The notes beneath the pieces are model-generated. The model had not been told where the DNA came from and ran no database searches. It saw only the letters and a program-made list of their open reading frames with translations. The position numbers were made by a program, and so were the translations under genes. Positions 1 through 64,000 of a DNA stretch of 64,000 bases are shown one piece after another. The stretch is from positions 31,672-95,671 of the forward strand of contig JAMCWA010000070.1 in the NCBI GenBank assembly GCA_023475165.1, written 5' to 3'. The first letter of the stretch is position 1. The number at the start of each line of letters is the position of its first letter. The stretch is from Bacillota bacterium. GTDB lineage: Bacteria; Bacillota; Sulfobacillia; JAMCWA01.

Positions 1-609
1 GTAGCCTTGATCCCGGATCCATCTTTCTTCCCAGGCCCGGTCAAAGACCTCCCCCGCCAGCCGCCGGTGATCGGCGAAATCGATGGACACGGAATAAGAG
101 CCTTCCAGGGTGGCCAGCACACCTTTATCCCCTATTAATAAGGAAGCTCCCGCATCGCCAAAGATCTGTTCCTGCACGCTGCCGGCCTTCCCCAGACGAC
201 AGTCGGCGGCGGCCACCAGCACGCGCCCCCCCTCTTGCCCTACTTTTTCCGCGGCGGCCAGGAGGGCGCTGGTACCGGCTTTTAGCGATCCGGTGAAATC
301 GGCGGTGCGGAGATTTTCCCGGAGACAAAGAGCCGTCGCCGCAACCGAAGAATTCTGCCTTTCCGCGTAGGGAAAAGTGGTGGAAGCCAGGTAAAGGGCG
401 TCCACTGCATCCCGCTCCTGGCCTTCTAAACAATTTCTGGCCGCATTGACCGCCAAAGAGAGGCTATCTTCATCGTAGGAAGCCACCGCCTTTTCCCCGC
501 GCGTCCAGGCCCCCGTGGACATATTCAGCCAGCCTATGGCCGAGAACACCGCCCGGCGGTTCAAGCGGTTCCACGGGATATAGACACCGTACGACGTTAT
601 ACCGACCAT
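1..609 (-). CDS. HMG-CoA synthase / thiolase-superfamily condensing enzyme, N-terminal part (runs off the window edge)
   Basis: Not in the ORF track because it is open at the edge. Manual translation from ATG at 609 gives MVGITSYGVYIPWNRLNRRAVFSAIGW...GEKAVASYDEDSLSLAVNAARNCL, the typical GI-x-YG-YIP / E-x-AV-x-x-DEDS start of HMG-CoA-synthase-like proteins. GGAGG RBS upstream. Confidence 0.8.
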   Translation of the reverse strand, partial: MVGITSYGVYIPWNRLNRRAVFSAIGWLNMSTGAWTRGEKAVASYDEDSLSLAVNAARNCLEGQERDAVDALYLASTTFPYAERQNSSVAATALCLRENLRTADFTGSLKAGTSALLAAAEKVGQEGGRVLVAAADCRLGKAGSVQEQIFGDAGASLLIGDKGVLATLEGSYSVSIDFADHRRLAGEVFDRAWEERWIRDQGY

Positions 610-806
610 TTTGAGATCAGTCCTCCGGCCGCAAGAATACTTGTCCTGGGTCAGTTAATTCTATTCAAAAGAACCCGGCAGAAGTACAGATATGGGCGTC
701 AAACTGTCACACCCGGCCTAATTTTTCGGTTTATTAGGATAGTCTTATTAAGATAGACCCACTAGAGGGCCCCTTAGAGGATCCAGTCTTTACGTGTTTA
801 GACTAG

Positions 807-822
807 TGCAACAATTATGCCA
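807..822 (-). promoter_or_regulatory. sigma54 (-24/-12) promoter
   Basis: Minus strand reads TGGCAT-AATTG-TTGCA, matching TGGCAC-N5-TTGC. It points at the gene starting at 609 and lies next to a sigma54 activator gene. Confidence 0.85.
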
Positions 823-902
823 GCCTTTCTGGCCTTGCTCCCTCTCTGAACCCCTTAAAGGGACTGGCGTGCCGCCGGACGGCAATTACCCAAAATAAAA
901 AA

Positions 903-943
903 GTGTCCCGAAAAGAGGACACCGGTGTCTTTAAAGGCGGACA
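903..943. promoter_or_regulatory. Tandem enhancer-like sites (2x TGTC-N10-GACA) for a sigma54 activator
   Basis: gTGTCccgaaaagagGACAc (903-922) and TGTCtttaaaggcgGACA (926-943), about 80-120 bp upstream of the -24 element. Confidence 0.65.
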
Positions 944-1315
944 TTCCTCGCTTAGCGCCTTCGGTTACGAGAGTGCTTATCGTCTCGTAACGGGGAGCCG
1001 AAGTACTGGCCGCAGCTGGGAGAATCAGGAGGATAAAGCATATAAGTATTTGACGAGCCATGGGGCCACTGGCCATGCACTAGCCAGAAGCTCAGGGGTG
1101 AACCAGAATCACCGTCTTCACGGACACTCCTTCTTTTTAGGCTTTAGCTGGCCTGAGGGGACCGGCTGGACTGGGGGAACACTTCTGGCTAAGGTTCCGC
1201 CGCCGCAGGAGGCGGCCAAGAAATCTATCGACCGCTCGTCTCACTCCGAGGCGTCGAGCACCCTGATCGAGAAGGGCGATAAAGTGTCCCCCTACTGCGT
1301 CTCAACTAAATCTCT

Positions 1316-2779
1316 CTACGTCTCCCCTCTCCCCCCTGGTATCCCCAATCTTTTCATCTTCTCATATAAGTGGGAACGGCTGAGGTTAAGCAAGCGGGCC
1401 GCTTCGCTCTTGTTCCCGTTGGTCCTGGCCAGGGCTGACAAGATTAGTTCCCTTTCCCGTAAACCCATTTCGAAGCGGAATGTGTTCTCTGGCGCCGTCG
1501 TTCCGGAGTAAGTGGCTGCCTTCAGAAGATAGGGCGGGAGGTGTTCCACCCTGATCAAGCCCCGACGAACATAGTTCAAGGCCCTTTCGATGACATTCTC
1601 CAGCTCCCGGACGTTCCCCGGCCAGTGATGCCCCTTAAGGGCCATTAATGCTTCCTGGGAAATACCTCTGACGTGAGTATCAAGGACCTGATTATATTTT
1701 TCAATAAAATTCAGCACCAGGGGTTCGATGTCTTCCAGGCGTTCCCGCAGCGGGGGCAGGTGGAGGTTGATGACGTTCAGCCGGTAGTAGAGATCCTTCC
1801 GGAAGAGACCTTCCTCCACCGCTTTCCCCAAATCCTGGTTGGTGGCAGCGATTATCCTGATATCGACCTTGATCGTCTCCAAACTGCCAACGCGCTCGAA
1901 TTCCTTTTCTTCCAGGACACGGAGGAGTTTCGCCTGAAGCAAGGGAGACATGTCCCCGATCTCATCCAAAAAGACGGTACCCTGATGGGCCTTCTCCAAG
2001 CGACCCGGTTTTCCGGTGCGTAGGGCATCGGTAAAGGCCCCGGGGGCATAGCCAAAAAGCTCTGCTTCCAGGAGCTGCTCGGGGATAGCCGAACAGTTGA
2101 TCTTAATGAATTTGTGACCCCTTCTGGGGCTGCTCTCATGGATGGCCGAAGCGACGAGCCCCTTTCCTGTTCCGCTCTCGCCGGTGATCAGGACCGTGGA
2201 CCCTCCCCTGGCCACCTGGACGATTTCCTCTTTTATCCGTTTCATCAGCGGATTGACCGTTATGATATCGTCTATCCCACCATTATTTACGCTATTGATT
2301 CTGGCCACCCTTTCGGGTTCTTCAACATTCGCCATCCCGTCCTGCACGGAATAAAGAAAAGCCTGCAGTTGCGTGGCCAGGGCATCCAGCCTTCTGATGA
2401 GAGCCATAACCATGTTGCTCTTGGTCAAGAGCCCAACCACCCGTCCCTTGGCATCGAGAACGGGGGCCGTCCCTACTGGGCTTTTCTTCACCATTTCAAT
2501 CAGGGTCTCAAATGGGAGATTGGCCGGTAGGGTAAAGACGTCCTTGAGAAGATATGGGTCAATCGGATCTTGGAGATGGGCACCCCTCAAAAGAGCATCA
2601 TAGAGGCAAGACCTGGTCAAAGCGCTGAGGAGTTTTTCTTCTTCATCAACGACGGGGATAAAGTCGACCTTATTATGCCTGAAAATGCTGACCGCCTGGC
2701 CTAGCGTATCGCCGTAACGGAGGGGGGTAAAGCGGGTTTCGAGCAGCTCTTGCAAAAGCGGTCCGCGACGTAGAGACAT
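1316..2779 (-). CDS. sigma54-dependent transcriptional activator with N-terminal CBS pair, AAA+ and Fis-type HTH
   Basis: CBS-like repeats (IPVVDEEEKLL, APVLDAKGRVVGLLT), Walker A GESGTGK, GAFTDA loop, FLDEIG, WPGNVREL, NKSEAARLLNLSRSHLY. Start placed at MSLRR (2779) behind an AAGGGGG RBS. Confidence 0.92.
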   Translation of the reverse strand: MSLRRGPLLQELLETRFTPLRYGDTLGQAVSIFRHNKVDFIPVVDEEEKLLSALTRSCLYDALLRGAHLQDPIDPYLLKDVFTLPANLPFETLIEMVKKSPVGTAPVLDAKGRVVGLLTKSNMVMALIRRLDALATQLQAFLYSVQDGMANVEEPERVARINSVNNGGIDDIITVNPLMKRIKEEIVQVARGGSTVLITGESGTGKGLVASAIHESSPRRGHKFIKINCSAIPEQLLEAELFGYAPGAFTDALRTGKPGRLEKAHQGTVFLDEIGDMSPLLQAKLLRVLEEKEFERVGSLETIKVDIRIIAATNQDLGKAVEEGLFRKDLYYRLNVINLHLPPLRERLEDIEPLVLNFIEKYNQVLDTHVRGISQEALMALKGHHWPGNVRELENVIERALNYVRRGLIRVEHLPPYLLKAATYSGTTAPENTFRFEMGLRERELILSALARTNGNKSEAARLLNLSRSHLYEKMKRLGIPGGRGET

Positions 2780-3366
2780 AAAACGTCCCCCCTTGGAGGC
2801 GCCTGTTCTTCCAGTGGGTGAGTAAAAAGGACAATAGGAAAAAGCCATTCCTTGGAATCGAACGGGACTTTTGCTATTCCCGCAGCCCATTTGGCAAAAA
2901 GCAGCTCGTGTCTTTGGTTTTGGCGCGTCGGCGACTCACAGCCAACCCAGCTCGAACCGTCCTTTCGCTTCCAGACATCTTTATACCCAAGGAAGGCACC
3001 TTCCCAGGCCTTAGTCTCGATCAGATACACGCCAGGTGACCCGATCAATACGTGATCGATCTGGATAAATTCCTGCGGCTCGGGCTCAAGGACGACATCG
3101 TTGATAAGAATCCAGTCGCCGGGAAGCATCAGCCAAAAACTCAAAGAGGCCCGAATCTCTCCGCCACGGCCAACCATACGGTCACGGCCCTGGAGTAACT
3201 CAAAATTCAAGCCAGCAACGGGCTTAAGCGCCCAAGCCAGCCATGACGGCAGCTCCTCATCTAACCTCTCTTGGAGGGCTTCCTTTTCTCGCGAAATTTT
3301 CTCTTGGATCTTTTGCCGAAAGAGCTCCTTGACGCTTTCACTCTGGTTTAGAATTCTGGCCGGCAA
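2701..3366 (-). CDS. NERD (nuclease-related domain) protein, probably C-terminally truncated
   Basis: INDVVL...QIDHVLIGSPGVYLIETKAWEG is the NERD signature. After FPIVLFT the frame runs into the 5' end of the next gene. Confidence 0.75.
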   Translation of the reverse strand: MPARILNQSESVKELFRQKIQEKISREKEALQERLDEELPSWLAWALKPVAGLNFELLQGRDRMVGRGGEIRASLSFWLMLPGDWILINDVVLEPEPQEFIQIDHVLIGSPGVYLIETKAWEGAFLGYKDVWKRKDGSSWVGCESPTRQNQRHELLFAKWAAGIAKVPFDSKEWLFPIVLFTHPLEEQAPPRGDVLCLYVADRFCKSCSKPALPPSVTAIR

Positions 3367-3680
3367 GGTCCTTCCGTCCCCTCCAAAGGCACTTAAATAT
3401 TAAATTTTTCTATCAGCGCCAAAATGTAGGATGTGTTTCTCGATTTCTGAGAAACCTCCCTTCTGACTCCTTTCTCCCCATTCATGCTCTCCAACTCGAT
3501 TCCTCGGCCTCGAAGGTAGTTGCCGAGCCACCGTTAAAACTACAACGAGTCCGTCCACCGACACTGCGGGCACCGGCTGTCTGACAAAAACATATAGCGA
3601 CTACCGCTCATTGTCAATACTAAGTATGAAGCCCGGCTGGGCCGAGCCCCTCCTTGACGCTTTGAAGAAAGATGAGCTGG

Positions 3681-3722
3681 CTTAACAGCTCGACCTCTTG
3701 AGGAAAACCCAGGTGGGAAACC
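3681..3722 (-). repeat. 42-bp fragment of the soxB-like gene
   Basis: cttaacagctcgacctcttgaggaaaacccaggtgggaaacc is 41/42 identical to 35523-35564, with a third copy at 41541-41576. Confidence 0.9.
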
Positions 3723-3810
3723 CTCTCTGCCGATGGGCCTCTCCCCAGGACGATCCCATCCTCTGGGGGGATTATGCTATAAACTGAAGGTAGACCGGGC
3801 GGTGGGTACC

Positions 3811-4338
3811 ATGTCACTTACAGATACTCAGCGGCACGTCGTGGAACTAAGGACGTTTTCTCCTGGCCATGCAAGCTTTCTCCAGACCATACTAAAAGAG
3901 ATCTTAGACTACTATGGAGAGAGGCTCGTCGGTTTGGCCATCTTTGGTTCTTATGCCCGCCGCGAGAACACTAATAATTCAGATCTCGACCTGCTCATCA
4001 TTCTAAGAGGGGCCTCCTCAAGGCGCGAGCGCATTATCGAATTCGTTAACGAAATTGAGATGAAGCATGAAAAGATGGCCCAGCATCTGTACAAGAATGA
4101 AGGAATCTTAATTGAGCTTTCTCCTTACATCCTCAATGAGAGCGAGGCCCTTAAGTTGCAGCCCATCTACTTCGACCTGGTGGAACACCATAACATCTTG
4201 TACGATCCCCGAGGTATAATAGATCGAATTATTACGTCAACAAGCAGGTTATTGAAAGAAAAAGGCGCTCGCCGGCGGAGGCGAAATAATACCTGGGAGT
4301 GGCAAACGGGATATTTTCTAGGAGGCATAGACTTATGA
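3811..4338 (+). CDS. Minimal nucleotidyltransferase (MNT, type VII TA antitoxin family), copy 1
   Basis: IFGSYAR...SDLDLLII motif; near-identical to 40072-40599. Confidence 0.88.
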   Translation: MSLTDTQRHVVELRTFSPGHASFLQTILKEILDYYGERLVGLAIFGSYARRENTNNSDLDLLIILRGASSRRERIIEFVNEIEMKHEKMAQHLYKNEGILIELSPYILNESEALKLQPIYFDLVEHHNILYDPRGIIDRIITSTSRLLKEKGARRRRRNNTWEWQTGYFLGGIDL

Positions 4339-4378
4339 AGAATGATGAGCTGACCACGGCCTACTTAAAAAAGGCTAA
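4335..4378 (+). pseudogene. Truncated HEPN toxin (first 14-15 codons only)
   Basis: MKNDELTTAYLKKA is identical to the start of the intact HEPN gene at 40596; similarity then stops abruptly. Confidence 0.88.
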
Positions 4379-4408
4379 CCCACCTACTGAATCCGCAGAG
4401 CCTGTTCT

Positions 4409-4527
4409 TAATCGTTTGAGGCTGCATTCTGCCCTTGATTATAAGGAATCCAGAAGAATACGAGAGAAATTACGAGAACCAGAGAAAAGTTGCCTAAGTT
4501 GGTGTCCTATTAACCGGGGGAAGTCCA
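4409..4527 (+). mobile_element. IS3-family remnant (transposase C-terminus plus right end)
   Basis: NRLRLHSALDYK followed by frameshifted PEEYERNY resembles the IS3 YNxxRxHSxLGYxSPxxYE tail. It is followed by gtgtcctattaaccgggggaagtcCA, an IS3-type terminus. Confidence 0.75.
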
Positions 4528-4582
4528 GTCCACCGACCTCGGGCAAGACGGGGCGGGAGTCAGGCCAGGAACCCTTTTCTTT

Positions 4583-5380
4583 TCAGTAATTGTGCAAAAC
4601 TCCTTTTCCTGGCCCGATGCGCCGGTGGGGGACGATGTAGCTTTTCCCTTCGATTGAGGGCAAGAGAACCTCAACCCCATAGGCTTTTTCCAGGTTAGCC
4701 GGGGTCAAAACCTCACCGGGTGGCCCGGCTGCCAAAAGACGGCCTTTGGCCAGAAGAAGGACCATGTCGGCGTGCTGATTAGCCAGATTCAGATCGTGTA
4801 ACACCATAACTACCAATCGCCCGCCGTCTGCCATTTGACGCAAGACCTCAAAAACTAGAAGTTGGTAAGCCGGATCCAGGCTGTTGGTGGGCTCATCCAG
4901 GAGGATGACCTCCGTCTCCTGGGCCAAAGCCCGCGCCAGGAAAACCTTTTGCCTTTCACCGCCGCTCAACTCACCCACCGGGCGAAACTGGTATGGTTCC
5001 AGCTCTAACGTTCTGATGGCTTTTTCAGTTGCTTCCAGATCGCGCTGCGCAAGGAACCACGAGAACTGGGGGCGGCGACCTAACAATATGGCTTCGAAGA
5101 CCGGTAAGGAGGGCAAGGTTCCATCGTTTTGGGGGAGATAACTGATTCTTTTAGCCCGTTCTGGCCACGGATAGCTTTTCAGGTCCCGCCCGTTCAATTT
5201 TATGAATCCGCTTTTTGGGGTGACGAGGCCGGTCAGGGCTCTTAAGAGGGTACTCTTTCCCGTCCCGTTGGGACCGAGGATGGCCACCACCTGGCCTCCG
5301 TGCCAGTGACTGGAAACGCCCTCCAGCGAAAAATGAGAACCATAAGTAAAAAAGAGGTTTTCCAAAAGAAGACTGGTCAT
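4583..5380 (-). CDS. ABC transporter ATP-binding protein, FecE/BtuD/HmuV type
   Basis: GPNGTGKST, LSGGERQKV, LLDEPT, VLHDLNLA. Start placed at MTSLLL. Confidence 0.92.
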   Translation of the reverse strand: MTSLLLENLFFTYGSHFSLEGVSSHWHGGQVVAILGPNGTGKSTLLRALTGLVTPKSGFIKLNGRDLKSYPWPERAKRISYLPQNDGTLPSLPVFEAILLGRRPQFSWFLAQRDLEATEKAIRTLELEPYQFRPVGELSGGERQKVFLARALAQETEVILLDEPTNSLDPAYQLLVFEVLRQMADGGRLVVMVLHDLNLANQHADMVLLLAKGRLLAAGPPGEVLTPANLEKAYGVEVLLPSIEGKSYIVPHRRIGPGKGVLHNY

Positions 5381-5561
5381 TTCTAACTCTCCGCCAAAGA
5401 GGTGAAGGTTTGCCCCAGCGAGGTCACTTTTCACTATATAAACCACTAGAAGCCATTAGCGCCTGTGCAGCAGGGATGTAAACCTGGGCCAGACTTGGCT
5501 TCCGTCAACTATCGACTGGACCGACCCGGGCTCAAGCGTCCCTGGGGAGAACTTCAGCCCT

Positions 5562-6680
5562 TCATATCGACCAGGAACGGTGCGGATTCTTCAATAATAG
5601 GTACAGAAAGTAGGGTACCCCCAAAAAGGAAGTGACCACCCCAACGGGAATTTCGGCTGGGCTCAAGACAGTCCGGGCCAGGGTGTCAGCTATAAGGAGC
5701 AGCCAGGCGCCGAGGAGGGTCGCTCCCGGCAGGAGGAAGCGATGATCGTGCCCAAAAAGATAACGGCCCACGTGCGGGGCAATGAGCCCAATAAACCCGA
5801 TAGCTCCGGTAAAGGAAATGACCACGCTGGCCACGAGGGTGGCCAGGAGCAGAGTCAGGCGGATTAAACGTTGGGTGTCAACTCCTAGACTGCGGGCCAC
5901 GTCTTCGCCCAGGGCCAGGGTATTGAGATCCCAGGAACGAAAAAAGAGGATGAGGAGTCCCACCAGTACCACGGGGGCGGAGATGATGACCATGGTCCAA
6001 TCCGCCCACCAGAGTCCACCCATTAACCAAAAGACCACGTCCTGAAGTTGGTCGGCTTTGGCCAGATACTTTAAAACCGAAACCAGGGCAGAAAAAAGAT
6101 AGCCCAAGGCCACCCCCGCCAGAAGAATGGCCCCGCTGGAGGCACGTCGCCATTTGACCAAGGCTAAAGCGACCAGGACCGTGAAGAGAGCGCAGAGGAA
6201 AGCGGCGGCGGCGATGAAAATCTTGCCAAGCCGCCAGAAATCCGGACCGAAAATTTTGGCCCCAAAAACTAAGGCCAGGGCGGCGCCAAAGGAGGCCCCG
6301 GCTGAAAGCCCCAAAGTATAAGGAGAAACGAGAGGATTACGCAGGGTGGCCTGCATCACAGTACCGGCGCCAGCCAGGGCTGAACCGGTGATGACGCCCA
6401 TGAGGATTCGCGGCAAGCGGATTTCCCAGATCACCCGCTCGGCCAGCCCGGCCGCTCCTCCACTGGGGGCTGACCGGAAGAGGGCGAGGAGCAGGTCTCG
6501 CCAGGACAGGGAGACGGTACCGATGGTGAGGGCCCATCCGGCCGTAAGCAACAGCAAGATGACGAAAGCTAGCAGGAGGACAACGCGTTGGCGGATCAAA
6601 CCGCGCCAGGAAATGGTGACCTCCTGGGCCGCTTCGAAGGAAGTCTTTAGCCGTTCTGGCTGAGCTTTACTAATCGTCAT
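5562..6680 (-). CDS. FecCD/BtuC-family ABC permease
   Basis: IRLPRI, RNPLVSPYTLG, LGEDVARSLGV, IGFIGLIAPH, EIPVGVVT. Start placed at MTISK (6680); the longer ORF-track N-terminus overlaps chlI. Confidence 0.92.
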   Translation of the reverse strand: MTISKAQPERLKTSFEAAQEVTISWRGLIRQRVVLLLAFVILLLLTAGWALTIGTVSLSWRDLLLALFRSAPSGGAAGLAERVIWEIRLPRILMGVITGSALAGAGTVMQATLRNPLVSPYTLGLSAGASFGAALALVFGAKIFGPDFWRLGKIFIAAAAFLCALFTVLVALALVKWRRASSGAILLAGVALGYLFSALVSVLKYLAKADQLQDVVFWLMGGLWWADWTMVIISAPVVLVGLLILFFRSWDLNTLALGEDVARSLGVDTQRLIRLTLLLATLVASVVISFTGAIGFIGLIAPHVGRYLFGHDHRFLLPGATLLGAWLLLIADTLARTVLSPAEIPVGVVTSFLGVPYFLYLLLKNPHRSWSI

Positions 6681-6682
6681 GA

Positions 6683-7756
6683 TTAACTCCCCTGCCGGCT
6701 CAGGTTTGCTTTCTCCTGCCCCTGCTCCGTCGTTCCGTCGTTCCCCAAGAGGTCTTCCACCTTTTTCAGATCGGGTTGAGCTTCTTGGAAGGGCCGCCGG
6801 CGCAGGCGATGAGCTAAGGTCAGACCCGCCGTGGCCGCGATGTCTTCCCTGGTTACTTCCCGCCGTCCGCGCCAGGCGGCCATGGTCCGGGCGGCCTTGA
6901 GGAGGGTGATATCGGCCCGGTGGCCGTCGACCTCCAGGGTGGTGGCTATCTCGGCGATGAGGTAGAGGATTTCGTCGCTGGCAGTGACCTCGGGCAGAAG
7001 TTGGCGGGCGGAAAGGATCTGCTGGCGCCACTCTTGCTCCTGGTCCTGCCATTTTTGGTTAAAGCCAAGGGGATCTTCCTCAAAGGCCAGTCTGCGCCGG
7101 ATCACCTCCATCCGGAGGCTGGGATCACTGATCCCCTCGACATTGACGGCCAAGCCAAAACGGTCCAACAGCTGGGGCCTCAGTTCGCCCTCTTCGGGAT
7201 TCATGGTCCCAATGAGGATAAAGCTGGCCGGGTGAGAGAAGGAAACGCCCTCGCGTTCCACGTAGTTCACGCCCATGGCGGCGGCATCCAAAAGGACGTC
7301 CACGACGTGGTCATCCAGGAGGTTAACCTCGTCGACATAGAGGATGCCACGATTGGCCTGAGCCAGAAGGCCGGGTTCAAAATGCCTCTCGCCCTTCTTA
7401 ATGGCCGTTTCCAGATCCAGCGTTCCGACTACCCGGTCTTCAGTAGCCGAAACGGGCAATTCCACGACGCGCATCTGCCGGCGAGCCCGGGGGAGTTCTT
7501 CACCCGTTTCCCGACGCTGGCGACAATGGGGGCACATGCTGCCGATATCGTCGGGATCGCAGGAGAAAGGACAGTCCGCCACCACTTCGATCTCCGGCAA
7601 AAGGGCGGCCAAGGCGCGGACGGCGGTGGATTTAGCCGTCCCCTTCTCTCCCCGGATCAAGATCCCGGAAAGACGCGGATTGATGGCGTTGAGGATGAGA
7701 CCTTTTTTCATCTCTTCTTGCCCGACGATGGCCGAAAAGGGATAGATGGGTAGCAT
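6683..7756 (-). CDS. chlI: Mg/Co-chelatase AAA+ subunit, ChlI/BchI family
   Basis: [62 protein letters not shown]. Confidence 0.93.
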
Positions 7757-7956
7757 GAGTGAGGGAGCCCTCCCTTTAGCAATTTGAGGGATAAAAACTA
7801 TTAATTATATCTTTGTGTTGGGGGTTGCGGCAACGGCGACTATTTTATAGCTCCTTCTGGCGTACCCACCAATATTCCATCTGGGGATCCTTCGGTTGAG
7901 GAAAGCACCTTCCACCGTTATGGCCAGTGGGCCGCAGCCGCATCGCCTGGCCGAGC

Positions 7957-10005
7957 TCAACGCTGGCCCGGTCTTATGGCCGCCCGCAGGGTTAAAACCA
8001 GCTCCTGGGCGCGGAGTTCTCCCAAAAGAAAATAATCGGCTCCGAGGGCGTGGGCCAGACGCTGAGACTGGCCAAAAGACAAAAGGCCGTTTTTCTCGAC
8101 GTCCACCACCAGGCTCTTGATCCGGGGATCGGCCCGGATGATGCTGGCCGCGGCGAGGGCCTCTTCCAACGGGCGACCGCTGCCTAAAGAGACATTGGCT
8201 CGTCCGTCGGTGACCAGGATGAGCCAGGGTGAGCGCTCCGGGGCTCGGTAGAAATGACCCTGGATGAGCTGGTAACTCTGCCAGAGGCCCGCGGCCAGGG
8301 GCGTTTTCCCCCCGGTCGGTAACTCTTGAAGGAGGCGGTGGGCTCTTTCCGCGCTGCTGGTGGGCGGCAAAAGAACCTGGGCTTCCTGGCCGCGAAAGAC
8401 GACGAGGCTGACCTGGTCGCGCTTTTGGTAGGCGTCAAGGAGTAGGGAAAAGACCGCTCCCTTGACCTCGATCATCCTCTCCTGCGCTCCCATGGAGCCG
8501 CTGGCGTCAACAAGGAAGACCAGGAGATGACCGGTCTTTCTTTCCCGCACCTTTTGACGCAGGTCGCTGTTTTCGATGACCAGCGCCAGGCCATCCCGGC
8601 GGCGGTAGAGCTGGTGGGGTGCCGCGGCCCGGATGGTGGCATCCAGGGCCAGGTCATCGCCCTCTTTTAGAATGGTGCTGCGGATGTAGCGTCCCCGGCG
8701 AGTTTGGCTCAAAGTGTGAAAACGGCGACCAGGTCTCCGCCGCCATAACCGGTCCCGTTCCCGTTCGAAAAGACGAAGGGGGTAGGGCTGGCCGATGGGG
8801 AAAATCCGCTCCTTCCCCGTTTGGCGTCCTGGCGAAGCGGTGACAGGGTTTTCCGTTCCCAGGCCATCCTGATAGTTTTTCGGAGAGGTTTCCGCCGCGC
8901 CTTTTGTGCAGGATGGATTCTCGTTTACCTCCCCACCCTCCATCCTTTCCCCTCGTTCGGGTGCTGGCGGCTGGTTTTCCCGGTGGCTTCCCTTGGGTGA
9001 GCTGCTGGAGGTATCCCTGGAAGCAGGGGGTTTTTCGGAAAGAGGCGGTCGATGGCGGTTTTGGTCCTCCTGGGAGGGGTTTTTTTCTGGCTGATTCTCC
9101 GTCACTGCGCGCTGGCGATGCCGGAGGGCCAATTCGGCCGCTTCTACCACGTCTTCAGCCGTCACCCACCGCCGTCCCTCCCAAGCGGCGAGGGCGCGGG
9201 CCGTCAGGGCCGTAACCAGATCACCCCGGTGTCCGGCCACTTGGGCCTGGAGACTCAGGTTGACAATCTCTTCCAATCTTTCGGGTACTAATTCGACCGT
9301 GGGGAAAATCTCCCGCGCCCGCCGGATTTTCTGCCGTAGTATTTCCGTTTCTCGTTGCCAGCGGGCCTGAAAGCCCAGTGGGTCGGCCTCAAAAGCCTCC
9401 CGCCGGCGCAGGAGTTCCATCCTTTCTTCCAGTGTCGGGAGGCTCTGCACCTCCACCACCAGGCCGAAACGATCCAAAAGCTGCGGACGAAGCTCGCCCT
9501 CTTCCGGATTCATTGTTCCGACCAGGATTATCTGAGCCGGATGCTGGAAGGAAAATCCTTCCCGCTCGACGATATTGACCCCAGAGGCCACGGCGTCAAG
9601 AATTACGTCCACCAGATGATCGTCCAGGAGGTTGACTTCATCCAAGTAAAGGATACCGCGGTGGGCCCGGAATATGAGCCCGGGCCGAAAGCGCGGTTTC
9701 CCGGTCTTAATCGCCGATTCAAAGTCAAGGCTGCCGATGACCTGATCCTCGGTAGCGGAGAGGGGTAGGGTCACCAGGGGCATGGTGCGTTGGCTGCCGT
9801 CAAGGGCGGGGAGGAGAGCGGCCAAGGAACGAACGGCGGTGGACTTGGCCGTCCCCTTTTCCCCCCGAATTAAGACGCCGCCGATTTTTGGGCAAATGGC
9901 ATTCAGGAGCAAGGCCCTTTTCATCCGCTCTTGCCCCACCAGAGCTGCAAAGGGATAAAAGACGCCTTCAGCAATCGATCTCTCAGCTGATCTGCTGGCC
10001 GACAA
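7957..10005 (-). CDS. chlD: Mg/Co-chelatase subunit, ChlD family (AAA+, low-complexity linker, VWA)
   Basis: ChlI-like N-terminus, Pro/Glu/Ser-rich linker, DATIRAAAP, VWA MIDAS VDASGSM, TGGKTPL, VTDGRAN. Confidence 0.92.
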   Translation of the reverse strand: MSASRSAERSIAEGVFYPFAALVGQERMKRALLLNAICPKIGGVLIRGEKGTAKSTAVRSLAALLPALDGSQRTMPLVTLPLSATEDQVIGSLDFESAIKTGKPRFRPGLIFRAHRGILYLDEVNLLDDHLVDVILDAVASGVNIVEREGFSFQHPAQIILVGTMNPEEGELRPQLLDRFGLVVEVQSLPTLEERMELLRRREAFEADPLGFQARWQRETEILRQKIRRAREIFPTVELVPERLEEIVNLSLQAQVAGHRGDLVTALTARALAAWEGRRWVTAEDVVEAAELALRHRQRAVTENQPEKNPSQEDQNRHRPPLSEKPPASRDTSSSSPKGSHRENQPPAPERGERMEGGEVNENPSCTKGAAETSPKNYQDGLGTENPVTASPGRQTGKERIFPIGQPYPLRLFERERDRLWRRRPGRRFHTLSQTRRGRYIRSTILKEGDDLALDATIRAAAPHQLYRRRDGLALVIENSDLRQKVRERKTGHLLVFLVDASGSMGAQERMIEVKGAVFSLLLDAYQKRDQVSLVVFRGQEAQVLLPPTSSAERAHRLLQELPTGGKTPLAAGLWQSYQLIQGHFYRAPERSPWLILVTDGRANVSLGSGRPLEEALAAASIIRADPRIKSLVVDVEKNGLLSFGQSQRLAHALGADYFLLGELRAQELVLTLRAAIRPGQR

Positions 10006-10070
10006 GGACCAGTCACCTACCTCTATGCCGCCAAAACTACCTTCTTCCGGGTAATCCCCCCGCCGCGGGT

Positions 10071-11165
10071 TTATGGATACACCCAGCGGCCATCCAGCTT
10101 AACCCCCAGAAATTTCTCCAAAAATTCGCGGTGAATCGCTTCCGGGTCGAGCCTTTTCGCCGCCTCTGGGTGGAGCCACCGGGCCAAATAGGCCATTCCC
10201 ACCACCGCTCGCGGGCCGGTGTAGATGTCACTGGACATGAGGTAAACCTTGTTCTTTTTAACCGCCGGGATATCCGACCAGCCCGGGCGCTTAAGCAGCC
10301 CTTCCCGGAGCTTTTGCCAGGGAGCCACTTCGTGGATTTTATAGCCGTTAGGTATGGAGCTGCTCAATACGCGCACGATAACTTCCGGTTTTTTGGCCAG
10401 AACCCATTCCGGATTGACCTTGGGATACTCCGTTGTCTCCTTTCCGGCGACGTTGAGACCGTTGGCGACCTGGATCATCTGTCCGCCTCCCGTTTTATCG
10501 GTGACGGTCTTAAAATCGCTGTAAAGTTCCAGGTAAATGGGGGTGGGCTTCTGTCCGGCCACAGCCGCCTTGATTTCGGCAATATATTTGTCCATGGTTT
10601 GGATATAAGCCCTGGCCCGTTCCTCCTGACCCAGGATCTGGCCGAGGGTAGTAATGTCCCTGGCCAGGGTCTCGGGCTTATAGCAGTCTAAAAGCACCAG
10701 GGGGATTCCCGCCTGAGTGATCTTCTCGGCATTTTTCAAAAAGCTGGCGTAGCCGAAGACGATATCGGGTTTAAGCTCGAGGATTTTCTCGACGTTAGGT
10801 TGCGACCACTGGCCTACGCTGGCGACGCCCGGTAAAAGTTCGGCCAAAAGGGGATCGGCCAGGGTGGTGTCGGAAACCCCGATGATTTTGTCCTTCGAGC
10901 CCAGGGCGATGATCAGTTCGGCCACGTCGCTATTGGAGACGACGATGCGGGTCGGGCGGCAAGGGACTTCCACCTGGCGCCCGGCGGAGTCGACGATGGT
11001 GATGAGTTTTTTCGCCGGGGTGGAAGAAGTGGTGGCGGATTGTCCGGGGCGGCAACCCGCCACCAGGAGGGAGAGCAGAAGAAAAACGATGAGGTATAAG
11101 AGTCCGCGGGCCAGAAGACGCCCCCAAGGACCGGAATCGTTTAAGCGCTCGTTGAAATTGATCAC
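10071..11165 (-). CDS. Fe-complex/cobalamin-type ABC substrate-binding lipoprotein (BtuF/FepB-like)
   Basis: Lipobox LVAGC, DSAGRQVEVP, PNVEKILELKPD, IPAVKKNKVY, GPR. Confidence 0.9.
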   Translation of the reverse strand: MINFNERLNDSGPWGRLLARGLLYLIVFLLLSLLVAGCRPGQSATTSSTPAKKLITIVDSAGRQVEVPCRPTRIVVSNSDVAELIIALGSKDKIIGVSDTTLADPLLAELLPGVASVGQWSQPNVEKILELKPDIVFGYASFLKNAEKITQAGIPLVLLDCYKPETLARDITTLGQILGQEERARAYIQTMDKYIAEIKAAVAGQKPTPIYLELYSDFKTVTDKTGGGQMIQVANGLNVAGKETTEYPKVNPEWVLAKKPEVIVRVLSSSIPNGYKIHEVAPWQKLREGLLKRPGWSDIPAVKKNKVYLMSSDIYTGPRAVVGMAYLARWLHPEAAKRLDPEAIHREFLEKFLGVKLDGRWVYP

Positions 11166-14100
11166 TTTACCTCCTCCTTCTGTACATTTTTTGACGCCAG
11201 TTGAACCAGCTCTTCCCTGATCTCGCGCAAAGCCCTATCCCAGTCGGCTACGTCGTCCGCTGCGTAAATGTCGATACTTCCCCCCTGAACGTTTTCCACC
11301 GGCTGGCTTTCCTCCATCATGCCCTCCAGATCAAGGTAGGCTTCCTTCAGTGCCGCCAGAGTCTCGGGATCAGGTTTCCAGATCCCCCTTTCGGCTGCTT
11401 CCAGCATCCGGCGGGCGATTTCCTCCAGCGCCCAGGGATTGCTTTCTTCAAAGAAGCGCCGATTCTCTTCGTTCAGGACAAAAGTCTGGGTAATGTCGGT
11501 AAAAACCCACTGTTCTACGGCTCCCGTGGTGGCTCCCCAACCGAATACCCGGCCCACTCTTTTGGCGATGTCTCCGGCTCCCTTATAACCGTGGGCTTTC
11601 ATTCCTTCGATCCACTTGGGATTAAGCAAGCGTGTGCGCACCACCCGGTTGATCTCGGCGCTCAAGCTGACCACGCGGGGGTGGGCGGGGTTGCGGCTGT
11701 CGCCGTGGTAAGTCCGCACCTCTTGTCCCGAGAGGACCCGGGCGGCGGCGGTAAGGCCACCATATTGACCAAAATGGGCGCAGCAACCCAAAAGATCATG
11801 CTCGTCACTGCCGTTATTCTTATAGGTAAGGGTAACGGTCTTCAATTGCTCCAGCAAGGCGCGCACCAGGGGGCGCCCGTCCAGACCGTCGCCATAAGCG
11901 AAGCTGTCATGTTGGAGGAAGACTTCGGCTAAATCCTGCTCGCGCCGCCAGGCACTGGCATAAACGGCCAGGTTGACTCCGTTACCATAAGTACCCGGGC
12001 GGGCGGAAAAGAGGCGGGCGGTGGCCAGCCGCCAGCGGGGGGAGGCTGGCCCCTGGGGTTCTTGCTGTAAGGCATGGCGGCGAATGAAGTTGTCGTCCTC
12101 CCGCTCCTCCAGACGGGCCACCAGCTGCACGGCCTGATCAAAAAGTTGGACCAGGTTGGGGAAGGTATCCCTGATGATACCCGAAAAACGTACAGTGACA
12201 TCGATGCGGGGACGACCCAGTTCGGCAAGGGAGAGCGGGGATACTCCCGTTACCCGGCCATCTTCATCCCAGAGGGGCCGTACTCCCAACAGGTAAAACA
12301 TCTGGGCCAATTGTTCACCCTGCGTCCACATGACATCGGAGGCAAACCAGATTAGACCGACGTTTTCCGGCCAGTGCCCGCTCTCCGCCAAGTAACGCTC
12401 CAGGAGGGCGTCGGCCAGCTTTTTGCCCACCTCCCAAGCGGCCGGAGAAGGGATCTGCCGCGGATCCAAAGAATAGAAGTTACGGCCAGTGGGTAAGACC
12501 TCCAGGGCTCCCCGGGAAGGGAGACCGGAGGGGCCGGCCTCGATATAGCCACCATCCAGCCCGGTAAAAAAGCTGTCGATTTCCTGCCGGGAAAGGAGGA
12601 TCCGTTGCGCGACGTCCAGGATCGCGGGGACGATCTGGGCCAGGCTGGCGGGCGGAAGGGAGGCCGTGGTGGCCAGTTCGGCCAGCGCATTTTCGTCTTC
12701 CGCTGCTTCCGGGTGGGCCAGGACCTGGGCGACGAGGTGCCTGGCGGCGGTGTGGGCTTCGTCCAACAGGGTGGAATAACTTGTTTTTCGACCCGGTGGT
12801 TTTTCACCGGGGTGGGCTAGGGCTTCGGCATAGTTAAGCCCCCAAGCCGAGAAGAAGAGGTGGGGCAAGCCCTTTTTTTGACCGCGGTCCAGCCGCAAAA
12901 AGGACGTCACTGTCTCCACCAGCTCCGTCCCGGTTGGAGTTTCCCCGAAAATGTGGAGCCCAAGGTTGGTCAGGCTATCTCTGGTCCTGGTGATGACCTC
13001 GTGCGCCCGCTTGACCACCTCTTCCATGGTCTCCTGCTCCAGGGGGACCTCCCCCGTCAGGTTGGCTTCCCTGATTTCCTCCTGGATGAGGTGGGCGAGG
13101 GCTTCTCGGCGGGCTGTATCCCCTTCGTCCAGCTGGGAGTATTCGTCCAGGTAACGGCTCAGGGTGTCCAGGTGACCGTAATTCCCGGCTTGAGCCAGAG
13201 CCGGGACATTGTGGTCGATCAAAGTGGCGTAGGAACGCCTCTTAGCGATGGTTCCTTCGGCTGGGTTATCGACCACATAGAGGTAAAGATGAGGTAAAGC
13301 GCCCAGGGCCAGATCGGGATAATCTTCTCCCGACAAACCCACCGACTTTCCCGGCAGAAATTCCAGATTGCCGTGGGTGCCGACGTGGATGATGACGTGA
13401 GTGCCGCGGACCCGCTCCTGGAACCAATAGCTGGCCAAATACTGGTGGGTCGGCGGCACGGCGGGATCGTGGAGGATTTTGCAGACCGTTCCATCGCAAC
13501 GGGCTCCGGCACAACCGCGCTTCGGTTGGACCATAATCATGGTCTTTCCAAAAGCGATTCCGGTGAGGACGATTTTGTTTTGGTAGACCATGGCTTGCCC
13601 TGGCGGCTCGCCCCAAGCGCTTTTAATCCTCTCCTGGACGGGAGCGGGCAGCTCGGCAAACCAGCGGGAATAAGTTTCCGCCTCCAGCAGGGCATAGGCC
13701 CCACCTTTTTCCACGATCTCCTGGACTGAGGTCCAACGGAATTCGGACACCGCTTTCCGCGTCATGATGAGGTCGATGAGTTCGCGCCCGTTCCGCGGGG
13801 GCTGGCCCACGTCATAGCCACGTCGGGCCATTTCCTGCAGGAGACGGGCGACGCTTTCCAGGGTATCGAGCCGGGCACCGCCGCCCACCGCTGCCTCGAC
13901 GCCGGCACAGGGGTTATTGTGGAGGACGAATGTTACCTTCCGCTCCTGGGGCGGGGTCCGTTTTAGCCGGGCCCAGGCCAGGATTCGCCTCGCCGCGTGG
14001 TGAACACGGTCGGGGATGGGCACATAACGTTCGGCGGTGATTCCGGTGTCCGGATCATAATTGCGCTCGGTGGCTCCTACCACCAGGGGTTCAATGATAC

Positions 14101-15034
14101 CGTCAAATTCGGGCATCCCTACGGCCCAGGCCACACTGGACCCCAGACCATGGTCATCTTTGAGCCACTGGGCCGGCGTTCGGCCGCTGACGACGATGGC
14201 TTTTAAGATGGGGACGTTAAGCTGCCGCAAAAGGGCCACGTTTTCAGCCTTGAGGCCGGCTAGAACGTTCCTTTGGGCGCCTGCAAAAAGGTGGGGCGAC
14301 TGTAGGTCCACCAAAACGTGGATGAGCGGATGACCGTCCGGAGTGAGGAAGAAGTGTCTGATGACCCTGGCGTTGTCCCAGCCCCCAGCCTCCACGGCCG
14401 TCATCCCGGCCGAAAAGACGGGTACGGCTGCCGCTCCGCTTTTTTCCAGCTCTCGGATCAGGGCCTCGACCACCCCCAGATTTTCCTGGACCCAGTTAGC
14501 CCGGTAAAAGAGAAGGCCGATGACGTACTTGCTTTGGTGCCTGTACCAGCTGAAATAAGAAGCGAGGTCGGGAAAGACGGATGGGGCTTCGGGGTGATAA
14601 ATCCCCTGCCAGGGGAGAGGGTCGGGTGGTTCGTATGTAATCTCCTCCCGGCCGCCGAGATGGGCCAGAAAGCGGAACATATTTATCAGGTTCTTTTTGC
14701 CGCCATAAAGGAAGTAGCGGTGGAGGGTTTCTTGCTGAGCGACGGGAAAAGTCGAATAAGCCCACTCCGCCGGATTATTGGTCAGGATACCCACTTTGAG
14801 TTGCTGCCGGATTTTTTGCCAGTTAGGGAAGAGGGTTTCCCAGGCTTCCTCCCCCCGGGAATAAACCAGAAGGATCTGGGCTTCCTCGAGGAAAGAAGTG
14901 AATGCAGCGCGTTTTTCTAGCAGCTCCTGGCGCGTCACGAAGAAGGGCTCAACAAAGTCCAGTGCTTGGACGGCAGCGCGGAGGGCGTGCAATTGGGTCC
15001 CCCAAAAAAGGCCGGCCACTTTCAATCGTTCCAA
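11162..15034 (-). CDS. cobN: CobN/BchH-family chelatase large subunit
   Basis: 1290 aa with HVGTHGNLEFLPGK, AKRR, LPTGRNFYS, LGRPRIDV, LNPKWIEGMKAHGYKGA, NPWAL. Confidence 0.93.
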   Translation of the reverse strand: MERLKVAGLFWGTQLHALRAAVQALDFVEPFFVTRQELLEKRAAFTSFLEEAQILLVYSRGEEAWETLFPNWQKIRQQLKVGILTNNPAEWAYSTFPVAQQETLHRYFLYGGKKNLINMFRFLAHLGGREEITYEPPDPLPWQGIYHPEAPSVFPDLASYFSWYRHQSKYVIGLLFYRANWVQENLGVVEALIRELEKSGAAAVPVFSAGMTAVEAGGWDNARVIRHFFLTPDGHPLIHVLVDLQSPHLFAGAQRNVLAGLKAENVALLRQLNVPILKAIVVSGRTPAQWLKDDHGLGSSVAWAVGMPEFDGIIEPLVVGATERNYDPDTGITAERYVPIPDRVHHAARRILAWARLKRTPPQERKVTFVLHNNPCAGVEAAVGGGARLDTLESVARLLQEMARRGYDVGQPPRNGRELIDLIMTRKAVSEFRWTSVQEIVEKGGAYALLEAETYSRWFAELPAPVQERIKSAWGEPPGQAMVYQNKIVLTGIAFGKTMIMVQPKRGCAGARCDGTVCKILHDPAVPPTHQYLASYWFQERVRGTHVIIHVGTHGNLEFLPGKSVGLSGEDYPDLALGALPHLYLYVVDNPAEGTIAKRRSYATLIDHNVPALAQAGNYGHLDTLSRYLDEYSQLDEGDTARREALAHLIQEEIREANLTGEVPLEQETMEEVVKRAHEVITRTRDSLTNLGLHIFGETPTGTELVETVTSFLRLDRGQKKGLPHLFFSAWGLNYAEALAHPGEKPPGRKTSYSTLLDEAHTAARHLVAQVLAHPEAAEDENALAELATTASLPPASLAQIVPAILDVAQRILLSRQEIDSFFTGLDGGYIEAGPSGLPSRGALEVLPTGRNFYSLDPRQIPSPAAWEVGKKLADALLERYLAESGHWPENVGLIWFASDVMWTQGEQLAQMFYLLGVRPLWDEDGRVTGVSPLSLAELGRPRIDVTVRFSGIIRDTFPNLVQLFDQAVQLVARLEEREDDNFIRRHALQQEPQGPASPRWRLATARLFSARPGTYGNGVNLAVYASAWRREQDLAEVFLQHDSFAYGDGLDGRPLVRALLEQLKTVTLTYKNNGSDEHDLLGCCAHFGQYGGLTAAARVLSGQEVRTYHGDSRNPAHPRVVSLSAEINRVVRTRLLNPKWIEGMKAHGYKGAGDIAKRVGRVFGWGATTGAVEQWVFTDITQTFVLNEENRRFFEESNPWALEEIARRMLEAAERGIWKPDPETLAALKEAYLDLEGMMEESQPVENVQGGSIDIYAADDVADWDRALREIREELVQLASKNVQKEEVK

Positions 15035-15045
15035 GGGTGCTCCCC

Positions 15046-15100
15046 TCTTTTCGAAAAAGAAAAACCAGGAAGCGGCTCTCCGCGAGCCTGCCTTCCTGGC
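15046..15100 (-). terminator. Intrinsic terminator inside the cobN 5' leader (attenuator)
   Basis: Sense strand gCCAGGAAGgcaGGCTCgcgGAGAGCCgCTTCCTGGttttttctttttcg, just before the cobN RBS. Confidence 0.75.
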
Positions 15101-15209
15101 TTAATTCCTGCATAGATTTTGCCCCTGAACCATCTCACAAATGGTCAGGACCAGATGCTGTTGAAGATTGATCAGACCAGGGATCTACTTGACCCCTTTT
15201 CCTGGTCCG

Positions 15210-15239
15210 ATTATATTACGAAAGGGGAAAACCTGTCAA
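15210..15239 (-). promoter_or_regulatory. sigmaA-type promoter of the cobN operon
   Basis: Exact TTGACA-N18-TATAAT on the minus strand. Confidence 0.8.
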
Positions 15240-15277
15240 CAGGTGGGCGGGAATTTTGAGCAAGGATCCCCGGTACC

Positions 15278-15510
15278 TTATGGTGGGCTGCTGGGAGGGC
15301 AAGATGGGCTAAACACTCTTCCAGGTCCTCTTTCAGGCAGGCGATGGCGCTCGGGTAGTGGTCCTGGTAGCGGTCCACCAAGATCTGGGCCAGACGCCGG
15401 GCTTCCTTCTTGTCCTGGGCCGCGAATATCTTACTGATCTCGCCCTTGAGGATTTTTGGGGCCGACTTGAGCGCCTTGGCCAGCATGTTGCGCATCTTAT
15501 GCACCGTTCC
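15278..15510 (-). mobile_element. IS256-family transposase internal fragment
   Basis: VHKMRNMLAK...IFAAQDKKEARR...RYQDHYPSAIACLKEDLEECLAHLALPAAH matches the IS256/Mutator C-terminal half; no start or ends. Confidence 0.75.
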
Positions 15511-15744
15511 GGTAGCCTTGCCAGCTACGTTCCCCGCGCTGGAGGTGTTCCCGGCCAAGGAACTCCGTCACTTCTTCTTCGATGGCCACCTGAAGCCAAT
15601 TCAAAAATCTGTCTTGGGGAGGAAGACACAGGGGTGGTTAACTTTTCGATTGCCATTTACAGGAAGAGGAGTTTTCGCTTAAATGATGTAGTATAAATAA
15701 AAGGTCCTTTAAATCATTGGAGCTTCTAGCAGGAGGGGTTTTTG

Positions 15745-16317
15745 GTGGATAAAGCCAAAATCGAGCAGGGGATGCGTTTGATTATTGAGGGAATAGGTGA
15801 AAATCCCGAACGTGAAGGTTTGCGGGAGACGCCCCGGCGCGTAGCGGAAATGTACGAGGAAATCTTTGCGGGCCTGGCCAAAGATCCTGGAGAAGCGCTT
15901 GAGGTTTATTTTACTGAAGAGGACCACGAAGAGATGGTTCTGGTAAAGGATATCCCGCTTTACTCAATGTGCGAGCACCATTTCTTGCCTTTCTTTGGTA
16001 AGGCTCACGTCGTCTATATTCCGCGCAAGGGTAGACTGACGGGATTGAGCAAACTGGCTCAGCTGGTTGACCTGGCCGCCCGGCGGCCGCAATTACAGGA
16101 GCGCATTACCAGCACAGTAGCTGATATAATTATGGAGAAACTTCATCCCCATGGTGTAGTCGTGGTTCTTGAAGCAGAGCATATGTGTATGACCATGCGC
16201 GGCGTTAAGAAACCAGGCTCGGTCGCCGTCACATCGGCGGTCCGGGGGATATTTTTACGCAATCCTTCCTCCCGTGCCGAGGCTTTTGCTTTAATCCAGG
16301 GACGTAAGCGATTTTAA
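15745..16317 (+). CDS. folE: GTP cyclohydrolase I
   Basis: [44 protein letters not shown]. Confidence 0.97.
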
Positions 16318-16346
16318 TATCTCTGGTTAGGAGATGGACGGAAGCT

Positions 16347-17552
16347 ATGTTTACCATAAGGGTCTTACATTTCAATAGTTTTGAAGAGGCGGAAGCCGAA
16401 ATCTTTTTGATGACCGGTGACCGCCCGGAGGCCGCCAGGCTGGCCCGTGCGGTTTATCCGGCCTCCCTTAAACTTGACGTAATTCCCAAAGCGGTGGCCG
16501 ACGCTGTAAATACGGCCTGGACCAGTCAGGGAGGTAAAGTGTTATCCGGGGAATTCGGCCTGCCTGCAGGAACCAGTGACCTTTTCCTGGATGGAAATCT
16601 TGCCAAATGGACGGAACTGGTCCGGCGTTTGCAAGAATCGGCAGAGGACCTTGGTAATCCCGAAATTAGAACTCTGGGAGTCGAACTAAAAGAGGTCTTG
16701 CAAAACTACGAGGGCAAGAAAAGTTATGCTATAAACTGCCGGGGACGAAGCTTAACCGTTGGCCGCCGGACTTTAATTATGGGCATATTGAATGTTACCC
16801 CAGATTCCTTTTCTGACGGGGGACGCTGGACCGATATCGATGCAGCTCTCGATCATGCCCAACGGATGATTGAAGATGGCGCTGATATCATCGATGTCGG
16901 TGGCGAATCGACTCGTCCCGGTCATATTCCCGTAAGCCTGGATGAAGAACTCAGGCGGGTTCTGCCCGTTGTCGAGCGGCTGGCCAGTAGTGTCGAGGTC
17001 CCTATTTCGGTGGATACCTCAAAAGCTCAGGTGGCCAGACGCGCTCTGGAAGCTGGGGCCCATATCATCAACGACGTCTGGGGCCTTCACGCGGATCCTG
17101 AAATGGCCGAAGTCGCAGCCCGCTTCGCTGCGCCGGTAATTATAATGCATAATAAGGACAAGCCGCTTTATAGATCCTTGATGGCCGAGATTAGTCTGTA
17201 TTTTAAGGAGACTGTATCTCTGGCCGAGAAAGCTGGTGTCAAAAGGGAGAAGATCATTCTCGATCCCGGACTCGGATTTGCCAAGAATGCTGAACATAAC
17301 CTGGAAGTGACCAGAAGGTTACGGGAACTGGCTGGCTTGGGATTTCCCATCTTGATCGGACCTTCACGCAAGAATACCATTGGCAAAGTCCTCAACATGC
17401 CGGTGGACCAGCGCGTCGAAGGAACTGCCGCCATGGTAGCGGCGGGTATTATCAACGGCGCTGACATCATCCGGGTTCATGATGTCAAGGAAATGACCCG
17501 GGTGGCGCGCATGACCGACGCCATCAGGAGGGGGTTGGCTTCAAGTGTATGA
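16347..17552 (+). CDS. folP: Dihydropteroate synthase with N-terminal extension
   Basis: IMGILNVTPDSFSDGG, GGESTRPG, DPGLGF, SRK, RVHDV. Confidence 0.96.
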   Translation: MFTIRVLHFNSFEEAEAEIFLMTGDRPEAARLARAVYPASLKLDVIPKAVADAVNTAWTSQGGKVLSGEFGLPAGTSDLFLDGNLAKWTELVRRLQESAEDLGNPEIRTLGVELKEVLQNYEGKKSYAINCRGRSLTVGRRTLIMGILNVTPDSFSDGGRWTDIDAALDHAQRMIEDGADIIDVGGESTRPGHIPVSLDEELRRVLPVVERLASSVEVPISVDTSKAQVARRALEAGAHIINDVWGLHADPEMAEVAARFAAPVIIMHNKDKPLYRSLMAEISLYFKETVSLAEKAGVKREKIILDPGLGFAKNAEHNLEVTRRLRELAGLGFPILIGPSRKNTIGKVLNMPVDQRVEGTAAMVAAGIINGADIIRVHDVKEMTRVARMTDAIRRGLASSV

Positions 17553-17910
17553 CCGGATCGGGTTAAAGGGAATGGTATTTCACGCCCACCACGGCGTTTT
17601 CCCAGCCGAGAAAGAATTCGGGCAACCTTTCAGTGTTGATCTCGACTTATACCTTGATTTAAAGCCGGCGGGCCAGAGCGACAACCTGGCCGAGGGCGTG
17701 GATTACTCACAGGTTTATGAGGTGGTAAGGAAGCTGGTCACCCAGGGCACCTTTTCCCTCATCGAAGCTCTGGCTGAGGCAATAGCCGCGTCGATCCTGG
17801 ATGGCTTCCCGAGGGTTAAGGAGGTAGCGGTCAGGGTGCGGAAACCTCAGGTACCTCTTCCCGGCCTCCTCGATTATGCGGAGGTTGAGATCAAAAGGGA
17901 GCGAGGATAA
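17545..17910 (+). CDS. folB: Dihydroneopterin aldolase
   Basis: FHAHHGVFPAEKEFGQPF, DYSQVY, LIEALA, VRKP. Confidence 0.96.
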   Translation: MYDRIGLKGMVFHAHHGVFPAEKEFGQPFSVDLDLYLDLKPAGQSDNLAEGVDYSQVYEVVRKLVTQGTFSLIEALAEAIAASILDGFPRVKEVAVRVRKPQVPLPGLLDYAEVEIKRERG

Positions 17911-18416
17911 TGCTAAGGGCTTTTTTAGGTCTGGGCTCCAACCTGGGGAATCGCCTGGAATACCTTCAGCGCGCCCTTGGTTTACTGGAACAGTCCCCTG
18001 AAGTGCAGGTGATTCGCATTTCTTCGGTCTACGAAACAGAACCGGTCGGATTTACCGAGCAGGGCAAGTTTTATAACGCCGTGGCTGAGATCAAAACCAG
18101 CCTGCCTCCGCGCGTTCTCCTGAAACTCATCCTGGATATCGAGTTACGCCTGGGGCGCATGAGAACCCGCTCCTGGGGTCCCAGAACCATTGACCTCGAC
18201 ATCTTGCTCTATGGTGAGGAGGTGATCCAAGAACCGGATATGATCATCCCTCATCCACGGATGGTGGAAAGGGCTTTTGTCCTCATCCCCTTACTGGAGA
18301 TTTGGCCGGAGGCCCACCTGCCGAGTGGGGAAAAGTTGGCGGATATCAGCCTAGATCGGGAACAATCCAGAGGGATAACTAAAGTCTATGAGCCGACCTG
18401 GTATCCGAAAAGATGA
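17910..18416 (+). CDS. folK: 2-amino-4-hydroxy-6-hydroxymethyldihydropteridine diphosphokinase
   Basis: LGLGSNLG, SSVYETEP, WGPRTIDLDILLY, PHPRMVERAFVL. Confidence 0.96.
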   Translation: MLRAFLGLGSNLGNRLEYLQRALGLLEQSPEVQVIRISSVYETEPVGFTEQGKFYNAVAEIKTSLPPRVLLKLILDIELRLGRMRTRSWGPRTIDLDILLYGEEVIQEPDMIIPHPRMVERAFVLIPLLEIWPEAHLPSGEKLADISLDREQSRGITKVYEPTWYPKR

Positions 18417-18551
18417 AGTACGCTGACCGTCCCCCGAATAGAAAACCCGGGCCTGCTTCAGAAAAGCCCGAACAAGGCTAATTCTTGTCCAGCCCGCCTT
18501 CCCCTGACCGGGCTTTCGCTCTTTTCGGATTAGATTTGCCTGCTCCAGATG

Positions 18552-18665
18552 GGGTAAGCTTAGCGACAGGTAGGCCTTGGCCCAGGTAGTTTCGGCTAGC
18601 CTTTCGCGTGCCCTTCAACATAGAGGGTAAGCTTCCCGAAGGCAGGGCCTTGGCCCCGGGAGTCT
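18552..18665. repeat. Two degenerate ~40-bp direct repeats between convergent folK and the 18685 gene
   Basis: gggtaagcttagcgacaggtaggccttggcccaggtagt versus gggtaagcttcccgaaggcagggccttggccccgggagt, about 73 bp apart. Confidence 0.6.
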
Positions 18666-18684
18666 CACCCGGAAGCTATTTGGC

Positions 18685-19302
18685 TTATGCCAGCTGGCTC
18701 AGTATTTCTGCAGCTCGCTGTGGGTTGAAGACGCCACAGAGGCATTGCCGCGCCAACTCCTGACCGGCTTCCTCGGCGGTGCGCCGGCCGTTTTCGATCT
18801 CCCGGACCAAACGTCGAATAAGATTAAAAGAGACCATCCCGTGCCCACACATGGTGGAAATCTCCAGGATCGGTTTTTCCGGCAAGAGCTTCCTGGCCCC
18901 GTGGACGCCCAAAGAATACTCAATGGTATGCCGGGTTAACCCCGCGTTCCGGCAGGATTCATTGACCCGGTCGAAAAGCCCGGATACGACGATGGAGATA
19001 CCGGTATCAGCTTCCTTTAAGTCACGAAGAACCTCCACCAGGGTCTTTTCATCTCGATAAACGGCATGAACCACCGTGCCGTCCTCGGTATCGGCAATGA
19101 CATAATCCCGACCCGGGTTATACATATTGCCGCGCTTGATGTCGCCAAAATTCACCGGGTTATGTTTAAAAAAGATCTCCTTGATGGTCTGCAATTTTGC
19201 TCCCGACCCTTGACTATTGAAACCGCGGGCCGGTATGGCCAGGACGGTGTAATTGCGGGCCAGGCTCTTCACGGTTCCCTGTCGATGCAAAGTATGGGTC
19301 AT
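18685..19302 (-). CDS. Hypothetical Cys-motif protein (MTHTLHR...MCGHGMVS...CLCGVFNP)
   Basis: Well-formed 205-aa ORF with RBS, co-directional with the upstream Fe-S gene; CGHG and CxCG motifs suggest metal or Fe-S binding. Confidence 0.8.
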   Translation of the reverse strand: MTHTLHRQGTVKSLARNYTVLAIPARGFNSQGSGAKLQTIKEIFFKHNPVNFGDIKRGNMYNPGRDYVIADTEDGTVVHAVYRDEKTLVEVLRDLKEADTGISIVVSGLFDRVNESCRNAGLTRHTIEYSLGVHGARKLLPEKPILEISTMCGHGMVSFNLIRRLVREIENGRRTAEEAGQELARQCLCGVFNPQRAAEILSQLA

Positions 19303-19529
19303 GTCCTCGTCACTCCTGCGATTTTATTGGATAGAAGAATTGGTGAATCGAAATAAGGTTTCTATTGCCGCAATTCCACTGGTCACGATCGCTGCTTTGG
19401 TGGACGTTCCACGCCGCGGAGATTGGTTAGAGCGTCTTTTCTTCTTTTTTGTTGAGCGTTTTTCCCGTTAAAGCCGGAGCAATTATCGGCAGACTGTCGT
19501 CCTCCTCTCGTCGATTTATGTGGCTTTTC

Positions 19530-20237
19530 TCAGTTGTGCCGCGGTCTTCCCAAACCAACGTTGGTCTTGCCGTTTAAGGAAAGGGAAAAGGGGAGGGACA
19601 TTCCCTCAACGGGGGAAGAACCGTCCTCCCGACAGCGGACGGCCAGATCGACGCTGAAAACGGTTTTAATAGCGGGGGCCAGTTCCTGGAGGCGTTCCAG
19701 AATTCGCGGAACCAGGGGTAATTCTACCGCGAACTCGACAATGGCCGAGAGGACCTTCAAATCGTGTATTTCGGAAGGTAGAGCGCCGGTTTTCGGGTCG
19801 GTCATCAAGGCGGTGACCGGGTTTTGCGCCTCGAATTCGACTCCAAACTCGGCCATGGCCCGGGCGACCTTTTCCACTTCACGAAAACGGGTACCGATGC
19901 CGGGACGACCGAGTTCGATGGCAATACCAGCGTAGCCCGGTGGAAAGCGCCCCGTTATTTCGTTAGTTTTCATTTCTTCCGTCCCCCGCCCCGGTATCTC
20001 GGTAGAGGGGTGGGTGGAAGCGGGATCGGAGAAAAACCAGGCCAGCGTCCTGGGGTAAGAAAGAGGCGGGCGGTAAAAAGCATCGGTGGGACAGCATTGG
20101 GCTCGCAGGCAGACGCTGCACTCCACGCATTCGGCCTGATCGATTTTGGCCACGTCTCCGTCAAGAGCGATGGCGTTCATTGGACAATAATCAAGACAAT
20201 TGCCACACCCGATACACTTGGATTCATCGATGAGCAT
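19530..20237 (-). CDS. 2x[4Fe-4S] ferredoxin-domain protein with uncharacterised C-terminal domain
   Basis: CIGCGNCLDYCP and CVECSVCLRAQCCP, followed by about 180 aa including GRGTEEMKTNEITGRF and ELGRPGIG. Confidence 0.88.
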   Translation of the reverse strand: MLIDESKCIGCGNCLDYCPMNAIALDGDVAKIDQAECVECSVCLRAQCCPTDAFYRPPLSYPRTLAWFFSDPASTHPSTEIPGRGTEEMKTNEITGRFPPGYAGIAIELGRPGIGTRFREVEKVARAMAEFGVEFEAQNPVTALMTDPKTGALPSEIHDLKVLSAIVEFAVELPLVPRILERLQELAPAIKTVFSVDLAVRCREDGSSPVEGMSLPFSLSLNGKTNVGLGRPRHN

Positions 20238-20470
20238 AACCGCACCTCACAGGGCCAAGTTTTTAAAAACCGTTCTCCTTAAAAGCGTGGATCCACCCCA
20301 TGCAGGGATCCACCACAAACAAGAACCAGCCCCTAGCCAGAAAAAGTGCCACCCTGGGCGGCGGACCACACTTTTCCGCAGGGTAAGGGCCAAAAGCGCG
20401 TCACCCGATGGTGCCCGGCCGCTCCCTGGCGCATTCTTGGAAAGAGGCGTCTCTGGCGCCAGTTATTGTT

Positions 20471-22255
20471 TCACCAGATGGTGGCCCCGGCCACCGCTCC
20501 CTGGCGTCGAGGGTCGGCGGCCCCTTGGCAGAGACCGGTCGTCGGATTTCTGGCCACGGCCTGAACGGCTCCGAACCAGGGCGAACATGAACTGCGCAAA
20601 ATAGGCTTATGTCCTAGGGCCCGGAGAACATCTTGAGCTTCTTCCGGCATATCACCTTCCAATTCCAATTCCTCCCCCGACCAGTGAAGGCGGGGCAAAT
20701 TTACCGCGTGCTGTAAGCCCAAACCATGATCCAGAACATGGACTAAGGTTTGAGCGATGGCATTGATGATCCTGGTGCCGGAAGGACTGCCCAGGGCCAG
20801 AACGGACTTTCCCTCGTGGAGGACCATGGTGGGACAGGGGGCGGTGGCGGGGCGTTTATGAGGAGCTACGGAATTATAGCGGCCCGGCCGGGGGTCAAAG
20901 AGCTTCATGGCATTGTTCAAGAAGAAACCATAACCGGGAACCATCATGGCCGAGCCGAAGGCATCCCCAAGACTTTGCGTCAGGCTGACGAAATTACCCC
21001 AGCGGTCGACGTGAGAATGGTGCGTCGTATGGCTCTCCCCCATAGAGTTTAACCCTTTACCTTCAGGTGAGAGAGTGTCAGATTTGGCGCCATCGCTGCT
21101 TCCTGCATGCTGACGTTGCTGACGTCCCTCACTGTCGATAGACGTCTTTCCATCATACGCCCAGGGATTGCCCGGCGGCACGGGAATTGCTACAGGTTGT
21201 TCCCGCTGAATTAACTTCCGCCGCTCCGCCGCATAGTCTTTGTCCAGTAATCCCCTGACCGGTACCGGTACAAATCCCGGATCGCCGGCATAGGCTAGGC
21301 GGTCGGCAAAGGCGAACTTCGTGGCCTCAACGACCAGGTGGAGCTTTTCGCCGGATAGGGGGTCATATCGCTTCAGCGGAAAGCCCTCGAGGATATTGAG
21401 GAGGTTCAAAAGGACGACGCTTGACGAGGGAGGGGTGGCCTGAATGGTGTAACCGCGATACTCAATGCTCTCCGGTGCCAAAACCCGGAATCTCTCCGCG
21501 GGATAAGCCGCCAGGTCCTCCAGGGTTAGGATACCCCCGGCCCCGCGCACGGTTCGGACCATGGCTTGAGCGATTTCACCCTGATAGAAAACCTCCATTC
21601 CACCGGAGGCGATGAGTTCCGACGTTTTGGCCAATTCTTCCTGAATTATTACCTCACCGGCTTGACGGGGCGAGCCATCGGCCCTCAAGAAAAGCCTGGC
21701 CGCGGGAGAGAACCGGGCCAGGCGATCACGGTTTTCGGCTACAAAAGCCGCCATCCGCCCATTCAAAGGAACTCCCCTTCGGGCCAGCCTGATGGCCGGT
21801 TCTAAGATCTCTTCAAGAGGCAATGTCGCCCAACGGCGATGGAGATAGAGCCAGCCGGCCACGTTGCCGGGTACGGCGACGGCCAGAGCTCCAGTGGTGT
21901 TGGCATCCCCTTTCGTCCAAAAGCGGTACCCTCCTTGGGTGGGACTAGGTACCCACTCGTAAAGGTCGTCATGAGCTTCCGCCGGAGCAGTGGCATAAAA
22001 GTCAAGAGCCACTGTTTTACCTTCACTGGCCATGTAAACCAGGGCGTTCCCTTGACCGCCCAGATGCGACATGGCTGGTTCACAAACTACCAGGGCGAAG
22101 GCTGTAGCCAGGGCGGCGTCTACGGCATTGCCGCCCCGCAACAGCATCTCGACCCCAGCGGCCGTGGCTAGAGGATGGGACGAGCTGGAAAGACCGCCCA
22201 ATGAAACCACATCATGTATACCCCCGGAGACCTGAGCAAACATTAACCGCTTCAT
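20471..22255 (-). CDS. ggt: Gamma-glutamyltransferase family Ntn-hydrolase, no signal peptide
   Basis: GGNAVDAALA, VAVPG, AFADR, autocleavage site HTTHHSHVD..GN, GFFLNN, GSPSG, ADPRR. Confidence 0.92.
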   Translation of the reverse strand: MKRLMFAQVSGGIHDVVSLGGLSSSSHPLATAAGVEMLLRGGNAVDAALATAFALVVCEPAMSHLGGQGNALVYMASEGKTVALDFYATAPAEAHDDLYEWVPSPTQGGYRFWTKGDANTTGALAVAVPGNVAGWLYLHRRWATLPLEEILEPAIRLARRGVPLNGRMAAFVAENRDRLARFSPAARLFLRADGSPRQAGEVIIQEELAKTSELIASGGMEVFYQGEIAQAMVRTVRGAGGILTLEDLAAYPAERFRVLAPESIEYRGYTIQATPPSSSVVLLNLLNILEGFPLKRYDPLSGEKLHLVVEATKFAFADRLAYAGDPGFVPVPVRGLLDKDYAAERRKLIQREQPVAIPVPPGNPWAYDGKTSIDSEGRQQRQHAGSSDGAKSDTLSPEGKGLNSMGESHTTHHSHVDRWGNFVSLTQSLGDAFGSAMMVPGYGFFLNNAMKLFDPRPGRYNSVAPHKRPATAPCPTMVLHEGKSVLALGSPSGTRIINAIAQTLVHVLDHGLGLQHAVNLPRLHWSGEELELEGDMPEEAQDVLRALGHKPILRSSCSPWFGAVQAVARNPTTGLCQGAADPRRQGAVAGATIW

Positions 22256-22380
22256 CTCCTTATCTGCTTCACCCCGGAAATACCCGGTGTCTTCCAGAGG
22301 CCATAGCCTGCGCTGGTGCCAGCTGGCCGCGCTGCCCTGCCCCTACGCGGAGAATACTACTGCGACCTCGTCGCCCCGCA

Positions 22381-23628
22381 TTAACCGATCAATTCCCCTA
22401 TGGTCAGGGCATACGCTTTGGTGGATTTCACCAGGTCCTCGATGGCTATATGCTCGTCGATACTGTGGTGAAAATCTAAATAGCCATAGCCAAACATGAC
22501 GATGGGTATTTTCTGCTCATTGACAAACCAACCCAGACCAGTGAGCGAAGGGGCTCCGGTATACTGCGGCTCTACACCGTCCACGGCTAAAGCGGCCCGC
22601 TTTAAAGCGGGGATCACCGGCATATCTTCTGAAACACGGGTTTGTGGGCGTTCCTCCAGAATCTCGGCTTCGATTTCTACCTGCCCCTTTTTGGATTGTA
22701 AGTCTTTTATGATATTAAAAATGGCCTCCCGTTCCTCATCCGGATCCTCCAGCAGGTTAATCCGGCGGTAGACTTTGAAACTTATTTCGTCCGGCATACC
22801 GACAAGAGGAGACGGGGCGTATTCCACCCCTTGAAAATGCATTCGCGAGGGTCCGGTTAAGGGGCAGACCCTTTTTCTGACCTTCTCCGCATGTTCATTC
22901 AAGAGCTGGAGAAGCCCGAGAGCGTTATCCAGAGCCGTCGGTCGCCCCGGGGGGTACATCAGGTTGCGGCGGGGCGGCCGGGTCCCACGCACCGTTATCT
23001 TAAAAACTTGGGCCCCCATGGCCGCGCCGATGATATTGCTGGGCCCAAACATGGGGAAATTAGCCTTGCTTTCTGGACTTATCTGGGTGGTACAACCGTA
23101 AAGGCCAAAATCGGCCGAAAAAGCGTTCACCTTGACCAGATGGCGCATTCCCTGACGGCCGCCTCTTTCTTCATCAGAATCGAAGACATAGACCAGACTA
23201 CCTTTCGGGGCGAAACCGGCTGCCCGTAGGGCACGAAGAGCCATCAGGAAGGCGGCAATGGATCCTTTGTGATCGCACGTGCCCCGACCCCATATCTTAC
23301 CATCTTTCACTTCTCCCCCGAAGGGATCAACGCTCCAGGCTGTCTCGTCCCCGGGCCCCACCGTATCCATGTGGGCATAGCAAAGCATTCGGGGCGATCC
23401 CACCGAACCGGGGAAAGTAGCCACCAAGTTGGGCCGCGATGCTTCTACCGGAAAATTTCTAACCTCAAACCCGAGGGCCTCTAATTCAGGCCAAATTATC
23501 TGGGCCACTCGCTCTTCATTCCCATGAACGCTTTTTGCCCGGACCAGTCGCTGCAACAACTGGACCAGCTCTTCTTGGTGTTCAGCAATGTATTGCAAGG
23601 CTTGCTCCGCAATGCGATTAGTCACCAT
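22381..23628 (-). CDS. M20 family metallo-amidohydrolase (ArgE/DapE-like)
   Basis: AHMDTV, GRGTCDHKG, DEERGG, HHSIDE. Confidence 0.9.
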   Translation of the reverse strand: MVTNRIAEQALQYIAEHQEELVQLLQRLVRAKSVHGNEERVAQIIWPELEALGFEVRNFPVEASRPNLVATFPGSVGSPRMLCYAHMDTVGPGDETAWSVDPFGGEVKDGKIWGRGTCDHKGSIAAFLMALRALRAAGFAPKGSLVYVFDSDEERGGRQGMRHLVKVNAFSADFGLYGCTTQISPESKANFPMFGPSNIIGAAMGAQVFKITVRGTRPPRRNLMYPPGRPTALDNALGLLQLLNEHAEKVRKRVCPLTGPSRMHFQGVEYAPSPLVGMPDEISFKVYRRINLLEDPDEEREAIFNIIKDLQSKKGQVEIEAEILEERPQTRVSEDMPVIPALKRAALAVDGVEPQYTGAPSLTGLGWFVNEQKIPIVMFGYGYLDFHHSIDEHIAIEDLVKSTKAYALTIGELIG

Positions 23629-23644
23629 GGTCTTTACCCCTTTC

Positions 23645-24469
23645 TCAGGTCTTTAGCTTCGGATCCAAAAGGTCCCGCAGGCCGTCTCCCAAAAGGTTAA
23701 AACCCAAGACCGCCAGTAAAATGGCCGTTCCGGCGAAAGTCGCAATCCACGGGGCGATGTCTAAGTACTGCTTCCCGTCATTGATAATCGAACCCCACGT
23801 TGGGGTCGGCGGTTGAACCCCCAAGCCCAAGAAGCTCAAAGATGCCTCCGAGAGAATGGCCCCGGCGATTCCCGTGGAGGCCATGACGATAATTGGGGAA
23901 AGAATGTTAGGCAAAATGTGTTGCCGAAGTATTCGCTTATTGGTGGCTCCGATGCCCCGAGCCGCCTCTACGAAGGCTTTCTCCCGGAGCGCGAGAACGG
24001 ACCCACGGGTCACGCGGGTGAAGCGAGGTATACTCGTGATACCAACGGCAATCATCACGTTGGTCAGGGAAGGACCGAGGATGGCCATGATCGCCAGGGC
24101 CAAGAGGATGGAAGGAAAGGCCATCAAAACATCGGTGACTCGCCCAATCAACATATCTATCCAGCCCAAGTAGTATCCGGCCATAATCCCCAAAAAGCTG
24201 CCAACCACCAGGCCGATGGCCACAGAAATCAAACCGACCAAAAGAGAGATCCGTGAACCATAGATAATCCGGCTCCAAAGGTCGCGGCCAAAGTCGTCGG
24301 TGCCCAATAAATGACCTTGGGTACCCGGCGGTAAGAGGCGTTGGGCGAGGCTTTGCCTGGTCGGATCGATGGGGGCCAAATAGGGAGCAAATACGGCGGT
24401 AAAGACAATCAACAGGACGATCGCGCCGCCGGTCAGGATTAACGGATTCCGCCAGAAGCGTCTCTTCAT
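23645..24469 (-). CDS. Dipeptide/oligopeptide ABC permease (DppC/GsiD-like)
   Basis: HLLGTDDFGRDLWSRIIYGSR, EAA loop, HILPN, NLLGDGLRD. Confidence 0.93.
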   Translation of the reverse strand: MKRRFWRNPLILTGGAIVLLIVFTAVFAPYLAPIDPTRQSLAQRLLPPGTQGHLLGTDDFGRDLWSRIIYGSRISLLVGLISVAIGLVVGSFLGIMAGYYLGWIDMLIGRVTDVLMAFPSILLALAIMAILGPSLTNVMIAVGITSIPRFTRVTRGSVLALREKAFVEAARGIGATNKRILRQHILPNILSPIIVMASTGIAGAILSEASLSFLGLGVQPPTPTWGSIINDGKQYLDIAPWIATFAGTAILLAVLGFNLLGDGLRDLLDPKLKT

Positions 24470-24478
24470 AGCGGCACC

Positions 24479-25420
24479 TCAACTCAGACGTACTTGGGGA
24501 TCGAGCAGGGCGTAAATTAAATCGGTCAACAGGTTGACCAAAACAAAGGATGTGGCCACAAAGAAGGTCACACCTTGGACAACGGGATAATCCCGCGCCA
24601 GGATGGCATCAACCAGAAGCTTCCCCAGCCCCGGCCGGGCAAAAACGGTTTCCACCAGAACCGCACCACCCAGAAGATAACCAATATTGAGTCCAACGAT
24701 GGTGACGATGGGGATGGCGGCGTTGCGAAGAGCGTGCTTGTAAAGGACGATCTTTTCCGAAAGACCTTTTGCCCGGGCCGTACGAACGTAGTCTTCCCGC
24801 AAGACCTCCAGCATGGAAGAACGGGTCATCCGGGCGATGAGGGCCATGGTGGAAAAGCCAAGGGTAAAAGCGGGCAGAACCAGGGCCTCGAACATGGAAA
24901 AGAGGTCACCGGGCTTCCCTGCCCCTATGGCCGGGAGCCAATGCAGGCGAATGGCAAACAACATACTCAAGAGCAAACCAACCCAAAAGACGGGAGCCGC
25001 AATGCCGGTCATACTCAAGACCAGGCTTACCAGGTCGAGCAAGCTCCCGCGCCTGGTGGCCGCGACTATACCCAGCGGTATGCCGAAAAGGACGGCGATA
25101 AACACACCGGCGGCCGCCAGAAGAAAGGTGTGGGGAAAACGGTCGCTTATTTCTTCCGCCACCGGCCGCCGGGTTCTTATGGAGTTTCCTAGTTCTCCGC
25201 GCAGGTACCTTTCGACAAAACTCACGAATTGGAGGGGAAGGGGGCGGTCCAAACCAAGTTCATGGCGGACCGCCACCACTTGTTCCGGGGTTGCCATGTC
25301 GCCCAGCATCGCCACCACGGGATCACCGGGGATGAGGTGTAAAGCGATAAATACGGCTACCATTACCCCCAGGAGAGTCGGGATGGTCGCCAGGAGGCGC
25401 CGGACGACAAACTGGAACAT
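24479..25420 (-). CDS. Dipeptide/oligopeptide ABC permease (DppB/GsiC-like)
   Basis: LIPGDP, GLDRPL, DYVRTARAKGL, HALRNA, RDYPVVQG. Confidence 0.93.
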   Translation of the reverse strand: MFQFVVRRLLATIPTLLGVMVAVFIALHLIPGDPVVAMLGDMATPEQVVAVRHELGLDRPLPLQFVSFVERYLRGELGNSIRTRRPVAEEISDRFPHTFLLAAAGVFIAVLFGIPLGIVAATRRGSLLDLVSLVLSMTGIAAPVFWVGLLLSMLFAIRLHWLPAIGAGKPGDLFSMFEALVLPAFTLGFSTMALIARMTRSSMLEVLREDYVRTARAKGLSEKIVLYKHALRNAAIPIVTIVGLNIGYLLGGAVLVETVFARPGLGKLLVDAILARDYPVVQGVTFFVATSFVLVNLLTDLIYALLDPQVRLS

Positions 25421-27004
25421 TTATTTCTCCCCCTCGACGGTAACGTTATCGAGGCGAATGCTCCGTTGCGGATCTCCGACAAAACCCTTGACGTACTTTT
25501 TCATCGCGTAGATGTGGTTTTCGTGATCCAGGAAGTAGTAGTAGTCTTCCTGAACAATTCGTTGCTGGACCTTGCCGAACAATTCTTGCCGCTTGGCCTG
25601 GTCAAGGGTGCTGGTGGCCTCGTCTAACCACTGGTTAACCTCGGGAATATCGATATTGGCCCAGTTGTCGGCGGGAATGCCCTTTTTGCTGAACCAGGTG
25701 AAAAGGACCCGGTCCGGGGTGGCGTCCTGGCCCCGACTGAGCATAAACATCGGCAGCTGGGCTTTCCTCAGCTCGGCCAGGAATGACTGGGTCTCCATGA
25801 CCTTGATCTCCAGGTCAATGCCGATGGCTTTCAGGTTCTCCTTGATCACCGTTGCCGGTTTGGTAAAACGGTCAATATTGGGAACATAAAGGGTGGTCTT
25901 GAACCCGTTGGGCAATCCAGCCTGAGCTAACAACTCTTTAGCCTTCTTCGGATCATATTTCGGCTGGAAAATACCCTTGAGGGCGAACTCTACATCCGGA
26001 GAGAGGATGCCGGTGGCCGGAGTAGACATCCCTTTAAAGACGTTATTCAAGATCCCGTCCCGGTCAACGGCGGCTATAACGGCCTGACGTACCAGCTTAT
26101 TGTCAAAGGGTTTGATGGCACCGTTCATTCCGAAAAAGCGCGTTATGAGGCCCGGTTTTTCGTCGATGATGATATTGGGATCTTTTTTATATTTGGCCAG
26201 TTTATCTGGATCCGTGACCTGGATCATGTCGACGTTGCCGGCTTCAAAGGCATTGTACATGGTGGTGGCGTCAGGAATCGGAATATAGACCACTCTATCC
26301 AGCCCTGGTTTTCCCCGAAAATAATCGGGATTGGCCACGTAGGTGGTGGATTGTTGGGGGTTCCACTGCTCAAACATGTAGGGGCCGGTTCCTATGGGTT
26401 GTTGACCATATTTGGCCCCCCGTTCTTTGACGGCCTTTTCGCTGACAATGTAGCCGACAGAACCGGCTAACTTATCCAAAAAGGCGGGATCGGGTTTGGA
26501 AAGGAAAATCTTCACCGTGTAGTCGTCGACGACCTGGATGTTTTTAATGGCTGCCAGAAGTTTACCCGGTGCGGACTTCAGCTCCGGATCTTTCAGGCGG
26601 TCGAAGGTAAACTTGACGTCGGTGGCTTTCAGCTCCCCGTAACCACGGTGGAACTTAACCCCCTTCCGTAGATAAAACGTCCATTCCAATCCATCCTTGG
26701 AGGTCTCCCATTTTTCGGCGAGGTCGGGCTCGATCTTGACCGTTCCCAATTGATAGCGGACCAAGCCATTGTAGAGATTCGAAGACATCTGCTTGTCGGT
26801 GACTGACGTTAGGAGCGCTGGATCGAGGGTCCCCAAGTCGTACTGCATGGCAATGCGCAGTTCCTTCTTCGGGGTTCCCTTTCCCGAGCCCTGGCCAGCA
26901 TTTCCGCCTGCCGAAGGGCCTGTGCCCTTTACCCCGCAGCCGGCGAGAAGCCCGATAACCAGCGCTATGACGACTAGCAACGAAAGAAAACGATTCTTGG
27001 GCAT
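25421..27004 (-). CDS. Family 5 (peptide/nickel) ABC substrate-binding lipoprotein
   Basis: Lipobox LLAGC, LAEKWETSKDGLEWTFYLRKGVKFH, PIGTGPY, VRQA. Confidence 0.93.
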   Translation of the reverse strand: MPKNRFLSLLVVIALVIGLLAGCGVKGTGPSAGGNAGQGSGKGTPKKELRIAMQYDLGTLDPALLTSVTDKQMSSNLYNGLVRYQLGTVKIEPDLAEKWETSKDGLEWTFYLRKGVKFHRGYGELKATDVKFTFDRLKDPELKSAPGKLLAAIKNIQVVDDYTVKIFLSKPDPAFLDKLAGSVGYIVSEKAVKERGAKYGQQPIGTGPYMFEQWNPQQSTTYVANPDYFRGKPGLDRVVYIPIPDATTMYNAFEAGNVDMIQVTDPDKLAKYKKDPNIIIDEKPGLITRFFGMNGAIKPFDNKLVRQAVIAAVDRDGILNNVFKGMSTPATGILSPDVEFALKGIFQPKYDPKKAKELLAQAGLPNGFKTTLYVPNIDRFTKPATVIKENLKAIGIDLEIKVMETQSFLAELRKAQLPMFMLSRGQDATPDRVLFTWFSKKGIPADNWANIDIPEVNQWLDEATSTLDQAKRQELFGKVQQRIVQEDYYYFLDHENHIYAMKKYVKGFVGDPQRSIRLDNVTVEGEK

Positions 27005-27138
27005 TTGCGACTCCCCTCCCTATGCTCTAAATGGATTAACGAATTGCACCGCTGGCGTAGCTTAGCCTCCTCCGACAGCCGACACCCTCCCTCTGCGTTT
27101 CAATTGGGCCACAAATTTCCCCTGGACGACGATCAGTT

Positions 27139-27852
27139 TTATTCCGCCCCCTTGTTCGGCTCAGCTTCTTCGAAGTAATTCCTCTTTAGATGCTCCAGAT
27201 GTCGCAAGGCACTTTGTACCGCCAGATCGGGATTTCGGTCGGCGATGGCTCGATAAATGGCCGCGTGATCGTTAAGCGATTGATTGTGTTGGGCCGGTGA
27301 TTTAGTGTGGGCACGAAAGACCTCGCTGATTACCTGCGTAACCGCTTCATAGACAGTGGCGGCAATAGAATTTTTCGAGGCCTTGGCTATGGCCAGGTGA
27401 AATCTTGCCCCGGCTTCGACGATTTCCTCATTACTTTTGGCCTCTGCCATTTCCTTCAAGAACGTTTCCAAAGTCTTCAGATCGTCAGGATCTCTTCTCA
27501 TGGCCGCCAATTTTACCAACCCGGTTTCCAACAAGAGACGAAGCTCGAGCAAGTCGTCATAGGCATTATTTTCGAAATTAACCATGAACTGCAGATTCGC
27601 TTTAATGGCCTTGTGCGAAACGCCTCGCACAAAAGTGCCCCGACCGTGAACGATTTCGATCGCCCCTTGCTCTTCCAACGCCCGTAAGGCCTCCCGCAGG
27701 GTAGACATCCCCACTCCCAGTTGCGTCGCCAGGTCTCTCTCGGGCGGCAGCTTGCTCCCTGGTTTAAGTGAACCGTCAATCATGAGTTGTTCTATCTCCC
27801 TGCGTACGGCCTCAGCCAGGCCCCCCTGGCGAGAAAGTCTTTTTAGAGCCAT
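27139..27852 (-). CDS. GntR/FadR-family regulator
   Basis: LKPGSKLPPERDLATQLGVGMSTLREAL...GRGTFV plus FCD domain (FHLAIAKASKN). Confidence 0.93.
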   Translation of the reverse strand: MALKRLSRQGGLAEAVRREIEQLMIDGSLKPGSKLPPERDLATQLGVGMSTLREALRALEEQGAIEIVHGRGTFVRGVSHKAIKANLQFMVNFENNAYDDLLELRLLLETGLVKLAAMRRDPDDLKTLETFLKEMAEAKSNEEIVEAGARFHLAIAKASKNSIAATVYEAVTQVISEVFRAHTKSPAQHNQSLNDHAAIYRAIADRNPDLAVQSALRHLEHLKRNYFEEAEPNKGAE

Positions 27853-27902
27853 TTCATCCTCCGGCTTGGGATGTTCTGATGATCTGAAGTCTAAAGATAA
27901 CG

Positions 27903-27929
27903 ATTCTACGGAAAGAGTAGAAATCCTGT
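27903..27929 (-). promoter_or_regulatory. sigmaH-type promoter (leftward)
   Basis: Minus strand acAGGATTT-N11-gtaGAAT matches the Bacillota sigmaH consensus. Confidence 0.55.
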
Positions 27930-27994
27930 TCCATGTTAAGAAAATTTAGTTCGACTGGCCAGTTGGTTTGGTGCAAAAAAATCTTTCTTCTTTT

Positions 27995-28021
27995 GAAGGA
28001 TTTTTGGGCGCGGCGACGAAT
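27995..28021 (+). promoter_or_regulatory. sigmaH-type promoter (rightward)
   Basis: gaAGGATTT-N11-gacGAAT. Confidence 0.55.
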
Positions 28022-28111
28022 AGGTATAACAATAAATATTGCGACAACATGCTGCATGCCACATGTTCATCTAATTTAGCTTTTAAGCTAAGCCAATAGG
28101 AGTGCTAAATC

Positions 28112-29155
28112 GTGGGCGAAATGAGTTTTGTCCAACCAGTTCTCCTTCATAACTTTGCGACTAGGGTTTTAGAAAAGCTCGGTCTAACCAGTACGGAAGC
28201 GGAGTTAGTGGCCGAGACCCTAATTGAGGCCGATATGCAGGGTGTAAGTACCCATGGAATCATCCGGCTGGTCACCTATGCCCGGCGGGTAGCTGCCGGT
28301 GGTATTAAGGTACCAACAAAGATAACCGTGGTACGAGAAGGTCCTTGCACGGCTCTCCTGGATGCCGGCGCGGCTTTCGGGCAGCTGGCGGCTTTCCGGG
28401 CTGCCCAAATGGCCGTGGCCAAGGCGGCGCAATGTGGAGTTGGGGTGGTCGGTGTTAGAAACAGCAATCACTTTGGACGGGCCGGATACTATACCGAGTA
28501 TATAGCCCGGCAAGAGATGATCGGTATCTGCCTGTCCAACGCGTCACCCCGACTCGCTCCCTGGGGGGGAAGAAAACCTCTTTTAGGGAACAATCCCTGG
28601 TCTATCGGTGTACCGGGAGAACCGGATATCCTTTTTTTGGATATGGCCAATAGTATTGCCGCCGCTGGGAAGATCCGGGAAGCGGCTAAACTCGGGAAAC
28701 CAATTCCTCCTGGGTGGGCTTTGGACCGAAATGGCCGCCCAACTACCGACCCGGTTCAGGCTTTGGAGGGCATTCTTTTGCCTTTTGGCGAGTATAAAGG
28801 GTACGGCATTACACTCATGGTGGGGGTTTTGACCGGACTCCTCACGGGTGGCAAGTGGGATGCTGAGATTAAACCGGTCGACGCTTTGGATTCACCGCAG
28901 GAAGAGTCACATCTCGTCATGGCCCTGCGGATCACCGATTTTACTCCTTTGGAAGAATTCAAAAAGAGAATCTCTAGTATCGTTTCTCAGATCAAAAGTT
29001 CTCCGCGAGCGGACGGTTTCAGCGAAATCTTTTTACCAGGAGAGATCGAGCGTCGCCGCAGGGTCGAGTCGGAAAAGAAAGGGATTGCCCTTTCTCCCTC
29101 AACCATCGCGGTCCTTCAGAATCTGGCTTTGGAATTGAACGTGTCCCCTCTGTGA
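28112..29155 (+). CDS. Ldh_2 family oxidoreductase (AllD/ComC/YiaK-like)
   Basis: ADMQGVSTHG, NSNHFGRAG, LGNNP, DMANS, GWALD..G.PTTDP, KGYG, LPGE. Confidence 0.92.
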   Translation: MGEMSFVQPVLLHNFATRVLEKLGLTSTEAELVAETLIEADMQGVSTHGIIRLVTYARRVAAGGIKVPTKITVVREGPCTALLDAGAAFGQLAAFRAAQMAVAKAAQCGVGVVGVRNSNHFGRAGYYTEYIARQEMIGICLSNASPRLAPWGGRKPLLGNNPWSIGVPGEPDILFLDMANSIAAAGKIREAAKLGKPIPPGWALDRNGRPTTDPVQALEGILLPFGEYKGYGITLMVGVLTGLLTGGKWDAEIKPVDALDSPQEESHLVMALRITDFTPLEEFKKRISSIVSQIKSSPRADGFSEIFLPGEIERRRRVESEKKGIALSPSTIAVLQNLALELNVSPL

Positions 29156-29186
29156 CCGGGGAGATTGCGCTGGGAGATGATTAACG

Positions 29187-29918
29187 GTGGAGCTCGCAAA
29201 AAAGTTGACGAAAGAACCGTTTTACCAACAGGCCTATGATGCCCTGAAAGATGATATCATTAGCGGCCGTTTAAAACCTGGGGAGAAACTGACCGACCAG
29301 GGGTTGGCCGAACGACTAGGGATTAGTCGAACGCCGATCCGAGAAGCGGTACGGCAACTGGTTAAAGAAGGGCTCCTGGTGGGTAAACCTAACCGGGGCG
29401 TAACTGTCTTCAGCCCTTCTCCCCAGGACGTTGCCGAGATCTACGCTCTCCGCGCCGCACTGGAGGGTCTAGCCGCGAGTCTGGCCGCGTTAAACAATCG
29501 TCGGGTACAATACATCATCCAGATGGAAGAAGTGGTAGAAGAGGCAAAAGGTCTGGCTCAAACCCATGATAGCACCGGCGTGGCCAGAAAGAATACACAG
29601 TTTCACGACTTGATCCTTGCAGCCAGCGAAAGTGACACTTTGATAAAGCTTTTGGACCCTCTTCGCAACAAGGCGATACTTTGCCGGCTCTCGTCGATGC
29701 AATATCCCACCAATCTCAATATTTCAATTAAAGAACACGAGACGATCATTGACCACCTCAAAAAAGGTGACAGCCTGCAGTCTGGCCGATTGGTCCAGCA
29801 GCATATTTTGCAGGCTGGCCGTCGTCTGTTGGAACAACTGCAGGAGGGTGGTTTGGCGGGAGATTATCCCATCCTGCGTTTGTATCAAATAAGACAAGCT
29901 CAAGGAGGCAATTCTTAA
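29187..29918 (+). CDS. GntR-family regulator (FCD domain)
   Basis: LKPGEKL, LGISRTPIREA, IYALRAALEG, NTQFH. Confidence 0.92.
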   Translation: MELAKKLTKEPFYQQAYDALKDDIISGRLKPGEKLTDQGLAERLGISRTPIREAVRQLVKEGLLVGKPNRGVTVFSPSPQDVAEIYALRAALEGLAASLAALNNRRVQYIIQMEEVVEEAKGLAQTHDSTGVARKNTQFHDLILAASESDTLIKLLDPLRNKAILCRLSSMQYPTNLNISIKEHETIIDHLKKGDSLQSGRLVQQHILQAGRRLLEQLQEGGLAGDYPILRLYQIRQAQGGNS

Positions 29919-31091
29919 ATGAAGATCACCAACGTCGAGGCCATAACCTTGGTCGTACCTATGGAAAGGCCTATCAAGGCCCCCATTAGTATTCCTCATG
30001 CCGATGAATTGGCCGGGGTTGTTTTCAAAGAGTATCGGACAACACTGGTACGAATAACCACCGATGAGGACCTTGTTGGCGTCGGGGAGTCCATGGTCCG
30101 GCTGGCGCCCACGGCCACCAGGGACATTGTTGAATACCTTAAACCCATCCTCATTGGGAAGGACCCGTTTGACATTGAACGCATCTGGGATCTACTTTAT
30201 GGTGCTATGATGAACCGCGGTCACTACAAGGGCTTTTTTATAGAGGCTGTCAGCGGGATAGACGTGGCTCTCTGGGACATAATGGGCAAGGCCTTAAACA
30301 TGCCGGTGTATAAACTCCTGGGTGGTAAGACCAAGGAAAAGATCTGGACTTATGCCTCTTCGCTGCGGTTCAGAGGGCTGGATGTTCTCAAGGCCGATGC
30401 CCAGCGGTATCTCGATATGGGCTATAACGCCATGAAAATCAAGATTGGACAAAACCCCATGGACTACCGTAAAGACATCGAGGTGGTTAGTCAATTACGT
30501 AAAGTGGTTGGGGATGATGTGGTCTTAATGGTTGACGCCAATTGCGCCTATGGTGAGGATGTCAAAACCGCCCTTGAGGTGGGCAAGGCCATGGAGGATC
30601 TAGGGATTTTCTGGTTTGAGGAACCCCTTTCTCCTGACAATGTGGAAGGCTACGCCTACCTGCGTAAACAGATGAATATCCGCTTGGCGGCTGGTGAAGC
30701 AGAATTCACCCGCTTTGGGTTCCGTCCCTTCTTTGTACGGGGGGCTCTGGACATTGTCCAACCCAACTTGTGCCGTACGGGTGGATTCACTGAGGCGAAA
30801 AAGATCGCGGCCATGGCCAGCGCCTTCCACGTGGCGTACGCGCCTCATACCGGCAGTTCTTCGGCCATTGCTATGGCCGCAGCAATGCATCTTGCCGTGG
30901 CCCTGCCTAATTTCCTCATCTATGAACACATGGAAAGCGACTGGAGTAAAGATCAGAAAAACCCGTTGCGTTGGGACTTGACCGAGCTTCCTATCAAGTC
31001 TTTTAAAGACAGCTACATTGAACTAGATGACAAGCCCGGTTTGGGAATCGAGCTGAACGAAGAGATTGTTAATAAGTATCGCGTGGGCTAA
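29919..31091 (+). CDS. Mandelate racemase / muconate lactonizing enzyme family (enolase superfamily)
   Basis: SGIDVALWDIMGK, KIK, MVDAN, FEEP, AGE, APH, PGLGIE. Confidence 0.93.
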   Translation: MKITNVEAITLVVPMERPIKAPISIPHADELAGVVFKEYRTTLVRITTDEDLVGVGESMVRLAPTATRDIVEYLKPILIGKDPFDIERIWDLLYGAMMNRGHYKGFFIEAVSGIDVALWDIMGKALNMPVYKLLGGKTKEKIWTYASSLRFRGLDVLKADAQRYLDMGYNAMKIKIGQNPMDYRKDIEVVSQLRKVVGDDVVLMVDANCAYGEDVKTALEVGKAMEDLGIFWFEEPLSPDNVEGYAYLRKQMNIRLAAGEAEFTRFGFRPFFVRGALDIVQPNLCRTGGFTEAKKIAAMASAFHVAYAPHTGSSSAIAMAAAMHLAVALPNFLIYEHMESDWSKDQKNPLRWDLTELPIKSFKDSYIELDDKPGLGIELNEEIVNKYRVG

Positions 31092-31248
31092 CCGAAACTG
31101 TTTTGGTCACCTTTTGTAGACGAGGGTGAGAACAACGGAAGCTTTGCTAGTCTGGCAAGGCAGTCTCGAAGTCGGACGATTGGATGAGCGTCAATGAAGT
31201 TGTCACCGCTGGCCAAACTTGATAAAGAAGAGAAGGGGGTAAAAGACG

Positions 31249-32277
31249 ATGAAAAGGATTGTTCAAGTAAGAAAACTGGTATCGAGTTTGGTTGTCATGT
31301 TGCTTCTCCTTTCGGTTCTGGCGGGCTGCTCAGGGTCTAAGACTTCAACCGATAAAACGGCCTCGACTGCACCTCAGCAAAAGTCTGGTTATCCGACGAA
31401 GCCCATCACCTTTGTTGTATGGTCCAGCGCTGGCTCCCCTTTGGATTTATTCATGAGGAAACTAGCGGATTTAACCAAAAAGGAGCTGGGTCAACCGATA
31501 ATGGTAGAGAACCGAACGGGTGGCAACGGAGCCGCGGCCATGGCCTATGTCAATTCTCAGCCGGCAGATGGCTATACCGTTCTCTCTACCACTGGTAGCT
31601 TAACTTTTGCCATTGCCAAGGAATCCGTGCCCTTTAAAGCAGACGACTTTATCTTTGTTAAAAGCTTCCAAGCAGAGCCGTCGGCCATCGCCGTACGCAA
31701 AGACAGTCCTTTGAAAGCCCTTGAAAATTTCATTGATTACATGAAAAAACACCCCAATGGTCTGAAGATCGGTGGTTACGCTTCTGGTGGTTTCCACCAA
31801 TATGTTCTTTATCGCCTGCAGCAAAAGGCCAATTTTGAGGCCACCTGGATCCCCTTTGAAGGTGGGGCAGATGCCGTTACCAATCTGCTGGGCGGCCATA
31901 TCGACGTGGCTGTTATTACGCCCAGTACGGCTTTGAATCAGGTGCAGTCCGGCGCCATCCGTTTGCTGGCCATAAGTACTGATAAACGATCCCCCTACTT
32001 CCCCGATGTCCCCACTTTCAAAGAAAAGGGATACGATATTGTGGAGATGTTGTGGCGAGGGGTAATGGTGAAAAAAGGCACCCCGGCGGAGTTAATTCAG
32101 CGTTTAAACCAGGCCTTTGATAAGGTGGCTCAGAATCCCGACTGGAAGAAATACATGACTGATTATAAACAGGAAGAGTATCTTTTGGACAGCCAGGGAC
32201 TTACAGAATTAGTAAAAAGAGAGATCGCCGATCGACGAGCCTTCCTGGAGAAAGGTGGATTCCTGAAGAAAAAGTAG
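31249..32277 (+). CDS. tctC: Tripartite tricarboxylate transporter substrate-binding lipoprotein
   Basis: Lipobox LAGC, YPTKPITFVV, VENRTGGNG, ADGYT, PDVPTFKE. Confidence 0.92.
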   Translation: MKRIVQVRKLVSSLVVMLLLLSVLAGCSGSKTSTDKTASTAPQQKSGYPTKPITFVVWSSAGSPLDLFMRKLADLTKKELGQPIMVENRTGGNGAAAMAYVNSQPADGYTVLSTTGSLTFAIAKESVPFKADDFIFVKSFQAEPSAIAVRKDSPLKALENFIDYMKKHPNGLKIGGYASGGFHQYVLYRLQQKANFEATWIPFEGGADAVTNLLGGHIDVAVITPSTALNQVQSGAIRLLAISTDKRSPYFPDVPTFKEKGYDIVEMLWRGVMVKKGTPAELIQRLNQAFDKVAQNPDWKKYMTDYKQEEYLLDSQGLTELVKREIADRRAFLEKGGFLKKK

Positions 32278-32289
32278 TCATTTAACCTT

Positions 32290-32330
32290 CCCGGGGGACT
32301 TTTTCAGCGGAGGAGAAGTTCCCCGGATTT
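32290..32330 (+). terminator. Stem-loop after tctC (terminator or mRNA stabiliser)
   Basis: ccgggggact...agttccccgg followed by a T-rich tract. Confidence 0.55.
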
Positions 32331-32397
32331 ACTTTCTGTCTCCAGTCGCAAAGGAATTCTGCAGTAATGTAGCGGTTGCCCGAGCGGGGGTGGGAGG

Positions 32398-32928
32398 ATG
32401 AATGTAAACCGGCTGCCGGAAGGCATTTTTGTCATTATCATCGGTTTGGTCACCATCTGGCTTTCTCTTGGTTACAGTTATATGGAGCGGTTTACCCCTG
32501 GGCCGGGTTTTTTCCCTTTTTGGTTGGGGCTACTCCTCACCGTTTTAGGGTTCATAATGCTTGTGTCCTCTGCTGCCCAGGTCAGGACCTTGCGCCGGCA
32601 ACAGGTGACCAGTGACTCACGTCCGGTAGGAAATGAGGTAACAAAAGAAGAACCTGTTATCGGGGCCTCGACGCCTTTTACCGGCTGGTCCGATTTGTCG
32701 AAGGTGTTTGCGGCTCTAATCATTTTGGTTCTCCTGGTCCTAGCCATGGATTGGCTGGGAACGACAATTAGTGTGGCCTTGTTTACGATTCTTCTGATCT
32801 GGTTCCTTAACCCCCGGGTCTCCTGGAAAATTGTCCTGGGAACCGGTGTATTGGTCGCGGTGGCTTCTTACCTATTGTTTGTTGTGACTCTGGAAGTGCC
32901 TCTACCTAAAGGGATTTTCGGATTTTAA
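32398..32928 (+). CDS. tctB: Tripartite tricarboxylate transporter small membrane subunit
   Basis: PGPGFFP, about four TM helices, LPKG C-terminus. Confidence 0.88.
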   Translation: MNVNRLPEGIFVIIIGLVTIWLSLGYSYMERFTPGPGFFPFWLGLLLTVLGFIMLVSSAAQVRTLRRQQVTSDSRPVGNEVTKEEPVIGASTPFTGWSDLSKVFAALIILVLLVLAMDWLGTTISVALFTILLIWFLNPRVSWKIVLGTGVLVAVASYLLFVVTLEVPLPKGIFGF

Positions 32929-32956
32929 AGGCCTCTTGGGAGGTGCCCCAGGTTCT

Positions 32957-34468
32957 ATGGAAGTTTTAAATAATCTTTTGACCGGTTTCGGTGTTGCTTT
33001 GACCTGGCAGGGGCTTTTATATACCTTGATCGGTGTTACTGTTGGTACACTGGTTGGTGTCCTACCAGGTCTGGGCCCTTCGGCGACTTTGGCCCTCTTG
33101 TTGCCGGTGACGTTTGGCTTGGATCCCACTTTTGCCATAGCCATGCTCGCGGGAATCTATTACGGAGCTGAGTACGGAGGTTCTACGACGTCCATTCTCC
33201 TTAACCTGCCAGGAGAGGCCGGCTCGGTGGTGACTTGTTTGGACGGGAATTTAATGGCCAAAAAAGGTCGTGCTGGAGCTGCTCTGGGTATCGCCGCTTT
33301 TGGTTCTTTCATTGCCGGGACCATAGGTCTGATAGCCTTCACTTTCATGGCCCACCCCCTGGCTAAGTGGTCCTTGAGCTTTGGCCCTCCTGAGTACAGT
33401 ATGCTCATGATGCTTGGCCTGGTGGCCGCCGCCAGCCTCAGCCGGGACAAAGTCAAGGGCCTGGTGATGGCCATATTAGGACTCTTATTAGGGACCATTG
33501 GGACGGATACCGTCAGCGGCTCTGAACGTTTCACTTTCGGAATAGCCAATCTGATGAGCGGTCTGTCCTTTATTCCGGTAATCATGGGACTGTTTGCCGT
33601 CGGGGACATCATAAACAACTTTACAGAAACCTCTGAAACGGGGGCCTCGGTTACCGGCGTCTCCTATAGGCTGAGGGACCTTCTTCCAACAAGAGAAGAT
33701 TGGTCGTATTCCATATGGCCGATTATTCGTGGTACAGTGGTTGGGTTTCTGTTGGGAACTTTGCCTGGCTCGGGAGCTGCCGTGGCGGCTTTCTTGGCCT
33801 ATTCCGTAGAGAGGGCGGTTGGTCGACGGCGGCAGCTTTTGGGTACAGGTATAATTGAGGGGGTGGCTGCTCCTGAAAGTGCCAATAACGCTGTGACGGC
33901 CGGGGCCATGATCCCCCTTTTTTCCTTTGGGATTCCAGGTACCCCAACCACCGCGATATTGGCCGGTGCCCTCATGATGTACGGGCTTCAACCGGGACCG
34001 TTCCTATTTGTCAATCATGCCAGTTTTATCTGGGCCGTCATTGCCACCATGTATATTGGGAACGTAATGTTGCTCGTCCTTAACCTTCCCCTGATTGGCC
34101 TTTGGGTTCAGTTGTTAAAAGTTCCTTTTTACCTGCTAGCCCCGGTAGTTTTGGTGATCACCGTGATCGGCGCTTTCAGCGTTAATAACAACATTTTCGA
34201 CGTCTGGATTTTACTCATTTTTGGTTTCCTCGGTTATCTGGCCAAGAAAAACAAGTACCCGGTGGCCCCGTTAGTTCTTGGTATGATCATCAGTAAGAAA
34301 CTGGAACAATCCCTGCGACGCTCTTTGCTAATGTCTTTAGGTGATTTGCGGATATTTGTTTCCAGCCCAATTTCTCTTGCACTTTCCATTCTGGTAGCGG
34401 TGGCTCTATTAGCCACCATCTTCTCCTTTTTCAAGAGCAAGAAAGGGGTAAGAACGCAAGGAGCGTAA
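32957..34468 (+). CDS. tctA: Tripartite tricarboxylate transporter large membrane subunit
   Basis: GVLPGLG, YGGSTTSILLNLPGE, GVAAPESANNA, GIPG. Start placed at MEVLNN. Confidence 0.94.
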   Translation: MEVLNNLLTGFGVALTWQGLLYTLIGVTVGTLVGVLPGLGPSATLALLLPVTFGLDPTFAIAMLAGIYYGAEYGGSTTSILLNLPGEAGSVVTCLDGNLMAKKGRAGAALGIAAFGSFIAGTIGLIAFTFMAHPLAKWSLSFGPPEYSMLMMLGLVAAASLSRDKVKGLVMAILGLLLGTIGTDTVSGSERFTFGIANLMSGLSFIPVIMGLFAVGDIINNFTETSETGASVTGVSYRLRDLLPTREDWSYSIWPIIRGTVVGFLLGTLPGSGAAVAAFLAYSVERAVGRRRQLLGTGIIEGVAAPESANNAVTAGAMIPLFSFGIPGTPTTAILAGALMMYGLQPGPFLFVNHASFIWAVIATMYIGNVMLLVLNLPLIGLWVQLLKVPFYLLAPVVLVITVIGAFSVNNNIFDVWILLIFGFLGYLAKKNKYPVAPLVLGMIISKKLEQSLRRSLLMSLGDLRIFVSSPISLALSILVAVALLATIFSFFKSKKGVRTQGA

Positions 34469-34516
34469 ATTGAAGATGTTCTAATGACTCAGGAAGTTCC
34501 GTCGGCCTCCAGTGAA

Positions 34517-34552
34517 AAGGGTTCCGGGGCAGAACTGGGAGCCGGAACCCTT
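34517..34552. terminator. Hairpin between convergent tctA and soxB-like genes
   Basis: aagggttccgg...ccggaaccctt inverted repeat. Confidence 0.6.
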
Positions 34553-34696
34553 GTTCTTTGGAGATATGGCATTACCTTTCTTTACATACGCATTTTTACC
34601 TACGCCCGGTCTTTAGACGGGCACGATCTGGTCTTCACTATCATTTTCAACCAAAATAGGGATTACCCAGATTTTTGCATTGAGGAGGGGCTTCCC

Positions 34697-36145
34697 CTAC
34701 ACCGCCCTGACCGTACCCCTGAGTTCCGCCCTGACCGGCGAATGTTTCTCCAGGTATCGTTTCAAGGCGTCAACCGCCCGCTCGGGGAGGTCCTGACGTC
34801 CCTGCCCGAACTTAGCCGGTACTCCCTGCTCCGTGACAAAGGCCGCCCGGTAGAGACGGTGCAGATCAATCTCTTTCTCGCCCAAAAACAGCTGCTGCAC
34901 CCTCTGGCCAGCGGGGTTCTCGATTTTAACCAGAACCGTTACCCCGAGCATTCGCTTGATATAACCGCCCATCTGGCCGAAAGGATCGCGGGAAAAGGTC
35001 CGTTCCAGGTTTTCCTCCAACATTTCCCTGATCTCATAACCAGTTAGATTCACTGTAGATACGGGCGGGTTTTCGGGGATGATGTTATAAAGGTCGTTCA
35101 TCGTCACCGGGCCAGACGGTACCGGTGCCGCATAGCGCCAACCATTGGAAAAAGCCACCTCGGCCCCCGTCAGATCGATGATACTTTGCAAAAGCAAATT
35201 ATCCATGGTCGTCTCCAACATGCCGCCCCTGTCCAAGGGGCTGTCCGTCTCCCCCACAACCTGTCCCAGGAATTCCCGGGACGGCTCCAGGATCGTGGAA
35301 ATCATTCCTTCCACCTCGTCGTCCGGGTGGAGGTCAGGGGTGATGGCGATCAACCGGTGCCGGTAGCTGGTCACCCTTTTGCCTTCCACCGTCAGATCGA
35401 GCCGACCCAAAAAGGAACCGTGCAACCCCGATTGAATGACCAACGTCTGCCCCACTACCACCGGCTGGTAGAGGCGGTTGTGGGTATGACCGCTCAGGCA
35501 AACATCCACCCCCGCGACCTGCCTTAATAGCTCGACCTCTTGAGGAAAACCCAGGTGGGAAACCAGGATTACCAAGTCCACCTTCTCCTTCTCCCGCAAG
35601 AGGTTCAGGTAAGAGGGCAATTCCTGGCGACCATCGGAAAAGCGCAGGCCCTGGCTGAAATGGGGCGGCATGGTCTTGTCCACGATATTGCTGGCTATCC
35701 CCACCAGGCCCACCCGCAAACTCCCCACTTCTTTAACGAGATACGGTGGAAAAACCAGATTGCCCGTCTTCTTGTCGTAAACGTTGATCGCCAGGATCGG
35801 ATAGTTCAATCCGGCGGCGATCTTCTGTACTCCTTGAGGTGTATAAGCGAATTCCCAGTGGACGGTCATCGCCACCGGGCCGATGGCGTTCAACACAGGC
35901 AGGAGAGCCAGGCCTTGACTCTGTACCGCCGGATAAGTCCCGTGGAAGGTATCGCCGCAATCCGCCAGGAGGCAGGCCCCTTTGGTCTCGGCTCTGATTC
36001 CCCGCACCAGGGCGGCCAGGCGCGCGTATCCTCCACCCATCCGGTACTCTGACCCCGCCGCCGTCCAGAAGACCTCCGGGTGCGGTTCGAGGTAAGCGTG
36101 ACTGTCGTTTATTTGTAAGATCGTCAACTCCTTGGCGCCAGACAT
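34697..36145 (-). CDS. SoxB-like bifunctional metallophosphatase / 5'-nucleotidase, no signal peptide
   Basis: NDSHA, DCGDTFHG, HWEF (SoxB-type rather than GNHEF), VSHLG, SGHTH, SNGWRY, DPFGQMGG. Start at MSGAK behind GAAGGAG. Confidence 0.88.
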   Translation of the reverse strand: MSGAKELTILQINDSHAYLEPHPEVFWTAAGSEYRMGGGYARLAALVRGIRAETKGACLLADCGDTFHGTYPAVQSQGLALLPVLNAIGPVAMTVHWEFAYTPQGVQKIAAGLNYPILAINVYDKKTGNLVFPPYLVKEVGSLRVGLVGIASNIVDKTMPPHFSQGLRFSDGRQELPSYLNLLREKEKVDLVILVSHLGFPQEVELLRQVAGVDVCLSGHTHNRLYQPVVVGQTLVIQSGLHGSFLGRLDLTVEGKRVTSYRHRLIAITPDLHPDDEVEGMISTILEPSREFLGQVVGETDSPLDRGGMLETTMDNLLLQSIIDLTGAEVAFSNGWRYAAPVPSGPVTMNDLYNIIPENPPVSTVNLTGYEIREMLEENLERTFSRDPFGQMGGYIKRMLGVTVLVKIENPAGQRVQQLFLGEKEIDLHRLYRAAFVTEQGVPAKFGQGRQDLPERAVDALKRYLEKHSPVRAELRGTVRAV

Positions 36146-36244
36146 GAGGTCATCTCCTTCCACGGGCCACTAATGCCTCCGCTGCTGCCGGCGAGTAACT
36201 GTGCCGCTTTTGCAATGGACTGGTGAACCAGTCGGGTCAAGCCG

Positions 36245-36316
36245 TTGGATCCTCTGGTAAGCTTGCATCTTCTGGTAAACTTGCCTCTTTTGGTAAGCTT
36301 GGATCTTCTGGTAAGC
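36245..36316. repeat. 4x 18-bp tandem repeat
   Basis: ttggatcctctggtaagc / ttgcatcttctggtaaac / ttgcctcttttggtaagc / ttggatcttctggtaagc. Confidence 0.9.
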
Positions 36317-36458
36317 GAAAGCACCTTCGGCAGGCGTCCAACAGCAGCGCCGCCCACAACGTCCCTCCAGCTCCAGGGGAATCCAAAACTGACGCTGGCC
36401 AGGACCGGGCCGACAAAAGAGCCCCTTCAGACCTTCGCACGACGCGTCTCGAAAGCGG

Positions 36459-39086
36459 TTACTGCCTCACCGAAAAACGCAACACCCTGAAGCTGAACTT
36501 GAACTCTCCCACCCATAGGTAGCTGCCGTCAAAGGCAAGCCCACCAGGCATGAATAATCCATCCCGTACTGCCAGAGGGGGTACACCAGGACCCCCCTGG
36601 CCGAGTATCACCTGGGCTGGTTGGCCCTGCAGGGCATCCTCTACCTCCTTCCAGATGTGCACCCGATGAAAATTGGTGTCAGCCACGAACAGGCTCCCGT
36701 GCGAGACTATGGCGTTCTGAGGAAGGTTGAAGACGCCCGGCCCCCCGAGGGAGGCAACCGGCCTCACGGTCGGGGAAAGCTCACTTACCCGGTAAATATA
36801 GATGCGCTGCTGCCCTGTCGTGACGACCAGGTACCGACCGTCGCTGGACAGCCGGAAGGGACTTTCGACCGGTATTGCGAAATCCGGGTCCCGCTCGGCG
36901 GGGAGGCCCTTCCAAACGTAAACCTTGTTCGCCGCCGCGTCCGACAAGTAGAAGTAGGTGTCATCCAGGGCAACACCGGTAAGTTGGCCGAACTCCACGC
37001 TCCCGATCCGGTCCCTGTACACCGCGTCGGGCGGCTGTCCATTCACCGGTAGGGAAGACCACACCAACACGGTGCGCTTGCCGGCCAGTACGAGGGTGTT
37101 CCTCCACAGCTCGTTGTCCCAAGGCTCGCTGGGCAAGACGTAAACCAAATCGGGATAAGACCCGCTCTTGTCCGGCAGCCGCTTCCACACGTAGAGTTTA
37201 CGGTCGAAGTCAGAGCTGACAAACAGGCTGGTGCCATCCGTGGCCGGCACCCCGTTGGTGAGTACATAATGTGTATCCAACGTGTTGGTGGCCGGATCAG
37301 GGGCACCGATGGCGAAGGCCGGGGTCTCGACCGGGCTGGACGGGAGGCGGTCGTAAACCACTACCTTGTTACCGTTATAAAGGGAGATGTAGACCCGGCC
37401 CCCGGCCAGCACAAGACTGGCCCCGTCCCCTCCGTCAAACCGGTAGCCGGACACGGATAGCGCCGGTGGCTCATCCGCCGTGGCTGGCACCGAGTTCCAC
37501 ACGTGCAACGTCGCCCCCAGCATCACCAACCTGCCATCAGGAGCAATGGCCCCCGTCATCCAGGCACCCCGGCTGTCCACCGGGTCGGACCGAAAGTAAT
37601 CGTAAGGCTGGTCGTCACGGGTGGGAAACGTCTTCCAGAAGAAGTTGCCCACCGGGCTGGGCGTGTTGCGGGCATTGTGGTCGCCCACTATCAGGCACTG
37701 GCCATCGCTGGTAATGGTACGCGGGGTACCCATGTCCCCGCCCGCGGTGAGGCATATGTCAGCGGGCTGATCATCTTTCCAGGGAAACTTGTTCCATACA
37801 AGCACGTAGCCATCCCTCGTGCTACTGATCACCAGCCGGTTACCGTCGGTCCATACCCCCCATGGCCAGGAGAAGCCGGACTTCGTCGGCCTGCCCCCCG
37901 CGAAACCCTTCTTCCCGTCCAGGACGATGTCCGCAGGCTGGCCGTTCCTAGTGGGGAATTGGTTCCATATGAGAATACGGTCGTTGTTGGTATCTGCCAC
38001 CACCACCCGCTTTCCGTCCGTCGCCACACCCACCGGCCAGTTCAGCTGCCCCCGGCCATTACCAGGATCGTTGGAGTTGAAATCGGGCTGGCCCAGGACC
38101 AGGTCCGGCGGAGAGTTGGAAACCGGAAGGTGGTTCCATATCAGTATGCGGTTGTTGTTGCCATCGGCCAGGAGCAGGCGGGTGCCGTCACTGGCGATGC
38201 CCTTGGGATGATTAAAAAGAAGCGGTCCTCCCGTCTGGTTGAAATCGACCCCGGAAAGCATAAGATCGGCGGGCTGCCCGCTCGAGAACCAACCCGATAG
38301 CCCACCCGGGGCGACCGGGTAGGTCGTGGCAACCTCCACTACCCTCACGGAGGCAGATTGCGGCGACACGCACAGCACCTTCAGACAGGCAGCGGCAATG
38401 TCTTTCTCGCGGCCGGTTGGCTCCCGGCCGTCGGACCGTATCTCCTCCAAGGCGCCCGCGCCTATCTGCTCCCGGAATAGTTCTTCAAGCCCCGCAGGAC
38501 CGGGAATGACTCCCTTCAAGTAGTCGCTCGCCACCTCAGGGGGAAATTCCCGGCGCGCTTGTTCCACCAGCGCTTGAAGGGACTCCAGCGTGACCTGAGG
38601 GCGCAACCAGACGATGACGGTGCGCGTCTGCGGCTCCCAGTCCACCATATACCCGACCGCCTCAGCCACAAACCTGGCGGGCAAGTATGTACGGCTGTCC
38701 TTTATCACGGGGGCAACCGGGATGGATCGTTCTTCGCCGTTCACCACCACAACCGGCCTGCCCACAAAAAGCTCCACCTTCTTATCAGGAAACGTCAGGG
38801 TAACTCGTCGCTGGATCTCGTCCCATCCCACCAGGGCACCCATGGGCTCGGCCAGATAGCGGACCGGCACATAGGTACGGTCTTGTTTGATAAAGGGCGA
38901 GGCATCCATGAGCCGTTCCGCACCGTTGACAAAATATCATGTCTCCCCGATAGTGAACTTGATCTCCGACGCCTGCGTACACTGGGTGTCAGCCAGAACC
39001 CGGCCCGGGCCAACCAGGGCAAAAGCGAGGAGCCAACTCGTCAGGCCGACAATTAGCCACCACACGACCGAGCTCTTCCGCCTCAT
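36459..39086 (-). pseudogene. Secreted copper-amine-oxidase N-terminal domain plus NHL/beta-propeller protein, with in-frame TGA at codon 50
   Basis: GGAGG RBS, then MRRKSSVVWWLIVG...RVLA signal peptide, then IKFTIGET*YFVNGAERLMDASPFIKQDRTYVPVRY in frame with the 816-aa ORF. Repeated DLVLGQPDF / ADxNNxRILIWN blades. TGA at 38937-38939. Confidence 0.82.
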
Positions 39087-39143
39087 TTCGAACCACCTCC
39101 GTCACACCAAACTTAGCGCCCGACACCGAACCCATATCAACGG

Positions 39144-39416
39144 TTAGTCGTTGCCTGACTTATCAACTGTTCTATATGCCTGGTTTATTATCAGCAGGTC
39201 AACATCTCTACCGGTGAGGTCCTCCAATTTGCTCCAAATGGCTTTGACATCTTCTTTAGTGTAGGATGGATCAAGGAAAACAGCCAAGTCAACATCTGAA
39301 GCTGCCCGAAATCTCTCCTTGGCGAAGGAGCCAAACAAAAAGGCCAAAATTACTTTTGGATTATCAGCTAGGTAGTTTTTGACCTCCAGCAGCCATGTAT
39401 CCCCAGCCGTAGCCAC
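39144..39416 (-). pseudogene. MntA-type nucleotidyltransferase antitoxin, apparently truncated; no partner toxin
   Basis: LAFLFGSFAK...SDVDLAVFL...GRDVDLLIINQA, then stops at about 90 aa, shorter than typical family members. Confidence 0.72.
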
Positions 39417-39654
39417 CAAAACCACCTCTTTTTTGGTCCTAAGCATATAATACCACATTCTGTCAGGCGGGCCAATGGGATTCATAAAGGGCAACCGTAA
39501 ATAAGGTTTCAAGCAATCCCTTGCCGCAGAATGAAGGGGGCTTAATTTTGGGGAGATCTGCCTTCCGGGGCTCATCCCAAGGCGTGTTATCTGACGGTTG
39601 GTTCTCGGAGACCTCGATTTTGTTGGATCTGCAGCGTTATAGGCTTTTCGGGGA

Positions 39655-39684
39655 AAAGTGGGTCAGTTTTCAAAGGAATTAACA
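39655..39684. mobile_element. IS21-family terminal inverted repeat remnant
   Basis: aaagtgggtcagttttcaaaggaattaaCA; the reverse complement TGTTAATT...AAAACTGACCCAC resembles IS21 ends. Confidence 0.6.
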
Positions 39685-40071
39685 TTGGATCAATAGCTAC
39701 ACCCTCCGATCGCTTGACAATGAATGCTATTCGTTGTAAGTTATATCCACAAAACTTGCCGGTAATCGATAAGCCGCCAGGCGACCGTGGTGTAGGAGTG
39801 GATGACGCCGCGGCCCCCACGGATCCGCCGTAACTCAGGGTCATGTAAAAGACGGTCCTGGCGTAGGACCCGGCCATGCCGTGGCCGACCCCCGTGATCC
39901 GCCTTGGCGATCAGTCCGCTGGATAAATGCGCGGCGTTCCTGATCTCCCATTTCCTTTATCATTTGACCTTTATCATTTGACTTTCATCATGAAAAAGGC
40001 CAGCCCCCCTTGATTCATATCCTCTGGGGGGATTACGCCATAAACTGAAGGTAAACCGGGCGGTGGATACC

Positions 40072-40599
40072 ATGTCACTTACCGATATTCAGCGGCACGT
40101 CGTGGAACTAAGGACGTTTTCTTCTGGCCATGCAACCTTTCTCCAGACCATACTAAAAGAGATCTTAGACTACTATGGAGAGAGGCTCGTCGGTTTGGCC
40201 ATCTTTGGTTCTTATGCCCGCCGCGAGAACACTAAGAATTCAGATCTCGACCTGCTCATCATTCTAAGAGGGGCCTCCTCAAGGCGCGAGCGCATTATCG
40301 AATTCGTTAACGAAATTGAGATGAAGCATGAAAAGATGGCCCAGCATCTGTACAAGAATGAAGGAATCTTAATTGAGCTTTCTCCTTACATCCTCAATGA
40401 GAGCGAGGCCCTTAAGTTGCAGCCCATCTACTTCGACCTGGTGGAACACCATAACATCTTGTACGATCCCCGAGGTATAATAGATCGAATTATTACGTCA
40501 ACAAGCAGGTTATTGAAAGAAAAAGGCGCTCGCCGGCGGAGGCGAAATAATACCTGGGAGTGGCAAACGGGATATTTTCTAGGAGGCATAGACTTATGA
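40072..40599 (+). CDS. MNT antitoxin (type VII HEPN/MNT TA), copy 2
   Basis: GSYAR...SDLD motif; overlaps the HEPN gene (ATGA). Confidence 0.9.
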   Translation: MSLTDIQRHVVELRTFSSGHATFLQTILKEILDYYGERLVGLAIFGSYARRENTKNSDLDLLIILRGASSRRERIIEFVNEIEMKHEKMAQHLYKNEGILIELSPYILNESEALKLQPIYFDLVEHHNILYDPRGIIDRIITSTSRLLKEKGARRRRRNNTWEWQTGYFLGGIDL

Positions 40600-41012
40600 A
40601 GAATGATGAGCTGACCACGGCCTACTTAAAAAAGGCTAAGGTACGTTTGGAGGCTCTCTCCTTTTACCGGGAACGGGGGGCTTATTCGGATGTAGTCAGA
40701 GAGGCTCAAGAGTTGGTAGAACTTCTTTTGAAGGGTGTGCTGAGGGCGATCGGCGTGGAGGTACCAAAAGTTCATGACGTCAGTAGGGCTTTGGAGAACA
40801 ACCGCGACCTTTTGCCAAGCGATCTGGTTACTGAGCTCGATGAGGTCAAACGGATCTCTAAACGCTTGCGAAAGGAAAGGGAACTGGCCTTTTACGGGGC
40901 CGAGGACTTTGTACCTACTGAAGAGTATGACCTCAACGATGCCGATCTGGCCATCAAAGAAGCCGAATTCATCTATAAAATAGTGAGCAAGAGTTTCCAA
41001 GAAAATAGTTAA
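40596..41012 (+). CDS. HEPN-domain toxin
   Basis: AQELVELLLKGVL, PKVHDV, RELAFY (Rx4Y); directly downstream of MNT. Confidence 0.9.
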   Translation: MKNDELTTAYLKKAKVRLEALSFYRERGAYSDVVREAQELVELLLKGVLRAIGVEVPKVHDVSRALENNRDLLPSDLVTELDEVKRISKRLRKERELAFYGAEDFVPTEEYDLNDADLAIKEAEFIYKIVSKSFQENS

Positions 41013-41576
41013 AAGGTCCGTTCCAGGTTTTCCTCCAATATTTCCTTGATCTCATAACCAGTTAGGTTCACCATAGATACGGGCGGGTTTTCCGGGATGA
41101 TGTTGTAAAGGTCGTTCATCTTCACTGGGCCGGATGGTACCGGTGCCCCGTAGCGCCAACCATTGGAAAAGGCCACCTCAGCCCCCGTCAGATCAACGAT
41201 ACTTTGCAAAAGCAGATTATCCATAGTCGTCTCCAGCATTCCTCCCCGGTCCAACGGGGTGGCCGTCTCCCCCACAACCTGTCCCAGGAATTCCCGGGAC
41301 GGCTCCAGGATCGTGGAAATCATCCCTTCCACCTCGTCGTCCGGGTGGAGGTCAGGGGTGATGGCGATCAACCGGTGCCGGTAGCTGGTCACCCTTTTGC
41401 CTTCCACCGTCAGATCGAGCCGGCCCAAAAAGGAACCGTGCAACCCCGATTGAATGACCATCGTCTGCCCCACTAACACCGACTGGTAGAGGCGGTTGTG
41501 GGTATGGCCGCTCAGGCAGATATCCACCCCCGTTACCTGCCTTAAAAGCTCGACCTCTTGAGGAAAACCCAGGTGG
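41011..41576 (-). pseudogene. 566-bp internal fragment of a second soxB-like allele
   Basis: Colinear with 34993-35558, with scattered substitutions, many synonymous; no start or end of the gene. Confidence 0.92.
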
Positions 41577-41577
41577 A

Positions 41578-41614
41578 ATTGACCCACCCTCCATAGGACT
41601 GAGTGCCTCATTGC
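41578..41614 (+). repeat. IS21-end-like ~35-bp repeat, copy 1
   Basis: tgacccaccctccataggactgagtgcctcattgc, similar to 42690-42724. Confidence 0.65.
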
Positions 41615-41819
41615 CGAACAAATCATCGATTCGGCGGGGGGAAGGGGGCTGCCCATATCCTTAGGCTGCTGGTTCCCGGCATAAGCGCCATGAGCATTCG
41701 GAAAATAGCGAAGGAGGCCGGAGAGAGGGCGTAAGACGGGAGTGTTCCTTTCTTGACGTTGCTTTACCAGGTATGATAGACTGTGGAGAGTGAGGAGTTG
41801 GTAAGGAGGTAGATTGTTT

Positions 41820-42104
41820 ATGGAAACACGCATTTCTTCCAAAGGACAAATAACCATACCTTCAGAGATTCGCCGCCAGTTAAAGATTCACACTGGAGAT
41901 GCCCTGCTGGTCAAAGCGATCGGGGAAAACAGTATTATACTTGAGGTAAAAAAGAAGGCCTTAACTGGTGGCCAGGGTACAAGCGAAAATATACTTAAAG
42001 CTACGGCGGGTTTATGGAAAGATAGAACTGATATCAATGAGGATTTCATCCGAGAACTACGTAAATCAGATCAGAGACGCCTGGAGGAATTGCTCAATGA
42101 ATAG
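41820..42104 (+). CDS. vapB: AbrB/MazE-family antitoxin (VapB-type)
   Basis: RISSKGQITIPSEIRRQLKIHTGD, GLWKDR; overlaps the PIN gene. Confidence 0.9.
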   Translation: METRISSKGQITIPSEIRRQLKIHTGDALLVKAIGENSIILEVKKKALTGGQGTSENILKATAGLWKDRTDINEDFIRELRKSDQRRLEELLNE

Positions 42105-42492
42105 CATTGTAATTGACTCCGATATCCTCATTGATCACCTCCGGGGCTTTCAGCCGGCCACAGATTTTTTGTTACGCATTTTTCAGGGCGAGTTTACGGG
42201 CCATATATCTGTACTTACGGAAATGGAATTGCTGGCTGGCACTATACCCAAAAAAGGCGAAAAAGAGCAGATAGAGAGTTTGCTTAAGCGTTTTAATGCC
42301 ATTCCCGTATCGTCTAGTATTGCCCGGCGTGCCGGAGAGCTTTTGCGAAAATACAGAGCTAATGGACTTGCCCCGGTAGACGCCATCATTGCCAGTACCT
42401 CTTTAGACCTGACAGCCATACTGGTGACGAGGAATACGAAGCACTTTGAGCCTATTGAAGGATTATTAACTTTAAAACCCTACTCTTCTTAA
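42097..42492 (+). CDS. vapC: PIN-domain toxin
   Basis: IDSDILIDHLRG, ELLAG, DAIIAST, LVTRNTKHF. Confidence 0.92.
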   Translation: MNSIVIDSDILIDHLRGFQPATDFLLRIFQGEFTGHISVLTEMELLAGTIPKKGEKEQIESLLKRFNAIPVSSSIARRAGELLRKYRANGLAPVDAIIASTSLDLTAILVTRNTKHFEPIEGLLTLKPYSS

Positions 42493-42509
42493 GTTACAAG
42501 GATGTGATT

Positions 42510-42612
42510 GCTGGCCGCCCGGGCTATCCGGACGGCCTCCAGGGTGGCGCCGCGGACCGGTTCCACCGCCAGGGAGAGGGAGCTGAAGTAGAGGATAGGG
42601 GTCCTCAAGTAC
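42510..42612 (-). pseudogene. Short PfkB-family sugar kinase-like fragment
   Basis: Minus strand TPILYFSSLSLAVEPVRGATLEAVRIAR resembles the fructokinase ILHFGSLSL..EP.RSA segment. Confidence 0.45.
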
Positions 42613-42683
42613 CTCTGACGGCAGTTCGCCGGGGTCAAGCCGACACTCCATAATGCAGTGTAAAATGCCCTCTGGCAGGGTAT

Positions 42684-42724
42684 GAAAACTGACCCACCCT
42701 CTAAAGGACTAAGTATCTCATTGC
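42684..42724 (+). repeat. IS21-end-like repeat, copy 2
   Basis: gaaaactgacccaccctctaaaggactaagtatctcattgc. Confidence 0.65.
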
Positions 42725-42822
42725 TTTAAAGTCCAGCCAGCCCTGGCCGGCAGCGCCCCCGGCGTCCGAGGGTCTGGAAGCAATCCTCGCCAGGGCACGT
42801 CCAATACCTTTTTAGAGATCCG

Positions 42823-44028
42823 TTAATACATCCAGGACCGCATTACTCGCTCATGGGGTTCAAAGAGGGCAGAATAAAGCTCCATGGCCGATCTATCCGT
42901 GAGAGAAGAAATAAAATCAACGAGTATACGCCTCTTCTTAGTGTCACCGGCCTCTTGCAAGCACTCCTGAACCTCACGTGGAAGCAAGGCAGGTTTGTCC
43001 CACCACTGTTTATAAAGGGATCTTATGATCCTCCGTCCCTTTTCCACCATAATCATCACGGCCGGGTGACGGTATACTTCCTCAAGCAGTTTATCTTTGA
43101 GAAGCCCGAGGTCGGACCTAACCTGTGGCGAGTGGTCAGCCAGAGGGTTGGCCATCTGACGCACGTCCGAAATACTTCTCACGGAAAAACGCTGGATATT
43201 CTTCTTCGTTTGTTCAATAGCGTCTACGGAAAGGTTATGTATGAGATTGCGGACGAACAGGCGCAGGGCGATCTCGTCCGCGGCCGAGTCTTCTGACTGA
43301 CCCGCGTATTCCAGCTCGTCGTAGCTTTCTTCCAAAATCTTAATGCGCCACGATCGAACCTGTTCCATAGTAACCAGTCTTGCAGCCAGAGCGTCTTCTA
43401 GATCATGGGTCAGGTAAGCGAGCGTGTCAGCTAGGTCGACGACCTGACTTTCCAGACTGGGTTGATTATATTGCTTAAACTCATCTGGTACCGCCGGATT
43501 GTCAAAGGCAGTCGAGTGGCGGGCAAGACCTTCCCTGGTTTCGAAGCACAGGTTTAGGCCGGGGAAATCACGGTATCTTTTTTCCAGTTGGTCAACGATG
43601 CGCAAGCTTTGGAGATTATGATCAAAACCTCCGGCGTCCTTAATGAGGTCATCAAGTTCCTCCTCACCAGCATGCCCGAAAGGAGGATGGCCTAAGTCAT
43701 GAGCAAGGGAAATCGCCTCCACCAAATCCTCATTGAGACCCAGAGCCCGAGCAATGGTCCGAGCGTGCTGCATCACCTCAAGGGTGTGAGTCATCCTGGT
43801 CCGGTAGAAATCGCCCTCATGGACGACATAGACTTGGGTTTTAAACTGAAGCCTACGAAAAGATGAGGAGTAAAGGATCCGGTCACGATCGCGCTGAAAG
43901 GGGAGACGATACTGGTCTGGCCCCCCCACCTCTTCGCGGTATTTTCTCTGACAATCCCGGGAACGAGTAGCATAGGGCGCCAAGTGCTCCTCTTTCGCCG
44001 AAAGTGAGGAATGATCCTCTAGTGCCAA
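42823..44028 (-). CDS. dgt: dGTP triphosphohydrolase (HD superfamily, Dgt-like)
   Basis: FQRDRDRILYSSSFRRLQFKTQV, RTRMTHTLEV, AHDLGHPPFGHAGE, ADTLAYLTHDLED, DFISSLTD. TTG start behind GGAGGAGG. Confidence 0.92.
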   Translation of the reverse strand: MALEDHSSLSAKEEHLAPYATRSRDCQRKYREEVGGPDQYRLPFQRDRDRILYSSSFRRLQFKTQVYVVHEGDFYRTRMTHTLEVMQHARTIARALGLNEDLVEAISLAHDLGHPPFGHAGEEELDDLIKDAGGFDHNLQSLRIVDQLEKRYRDFPGLNLCFETREGLARHSTAFDNPAVPDEFKQYNQPSLESQVVDLADTLAYLTHDLEDALAARLVTMEQVRSWRIKILEESYDELEYAGQSEDSAADEIALRLFVRNLIHNLSVDAIEQTKKNIQRFSVRSISDVRQMANPLADHSPQVRSDLGLLKDKLLEEVYRHPAVMIMVEKGRRIIRSLYKQWWDKPALLPREVQECLQEAGDTKKRRILVDFISSLTDRSAMELYSALFEPHERVMRSWMY

Positions 44029-44090
44029 TGTGCTTTCCTCCTCCCCTTTGTCCCGCCCCGTAAAACTCCACCGTGGCCGAGGCTGCACTT

Positions 44091-44130
44091 TAGTCATCCA
44101 TAGTCATCCATAGGCATCCTAGGCTATCCT
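44091..44130. repeat. 4x ~10-bp direct repeats upstream of the dGTPase
   Basis: tagtcatcca tagtcatcca taggcatcc taggctatcc. Confidence 0.8.
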
Positions 44131-44309
44131 GGCAACGCTTTGACTGCTTTCCCGAGAAGCGACATGGCCTCCTGCCCAGACAGGCGGCAGAAGAGCTTCG
44201 CCAGTAAAATTATAAGGCTTTCCCGATGCGAAACTTGTCGAAATATGTCTTGGAGAAAAATTTCTTGGGTTATTCGCTGCGCTGCCAATGTAGGCTTCGG
44301 GGACCCTGA

Positions 44310-44684
44310 TTACCATAGCAAGTGCTCGTTCCATAAGGAAATGACAACATCAATTTGCTGATTGTGAACTTTTCCTCCGCCTGTTACTTCGTCCCACAAA
44401 GCCAGTTGATTTTTAGATAAGGCAGGTTCACGCTTAAGGGCCTCAAGTGCCCGTATGGCGTAGTTCTTGTTCTTTATGGAGTTTGTATATTTCCCTGGAA
44501 CAACTCCTTTGACCAATCCTTCTTCACACAGGCCCAGGTAGGCCCCTCTTGGGCAACCTTTGTCCTGGGCAGCGCTCCCTCGGCCAAAGATCTCTGTTGT
44601 GGCAATATCCCAGGCCTCTCTTGGGTCAACGCCACGTTGCGCCAACTTAGTGGCCATTATCGCAGCTTCACCGTACTTGCCCAA
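44310..44684 (-). CDS. Conserved hypothetical protein (DUF6979-like)
   Basis: MGKYGEAA...P.EAW...KGCPRGAYLGLCEEGLVKG...KNKNYA...HNQQIDVV; family recognised from memory. GGAGGG RBS. Confidence 0.72.
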   Translation of the reverse strand: MGKYGEAAIMATKLAQRGVDPREAWDIATTEIFGRGSAAQDKGCPRGAYLGLCEEGLVKGVVPGKYTNSIKNKNYAIRALEALKREPALSKNQLALWDEVTGGGKVHNQQIDVVISLWNEHLLW

Positions 44685-45299
44685 TTGCTATCCCTCCATA
44701 AAAACGATTTTCCCAGCTCCTACAGAGACCTTCTTGGAAATACTAACGATACAAACAACCCCATTGGACTGGTCATCTCTTTTTATACATTAGCATGATT
44801 TGACAGTGGTCATCTTCAAAAAGGACTTTACCCACATTCTCCTTCACGAAGGCGAATTCCCTCCTTTGCTGCCAATACGGCAGGCGGTATGAAGTATGGG
44901 GGTTACAGGTTTGCGCTAGGGGTCGAGTACCGCCAGTACCCAGGGTTTCGCTTGTAAAATAGCCAAAAGTCAAAATTTTTCACGCTAGCTTTTCCATAAT
45001 GAAGTGAAGAGCGGCCCCCATGGCATAGTTCTTGTGGTGAGCGGAATACTTAGGCTGGTGCTTTTTAAATAACGTTCGCCACTCCACGAGAGCGATATTT
45101 CTAAGATGGGATAGAATATCGACGGTTATTGCTGGTAGTAACGCATCATTTCCGTTTGCCTCCCACCTATTTTCATTCTGGGTGAGGTTGTCTATTATAG
45201 AACACCATCTCTCTGATTCTAGAATGCTCGGGATCCGTGGCAGCTCGCATCCCTTGGGCTTCTTTCATCCTTTGGACGTGGGCTGTGAAAGCCTCGGCC

Positions 45300-45470
45300 A
45301 AAATCGGGAGGTCTCGATACCCCGGAATCTAATTAAAGCCAGTTCAGCGTTTTGAGCATTAATTGTCACCCAGCACAAGGCCCCGTCGCCGTTCGTCGTA
45401 TCCTCTACCCCCTGCCGGACGCTATCTCGAATCCGCTCGTTTAACGACTCTATGGCATTGGTCCTACGAA
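45300..45470 (-). mobile_element. IS256-family transposase C-terminal fragment
   Basis: RRTNAIESLNERIR matches the IS256 RTTNxIExLNxxIR motif. Confidence 0.6.
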
Positions 45471-46795
45471 AAATCAAATTCCTCTTTTTCTTTGTTAAAA
45501 AACGGGACTGCCTCTTGCTCCAAACCAAAAGCAGCATAGACTCTTTTTACCAAATCATAGGCTGTTTTATCTGGCGTAAAGTTACTAGACACTTTAGTTT
45601 GGAAAGAGAAATGCGGCTCGCTAAAGGGCTTCACATCTGATCTTGGAAATCGAAATCCAATCGAGCGAGGGGAATATGGGAGAAGTATGTACCCCCTTAT
45701 ATTTCGGTAATAAAGAGTGATCAAGAACTCGCCATCAATTTTGGATTCCGTGGTAATTGCGCGGTACAGCCTTAAAAAGGTGGCGGGGTATTCCGTTACT
45801 GGATAAGGATACAACCTCGGCCTTCGGCGAAACTCTTCTTCAGATTGTCTCCAGCAAAAGTTCTCATTGAGCGGTGTCCAGAATTCCATGTGGCCGTTAC
45901 CAAGAAGCTCTAGGTATCTATAATCTTTTTCACCCCAGCGAATTCCTTCTGAAAACCGTTCGACAACAGCAAAGCCAGGATGCATATTCCACCCAGCTTC
46001 CCTCGACCCAGGCGGCTCCTGTATAAATTTAAGAATCTCGTCAGAATCCACGTTAATGAGCCCTGCTCGCGGATTAACCGGTGTGGCCGCCATCGAGAAA
46101 TATGGGATATCCCTGATCTCCTTTTCAAAACGGTCAACTGTCACACGTGCCAGTGAATCGCCATTTTCAATAAATAAAAGTGTAGGGATCACACCCGATT
46201 GCATCTTCTCCAAAATAATCTCACACTCTTTTTCGGATTCAATGACCTTCATAATCTTATTTAGAGCAAACCCAATATCAGAAAGCCTGCGCTCAAGTGA
46301 GTCGTTCTTAAAAGCTTCTTTTATTTCGCTTAAACGCATAACTTTCTTGCCATCGACGTATCTGGTGTAGAAATCCGTTCTGTAATTAAAGGTAACCATG
46401 TGAGGTGCGCGTGCACTTGCAGGAATCCTGACAATCACAAGTGGATTGTTGTTAACAGTTCTAGTGACTACTTCTAATCCTTCTATTGGTTCTGAAATGT
46501 GTGCATGGCTTAGTTCTACAATTGCTTTTTTAATCCTCTCCACATCCGTGATTAATCCAGATGCATAGGATTGCGCCCTGCCATTTCCATCGTCACGAAT
46601 CCCGACAATAAAATACCCGCCCCCTCCGTTGGCAAACGAAACAATATCTCGCAGAAGCTCGAGCTTCTGATCATCGTCTCTATAATTAATGGTGGCTTTG
46701 AATTCCAAATGTTTGCGTTCGGAAATATGATCGCGGACCAAAGAGTCTATTTCTTCGTCGGTGATCTCACTAATCGATTTGCCTTCAAAAATCAT
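45464..46795 (-). CDS. AlbA_2 (Schlafen-like) domain protein with unknown C-terminal domain
   Basis: SERKHLEFK, RDIVSFANGGGGYFIVGIRD, LVIVRIP..PH, FYTR; AT-richer than the flanking operons. Confidence 0.87.
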   Translation of the reverse strand: MIFEGKSISEITDEEIDSLVRDHISERKHLEFKATINYRDDDQKLELLRDIVSFANGGGGYFIVGIRDDGNGRAQSYASGLITDVERIKKAIVELSHAHISEPIEGLEVVTRTVNNNPLVIVRIPASARAPHMVTFNYRTDFYTRYVDGKKVMRLSEIKEAFKNDSLERRLSDIGFALNKIMKVIESEKECEIILEKMQSGVIPTLLFIENGDSLARVTVDRFEKEIRDIPYFSMAATPVNPRAGLINVDSDEILKFIQEPPGSREAGWNMHPGFAVVERFSEGIRWGEKDYRYLELLGNGHMEFWTPLNENFCWRQSEEEFRRRPRLYPYPVTEYPATFLRLYRAITTESKIDGEFLITLYYRNIRGYILLPYSPRSIGFRFPRSDVKPFSEPHFSFQTKVSSNFTPDKTAYDLVKRVYAAFGLEQEAVPFFNKEKEEFDFS

Positions 46796-47012
46796 CTTAC
46801 TACCCCCTGTCGGTAGTCGATTTCCGAATCAAGTGTCTTGCTCACGCCAAACGAGACTTTCCACAAGCAGTCAGTGGTTTTCCGTACGGCTCTTTGCGTA
46901 ATTGGGCCTGCCAACAGGCAATGGCTCGGCCGTGTTCTTAGGAACAATGAGCTATATAACGACTACATTACTACAGGTTCGGTAGATTATTGAGACGATA
47001 ATCCAGGCAGAA

Positions 47013-47183
47013 CTAACCTTCCTTCCGAACGCCCTTGAAAGGCCGGGAATCAGAAGTCTTTTGGTCCATGAATCGACCGGTACCGGTATCACGCTTGACC
47101 CAAGAATGGGTCCGGGGATTAAAAGTCTGCGACCGCTGGGTTACGGCTCCCCTTCGATAACCATTACCAGAGTTCTTGGCCAT
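47013..47183 (-). CDS. 56-aa basic small protein
   Basis: MAKNSGNGYRRGAVTQRSQTFNPRTHSWVKRDTGTGRFMDQKTSDSRPFKGVRKEG behind a G-rich RBS; resembles a small hypothetical protein family that I recall. Confidence 0.75.
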   Translation of the reverse strand: MAKNSGNGYRRGAVTQRSQTFNPRTHSWVKRDTGTGRFMDQKTSDSRPFKGVRKEG

Positions 47184-47426
47184 TTTCTCACCCCCCTTGA
47201 TAAACCAGACTTCAGGTCTCGTTATCATCAATATCTGGCACCTAGCTAGAGCATACCATACAATATCTGTATGGTCCAAGCCGCTTTTCGAGATTCTTTC
47301 CTGAATAGCTCGTCTATTTTCCATTTTCCGCCTCTAATGGTCCAATATTGCGGGTTTTGACACCAGAGAATATCCCGGACTAGAGATTTACTTTTGCCAT
47401 TCAGGACAGCTCCTTTCTATAAGCAA

Positions 47427-47456
47427 ACGCGGCTCCGGGGTTAGCCGGGGCCGCGT
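47427..47456 (-). terminator. GC hairpin downstream of the amino acid ABC operon
   Basis: acgcggctccgg-ggttag-ccggggccgcgt. Confidence 0.55.
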
Positions 47457-47706
47457 GGGCAGCCATTTCGTCTGTACCAAGGACGTCTCCGTTTACATCT
47501 TGTTACATCTTGCGAGTGCGAGAACCGGGGTGAGAGGGCCGGCCAAAGAGACTGAATCATTCCCGCAAGAGAACTTCGTGCGGGTCGGGCCGCGCAGGGA
47601 GACAAATCTAGCCGAGAAATTTCGCCTCAGTTTGAAGCCTCAGTTTGAGGCCGGCCGAGGTTGAGACCAGAGACCGGATCATTCCCACTCCATCATTCCT
47701 ACTCGC

Positions 47707-48468
47707 TCATTCCCGCAACAGAACCTGCCGCAGAAACGTCCTTGTCCTCTCTTTGACCGGATTGGTGAAGATGGTGTCGGGGGTCCCGTGTTCGATGATC
47801 TCCCCTTCATCCATCACGTAAACCGTGTCGGCTACGTCTTTGGCGAAGTTCATCTCGTGGGTTACCACAATCATGGTCATCCCCTCATTGGCCAGCCGCT
47901 TCATCACCGTCAGGACCTCGCCGACCAGTTCCGGATCGAGGGCCGACGTCGGCTCATCAAAGAGCATGGCCTTTGGCTCCATGGCCAGGGCCCGGGCGAT
48001 GGCTACCCGTTGTTTTTGCCCGCCGGAAAGCTGATGCGGGTAAGCGTCGGCTTTGTCGGCCAGACCCACCTTGGCCAGGAGAACCTTGGCCACCGCCACG
48101 GCTTCCGCTCGCGGCTTTTTCAATACGTGGATCGGCGCCATGATGATGTTCTCCAGAACCGTCCAGTGGCCGAAGAGGTTGAAATTCTGAAAGACCATGC
48201 CGACCTGCGACCGGTAGAGATCAATGGCCCGTTCCGGAGGGCGCGTCCATTGGCCATTCACCCATCGCCGGTCCACCCTCTCTCCTTCGAAATAGATGGC
48301 TCCAGCATCAGCTTCTTCCAGGAGATTGATGCACCGGAGGAGGGTGCTTTTGCCAGAGCCACTTGGTCCAATGATCGTGGCCACCTCGCCGGGTTCCACC
48401 TCCAGGGTAACACCCTTGAGAACCTTCAAGCGCCCGAAACTCTTTTCGAGGCCCTCGACTCGAATCAT
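47707..48468 (-). CDS. Polar amino acid ABC ATP-binding protein (GlnQ family)
   Basis: [53 protein letters not shown]. Confidence 0.95.
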
Positions 48469-48860
48469 GACGCCATCCTCCCGAAAATCGCGCTGGTCTA
48501 AACATTTCCGCGGCCATCCGTACTACCGATTTTCTGACCATCTATTGGCCGAAGAGCGCTAAGTTTTGCGATGACCAATGTACCATCCTCGGCTAGGAAT
48601 TTACGGACCAACGAACCCAGCTAACGGAACACGAACGCTAGATCAACAGCCTACTTCACCCCCGTCTGTTGGCAATGGGGGCAATTCACGCTAACTAGTA
48701 AATCGTAGTTCCCGTAGACAACGGACCAGGCTTTGCTTCGGCCAGGATATCGAGGCGCTCGTCCTCGGACAAGGCCTTTTCCACCCCACGGACCCACCCT
48801 ACCAGGACCTTCACCGAATGGGCAATCGACACGCCGGATCGGCTGTGCGTGGCCGACCTG

Positions 48861-49046
48861 GCCGCTACCCTACTGAATCCGCAAGGTCGTTCCATCGCCG
48901 AGCTCCCAAGCAGACTTGGAACTACGGTAAGGCCGCCGCTACCTCACTGAATCCGCAGGGCCTATTCCATCGCCGAGCTCCCAAGCAGACTTGGAATTAC
49001 GGTAAGGCCGCCGCTACCCTATTGAATCCGCAGCGCCTGTTCCATC
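48861..49046. repeat. About 2.5x 74-75-bp tandem repeat spanning the permease stop codon
   Basis: Units start at 48861, 48935 and 49010 (gccgctacc..tgaatccgca...ttccatcgccgagctcccaagcagacttggaa.tacggtaaggcc). Confidence 0.92.
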
Positions 49047-49678
49047 CGCCGCGTGATCACGGACATGGTGTAAGTCAAGAGGAAGTAGAGTACGGCGACG
49101 GCGATATAGACCTCAAAGGACCGGAAGGTAATACTGATGATGCGCTGTCCGGCCCGCATCAGGTCCTGGATGGTGAGGAGGGAAACCAAGGACGAGTTTT
49201 TGATCAAGGCGATGAACTCGTTGCCCAGGGGCGGGAGCATCCGCAGAAAGGCCTGCGGCAGGACGACTAACCGCATGGTCTGGGCCGGGGAAAACCCCAG
49301 AGAGCGAGCGGCTTCGGTTTGCCCCCGGTCGATGGATTGGATGGCTCCCCTGACTATTTCAGAGATATAGGAACCGCTGTAAATAGACAGGCCGATCACG
49401 CCGCAAAGAAAGGCGGGCAGCTTCACCCCCATCTGCGGCAGCCCAAAATAGAGGATAAAAAGCTGTACCAGAAGGGGAGTCCCGCGGACGAAGGCCACAT
49501 AGATAGCGGCCAATCCGGCCAAGTACCGGTTTTTGGAAAGCCTGGCCAAGCCGGCCAAAAGCCCAATGATCGAGCCCAGCACCAGGGCGATCACGGTCAC
49601 CTCTATGGTCACCAGTGCTCCCAGCAAAAGATAGGGTAATCCTTCCCAGACCACAGTGAAGTCAAGTCCCATGGACAT
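49019..49678 (-). CDS. Polar amino acid ABC permease (HisM/GlnP family)
   Basis: RGTPLLVQL, SEIVRGAI, GQTEAARSLG, LPQA, LIKNSSL. Confidence 0.94.
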   Translation of the reverse strand: MSMGLDFTVVWEGLPYLLLGALVTIEVTVIALVLGSIIGLLAGLARLSKNRYLAGLAAIYVAFVRGTPLLVQLFILYFGLPQMGVKLPAFLCGVIGLSIYSGSYISEIVRGAIQSIDRGQTEAARSLGFSPAQTMRLVVLPQAFLRMLPPLGNEFIALIKNSSLVSLLTIQDLMRAGQRIISITFRSFEVYIAVAVLYFLLTYTMSVITRRMEQALRIQ

Positions 49679-49697
49679 ACTCCCACCGCCCTGCTCT

Positions 49698-49970
49698 CGT
49701 ACAATATTAGCCAGACCCAGCCCCGCGTACAGTGACGAGGGTTGCGGAGGCTCCGAATGCGCTTGGTTCAAGCACACATACCAGCCCTAGCACCGCATAC
49801 GGTGATGGGGGTTGCGGAGTCCATGCTCCCAATACCCTTAGTTCGGGCGTACAATGTTAGCCACCCCAGCCCCGCGTGCAGTGACGAGGGTTGTGGAGTC
49901 CATGCTCCCGATACCCTTGGTTCGGACGTACAATATTAGCCACCCTGGCACCGCGAACGATGATGAGGGG
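49698..49970. repeat. About 3.5x 75-79-bp degenerate tandem repeat between the binding protein and permease genes
   Basis: cgtacaatRttagcca at 49698, 49848 and 49927; gggttgYggagtccatgctcccRataccctt repeated. Confidence 0.9.
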
Positions 49971-49976
49971 GGAACC

Positions 49977-50789
49977 TTACTTCCCCTCAAACCACTTGTC
50001 AACCAGCTTCTGATAGGTTCCATTCTCTTTCAGCGTTTTCAAGGCGCTATTGACGGCCTTCAGGAATTCGGTGTCTTCCTTGCGAATGCCAAAACCGTAT
50101 TCCTCGACGGTGAGCTGTTTGTCCAGAACTTTAAGGATGGGGCGTTTTTGCACGTAAAGCTTAGCTGCCGGCTTTCCGGTGACCACAGCATCAACCCGGC
50201 CGTTTTCTAATTCCAGGAACATCTCCGCGTTCTTCTCCACTTCTACCAGCTTCGCTTCCGGGTAATTCTGCTGCAGGTAAGTGACTGATTTCGTGCCGAT
50301 CTGGACCGCAATCTTCTTACCCTTAAGGTCTTCTGGCCCTTTAATGGTGTTGTTATCCTTTTGCACCATGATGACCAAGCCACCTGGGTAATAGGGGTCG
50401 GAGAAGTTGATTACCTTCTTCCGCTCGTCCGTTATATACATGGCCGAGGCGATCATGTCAAATTGCTTCGCCTGAAGCCCGGGGATTAAACCCTTAAAAT
50501 CGATATCGACGAACTTGACGTCCTTTGCCCCGATGAGTTTGGCGATTTCTCGCACCAGGTCAATGTCAAAACCGACCATCTGGTTGTTCTCGGTGTACTC
50601 AAAAGGAGCGAAAGTGGCATCCGTCCCCACGGTGAGTACGCCGGTCTTCTTTATGGCATCAAGGACCGCGTCCGTAGCTGCCGGTTCGCTTGTTTTACTA
50701 CTGTTGCTACCGGCGGTGCTCCCGCCGCAACCGGCAATGACGATTGCCAATAGAACCAGGAGCAGAAGAATTGAGAAACCCCTCTTCAT
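49977..50789 (-). CDS. Polar amino acid ABC substrate-binding lipoprotein (SBP family 3)
   Basis: Lipobox IAGC, VGTDATFAPFE, GFDIDL, ITDERKKVINFSDPYY, ENGTYQKLVDKWF. Confidence 0.94.
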   Translation of the reverse strand: MKRGFSILLLLVLLAIVIAGCGGSTAGSNSSKTSEPAATDAVLDAIKKTGVLTVGTDATFAPFEYTENNQMVGFDIDLVREIAKLIGAKDVKFVDIDFKGLIPGLQAKQFDMIASAMYITDERKKVINFSDPYYPGGLVIMVQKDNNTIKGPEDLKGKKIAVQIGTKSVTYLQQNYPEAKLVEVEKNAEMFLELENGRVDAVVTGKPAAKLYVQKRPILKVLDKQLTVEEYGFGIRKEDTEFLKAVNSALKTLKENGTYQKLVDKWFEGK

Positions 50790-50861
50790 ATAAGCCACCC
50801 CTTTCGAAAAATTGGCTAAGGATTGGCCCAACCCCAGGCCCCTTACCGGCTTCTTTATTGA

Positions 50862-50876
50862 GCAAAATCCGTGCCA
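50862..50876 (-). promoter_or_regulatory. sigma54 promoter of the amino acid ABC operon
   Basis: Minus strand TGGCAC-GGATT-TTGC, an exact consensus. Confidence 0.88.
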
Positions 50877-51054
50877 CAAGAGAGAGCCGTTAAGCGTAAC
50901 CATAAAATAGCCCCCACCTTGCAAACAGATGGGGGCGACCCACCGTCCGCGACAAGATTGGCTACCCACATCCTTCACCCCTGCAGCAGAGAAAATTACA
51001 CCTGTGCCTCTGGAAGCACACAACCCTTACCGACATAAAACGGCATAAAAGATA

Positions 51055-51088
51055 GCGGCAAAAACTGCCGCCCAGGCAATTTCTGCCG
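51055..51088. promoter_or_regulatory. Paired palindromic enhancer sites (GGCA-N5-TGCC)
   Basis: gcGGCAaaaacTGCCgc and GGCAatttcTGCCg, about 180-210 bp upstream of the sigma54 promoter. Confidence 0.65.
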
Positions 51089-51124
51089 CCAGGGATTTAC
51101 CCCAACATCTTTCTTCATTTTCCC

Positions 51125-51280
51125 GTAAGCGTCAAACTGTCCCCACCTGGCTTAGTTTTCCGATTTCTAGGATAATCCCCCTAAAGGACGAAGCAGGGGG
51201 GGGTTTCTTTATGACCAAAGCTGAACGACAAAAGGAATGAGAGGCCAGGATTGCCGAATATCGATCCAACGGCTAAGCAT
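51125..51280 (+). mobile_element. IS66-family left end with degraded tnpA start
   Basis: GTAAGCG terminus, then MTKAERQKE*EARIAEYRSNG*, matching the IS66 TnpA N-terminus with two stops. Confidence 0.78.
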
Positions 51281-51327
51281 AGCCTTTGTTACTCGCAAAA
51301 ACCCCCTTTAAAGCCTACGTTTAAGGG

Positions 51328-51470
51328 TTATTTCTCATCCAGGTCCGAATGACAGAAAGTACTTCTTTTAAATCAGTCTCAGACGAGGCCAGTACGTTTC
51401 TCTCGATATTAACATGCTTGTGATGTGGGTAGGTTTCTATCTCCGGCCAATGCGGTGCATTGTCCCATCG
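51328..51470 (-). pseudogene. C-terminal fragment of a DUF6516/TumE-like toxin
   Basis: Minus strand RWDNAPHWPEIETYPHHKH motif; the N-terminal part is missing. Confidence 0.75.
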
Positions 51471-51769
51471 AGAACCTCTAATCGCTTCTGCCACAAAGCG
51501 AGGGCATTTTCTGCAAACTCCCAGTCCATCAAGTCGTTTTCTTCTTCAAAGATTTCCGCTCCAACATTACTATTCACCTTGCGTTGAAATTCCTCGAATG
51601 TCTGGTCATATTTCTTCCTGAATTTTGCACATTCGCGTTCATATCTACTAATCTTTGCAAGGGCGACCATTAAAGAAATCTCGCGAGTAGCCTCCTTCTC
51701 AGAAGCAAAACCGCCTTCGGCCAGAGTGCGGGCAATCACCTGATTAAGCTCAAAATTAAAACTCTCCAT
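51437..51769 (-). CDS. TumA-like putative antitoxin, fused at its end to the toxin remnant
   Basis: FRKKYDQTFEEF...EEENDLMDWEF motif typical of DUF6516 partner genes. Confidence 0.68.
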   Translation of the reverse strand: MESFNFELNQVIARTLAEGGFASEKEATREISLMVALAKISRYERECAKFRKKYDQTFEEFQRKVNSNVGAEIFEEENDLMDWEFAENALALWQKRLEVLDGTMHRIGRR

Positions 51770-51868
51770 TTGGACTTCACCACCCTTTTAAGGCCAATTT
51801 AATATCCTTCCTGGTCAATACTTCCCTTTAAATTATATCATGTTTAATTTTGGGGCAATAACCGAATA

Positions 51869-53275
51869 TCACTTTTTCCCCCACCGTCTCAGCTTCTCGC
51901 GCAAACCGCGTTCGCTTATGCCCAGAACCCGGGCCGTCTCCCGTCGGTTGCCACCGTAGCTTTCCAGGGTGATCTCAATGGCGCGCCGCTCAAGTGTTTC
52001 GAGCGTTTCCCCGACGTAGCCGATTATTGGCCGGGAAGACGGAGACGCATTTGGGCCGTTCGGGAGACGCGATGCGCTCCGGGTTCGGGCGCCCTCTTCG
52101 GCTGGCCGGGCGCCAGACGGCAGTAAGGGGAAATCCTCCAGGCGCAGGCCTTGGCCCCGGGCGAGAGCCACGGCTCGTTCGATCATATTCTCCAGCTCGC
52201 GCACGTTTCCGGGGAAAACATACTCTTTCATGCGGAGCAAGACTTCCGGCGCCACGGAGTGGACATGCCGGCCAAAGGCCTGGGTATATTTCTCCAGGAA
52301 GAACTTGACCAGGAAGGATATTAAATTGGTCCGCTCCCGTAGAGGGGGCACGGCGATGCTGATGACGTTTAAACGATAGTAGAGGTCTTCGCGGAACTGG
52401 CCGGCCCGCACCGCCTCCGGAAGGTCGCGATTGGTGGCGGCGATGATACGGACATCGGCCCGATAGCGGTCATTGGAACCTAGCGGCACCACCTCTTTAT
52501 CCTGGATTAACCGAAGGATCTTGGCCTGCAGGGCCAGGTCCAATTCGGCGATTTCGTCCAGAAAGAGGGTTCCCTGGTTAGCCAGCAAAAAACGTCCTTT
52601 CCTCGAACGGAAAGCTCCAGAAAAGGCCCCCCGTTCATAGCCAAAGAGCTCCGCTTCCAGTAGTTCACGGGGGATGGCGGCACAATTAATGACCTCGAAA
52701 TTGTGTTCACGCCTGTTCCCAAGAAAATGAATGGCCCTGGCCACCAGCTCTTTACCCGTACCGCTCTCCCCAGTAATGAGGACATTGGAGTTTATGTCCT
52801 TCACCCGGTGGATCAAATCAAAAACCCTGGCCATGGCCGGCGAGCGGCCGACGATCCCGCCCACGTTGTAAGTCTTCAGGAGTTCTTCCCGCAAGCGGTC
52901 AACCCGTCCGTTGAGCTCAAGGAATTCGCGGGCGCGGGCCAGCAACAGGCGCAGCTCACCGAGCTCGATGGGCTTGGTAACGTAATAAAAGGCTCCGGCC
53001 CGCATGGCTTCCACCGAAGAGCGGATGGTCCCGTAAGCCGTCATGATGATCACCAGCGTCTCGGGCCATTTCTGCCGTATTTCCTGGAGCAAGTCCAGGC
53101 CGTCGGCATCACCCAGACGCAAATCCAAAAGGACGAGGCCGAACTCTTCCCCCTCCAAAAGTTGAAGCGCGGCCGCGGAGGACAGAGCCCAGCGCACGCG
53201 ATATTCATCTTCTAAAGCAAAGGCCAAAGAGGAACAAATCGCCTCTTCATCGTCGATAATGAGCAATTTCTCCAT
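51869..53275 (-). CDS. NtrC/AtoC-family sigma54 response regulator
   Basis: IIDDE, LLDLRL, GESGTGKE, GAFSGA, FPGNVREL, Fis HTH. Confidence 0.95.
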   Translation of the reverse strand: MEKLLIIDDEEAICSSLAFALEDEYRVRWALSSAAALQLLEGEEFGLVLLDLRLGDADGLDLLQEIRQKWPETLVIIMTAYGTIRSSVEAMRAGAFYYVTKPIELGELRLLLARAREFLELNGRVDRLREELLKTYNVGGIVGRSPAMARVFDLIHRVKDINSNVLITGESGTGKELVARAIHFLGNRREHNFEVINCAAIPRELLEAELFGYERGAFSGAFRSRKGRFLLANQGTLFLDEIAELDLALQAKILRLIQDKEVVPLGSNDRYRADVRIIAATNRDLPEAVRAGQFREDLYYRLNVISIAVPPLRERTNLISFLVKFFLEKYTQAFGRHVHSVAPEVLLRMKEYVFPGNVRELENMIERAVALARGQGLRLEDFPLLPSGARPAEEGARTRSASRLPNGPNASPSSRPIIGYVGETLETLERRAIEITLESYGGNRRETARVLGISERGLREKLRRWGKK

Positions 53276-53276
53276 C

Positions 53277-53308
53277 GGTCACACCTCAACCCCCGGTAAC
53301 TCCAGCGT
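53277..53308 (-). repeat. 32-bp duplicate of the kinase gene 3' end, carrying the regulator RBS
   Basis: 31/32 identical to 53348-53379. Confidence 0.92.
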
Positions 53309-53349
53309 GACGGTATAACCTAGCGCGACGTATTTGGCGGGCTGGTGGG

Positions 53350-55473
53350 TCACACCTCAGCCCCCGGTAACTCCAGCGTCACCCGGGTACCCTGTCCCGG
53401 CCAGCTGGCCAGAGTGATCTCGCCGCCGTTTTCCTTCACCAGCTGGTAACTGACATAAAGCCCCAGCCCGATCCCATCCCTTTTGGTGGTGAAAAACGGC
53501 TCAAAAGCACGCTCCTGCTCCTCCGCGGTCATTCCGCGACCGTCGTCCTCGACCGACAGGGCCACCTTTGGCCCGATCCTTTTTGCGGCAAACCGGAGGT
53601 GACCGCCGGGAGCGGTGGCCGCCAGACTGTTCAAGATCAGATTGATCAAAACCTGCCTGAGCTGGCTGTGGTCAGCCCGCACGCGAACATCGTCGCTAAT
53701 GCTCATTTCGACGGCGATGCCCTTTTGCCGGATTTCTTTGGTGAAGAGGGCAAGAGTGCTTTGGATAAGCTCAGTCACCCGGCACTCTTCGATCTGAGGG
53801 GGACGCGGCCGGGAATAATCCAAAAGATCGGAAATCAAAAGGTTCAGCCGGTCAATTTCCGCCGGAATGTGTCTTGACGCTTCCTCCCGGAAATGCGGTT
53901 TATCGAACTTGACCGGTAACAGTTCGGCAAATGTTTTCAAGGCGGTCAACGGGTTGCGAATTTCGTGGGCCAGGGCGGCCACCAGACGGCCGACGGTCTC
54001 CATCTTGTCTTCCTGGATCAAACGTTGGGCGATGAGCTTGTCGGCGGTGATGTCCCGGAGGATGACCACTGCTCCCAAGACCTGGCCAGCCTCATCGCGC
54101 AGGGGAGAAACGTTATAGCGGAAGATGCGCGGAGACGCAGCCAAGCCGGTCGGATTGGCCACCGCATCGCGACTTGAATCGTCACGAGGTTCAGGGGCAC
54201 CCGGCTCTCGGCCGTTACCAGCCTGATTTGACCTGTTCGCAGCACCGGATTCAGTCACCCGCCAATCCGCCTGGGCTAAAGCCACCTCTTTTTCGCGGCC
54301 AATGAACTCCTGACCACTTTGCAAGGTGGCCAGGAGGTCTTCCTCACCGAGGAAGGCCAATAAGGTGGTCGCGCGGTAATGCTGCCCAACCAGTTCCGAG
54401 CCCACCAATTGGCGGGCCCGGGCGTTGGCCGAGAGGATGACGCCATGGCGATCTAAGGTGACGATGCCAATGTAGACGCTGTTCAGGATTTGCTCCTTCA
54501 GACGGTTGCTCTCCTCTATTTCGCCTGCCTGTTCCCGCAGCCTCTGGTTCAAAAACTCCAGTTCACGCGTGCGCCGCTTCACCTCCTGGCGCAGGAGCTG
54601 ATTCCAGCGCCAGATGCCAAAGCTCACCACCAGGACGATGAGGGTGGCTAAGAGCACAAAATAAAGGATTTTGCGGAGACGATCCGCCTTGTCCTCGATG
54701 GTCTCCCCGAACCACTTGAAGTAGATTTTATCGTAAGTTCCATTCTCCTTTATCCTCCGTAAACCGGCGTTAAACACCTTCAGGATTTCCTGATCTCCCC
54801 GGCGGACGGCCAGACCATACGGGGTGGGGTTGATGGGCTCACCGACTATCTTCACCTGGCCGTAAGCCTGCTTTTTCCCCAAGAAGTACAAACCAGTCAA
54901 GCGGTTCCCCACAAAGGCATCCACCTTGCCGGCTAAAAGAAGATCAAGAGCCTCTTCCTGATTCTCGGTTACCGTGAGGCGAACCCTGGCCATGGGTTGC
55001 AAAAGGTCATAGGCGAAATCCCCCTTTTGTACGGCCACCTTGTTACCGCTTAGATCCTCCAGATCGATGATGAAATGGTTATCGACCCGCACAAAGATGG
55101 CCTGGGAACTGGTCAAGTAGGGATCGGAAAAATCGTAAACTTTTTGCCGGTCCGGGGTCAGCTTCATTCCCTGGATGGCATCGACCCGTCCCTCCTGCAA
55201 GGCCTTTTGCGCCTCGCTCCAGGGCATGGGCACCAATTCAATGTCCAGCCCCATCTCGATGGCCACGGCATGGAGGAGATCGACGTTGAATCCCTTGTAA
55301 GCACCGTTTTCGGCCAGGAATTCGTAAGGCGGGAAATTGTTGTCCCCAGCGATGCGCAGGGTGCGCAGGAAAACAGGCGGGCGCTCAGAGGTATGGGCAA
55401 CGCCCGACAAAAGAGGCAACGAAAAAGAAAAGAGAAGAGCTATCACCAAAAAACGAAAGTGGGATCTGGCCAT
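53350..55473 (-). CDS. Sensor histidine kinase with extracellular amino-acid-binding (SBP3) domain, PAS and HisKA/HATPase
   Basis: GDNNFPPYE, FSDPY, TM helix, AHEIRNPL, NLILNS, DDGRG, FFTTK, GIGLGL. Confidence 0.93.
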   Translation of the reverse strand: MARSHFRFLVIALLFSFSLPLLSGVAHTSERPPVFLRTLRIAGDNNFPPYEFLAENGAYKGFNVDLLHAVAIEMGLDIELVPMPWSEAQKALQEGRVDAIQGMKLTPDRQKVYDFSDPYLTSSQAIFVRVDNHFIIDLEDLSGNKVAVQKGDFAYDLLQPMARVRLTVTENQEEALDLLLAGKVDAFVGNRLTGLYFLGKKQAYGQVKIVGEPINPTPYGLAVRRGDQEILKVFNAGLRRIKENGTYDKIYFKWFGETIEDKADRLRKILYFVLLATLIVLVVSFGIWRWNQLLRQEVKRRTRELEFLNQRLREQAGEIEESNRLKEQILNSVYIGIVTLDRHGVILSANARARQLVGSELVGQHYRATTLLAFLGEEDLLATLQSGQEFIGREKEVALAQADWRVTESGAANRSNQAGNGREPGAPEPRDDSSRDAVANPTGLAASPRIFRYNVSPLRDEAGQVLGAVVILRDITADKLIAQRLIQEDKMETVGRLVAALAHEIRNPLTALKTFAELLPVKFDKPHFREEASRHIPAEIDRLNLLISDLLDYSRPRPPQIEECRVTELIQSTLALFTKEIRQKGIAVEMSISDDVRVRADHSQLRQVLINLILNSLAATAPGGHLRFAAKRIGPKVALSVEDDGRGMTAEEQERAFEPFFTTKRDGIGLGLYVSYQLVKENGGEITLASWPGQGTRVTLELPGAEV

Positions 55474-55725
55474 TGTCTTTCCCAATCCTCGTCCAGCGAG
55501 GACGTTCGCCAACCTTCCTGAATTCTTACATCGGGCCTAGCGGATCATTCCCGCCCGTGCTGGCGAGGGTGGCTGATCCACAAGGAAACCTCGTCCTGGG
55601 GAGAGTGGGCTGATCCAGAAGGGAAGCTCGTGCTGGGGGTAGCCCCACATGAAGTGGCAAACTTCTGCTGACGGAGTCACCTAACCCGGGTTCCAGTCCC
55701 GGGGCAGTGATAACCGCGGAGTTTC

Positions 55726-56820
55726 TTAGAGACCCGTGGCTGGATCGTTCCCGCGCGTCCCCTCTTCGCTCTCCCTTCCCTCGCCGGAAACCACGCCGCG
55801 CCAATAATTCAATATGTCACGCAGTGACCCTTCAAGGGTATGGCGGGGTTCCCAGCCGGTAGCCTGCCGAAAAGAGGAAGCATCCCCGACGAGGGTCGGC
55901 ACTTCCACCGGACGCAAGCGAGCAGGGTCGACGCTTACCCGAATTGGCCGCCTAGCCAGGGCTAGGAGGATGTCCAGCACCTGGCGGATCTGGTAACTCC
56001 GGCCCGAGGCGAGGTTATAAACGCGCCCAGGTTCGGCACGGGACAGGGCAAGAAGATAGGCGGAGACCACATCGCGCACATCGAGGAAATCCCGCTCGGC
56101 TCCGAGGTTGCCAACGACAATTTCTGCCGGCGCCAGGCCGGCTTCGATCCGCGCAATTTGAAAAGCAAAATCACTGGCGACAAAGCCCAATGCCTGCCCC
56201 GGTCCGATATGGTTGAACGGCCGGAGGTGAATGGCGTTTAAGCCGTACTGCCGGTAAAATTGCATGGCCAAATGCCCTTGGGCGAGCTTACTGATACCAT
56301 AAGGATTGACCGGTTTGGTTGGGTGATCTTCGGTGATCGGTAATGACCTCGGAGGACCATACTCTTCACTGGAGCCGATGCTGAGCAGAATCCCGCCCGG
56401 GTTTAACTTGGCGAAAGCGGAAAATAGGTTCAGGCTACCAATGATGTTCGTTTCCAGCACCGATCCTGGCTCCTGCCAGGATCGCTGAACAGAACTGATG
56501 GCAGCAAGATGAATGACGGCCTCTGGTTGGACCTCTCGGACTACTCGTTCTACTGCCGCCTGGTCTCTGATGTCCATTTGGATGGAGGACCAGGTACCCC
56601 TTTGCGGTGACGCGGTTCCCAGGTCTTCATGCCCTCTACTCAGCTCGTTAGAAGACTGGGATTGGATTAAAGACCAAGAAAAATCCCCTTCTCCTGAAGA
56701 TCCACTCCGCTTGGTAAGCCCGTTGGAGTGAGTGCCCCAGACCTCATGTCCTGCGGCCAGCAAGGACGGAATTAGATACCGCCCGACAAATCCACTGGCC
56801 CCAGTTACGAGTACCTTCAT
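55726..56820 (-). CDS. rmd: GDP-4-keto-6-deoxy-D-mannose reductase-like SDR (Rmd type)
   Basis: TGASGFVG, HLAAISSV, GSSEEYG, PYGISK, RPFNHIGPGQ, RDFLDVRDV; directly after gmd. Confidence 0.82.
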   Translation of the reverse strand: MKVLVTGASGFVGRYLIPSLLAAGHEVWGTHSNGLTKRSGSSGEGDFSWSLIQSQSSNELSRGHEDLGTASPQRGTWSSIQMDIRDQAAVERVVREVQPEAVIHLAAISSVQRSWQEPGSVLETNIIGSLNLFSAFAKLNPGGILLSIGSSEEYGPPRSLPITEDHPTKPVNPYGISKLAQGHLAMQFYRQYGLNAIHLRPFNHIGPGQALGFVASDFAFQIARIEAGLAPAEIVVGNLGAERDFLDVRDVVSAYLLALSRAEPGRVYNLASGRSYQIRQVLDILLALARRPIRVSVDPARLRPVEVPTLVGDASSFRQATGWEPRHTLEGSLRDILNYWRGVVSGEGRESEEGTRGNDPATGL

Positions 56821-56949
56821 CAGCCCACCCCTGTTCCTGGATCAATCTATCATTTCGCAACCATGAACCCCGCCCGAAAAGCTTGCTCCTGACTCTATAG
56901 GGTTCGAGGGCACAATATACCCAGCCTTCTCGCGAGCACCGCCCTTAGA

Positions 56950-57975
<1,026 letters not shown>

Positions 57976-58051
57976 TCACTAAAAAACTGTTATTTTTGGA
58001 ATTTGGGGCCACTGATTTTGTGGACCCTCGTATCGGTTAAGCGGCATTAAG

Positions 58052-59212
58052 CTAACCTATAATCCTTCCCGAGTCCCTCTTTTCCCTGAACTCCAACCAT
58101 TTCTCTTGGACAAAATTAGCGATTTCCCTTTTAAACCTCTCTTTACTGAAACGCTCGGCGTTCCTACGTAAGACAGCGGGTTGGAAATTGCCTTCCCAGC
58201 CCAAGAACTGCCGAATTGCAGAAGACAAAGATTCCACACTTTGTTCTGCAAAATGAACACCAGTAGCTACGGACCAATTCCTTCCATCGGCCGGGATCAC
58301 AGTTTCGACTGCACCGCCCCTGCCATAGGCAATAACCGGTGTCCCACAGGCCTGAGCTTCAACAGGCACAATCCCAAAGTCCTCCTCAGCCGCAAAGATA
58401 ACCGCCCGGGCGCGTTCCATTAGGTCGGCCACCGCACTATCGTCCTGATAGCCCAGAAACTGCACCCTTTTTCCAGCCAAACGGCGGCATTCATTTAATT
58501 GCGGCCCGTCGCCCACGACCACGAGAGGGACTCCGATCTTAGTTAAAGCGGCCACCACAAGATCAGCCTTTTTGTAAGGCACCAAACGGGAGATGAAGAG
58601 AAAATAATCGTCCTTCTTTTCCGTCAGCTTAAACCTGTCCAAGGATACGGGGGGGTAGATAACCGTCGCCTCGCGTCGGTATATTCTCCAGATGCGTCGA
58701 GCAGTATATCGGGAGTTAGCAATAAAATAATCAACCCGGTTAGCTGCCGATGTATCCCACATGCGTAGATAGTTCAGAAAGGTCTTAGCGATAGTGCCTT
58801 TTAAACCCCGCTCTAACCGGTTCTCCCTTAGATACTGGTGCGTAAGATCCCAGATGTAGCGCATCGGAGTATGATTGTAGCAAATATGAAGCTGATCCGA
58901 CCTCGTTAAGACACCTTTGGCCGCCGCGTGGCTACTGGATAAGATCACATCGTAAGCCGAAAGATCGAACTGCTCTATGGCCAACGGGAAAAAAGGCAGG
59001 TACCGACGATACCACTTCGTGGCTTTCGGAAAACGCTGTAGGAAAGAAGCGTAAACTTGACCCTGGTCAAACCCAAGTTGGCGAATACTCTTTTCACTAA
59101 AGACCAGTGTATAAAGGGGGGCCTCAGGCCAAAGCTCGCGAAACACTTCCAGGCAGCGCTCAGCGCCGCCAAGGGTTATGACCCAGTCGTGAACGAGGGC
59201 TATTTTGCTCAT
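58052..59212 (-). CDS. GT4 glycosyltransferase (WbaZ-like)
   Basis: VHDW..GGAE, SRLVPYK, EEDFGIVPVEAQACGTPVIAYGRGG. Confidence 0.93.
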   Translation of the reverse strand: MSKIALVHDWVITLGGAERCLEVFRELWPEAPLYTLVFSEKSIRQLGFDQGQVYASFLQRFPKATKWYRRYLPFFPLAIEQFDLSAYDVILSSSHAAAKGVLTRSDQLHICYNHTPMRYIWDLTHQYLRENRLERGLKGTIAKTFLNYLRMWDTSAANRVDYFIANSRYTARRIWRIYRREATVIYPPVSLDRFKLTEKKDDYFLFISRLVPYKKADLVVAALTKIGVPLVVVGDGPQLNECRRLAGKRVQFLGYQDDSAVADLMERARAVIFAAEEDFGIVPVEAQACGTPVIAYGRGGAVETVIPADGRNWSVATGVHFAEQSVESLSSAIRQFLGWEGNFQPAVLRRNAERFSKERFKREIANFVQEKWLEFREKRDSGRIIG

Positions 59213-60345
59213 TTAACAACCTGCCTCTTCTCTGATAAGACCTCTCTATAAATCTCTTGGTGTTGAGCTGCCAGCCTGTCCCAGGTAAAGGGGGCGGCCC
59301 AACTTAGGGCTCCTCGACTGAGCTTTTCACGCAAATGGGCGTCTAAAAGTAAACGGCGTACTGCTACCACAAACCCCGGTCCGTCACTTGGGTCAACTAG
59401 CAGGACGTTCTCACCATCCTTTAGACCAGCAGGCAGGTAGCCCTTGGCGCGAGTAGTGACTACCGGCAAACCGTGCTGCATAGCTGCAATAAATGAAGCC
59501 CGTCGAAGGGAAACCCCATCGCGAAAAGGAAATAGCGCTATATCAGTTTCCGCTAAGTAGCGTGAGACGGCTTCCGGGGAACAGAAACCGGTGAAAGATA
59601 TCCCTTGAGTCACTCCTTTGGCGGAAGCAATCCCGTACAGCCTTTCCTGATTCTCTGTGGAAACGCCGCCAATAAAGAGAAGTCGAATGGGAAACCCTTC
59701 CGTGCGTAAAGCTGACAGCGTCTCCACTAGGACCTGGAAATCCTTCGACTTGTCAACAAAGCCAAAATAACTTAATGTCCACCCCGAGTCCTGGCCGAGC
59801 CGCGGTCTGTGCAACTTGATAACTGGTATATTCGGTGCAAGGGGAAACAACATCGTTTTCCCCCCGGTGAAGAAAAATAGCCGTTTGACCGCAACTTGCT
59901 CCCGTCCATCGCAAACTATGATCCGGTTCGAACAGCACAACATAAAGATAGTACTGAGCCGCCGCAACGGATGCGCAATGCTGAATTCATGGAGGGTCAC
60001 CATGACCGGTATCCTTAAACGCGAAAACCTAAGGAGAAGCGGTATAAGGTTAGGAGCCAGGCCCATGCCATAGCCCTTTGAGGGATATTGGACATGGACG
60101 ACGTCTGGCCGCCAATTCTCAATTAACCTTAGAAGTTCGGGGATATCTTTGGTTCCCCACCCATGCACCTGTTGAACAGCCAAGCGTGGATGATTCGGGA
60201 CAGCTACACGCGAGTCCTCACTAGTGACAATATCTATCTGTATTCCATGATCAATCTCAAGAAGCGCCTGAGCAAGTTTCGCTGTATAATCGCCGACGCC
60301 ACACGGCATCTTTGGAAAGCTACCTACTACCAAAACTAACTTCAC
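59209..60345 (-). CDS. GT4 glycosyltransferase
   Basis: CGVGDYT, VHVQYP, TLHE, PFRDGVSLRRAS..AAMQHGLPVVTT. Confidence 0.9.
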   Translation of the reverse strand: MKLVLVVGSFPKMPCGVGDYTAKLAQALLEIDHGIQIDIVTSEDSRVAVPNHPRLAVQQVHGWGTKDIPELLRLIENWRPDVVHVQYPSKGYGMGLAPNLIPLLLRFSRLRIPVMVTLHEFSIAHPLRRLSTIFMLCCSNRIIVCDGREQVAVKRLFFFTGGKTMLFPLAPNIPVIKLHRPRLGQDSGWTLSYFGFVDKSKDFQVLVETLSALRTEGFPIRLLFIGGVSTENQERLYGIASAKGVTQGISFTGFCSPEAVSRYLAETDIALFPFRDGVSLRRASFIAAMQHGLPVVTTRAKGYLPAGLKDGENVLLVDPSDGPGFVVAVRRLLLDAHLREKLSRGALSWAAPFTWDRLAAQHQEIYREVLSEKRQVVK

Positions 60346-60348
60346 TTT

Positions 60349-61293
60349 TTATTTTCCACCGCCAATCATGATCCAAATCGTTTTGAGGTAACCAATGGAT
60401 TTAAGCAGAGCAAACCGTCCAAAGCGAAGGGATAAGATTAACCATAATCCGCTTCGCAAAAAAGAGCGAAATAATATTAGTAGGCGCAACCAGAAAATCT
60501 TTTCCGGATGGTGCCGCTCGAAATAGCGGAGCAGGCTTCTGTGCCACATAACCACTTTGGAGGCCGAATAGGCCTCGAAACCGGCTCCGCCAAAATGAAC
60601 CACTTCCGCAGAAGGCACATAGTAGACTCTATATCCGCTGCCGCGCAGGCGTCGACAAAAGTCAGTCTCCTCGAAATACATGAAAAAGTCTTCCTTGAAC
60701 CACCCAACCTTATCACCGACGGCACGTGGCAGCGCGATGCAAGCGCCCATGACCCAATCGACCGGCCCCGGCTGCTGCCGGTCCCAAAAACTCAGCTTAT
60801 GAGCGCCAAAAAGCCTGGTCTTGGGGAATAGACGATCAAGAAAAAGCGTTTCAAACAAAAGATTACGTAGCGCCGGAAAGGTATTACCAGTAAGCTGCAA
60901 TGTCCCATCGGCGTTCAGGAGCTTTGGCCCCACCGCGCCCACTTCGGGGTGTGCTCGCAAAAAATCAAGCAGCTCATCGAGAGCCCCGCTCTTAACTTCA
61001 GTGTCCGGATTTAAAAATACCACATGTTGGCCGTAAGTCTGACCAACAGCGAGATTATTGGCCCCGGCAAAGCCCAGGTTTCGATCACTAATTAAGAGAC
61101 GTACTTCGGGAAAGCGCAATTTGATAATCTCGCTTGTGCCGTCAATAGAAGCATTGTCCACGACTGTGACCTGGTAACGGTAGCGAGTTTCTTGTCGCAA
61201 TATGGAATCTAGGCACCGTACGATATCGCCGGCAGAATTATAAGTCACGATAATTATGTCCGCATCTGGGACATTTTCAGCCCTTTTACTCAC
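60349..61293 (-). CDS. GT2 glycosyltransferase (rhamnosyltransferase-like)
   Basis: IIVTYN, VDNASIDG, NLGFAGANN, FLNPD, FFMYFEETD. Confidence 0.92.
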   Translation of the reverse strand: MSKRAENVPDADIIIVTYNSAGDIVRCLDSILRQETRYRYQVTVVDNASIDGTSEIIKLRFPEVRLLISDRNLGFAGANNLAVGQTYGQHVVFLNPDTEVKSGALDELLDFLRAHPEVGAVGPKLLNADGTLQLTGNTFPALRNLLFETLFLDRLFPKTRLFGAHKLSFWDRQQPGPVDWVMGACIALPRAVGDKVGWFKEDFFMYFEETDFCRRLRGSGYRVYYVPSAEVVHFGGAGFEAYSASKVVMWHRSLLRYFERHHPEKIFWLRLLILFRSFLRSGLWLILSLRFGRFALLKSIGYLKTIWIMIGGGK

Positions 61294-61818
61294 TTACTTA
61301 AGCACCTCTAGCTCAAAGCTAACCGAACCAATTGGCAGGAGGAAAGCCAAATGCTTCTCGTAACTGTGCGGATAGCGGTTGATCAGCCGCCGGATGAATT
61401 CTTTGACAGGGTTGGTTGACCGAAAGCCAAGCTCAACCTTTCTCTTTTTGAATCTTACTTTCGAATAACCAAAATGACACAGCTCTGTTCCCTCAACAAA
61501 GTAGTCGAAGGATCGCACACCGAAAGCGTGCCTATGGGTCGGGTCGGTAAAAAAGTCAGCACTACTGAAATGGGGTACAAGTACACGTACCAGCCCCCCC
61601 GGTTTGGTAACCCTGTGTATCTCTTCCACCGCCCTTATTACATCCTCAAGATGTTCCAAAACGTGGCTAGCATTCACGAGGTCGAATTCGTCATTCGCAA
61701 ACGGCCAGGGGTAGACATTAAGATCGTGGACAACGTCTACGCCAGGACCGGGGCGGAGATCCACCCCTGTAGCGCCAGATATCTTATTAGGACCGCAGCC
61801 TAGATCAAGCACCTTCAC
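61294..61818 (-). CDS. Class I SAM-dependent methyltransferase
   Basis: LDLGCG, HDLN..PWPF, HVLEHL, DPTH; GTG start behind GAGGGGG. Confidence 0.87.
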   Translation of the reverse strand: MKVLDLGCGPNKISGATGVDLRPGPGVDVVHDLNVYPWPFANDEFDLVNASHVLEHLEDVIRAVEEIHRVTKPGGLVRVLVPHFSSADFFTDPTHRHAFGVRSFDYFVEGTELCHFGYSKVRFKKRKVELGFRSTNPVKEFIRRLINRYPHSYEKHLAFLLPIGSVSFELEVLK

Positions 61819-62953
61819 CTTTGTTTCCCCCTCTCGCTGCCTCGAGAAGTCGTAAAGTCTCTCGGGCCGTGTTCTCCCAAGAAAACTCCCGGCTCCGAGA
61901 TAAGCCTTTCTCACGCATCCTCTGCCGCAATACTGGATCTCCGTGTACATCCCATATGGCACGGGCAACTGCCGGTATATCGTAAGGATCTACCAGTAAG
62001 GCGGCGTCCCCAGCCACCTCGGGCAGGGCCGAGACATTGGAGGTGATTACCGGCGTCCCACAGGCCATTGCCTCCAGTACCGGTAGTCCGAAACCCTCAT
62101 AGAAAGGTACATATAAGAATGCGCCAGCCAGGGCATATATGGCGGGCAAGTCGTCCGCAGGCACATAATCGAGGTATATTGCCCCTTCCGTCTCTTGAAT
62201 TTTCCGCATAGTTTCTTCCCAAAGCCAGGCACGTGGTCCGGCAATGACGAGTGGCCAAGAGCAACCAGCCCTTCTGGCGAGCGTATAAGCCTCCAGCAAA
62301 CCAAGCAGATTTTTACGAGGCTGGAGTGCTCCCACATAAAGAAAGAAGTTGTTCGGCAATCTGTAGCGCCGCCGGACCTCCTCTATTGCGCCGGGGTCTA
62401 TGAGAGGACGGAAACGGACGGTGTCAACGCCACAATGCGTTACGGCAACTTTTTCTGGTGATACCCCGTAGGTGGCCAGGATATCCTGTCGTGTCGCCTC
62501 ACTGATGGTCAGGACAAGCGATGCTCGATGTACAGCGTGCTGAGTATTTCTCTTAAGGGTCTGCCGCGAGCGGCGGGGAAAGTAATTGGGGAACTTGAGA
62601 AAGGCAAGGTCAAAAATCGTGGTGACCACTGGCGGCCCGCCTGGCCAGAAGGGGGCCAAATGATTTGGCAAAAAGAGAATATCTGCTTTGTCCAAAAGAA
62701 GCTGCGGCATCAGGCGCAAATCCAGCCACAGGCGATTCCTACCGAAGGTGAAGGGCAGGATTTCCCACTTTACCCTTGGGGTAGAGGGGATAATGTCATC
62801 CGCCTTTGGGGGGTAGGCCGTGTAAAATTGGTAGTCATGTTCTTTTCCCAGACGCACCATATGGGCTAATAAATTTAGTACATAGGTATGCGTCCCAGTC
62901 CGTCCTTGATCCGCCGCACACCGGGCGTCTACCGCAATGCGCATAACACTCAT
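61805..62953 (-). CDS. GT4 glycosyltransferase (mannosyltransferase-like)
   Basis: [35 protein letters not shown]. Confidence 0.93.
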
Positions 62954-63981
62954 CGCCTCCTTACAACTGTTTCCACCGTCTCAAGCCCGGCGAGCCGGCA
63001 GTAAAGAAAACTTAACCTATTTAGCCAGCGCGAAAGCGAGCCACCTTCATTAAGTAACTTACAGCTCATCAATCGCAGGATCTCCCTGTCGCTAGCCTGC
63101 CGCTCGGCCTGCAACATTCTTCTCTTGGTTACGACAGCATGCAATCGTAGTAACACAGTTAGGTAACCTTTCCAAAAAGCCATGAGGCTGCGGAGAGGGA
63201 AGGCGTTACGTACGGTGCCGGCGATCAAGTCAAAGGCAAAGTAGGGAATAAGTCTAATCAAAGTGGATCGTTCGTAAAAAAGCAAACAGTTCAGCAAGCG
63301 GTTACGGGTTTGGTAAAAAATTGTATCCTGACGCTTCCGCGCTGTGACTGATCCTTTATGGTGGACTACAGCTTCTGAAACTTGGACCACTTCCCAGCCT
63401 TTGAGCCGAACCCGCCAGCTCAGGTAAACATCCTCAGCATAAAGGAAGTAATCAGGGTCAAAAGGAGAGTCACCCACCACATCCCGCTGGTACATCAGAG
63501 CGCAGCCGCTGGCAAAGAAGGTCTGCCAGGGTTCCTGAAAAACTCGCATGATGTTGTATCCAAGGAAATTAATACTGCCATTTTTCTCGTAATGCTTCAA
63601 TGGGACTCCGTCGGTATAAACTTTAGCCATTACCACGGCTACCCGGGGTTCCTGGAAAGCGCGGAGCATCTTCTCTAACCAGTCCGGAGCCGCTACAGCA
63701 TCGTTATTCAAAAGTGCAACATATTCTCCGCGGGCCTGCAGTGCCCCAAGATTGTTACCCCCGGCAAAGCCGAGATTCCGTTCCGAGCGAATTACTTTGA
63801 CTTCTGGGAACTTCTCGTTCACGTAAGCAACACTACCGTCACTGGAACCGTTATCCACCAGGATTATTTCCCGGTGGGGGTAGGTCTGGGCAACCAGCGA
63901 GTTTAGGCAGGCATCGAGGAGGGCCCGTCCGTTATAGTTAACAACTATTACGGATACAAGAGGACTCCTGGACCTAGACAA
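62950..63981 (-). CDS. GT2 glycosyltransferase
   Basis: VIVVNYNG, VDNGSSDG, NLGFAGGNN, LLNND, FLYAEDV. Confidence 0.92.
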   Translation of the reverse strand: MSRSRSPLVSVIVVNYNGRALLDACLNSLVAQTYPHREIILVDNGSSDGSVAYVNEKFPEVKVIRSERNLGFAGGNNLGALQARGEYVALLNNDAVAAPDWLEKMLRAFQEPRVAVVMAKVYTDGVPLKHYEKNGSINFLGYNIMRVFQEPWQTFFASGCALMYQRDVVGDSPFDPDYFLYAEDVYLSWRVRLKGWEVVQVSEAVVHHKGSVTARKRQDTIFYQTRNRLLNCLLFYERSTLIRLIPYFAFDLIAGTVRNAFPLRSLMAFWKGYLTVLLRLHAVVTKRRMLQAERQASDREILRLMSCKLLNEGGSLSRWLNRLSFLYCRLAGLETVETVVRRR

Positions 63982-64000
63982 ATGGCTCCCTCCTTTACTT

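Follow-up and report, generated by a model that had tools for sequence, protein, structure and literature searches.

How is the operon that begins with cobN in this genome switched on? The substrate of the class I (CobN/ChlID) chelatases of anaerobes that are linked to BtuFCD-, CbiMNQO-, or TonB-type importers is unsettled, and the manner in which such an enzyme is switched on would hint at the metal or tetrapyrrole that it handles. The cobN gene examined here is located within a stretch of 64,000 nucleotides (hereafter, the window), and the region ahead of it had been predicted to contain an unrecognized riboswitch or attenuator, with a new metal- or tetrapyrrole-responsive RNA as the proposed identity. 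A leader with ligand-sensing ability would reveal the substrate of the chelatase and add a riboswitch class. In this report, we find the anatomy of an attenuator, with a unique promoter and a strong terminator, whereas direct sensing of a ligand by the leader is unsupported. As the evidence stands, this is one more unassigned terminator-bearing leader, and its main practical value is that of a defined target for termination assays.

The operon is composed of six genes, all of them open, in the order cobN, BtuF-like, ChlD, ChlI, BtuC-like, and BtuD-like. The product of cobN matched the Pfam family CobN-Mg_chel (E = 0) and the NCBIfam model TIGR02257 (839 bits; cutoff, 822 bits), and no other in-frame start codon for cobN was found between the upstream stop codon and the TTG at 15034. 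In the list of open reading frames, that of the FecCD permease extends about 370 nt into the ChlI-like gene; its FecCD domain does not start until residue 166, and thus the true start codon of the permease is probably located further downstream. Directly upstream of the promoter, between it and a divergent folE-folP-folB-folK cluster, is a fragment of a decayed transposase. No regulator gene was found adjoining the operon. All of the features of the cobN leader are on the minus strand, and their coordinates are presented in Table 1 together with those of the genes and of the similar elements in two other loci.

Table 1. Coordinates of the cobN leader, the cobN operon, and similar elements (positions in the window, except for the last three lines, which are positions in loci L006 and L070)
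Feature	Position	Strand	Remark
-35 hexamer TTGACA	15234..15239	-	6/6 of the 12/12 promoter consensus match
-10 hexamer TATAAT	15210..15215	-	18-nt spacer from -35; part of the 12/12 match
DNA palindrome TCGGACCAGG-N19-CCTGGTCTGA	15172..15210	.	9/10 complementary
Leader hairpin P1, GGGGUC-AAGUA-GAUCCC	15180..15196	-	
Imperfect direct repeat, CUGGUCUGAUCA and CUGGUCCUGACCA	15142..15180	-	copies at 15180-15169 and 15154-15142
Leader hairpin P2, CCUGACCAU-UUGUGAG-AUGGUUCAGG	15124..15149	-	
Intrinsic terminator, hairpin plus U-tract	15053..15102	-	hairpin 15102-15062; U-tract UUUUUCUUUUUC 15064-15053
Ribosome-binding site AGAGGGGAG	15040..15048	-	5 nt ahead of the TTG start
cobN-type class I chelatase large subunit	11162..15034	-	1290 aa; TTG start at 15034
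Rest of the operon after cobN	4583..11165	-	Pfam/NCBIfam matches
Peripla_BP_2 binding protein (BtuF-like)	10071-11165	-	
ChlD-like AAA+VWA	7957-10005	-	
ChlI-like	6683-7756	-	
FecCD/BtuC-like permease	within 5562-7052	-	
ABC ATPase (BtuD-like)	4583-5446	-	
Decayed Mutator/IS256-family transposase fragment	15274..15558	-	profile positions 249-331 of 379
Hairpin-plus-U-tract element, L006	1957-2000		GCCA(G/C/U)GAAGG basal arm
Hairpin-plus-U-tract element, L070	2192-2236		GCCA(G/C/U)GAAGG basal arm
Hairpin-plus-U-tract element, L070	1897-1819	-	GCCA(G/C/U)GAAGG basal arm

The perfect promoter of the original prediction was confirmed at all 12 positions, and it is the sole one in the window. The pattern TTGACA-N16-18-TATAAT was expected 0.01 times and was present in 1 of 100 shuffled windows; the consensus promoter thus exceeds chance. 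A sigma-70-type consensus promoter would start RNA near 15203, and from the spacing of the hexamers the predicted start is at about A15203, where the promoter should fire. A second promoter-like site, TTGACC-N17-TATATT (10/12), is found on the plus strand at 15189-15217; its -10 element overlaps, back to back, that of the minus-strand consensus promoter, and it would point toward the transposase fragment and folE.

The strong terminator that had been noted just ahead of the ribosome-binding site was likewise borne out. The hairpin has a calculated stability of -25.8 kcal/mol and is composed of a basal stem, AAGCCAGGAAG/CUUCCUGGUUU, with two 1-nt bulges, an apical stem, GGCUC/GAGCC, and a GCGGA loop. 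The U-tract contains U at 11 of its 12 positions, and the terminator exists on the minus strand only. Folding of the whole 176-nt leader gave a z-score of -2.87, with 1 of 200 shuffles as stable, and the terminator exceeds chance. It is located about 5 nt before the ribosome-binding site and about 25 nt from the start codon of cobN. These 25 or so nucleotides leave too little space for another promoter ahead of the ribosome-binding site, and every transcript into cobN must therefore read through the terminator. A leader of about 170 nt had been proposed; the leader is present, and its untranslated length is put at roughly 150 bases.

A G+C-rich hairpin and a U-tract are therefore found between the promoter and the first start codon, as in an intrinsic-terminator attenuator. 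After about 100 nt that contain two ordinary hairpins, the RNA would form the very stable hairpin with its U-tract, and, left alone, it should terminate ahead of the ribosome-binding site of cobN. The operon would be expressed by read-through only, and it is this read-through that may be modulated. We hold with about even confidence that the cobN leader is a default-off transcription attenuator. Such an attenuator is of an established kind, made up of promoter, leader, and terminator, and belongs to no described family. For this assignment are the occurrence in order of a unique promoter, a strong hairpin with its U-tract, and a ribosome-binding site, the short distance from the terminator to the start codon, the lack of a coding signal in the leader, the six open genes of the operon, and a distant locus of the same layout (L006), in which cobN is also the first gene and the hairpin has 11 nt in common with that of the window. 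Against it are the weakness of the best antiterminator, a 5' leader of chance-level structure for which no conservation was found in the loci compared, the adjacent decayed transposase, and the open frames that abut cobN in many of the homologous loci, all of which are considered below.

The two hairpins claimed for the 5' leader, P1 and P2, are present, and the imperfect direct repeat falls in the linker between them. The minimum free energy and centroid folds of the 5' leader both consist of two independent hairpins with no junction. The 101-nt 5' part, folded without the terminator, gave a z-score of -1.53, and 14 of 200 shuffles were equally stable; the structure of the 5' leader does not exceed chance. 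Alternative folds had also been proposed, and the complementarity behind them is real: ACCAGGAA (15206-15199) is exactly complementary to UUCCUGGU of the terminator 3' arm, and two copies of CUGGUC are found in the leader. The pairing itself does not go beyond chance. By our own arithmetic, the 5-8 bp of these alternative pairings are roughly the length that chance would provide, and the words behind them are common in this window, with 17 copies of GGACCAG (10.6 expected) and 30 of CCAGGAA (14.7 expected).

When the 3' arm of the terminator was blocked, the best fold paired GCCAGG with CCUGGU over 6 bp and also invaded P1. In free energy, the fold that includes this antiterminator is 13.3 kcal/mol above that of the terminator, and in stepwise folding the pairing was transient, appearing only when the nascent RNA was 110-120 nt long. 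We estimate that a 6-bp helix such as GCCAGG/CCUGGU is expected by chance. P1, the CCUGGU segment, and the 5' arm of the terminator are mutually exclusive partners, and the 5' arm can also form a GCC-AGGAA-GGC mini-hairpin. A convincing RNA switch is not visible in the leader, and no element of the RNA seems capable of preventing formation of the terminator hairpin. We judge it likelier that termination is relieved by a trans-acting factor on the 5' arm of the terminator, or that the terminator is leaky, than that an aptamer in the 5' leader is responsible. In our own order of likelihood, these two are followed by a nonregulatory arrangement left by an insertion sequence, a repressor at the start-site palindrome, a riboswitch, and a stand-alone small RNA.

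The cobN leader shares with the classical terminator/antiterminator attenuators of Bacillota a promoter, an untranslated leader, and an intrinsic terminator right before the first gene, and the predicted default state is termination in both. It differs from the protein- and ribosome-mediated examples in having no strong antiterminator. Judged by what we take to be the binding motifs of the known antiterminator proteins, no recognizable motif of this type is found in the cobN leader.

The gene family provides limited material for comparison. Among 5.8 billion proteins, the nearest CobN sequences outside its own cluster are 48-50% identical and are found in Bacillota MAGs, Desulfofundulus, Thermacetogeniaceae, Ammonifex, and Desulforudis. 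Since no relative among these proteins exceeds 50% identity, they provide no orthologous leaders for a covariation test. The homologous loci compared here are at least 80 cobN loci of 37-57% identity, a set that leaves out the Bacillota relatives at 48-50%; those listed are mostly from Methanothrix or Methanosarcina, with some from Desulfobacterota and Thermodesulfobacteria and one from a Firmicutes MAG. In a tree of 57 full-length CobN sequences, that of the window is on a long branch beside two archaeal loci and locus L012. It is an orphan, and its branch neighbors are archaeal (Syntrophoarchaeum / GoM-Arc1) together with one sequence from a Firmicutes MAG. CobN homologues are also found on plasmids (276 records), all of them below 60% identity (35-37% among those listed) and mostly from Ralstonia and other Proteobacteria.

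A same-strand open frame abuts cobN in 28 of the 45 loci with usable upstream sequence, where the frames were taken from stop to stop with a length of at least 80 aa and represent putative genes. An operon that starts with cobN behind a leader of its own thus departs from the ancestral norm. The neighbors of cobN that were checked are CbiQ/CbiO, ABC ATPases, binding proteins, or TonB-dependent receptors. The importers seen beside the homologues include CbiQ/CbiO-type systems (L012 and L020), TonB-dependent receptors (L005 and L070), a Peripla_BP_2 protein (L005), and an ABC ATPase with a Gate-domain protein (L014).

The best surviving alternative to an attenuator is that the arrangement is a nonregulatory by-product. 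A rearrangement by an insertion sequence would have set a promoter and an old terminator before a horizontally acquired operon, which would now be constitutive at a low leaky level or effectively silent. The transposase fragment abuts the promoter, and because the decayed gene adjoins the leader, the promoter and the terminator could have been joined by rearrangement and not by selection. The same explanation would account for an orphan, long-branched CobN that is most closely related to sequences from archaea or other phyla, for the finding that most homologues among the loci listed are not first in their operons, and for a region in which only the promoter and the terminator exceed chance. 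However, chance is most unlikely to have produced a perfect promoter at exactly this place and in this orientation, all of the genes of the operon are intact, and the same layout of promoter, hairpin, and ribosome-binding site is found in L006, with a stem arm that is identical over 11 nt. We consider the by-product to be unlikely on balance. No intact copy of this Mutator/IS256-family transposase was found within the window, and the missing 48 C-terminal residues were not found in any frame of 15035-15275. A 36-aa piece at 15500-15607, which presumably resembles the N-terminus of a transposase, had no Pfam match, and an internal deletion is accordingly not proposed.

Control could also be exerted on the DNA, a possibility that the original prediction had allowed for the GACCAG repeats. 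The palindrome in Table 1 starts on the final base of the -10 hexamer and extends over the predicted start, and it is a candidate operator or, alternatively, the lower stem of a hairpin in the 5' leader. In the former case, TCGGACCAGG-N19-CCTGGTCTGA would be bound over the start by a repressor such as a metal sensor, and the RNA hairpins would be incidental. The pattern GGACCAG-N10-40-CTGGTC is found once in the window, where 0.09 is expected, and there is precedent in the gene family. In two Deltaproteobacteria MAGs, perfect GTAACAC-N13-GTGTTAC boxes are located about 20 nt upstream of distant cobN homologues (L033, 230-256; L048, 2453-2479), and a further box with 2 mismatches is found at L048 6931-6957. 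This pattern is the reversed NikR signal of the delta-proteobacteria (PMC545781), and CobN-related chelatases are described as possible nickel chelatases in methanogens (PMC3087415). The perfect boxes at L033 and L048 thus provide precedent for DNA operators of metal-dependent control among these genes, and their sequences suggest nickel-responsive control of the L033/L048 CobN clade. By pointing to nickel, they may tell more about the biology of the gene family than the leader does.

The window shares with L033 and L048 the gene family, and in those two loci a metal-linked control element is directly upstream. The difference is that DNA boxes are found there, whereas no NikR-type box (GTGTTAC-N13/14-GTAACAC or reversed, with up to 2 mismatches) was found in the window. 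In addition, 8 of 100 shuffled windows contained a match to the palindrome pattern, no second copy is found in the window that would suggest a regulon, no regulator gene is next to the operon, and the terminator is left unexplained. A repressor acting in place of the attenuator is accordingly improbable, but one that acts on the start-site palindrome could coexist with other mechanisms.

Operons of this type are often under the control of B12 riboswitches, and a promoter, a long leader, and a terminator close to the ribosome-binding site are the architecture of Bacillota riboswitches. In a new riboswitch, P1, the linker, and P2 would bind a metal ion, a corrinoid, or another tetrapyrrole and would switch between antiterminator and terminator; the exclusive pairing among P1, the CCUGGU segment, and the 5' arm of the terminator is what such a switch would use. 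That the leader is not a known riboswitch and has no B12-box, as the original prediction held, was upheld by the search of Rfam 15 (4227 models), in which no matches were found in the whole window at gathering scores. A permissive scan of 14900-15700 (E ≤ 10) gave 4 matches with E-values of 0.9-8.8, all far below threshold. These were to a plant miRNA, IhtA (E = 0.9), a flavivirus repeat, and H19, which are eukaryotic, viral, or chlamydial families that are unrelated to the leader.

The cobalamin riboswitch (RF00174 and its clan) was rejected because none of its models matched, either at gathering scores or with the permissive limit of E ≤ 10. Leaders with this riboswitch resemble that of cobN in being 5' leaders of cobN/BtuFCD-type operons with an intrinsic terminator beside the ribosome-binding site, but the cobN leader matches no cobalamin model. 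Within the terminator arm, the initial 9 nt (AAGCCAGGA) are like the start of what we take to be the B12-box consensus, and the remainder is unlike it. For the NiCo riboswitch (czcD), the metal-related context of the operon and the words CUGAUCA and CAACAG provide a faint likeness; this resemblance was not sustained, because no covariance-model match was obtained at E ≤ 10 and the leader forms two separate hairpins in place of a four-way junction. No Rfam family, the cobalamin riboswitch included, was found among the 34 homologous loci scanned at gathering score.

In the 80 cobN loci listed, nothing that corresponds to the 5' leader was detected with blastn, with nhmmer, or with a covariance model built from the single sequence. 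The blastn-short search of these loci returned matches of 12-17 nt only (E ≥ 1.9), and nhmmer returned nothing. Apart from the leader itself, the covariance model of the 5' part (R2) recovered only a site downstream of cobN in L073 (E = 0.071) and one in L002 (E = 5.7). The absence of a homologue from these loci, the chance-level stability of the 101-nt 5' part, the two simple hairpins, the 6-bp antiterminator, and the lack of room for an aptamer in L006 (see below) all count against the claim of a new metal- or tetrapyrrole-responsive RNA, which we consider improbable.

The terminator has a likeness in two Desulfobacterales loci, where its basal stem, GCCAGGAAGG/CUUCCUGG, is found again a short way ahead of cobN. 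One of them, L006, is from an uncultured member of the Desulfobacterales and has its genes arranged as cobN-chlI-chlD; the other, L070, is from Desulfosarcina variabilis. In L006, a promoter-like site (11/12) at 1911-1938 is followed by a hairpin of -45 kcal/mol, a U-tract, and a ribosome-binding site. The basal stem of this hairpin, GCCAGGAAGG/CUUCCUGGC, is identical to that of the window terminator, and the promoter-like site is directly ahead of the hairpin, which leaves no room for an aptamer. The stem in L070, GCCACGAAGG/CUUCGUGGC, contains one compensatory change from a G-C to a C-G pair and has the same tail. A second and weaker look-alike in L070 (1897-1819) precedes a divergent gene of a DUF3450 / ExbB neighborhood (E = 0.002). 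The elements of L006 and L070 share with the window the basal stem, an A-rich 5' flank, the U-tract, and a purine-rich block like a ribosome-binding site; they differ in that the apical stems are unrelated and the L070 element is about 260 nt before the start codon of cobN.

The stem pattern was found at 4 distinct sites in 658,724 bases, 3 of which are these elements and 1 of which is in coding sequence, although the pattern was defined post hoc, after the matches had been seen, and the paired arms of one hairpin do not count as separate lines of evidence. Of the 265 terminator-like hairpins in these 658,724 bases, only that of L006 has more than 7 nt (11 nt) in common with the window arm, besides its reverse strand (9 nt). 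When the final 100 nt of the leader were aligned locally with 46,978 locus tiles, neither L006 nor L070 was at the top (top score 31, L045), and the similarity of the hairpins is therefore confined to the arm match. Covariation over the 3 sequences amounts to one compensatory pair and is not significant, since 174 of 500 shuffles do as well. The proteins of L006 and L070 are 66% identical to one another and are far from that of the window in the tree, which makes common descent of the leader unlikely. Judged from these sequences, the likeness of the stems is suggestive only.

A more ambitious reading would take the terminator as the functional core of a new class of small cis-regulatory RNAs, made up of the GCCAGGAAGG/CUUCCUGGC stem with a 5' arm that can also form the mini-hairpin, the U-tract, and the ribosome-binding site; we think this has a small chance of being right, and the same small chance applies to its corollary, that the class recurs before cobN-type chelatase operons in a Bacillota-like genome and two Desulfobacterales. 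If it were true, a sequence-specific antitermination factor or a ligand tied to the supply of metal or tetrapyrrole would be implied. A permissive Rfam scan of the upstream regions of L070 and L006 gave chance-level matches only, besides one in L006 that is like a CRISPR repeat. This is a single CRISPR-DR8-like repeat at 1864-1899 (minus strand, E = 0.009) that is unrelated to the leader. Repeated GAGGTCTGCG / CCGCAGACCT elements are found at L006 1640-1830, and both they and the CRISPR-like repeat are in a gap of 515 nt between a MazF-like gene and cobN.

Two protein-binding RNA motifs were considered. With respect to what we take to be the consensus of CsrA-type GGA sites, the change of GGA to CGA in L070 together with its compensating change favors pairing over a motif. 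The mini-hairpin of the cobN leader has a loop of 5 nt, and not the 6 nt that we presume for the dual hexaloops of the ANTAR type.

A leader peptide was rejected. Open reading frames of 10, 38, and 54 codons are present, with ribosome sites that are poor or occluded by structure, and L006 has no counterpart of them. Pfam returned nothing for either plus-strand frame of the leader and a chance-level match to PXT1 (E = 0.13) for the 54-codon frame on the minus strand. No copies of the leader were found elsewhere in the window or in plasmids (distant DNA mode), and a full-text literature search found no paper with the cobN leader RNA as its topic by title or abstract. An independent small RNA, about 150 nt in length, that runs from promoter to terminator and acts in trans, with transcription of cobN as incidental read-through, would make use of the unit's own strong promoter and terminator but is very improbable, given that no small RNA of Rfam matched (IhtA, E = 0.9), that no copy or homologue is found in the window or the 80 cobN loci listed, and that the operon would then be without a promoter of its own.

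The window also contains repeats at a distance from the cobN operon. Tandem repeats are found at 48890-49039 (75 nt, 2 copies, 92%) and 49716-49942 (about 79 nt, 2-3 copies, 82-94%), and an open reading frame in this region (48818-49270) has no Pfam match. Dispersed repeats of 82-97% identity are found at 3674-4057, 34993-35564, 40019-40318, and 41011-41582; these surround genes for nucleotidyltransferase and 5'-nucleotidase domains and indicate duplicated segments.

Follow-up and report, generated by a model that had tools for sequence, protein, structure and literature searches.

A conserved gene pair encoding a ferredoxin-domain protein and a Cys/His-rich partner: a candidate Fe-S enzyme family of anaerobes

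RESULTS

The A-B locus in the window

The window (the whole stretch of DNA analysed, 64,000 nucleotides) carries on its minus strand two open reading frames, here called genes A and B. Gene A (19530-20237) encodes a ferredoxin-domain subunit of 235 amino acids (AF2 pLDDT 87), and gene B (18685-19302) encodes a Cys/His-rich partner subunit of 205 amino acids (AF2 pLDDT 90). Each starts with an ATG behind a Shine-Dalgarno-like GAGG/AGGAG element. The positions, strand and sequence motifs given for the two genes in a preliminary description of this DNA were all recovered. Upstream, on the same strand, Pfam identified a GntR/FCD regulator (27139-27852), an SBP_bac_5 protein (25421-27004), two permeases (23645-24469 and 24479-25420), an M20 peptidase (22381-23628) and GGT (20471-22255), so that the co-direction with A-B first described was borne out; these genes are the context of A-B and not its conserved partners.

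A 233-nt spacer (20238-20470, minus strand) with terminator-like hairpins at 20348-20362 and 20326-20340 separates ggt from A, and a 227-nt spacer (19303-19529, minus strand), which is an outlier for the family, separates A from B. A further terminator-like hairpin from the consensus scan lies 3' of B (18468-18492, minus strand), and folK, convergent to B, ends at 18416; the terminator scan was weak, with 7 sites found versus 5.3 ± 2.2 expected. The A-B spacer breaks the translational coupling usual in the family, and with the two spacers and the terminator-like hairpin, A-B may or may not be co-transcribed with ggt. A riboswitch or other structured RNA in the long spacers was rejected, as Rfam gave no match between 15000 and 29000 at E values up to 1 and the folding z scores were −0.56 for the ggt-A spacer and +1.92 for the A-B spacer. 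Neither the window nor any of the 79 loci surveyed below gave a second copy of the A-B spacer, and an origin from a repeat or a mobile element was likewise rejected. A scan of 18300-22500 for sigma-70-like promoters gave 0 sites and was uninformative.

Gene A joins a ferredoxin domain to a domain without a family

Residues 1 to 55 of A (20073-20237, minus strand) form a 2x[4Fe-4S] clostridial-type ferredoxin domain recognized by the Pfam Fer4 models. PF00037 matched with an E value of 2.5e-9 and 37 bits (cut-off 21.1), PF12838 and PF13237 also scored above their cut-offs, and 26 of 27 aligned A members matched the Fer4 clan, in each case through this region only. The eight cysteines of the two CxxCxxCxxxC(P)-type cluster motifs (C8, C11, C14 and C18; C37, C40, C43 and C49) are each kept at ≥94% among 206 A sequences, 204 of which have the domain. 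In Foldseek, the domain resembled clostridial-type ferredoxins and ferredoxin domains (e.g., PDB 1fdn and those at the N terminus of [FeFe]-hydrogenases) with an rmsd of 1.6 to 2.0 Å over 56 columns; the eight conserved cysteines are a further shared feature. This likeness covers only a quarter of A, however, and nothing in those ferredoxins corresponds to the remaining 180 residues or to any part of B.

The remaining domain, residues 56 to 235 (19530-20072, minus strand), had no Pfam, NCBIfam or PDB match, in agreement with the original account of a 2x[4Fe-4S] protein with a long unknown C-terminal domain. A sequence search returned 2177 relatives of this domain. It contains GRGTEEMKTN (residues 83 to 92, 19962-19991) and ELGRPG (residues 108 to 113), and the invariant positions comprise G83-R-G-T-E-E-x-K-T91, E108-x-G-R-P112 and a K224..G228 tail; such 100%-invariant polar and charged motifs are of a kind typical of a binding pocket. 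The PDB and Foldseek matches of A fell in the ferredoxin part, and the C-terminal domain gave only weak ACT/McrD/DUF77-like hits at E values of 8e-3 or worse, the best being McrD (8e-3) and ACT domains (about 0.03). DUF362 (PF04015), the NCBI name on A homologues P0175, P0190 and P0218, was rejected, since 0 of 27 members matched it at E values up to 10. The ESM Atlas yielded nothing beyond clusters labelled "hypothetical" or "4Fe-4S binding."

Gene B carries an invariant Cys/His set

The N terminus of B reads MTHTLHR, with HTLH at residues 3 to 6 (19285-19296); MCGHG lies at residues 151 to 155 (18838-18852) and CLCG at residues 187 to 190 (18733-18744). Among 226 B sequences, C152, H154, C187 and C189 are 100% conserved, R7 is conserved at 99%, H6 and H125 at 96%, and H3 at 93%. 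From this conservation, the Cys3His set is a putative metal site, accompanied by the near-invariant H3, H6, R7 and H125. B has 1845 relatives and 898 representative clusters (50% identity); the genome scan confirmed 571 relatives, a figure to be read as at least 571, and a tblastn search of a plasmid collection with B gave no match.

B had no Pfam or NCBIfam match and no PDB sequence match, and Foldseek against the PDB found nothing at an E value of 1e-3 or better, the best weak hits being PII and PH1503 (E value of 0.077, TM 0.26). Of A and B together, only the ferredoxin domain was thus well matched by Foldseek, and the expectation that the pair does not correspond to a characterized enzyme held across Pfam, NCBIfam, Foldseek and the PDB. 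In the AF2 models, the N-terminal half of B and the C-terminal domain of A may both have a generic ferredoxin-like, PII/ACT-like topology: their secondary-structure order fits beta-alpha-beta-beta-alpha-beta, and the structural matches to such folds are weak; hhalign gave no evidence of paralogy between the two novel domains (probability 0.9%, E value of 0.059). The C terminus of B matched winged-helix Pfam families at chance level (FeoC in 5 of 26 members, best E value of 0.044).

Several named candidates were discarded. The AdoMet/arginine decarboxylase-like label (the JGI name of B homologue P0019) was matched by 0 of 26 B members at E values up to 10. A CCG-domain Fe-S protein (HdrB, GlcF or LutA; CxnCCGxmCxxC) was rejected because neither A nor B matched PF02754, which was absent from 26 B members at E values up to 10; the B motifs are C-G-H-G and C-x-C-G. 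SDH_alpha/beta, Fumerase/Fumerase_C (class-I fumarase/TtdAB) and Aconitase gave no Pfam, NCBIfam, PDB-sequence or Foldseek match (E value of 1e-3), and the AcnX family gave no sequence or fold match.

A and B recur as a pair and are predicted to form a complex

The preliminary description took the two proteins for a recurring hypothetical pair in anaerobes, and the relatives of B and of the A C-terminal domain, together with the gene-neighbourhood survey, bear this out. In 79 loci, kept from the 80 best of the 571 B matches and hence biased to close relatives of the query alignment, A lies directly upstream of B for 86 of 95 B genes. Given this and the wide recurrence, A and B are, by sequence comparison, conserved genes and not chance ORFs. 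In the 85 pairs other than that of the window, the A-B gap has a median of 0 nt and a maximum of 92, with 82 of the 85 at ≤30 nt. Fusions occur in both orders, A-B (P0241 and P0246) and B-A (P0248 and P0249). The identities of A and B co-vary (r = 0.86 over 83 pairs), up to three tandem diverged pairs occur in one locus, and where a locus has several pairs, the nearest relatives of B and of A were themselves partners in 10 of 15 cases. The evidence strongly supports joint inheritance and duplication of the two genes, with occasional fusion.

Complex modelling of A with B scored 0.95, versus 0.00 for the best control; 116 of 157 solved complexes reach the 0.95 mark, as do 2 of 215 mismatched pairs. 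The runs agreed in ≥87% of contacts, with partner pLDDT values of ≥92, and since no similar complex has been solved, the score does not reflect a memorized structure. The predicted heterodimer has one large interface that takes in the invariant A C-terminal tail, the GRGTEEMKTN and ELGRPG loops, parts of the A cluster loops, the B N terminus and the B Cys/His segments. With adjacency, fusion, co-divergence and a predicted interface all found in silico, A and B very probably form a heteromer. The earlier proposal of a heterodimeric metalloenzyme is supported as regards the heteromer and the invariant Cys/His residues.

The hosts of A-B are anaerobic bacteria and some archaea, and homologues occur in cultured organisms, e.g., Gelria sp. 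Kuro-4 and Sutterella. The anaerobes covered by the new-class reading discussed below range from Bacillota, Chloroflexota, Thermodesulfobacteriota, Nitrospirota and Sutterellaceae to Bathyarchaeia and Asgard archaea. In the text open to literature searches, the motifs MTHTLHR, GRGTEEMKTN and TMCGHG returned no paper and keywords returned no description of the pair; passages of PMC13056359 (CODH genomic context) and PMC13101534 (benzene cluster) do not mention the pair.

Neighbourhoods point to carboxylate uptake and redox modules

The genes around A-B differ between loci, most of them encoding carboxylate transporters, redox modules like AOR or CODH, or hydroxy- or oxo-acid enzymes; these assignments come from crude gene calling, with each neighbour cluster named from one representative, and 16 of the 79 loci are shorter than 8 kb. 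TRAP or TTT transporters were found in 25 of the 79 loci and PrpR, GntR or CitAB-like regulators in 30. AFOR, Prismane, Fer4_11 or Pyr_redox_2 genes were present in 27 loci (Fer4_11, 13; AFOR, 13; Prismane, 12; Pyr_redox_2, 13), leaving 52 with none of the four, and in four clusters B is fused to an AorA-like Fer4_11 polyferredoxin. Hydroxy-acid genes around A-B include those for LarA, Ldh_2, PdxA, MR_MLE, glycerate kinases, HpcH aldolase and OadA. Four operons (L072, L069, L076 and L003) consist of A, B and transporter genes only; all 16 of their intergenic gaps are ≤82 nt and 13 are ≤32 nt, and the L072 operon is flanked on both sides by opposite-strand genes.

GGT was found beside A-B in 0 of the 79 loci, and an M20 gene of the window type likewise in 0. 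The window A-B pair is not a conserved partner of GGT, and the view of it as a member of a GGT/M20-linked operon was not supported by these counts or by the 233-nt gap with its terminator-like hairpin. An M20, M42 or amidohydrolase gene was near A-B in the window and in L001, L005, L018 and L062, with the order M20-PdxA-A in L062. Of the neighbours that are enzymes, regulators or SBP5 proteins, the M20 protein of L062 alone reached an NCBIfam cut-off, with a subfamily model named "hypothetical protein," and 6 of 11 TRAP binding proteins reached generic DctP-subfamily models only. With names generic or absent, no substrate can be read from the neighbours or the binding proteins.

On the B tree, context labels cluster, with 32 changes versus 66.1 in shuffled data (0 of 200 shuffles as low), which partly reflects taxonomy, as relatives share labels. 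The window copy and L001 are sisters on this tree (SH-aLRT 98). Its closest relatives, P0001 and P0121, are 89 to 95% identical, and L001 (74% identity) is the only close relative with context: an M20-A-B-ADH arrangement beside a divergent GntR-Opp set, with GntR, DppB and DppC types common to the window and L001. GsiB was the best NCBIfam match of both SBP5 proteins, far under the cut-off (222 and 303 versus 594 bits). Given the M20-A-B-ADH arrangement beside GntR-Opp in L001, a peptide- or amino-acid-derived substrate is possible for the window subfamily (n = 2).

DISCUSSION

We tentatively propose, with a confidence that falls a little short of even, that A and B are subunits of a heteromeric, ferredoxin-wired family of Fe-S enzymes with subfamily-specific small-acid substrates. 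The Cys3His set of B would bind a third metal centre, for which an Fe-S cluster that has a single special ligand position is the likeliest candidate, and the two clusters of A would wire this centre to an external ferredoxin or polyferredoxin. A small carboxylate would bind in a composite pocket lined by the invariant Arg, Glu, Lys, Thr and Asn residues of A, and would there undergo a ferredoxin-linked redox step, which may be a reduction or reductive elimination, or such a reaction run backwards. Subfamilies would differ in substrate; for the window copy, whose small subfamily lies beside GntR, transporters of the Dpp/Opp type and M20 peptidases, this may be an amino-acid- or peptide-derived acid. 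The near-universal ferredoxin domain of A, the B-Fer4_11 fusions and the loci with redox families count for the redox role, and the transporter loci and the operons of only A, B and transporter genes count for catalysis on imported acids. Against this proposal, the Cys3His set could equally bind structural Zn, no homology to an enzyme of known mechanism was found, the context is heterogeneous, and the generic ferredoxin-like/ACT-like topology is commoner in ligand-binding and regulatory modules than in catalytic ones.

Known systems offer partial parallels. Oxidoreductases of the AorABC and CooS-CooF-FNOR types consist of a polyferredoxin, a catalytic subunit and an FAD/NAD(P) subunit. A-B often lies inside or beside such sets, and in four clusters B is fused to a Fer4_11 polyferredoxin, but the pair belongs to neither the AFOR nor the Prismane/CODH family and in most loci has none of them nearby. 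IspG and IspH are ferredoxin-fed [4Fe-4S] enzymes with a substrate-binding iron, and the CCG-domain and FTR types are Cys-rich disulfide reductases. These serve as a working analogy for electrons passing from ferredoxin to a special Fe-S site and on to a small substrate, B being Cys-rich with CGHG and CxCG motifs, but no homology was detected and the spacing of the B motifs is different.

In enzymes of the aconitase and serine dehydratase types, the free iron of a [4Fe-4S] cluster binds the substrate acid, and A-B might by analogy be a non-redox hydro-lyase (a dehydratase, deaminase or desulfidase), an unlikely though credible alternative. Three B cysteines would hold the cluster, its free iron would bind a hydroxy-, amino- or thiol-acid, and the ferredoxin domain would only keep the cluster reduced or repaired. 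The three 100%-conserved cysteines and one histidine of B and the two-subunit architecture speak for it. So do contexts rich in hydroxy-acid genes, the minimal operons, in which one conversion must feed central metabolism, and the M20, M42 and amidohydrolase neighbours, which would release amino acids. The two-subunit Fe-S hydro-lyases of anaerobes (L-serine dehydratase alpha/beta, TtdAB and class-I fumarase) share with A-B two small subunits, a probable three-Cys cluster site and an organic-acid context, and the serine dehydratase beta part has an ACT-like fold, as A-B may have. There is, however, no sequence or fold match to any of these enzymes, to aconitase or to AcnX; the two-subunit hydro-lyases have no fused two-cluster ferredoxin domain, and its permanent presence in A, together with the B-polyferredoxin fusions, would be unexpected for a purely non-redox lyase. 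It is distinctly improbable that A-B instead converts no metabolite and acts as an electron-transfer adapter coupling neighbouring oxidoreductases (AOR-type, CODH/HCP-like or GlcDEF-like) to the ferredoxin pool or another carrier. The fusions to Fer4_11 polyferredoxin and the presence of Fer4_11-Prismane-Pyr_redox_2 or AFOR genes directly beside A-B or on both sides of it (12 to 13 of 79 loci each) would fit such a role, but the minimal operons hold no oxidoreductase to serve, 52 loci have none of the four redox families, and the invariant polar and charged motifs of the A C-terminal domain are typical of a binding pocket.

The substrate part of the first proposal, in which the enzyme acts on the product of GGT and M20, for example by cleaving a C-S bond or by thiol redox chemistry, with cysteine, Cys-Gly or a glutathione derivative as substrate, found no support in the survey and now appears very improbable. 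The co-direction with GntR-dppABC-M20-ggt in the window, the M20 genes of L001 and L062 and the sub-threshold GsiB matches would agree with it; the absence of GGT and window-type M20 from the 79 loci and the ggt-A gap with its hairpin do not, most of the family is found near carboxylate transporters and genes of acid metabolism, and no sequence feature points specifically to sulfur chemistry. We hold it to be just as improbable that A-B is a sensing or maturation module in which two ACT-like domains would bind a metabolite or metal and either signal its presence or hand it on, e.g., for cofactor insertion into neighbouring metalloenzymes. The PII/ACT-like topology, the weak Foldseek hits to PII, ACT, McrD and DUF77, the winged-helix hits of the B C terminus and the frequency of metalloenzymes (AFOR, CODH-like and LarA) among the neighbours hint at such a module, but every one of the fold and Pfam hints is under significance, dedicated regulators are already present in 30 of the 79 loci, tandem diverged pairs fit substrate diversification better, and the minimal transporter operons have no metalloenzyme to mature.

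Beyond the ferredoxin-wired enzyme family preferred here, a more specific reading, which we regard as doubtful, is that A-B is the first member of a new class of ferredoxin-dependent Fe-S enzymes whose heterodimeric architecture has not been seen before. A cluster ligated by the Cys3His set would be clamped between two interdigitated ferredoxin-like domains where the subunits meet, and with this one enzyme anaerobes would, in a single step, reduce imported small carboxylic or amino acids or cleave them reductively. If true, a widespread route, or sink for electrons, would so far have gone unrecognized in the anaerobic turnover of carbon.

For annotation, adjacency alone is insufficient ground to place A-B in a glutathione or gamma-glutamyl pathway. 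The family is large, old and unannotated, with about 900 clusters at 50% identity and at least 571 genome matches spread over many phyla of anaerobes, some archaea among them, and neither B nor three quarters of A has a Pfam, NCBIfam or PDB counterpart. A-B occurs in substrate-inducible operons for organic-acid uptake, where it often looks like the sole catalytic function. New Fe-S chemistry could emerge from its reaction, and knowing that reaction would close a gap that recurs whenever metabolism is reconstructed for Dehalococcoidia, syntrophs, Clostridia and gut Sutterellaceae.

Genes A and B of the window

The gene for the ferredoxin-domain protein, here called A (19530-20237), and that for its Cys/His-rich partner, B (18685-19302), lie on the minus strand as open reading frames of 235 aa and 205 aa, respectively. 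Each starts with ATG preceded by a Shine-Dalgarno-like sequence. The two reading frames and the motifs quoted for them in the preliminary description were confirmed, the motifs lying where it had placed them. Fer4 Pfam models matched A residues 1 to 55 (e.g., PF00037, E value of 2.5e-9), and neither A residues 56 to 235 (the C-domain) nor B had any match in Pfam or NCBIfam. Upstream of A on the same strand are genes for a GntR/FCD regulator, an SBP_bac_5 binding protein (SBP5), two permeases, an M20 peptidase, and gamma-glutamyltransferase (GGT), and downstream of B lies a convergent folE-folP-folB-folK cluster. The SBP5 and permease genes are followed directly by those for M20 and GGT (22381-27004, minus strand), in a row without an ATPase gene.

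Distribution and pairing of A and B

Searches yielded 1,845 relatives of B at an E value of 0.001 or better (2,267 candidates) and 2,177 relatives of the A C-domain (2,499 candidates), and when 1.84 billion representatives were searched with a profile, 898 clusters reached an E value of 1e-3 and 260 reached 1e-30. The source-given names were all "hypothetical" or "4Fe-4S binding." A genome scan confirmed at least 571 B relatives, and 79 loci from the 80 best were retained. Their sources included Bacillota, Chloroflexota (Dehalococcoidia and Anaerolineae), Thermodesulfobacteriota and other "delta" lineages, Nitrospirota, Acidobacteriota, Spirochaetaceae, Acetomicrobium, Sutterellaceae (Sutterella, Dakarella, and Mesosutterella), and two archaeal MAGs (Bathyarchaeota and Borrarchaeum).

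These loci held 95 B genes, 86 of which had a full A immediately upstream; the others were at contig ends (four), had only a partial A match (one, L033), formed a second B directly after an A-B pair (three, in L016, L038, and L063), or had no A (one, L030). The neighborhood survey thus bore out the earlier suggestion of a recurring pair, which is both conserved and widespread. Three A-B pairs each were present in L027, L035, and L047, and A-B-B in L016, L038, and L063; such tandem diverged pairs (two or three) or extra B copies, seen in some Chloroflexota and "delta" genomes, suggest paralogue expansion of the family.

The gap between the A stop and the B start had a median of 0 nt, was at most 30 nt in 82 of 85 pairs, and reached a maximum of 92 nt. 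The A-rich 227-nt spacer of the window (19303-19529) is far beyond this range, and the translational coupling usual in the family is broken by it. The spacer sequence is unique, a search of the window and the 79 loci for a second copy finding none, matched no Rfam family, and was unstructured on folding.

Conserved residues and predicted folds

Among 226 B sequences, G135, C152, G153, H154, C187, C189, and N193 were 100% conserved, and R7 (99%), H6 and H125 (96% each), and H3 (93%) were near-invariant; C117 (69%) and H79 (59%) were not universal. The N terminus MTHTLHR was present in 75 of the 95 locus genes, the others deviating at one position. Among 206 A sequences, all eight ferredoxin cysteines were at least 94% conserved, only two sequences lacked the ferredoxin motifs, and G83-R-G-T-E-E, K90, T91, T95, G110-R-P112, E168, and K224 were 100% conserved. 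Since the C-domain of A had no conserved cysteine in this set, any third metal site must be in B, whose conserved Cys3His set could, judging from the sequence, ligate an Fe-S cluster or Zn.

AF2 models had a pLDDT of 90 for B and 87 for A, with low confidence precisely at the invariant N terminus of B and at the invariant loop (residues ~80 to 100) and tail of A. Foldseek gave no match in the PDB at an E value of 1e-3 or better for A or B; the ferredoxin domain of A was the only part matched well, and the remaining matches were weak ferredoxin-like folds (PII, ACT, McrD, and DUF77). Profile-profile comparison gave no evidence of a common origin of A and B (probability of 0.9%).

Predicted complex of A and B

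Among the homologous clusters, fusions were found in the order A-B (P0241 and P0246) and B-A (P0248 and P0249, with merely 38 to 39% identity to the window B), and in four clusters (P0242 to P0245, 375 to 383 aa) B was C-terminally fused to an AorA-like Fer4_11 polyferredoxin. Two further, odd fusions, each seen once, join a truncated B to an AMP-binding domain (P0247) or a PEP-mutase/ICL domain (P0250) and may be artefacts of assembly. Across 83 pairs, the pairwise identities of A correlated with those of B (Pearson, 0.86; Spearman, 0.60). In the six loci with two or three pairs, the partner of the nearest B was also the nearest A in 10 of 15 cases, showing that pairs duplicate and diverge as units.

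In complex prediction, the best of the three controls scored 0.00 and A-B 0.95, a value attained by 116 of the 157 solved complexes and by 2 of the 215 mismatched pairs. At least 87% of contacts agreed between runs, with a partner pLDDT of at least 92. As PDB profile searches found no solved relative of B or the A C-domain, the score cannot stem from a memorised like complex. The predicted interface (269 to 280 contacts) comprises, in A, the invariant tail (217 to 232), the GRGTEEMKTN loop (84 and 87 to 95), the ELGRPG loop (106 to 114), and portions of both ferredoxin cluster loops (15 to 21 and 40 to 47) and, in B, the N terminus (2 to 7), residues 99 to 137, the H154 segment (154 to 161), and the C187/C189 segment (185 to 189). 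The elements with low confidence in the single AF2 models enter this interface. The modeling supports A and B acting as one protein complex.

Genomic context of the pair

Neighbor genes were called crudely as ORFs and clustered by single linkage, one representative per cluster being named by Pfam; counts cover ~8 kb, and 16 of the 79 loci are shorter than 8 kb. The most frequent neighbors were PrpR-type sigma-54 activators (15 of 79 loci), followed by AFOR, Fer4_11 polyferredoxin, Pyr_redox_2, and DctP/DctM (13 each), Prismane/CODH-like proteins and TctA (12 each), Zn-ADH (11), GntR/FCD (10), TPP enzyme and CitA-like kinase (8 each), and CoA-transferase III and LarA (5 each). A TRAP or TTT transporter was found in 25 of 79 loci and any of five transporter types in 36. 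Recurrent orders were Fer4_11-Prismane-A-B-Pyr_redox_2 or A-B-Fer4_11-Prismane-Pyr_redox_2-ADH; TPP-A-B-CoA-transferase; A-B-LarA-Hyi-like-GlcD-GlcD-GlcF-glycerate kinase; GntR-A-B-AFOR-ThiS-PCC-Liv transporter; NlpA-A-B-PEP mutase/ICL (Sutterellaceae); and A-B-TctCBA or DctPQM-A-B. The genes of the L072 operon, A-B-TctC-TctB-TctA, are separated by 1, 21, 13, and 9 nt, and the operon lies between a CitA-like two-component system, which is divergent, and a GntR gene, which is convergent; operons in L069, L076, and L003 resemble it.

The short (~480 aa) Prismane/CODH-like protein matched the CooS model in part (165 bits; cut-off of 478) and, with Fer4_11, Pyr_redox_2, Zn-ADH, and a PrpR-type activator, forms a conserved set around A-B (L053, L056, L061, and L071; L043, L048, L067, L073, and L078) that is itself an uncharacterised module.

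Context labels on the B tree required 32 changes, compared with a shuffled mean of 66.1 (0 of 200 shuffles as low), which fits subfamilies that differ in partner or substrate, although related copies carry the same labels. The window B was sister only to that of L001 (74% identity; SH-aLRT, 98), where M20 (455 aa)-A-B-Zn-ADH is divergent from GntR-SBP5-OppB-OppC-ATPase and GntR, DppB, and DppC are 46 to 50% identical to their window counterparts. L001 has one ATPase gene, compared with none in the Dpp/Opp-type row of the window. The orders M20-PdxA-A (L062) and FdrA-AllG-M42-amidohydrolase-A-B (L005 and L018) were also seen. From two genomes, it is possible that the window subfamily is tied to peptide/amide hydrolases and Opp/Dpp transporters.

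Other genes of the window

The dihydropteroate synthase of the folate cluster (16347-17552, plus strand; Pterin_bind at residues 145 to 378) has a 144-aa N-terminal extension without a Pfam match. In two Dehalococcoidia loci (L006 and L060), A-B has folP and folK nearby as well, probably by coincidence. At 7957-15034 (minus strand) lies a chelatase cluster for cobalt or another metal, made up of a CobN/Mg-chelatase large subunit (1,290 aa), a Peripla_BP_2 binding protein, and an AAA+-VWA protein resembling ChlI/ChlD (682 aa). Between it and the folate genes, a 115-aa ORF (15211-15558, minus strand) matches only positions 249 to 331 of PF00872, the model for Mutator-family transposases (379 positions; E value of 1.2e-8), and is probably a transposase fragment. 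The genes divergent beside the GntR-dpp cluster (28112-31091, plus strand) encode a dehydrogenase (Ldh_2), another GntR/FCD regulator, and a dehydratase of the enolase superfamily (MR_MLE); elsewhere, A-B is directly adjoined by Ldh_2 (L045 and L077) or MR_MLE (L052 and L070).

Possible function of the A-B pair

The almost universal retention of the ferredoxin domain, the B-polyferredoxin fusions, and the frequent redox neighbors point to a redox character for A-B; set beside these, a non-redox Fe-S hydro-lyase, which would likewise convert a substrate, seems unlikely. The fusions and the redox neighbors would also suit a pure electron-transfer adapter, which we regard as less probable still, and a sensor or maturation module is a long shot; A-B being the sole non-transport function in the L072-like operons argues instead for a substrate-converting enzyme. 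The preliminary description had proposed a thiol or C-S enzyme specific for the products of GGT and the M20 hydrolase. Such an enzyme would suit the hydrolase neighbors of the window subfamily, but the link was not borne out, the GGT and M20 of the window being found by tblastn in 0 of the 79 loci. The 233-nt gap between ggt and A holds terminator-like hairpins followed by T-runs, weak evidence because the scan total was near expectation (7 versus 5.3 ± 2.2). We give this proposal very little credence.

B and the A C-domain are covered by no curated family or solved structure, and a motif and keyword search of the literature found no published description of the pair. It is doubtful that A-B represents a categorically new enzyme class, and we have filed it under the ferredoxin-wired Fe-S enzymes of anaerobes. 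Our tentative reading is a heterodimeric Fe-S enzyme in which a third center, bound by the Cys3His set of B and placed at a composite pocket lined with invariant polar residues of A, would be wired through the two clusters of A to an external ferredoxin or polyferredoxin. The enzyme would act on small carboxylates, with substrates that differ by subfamily.
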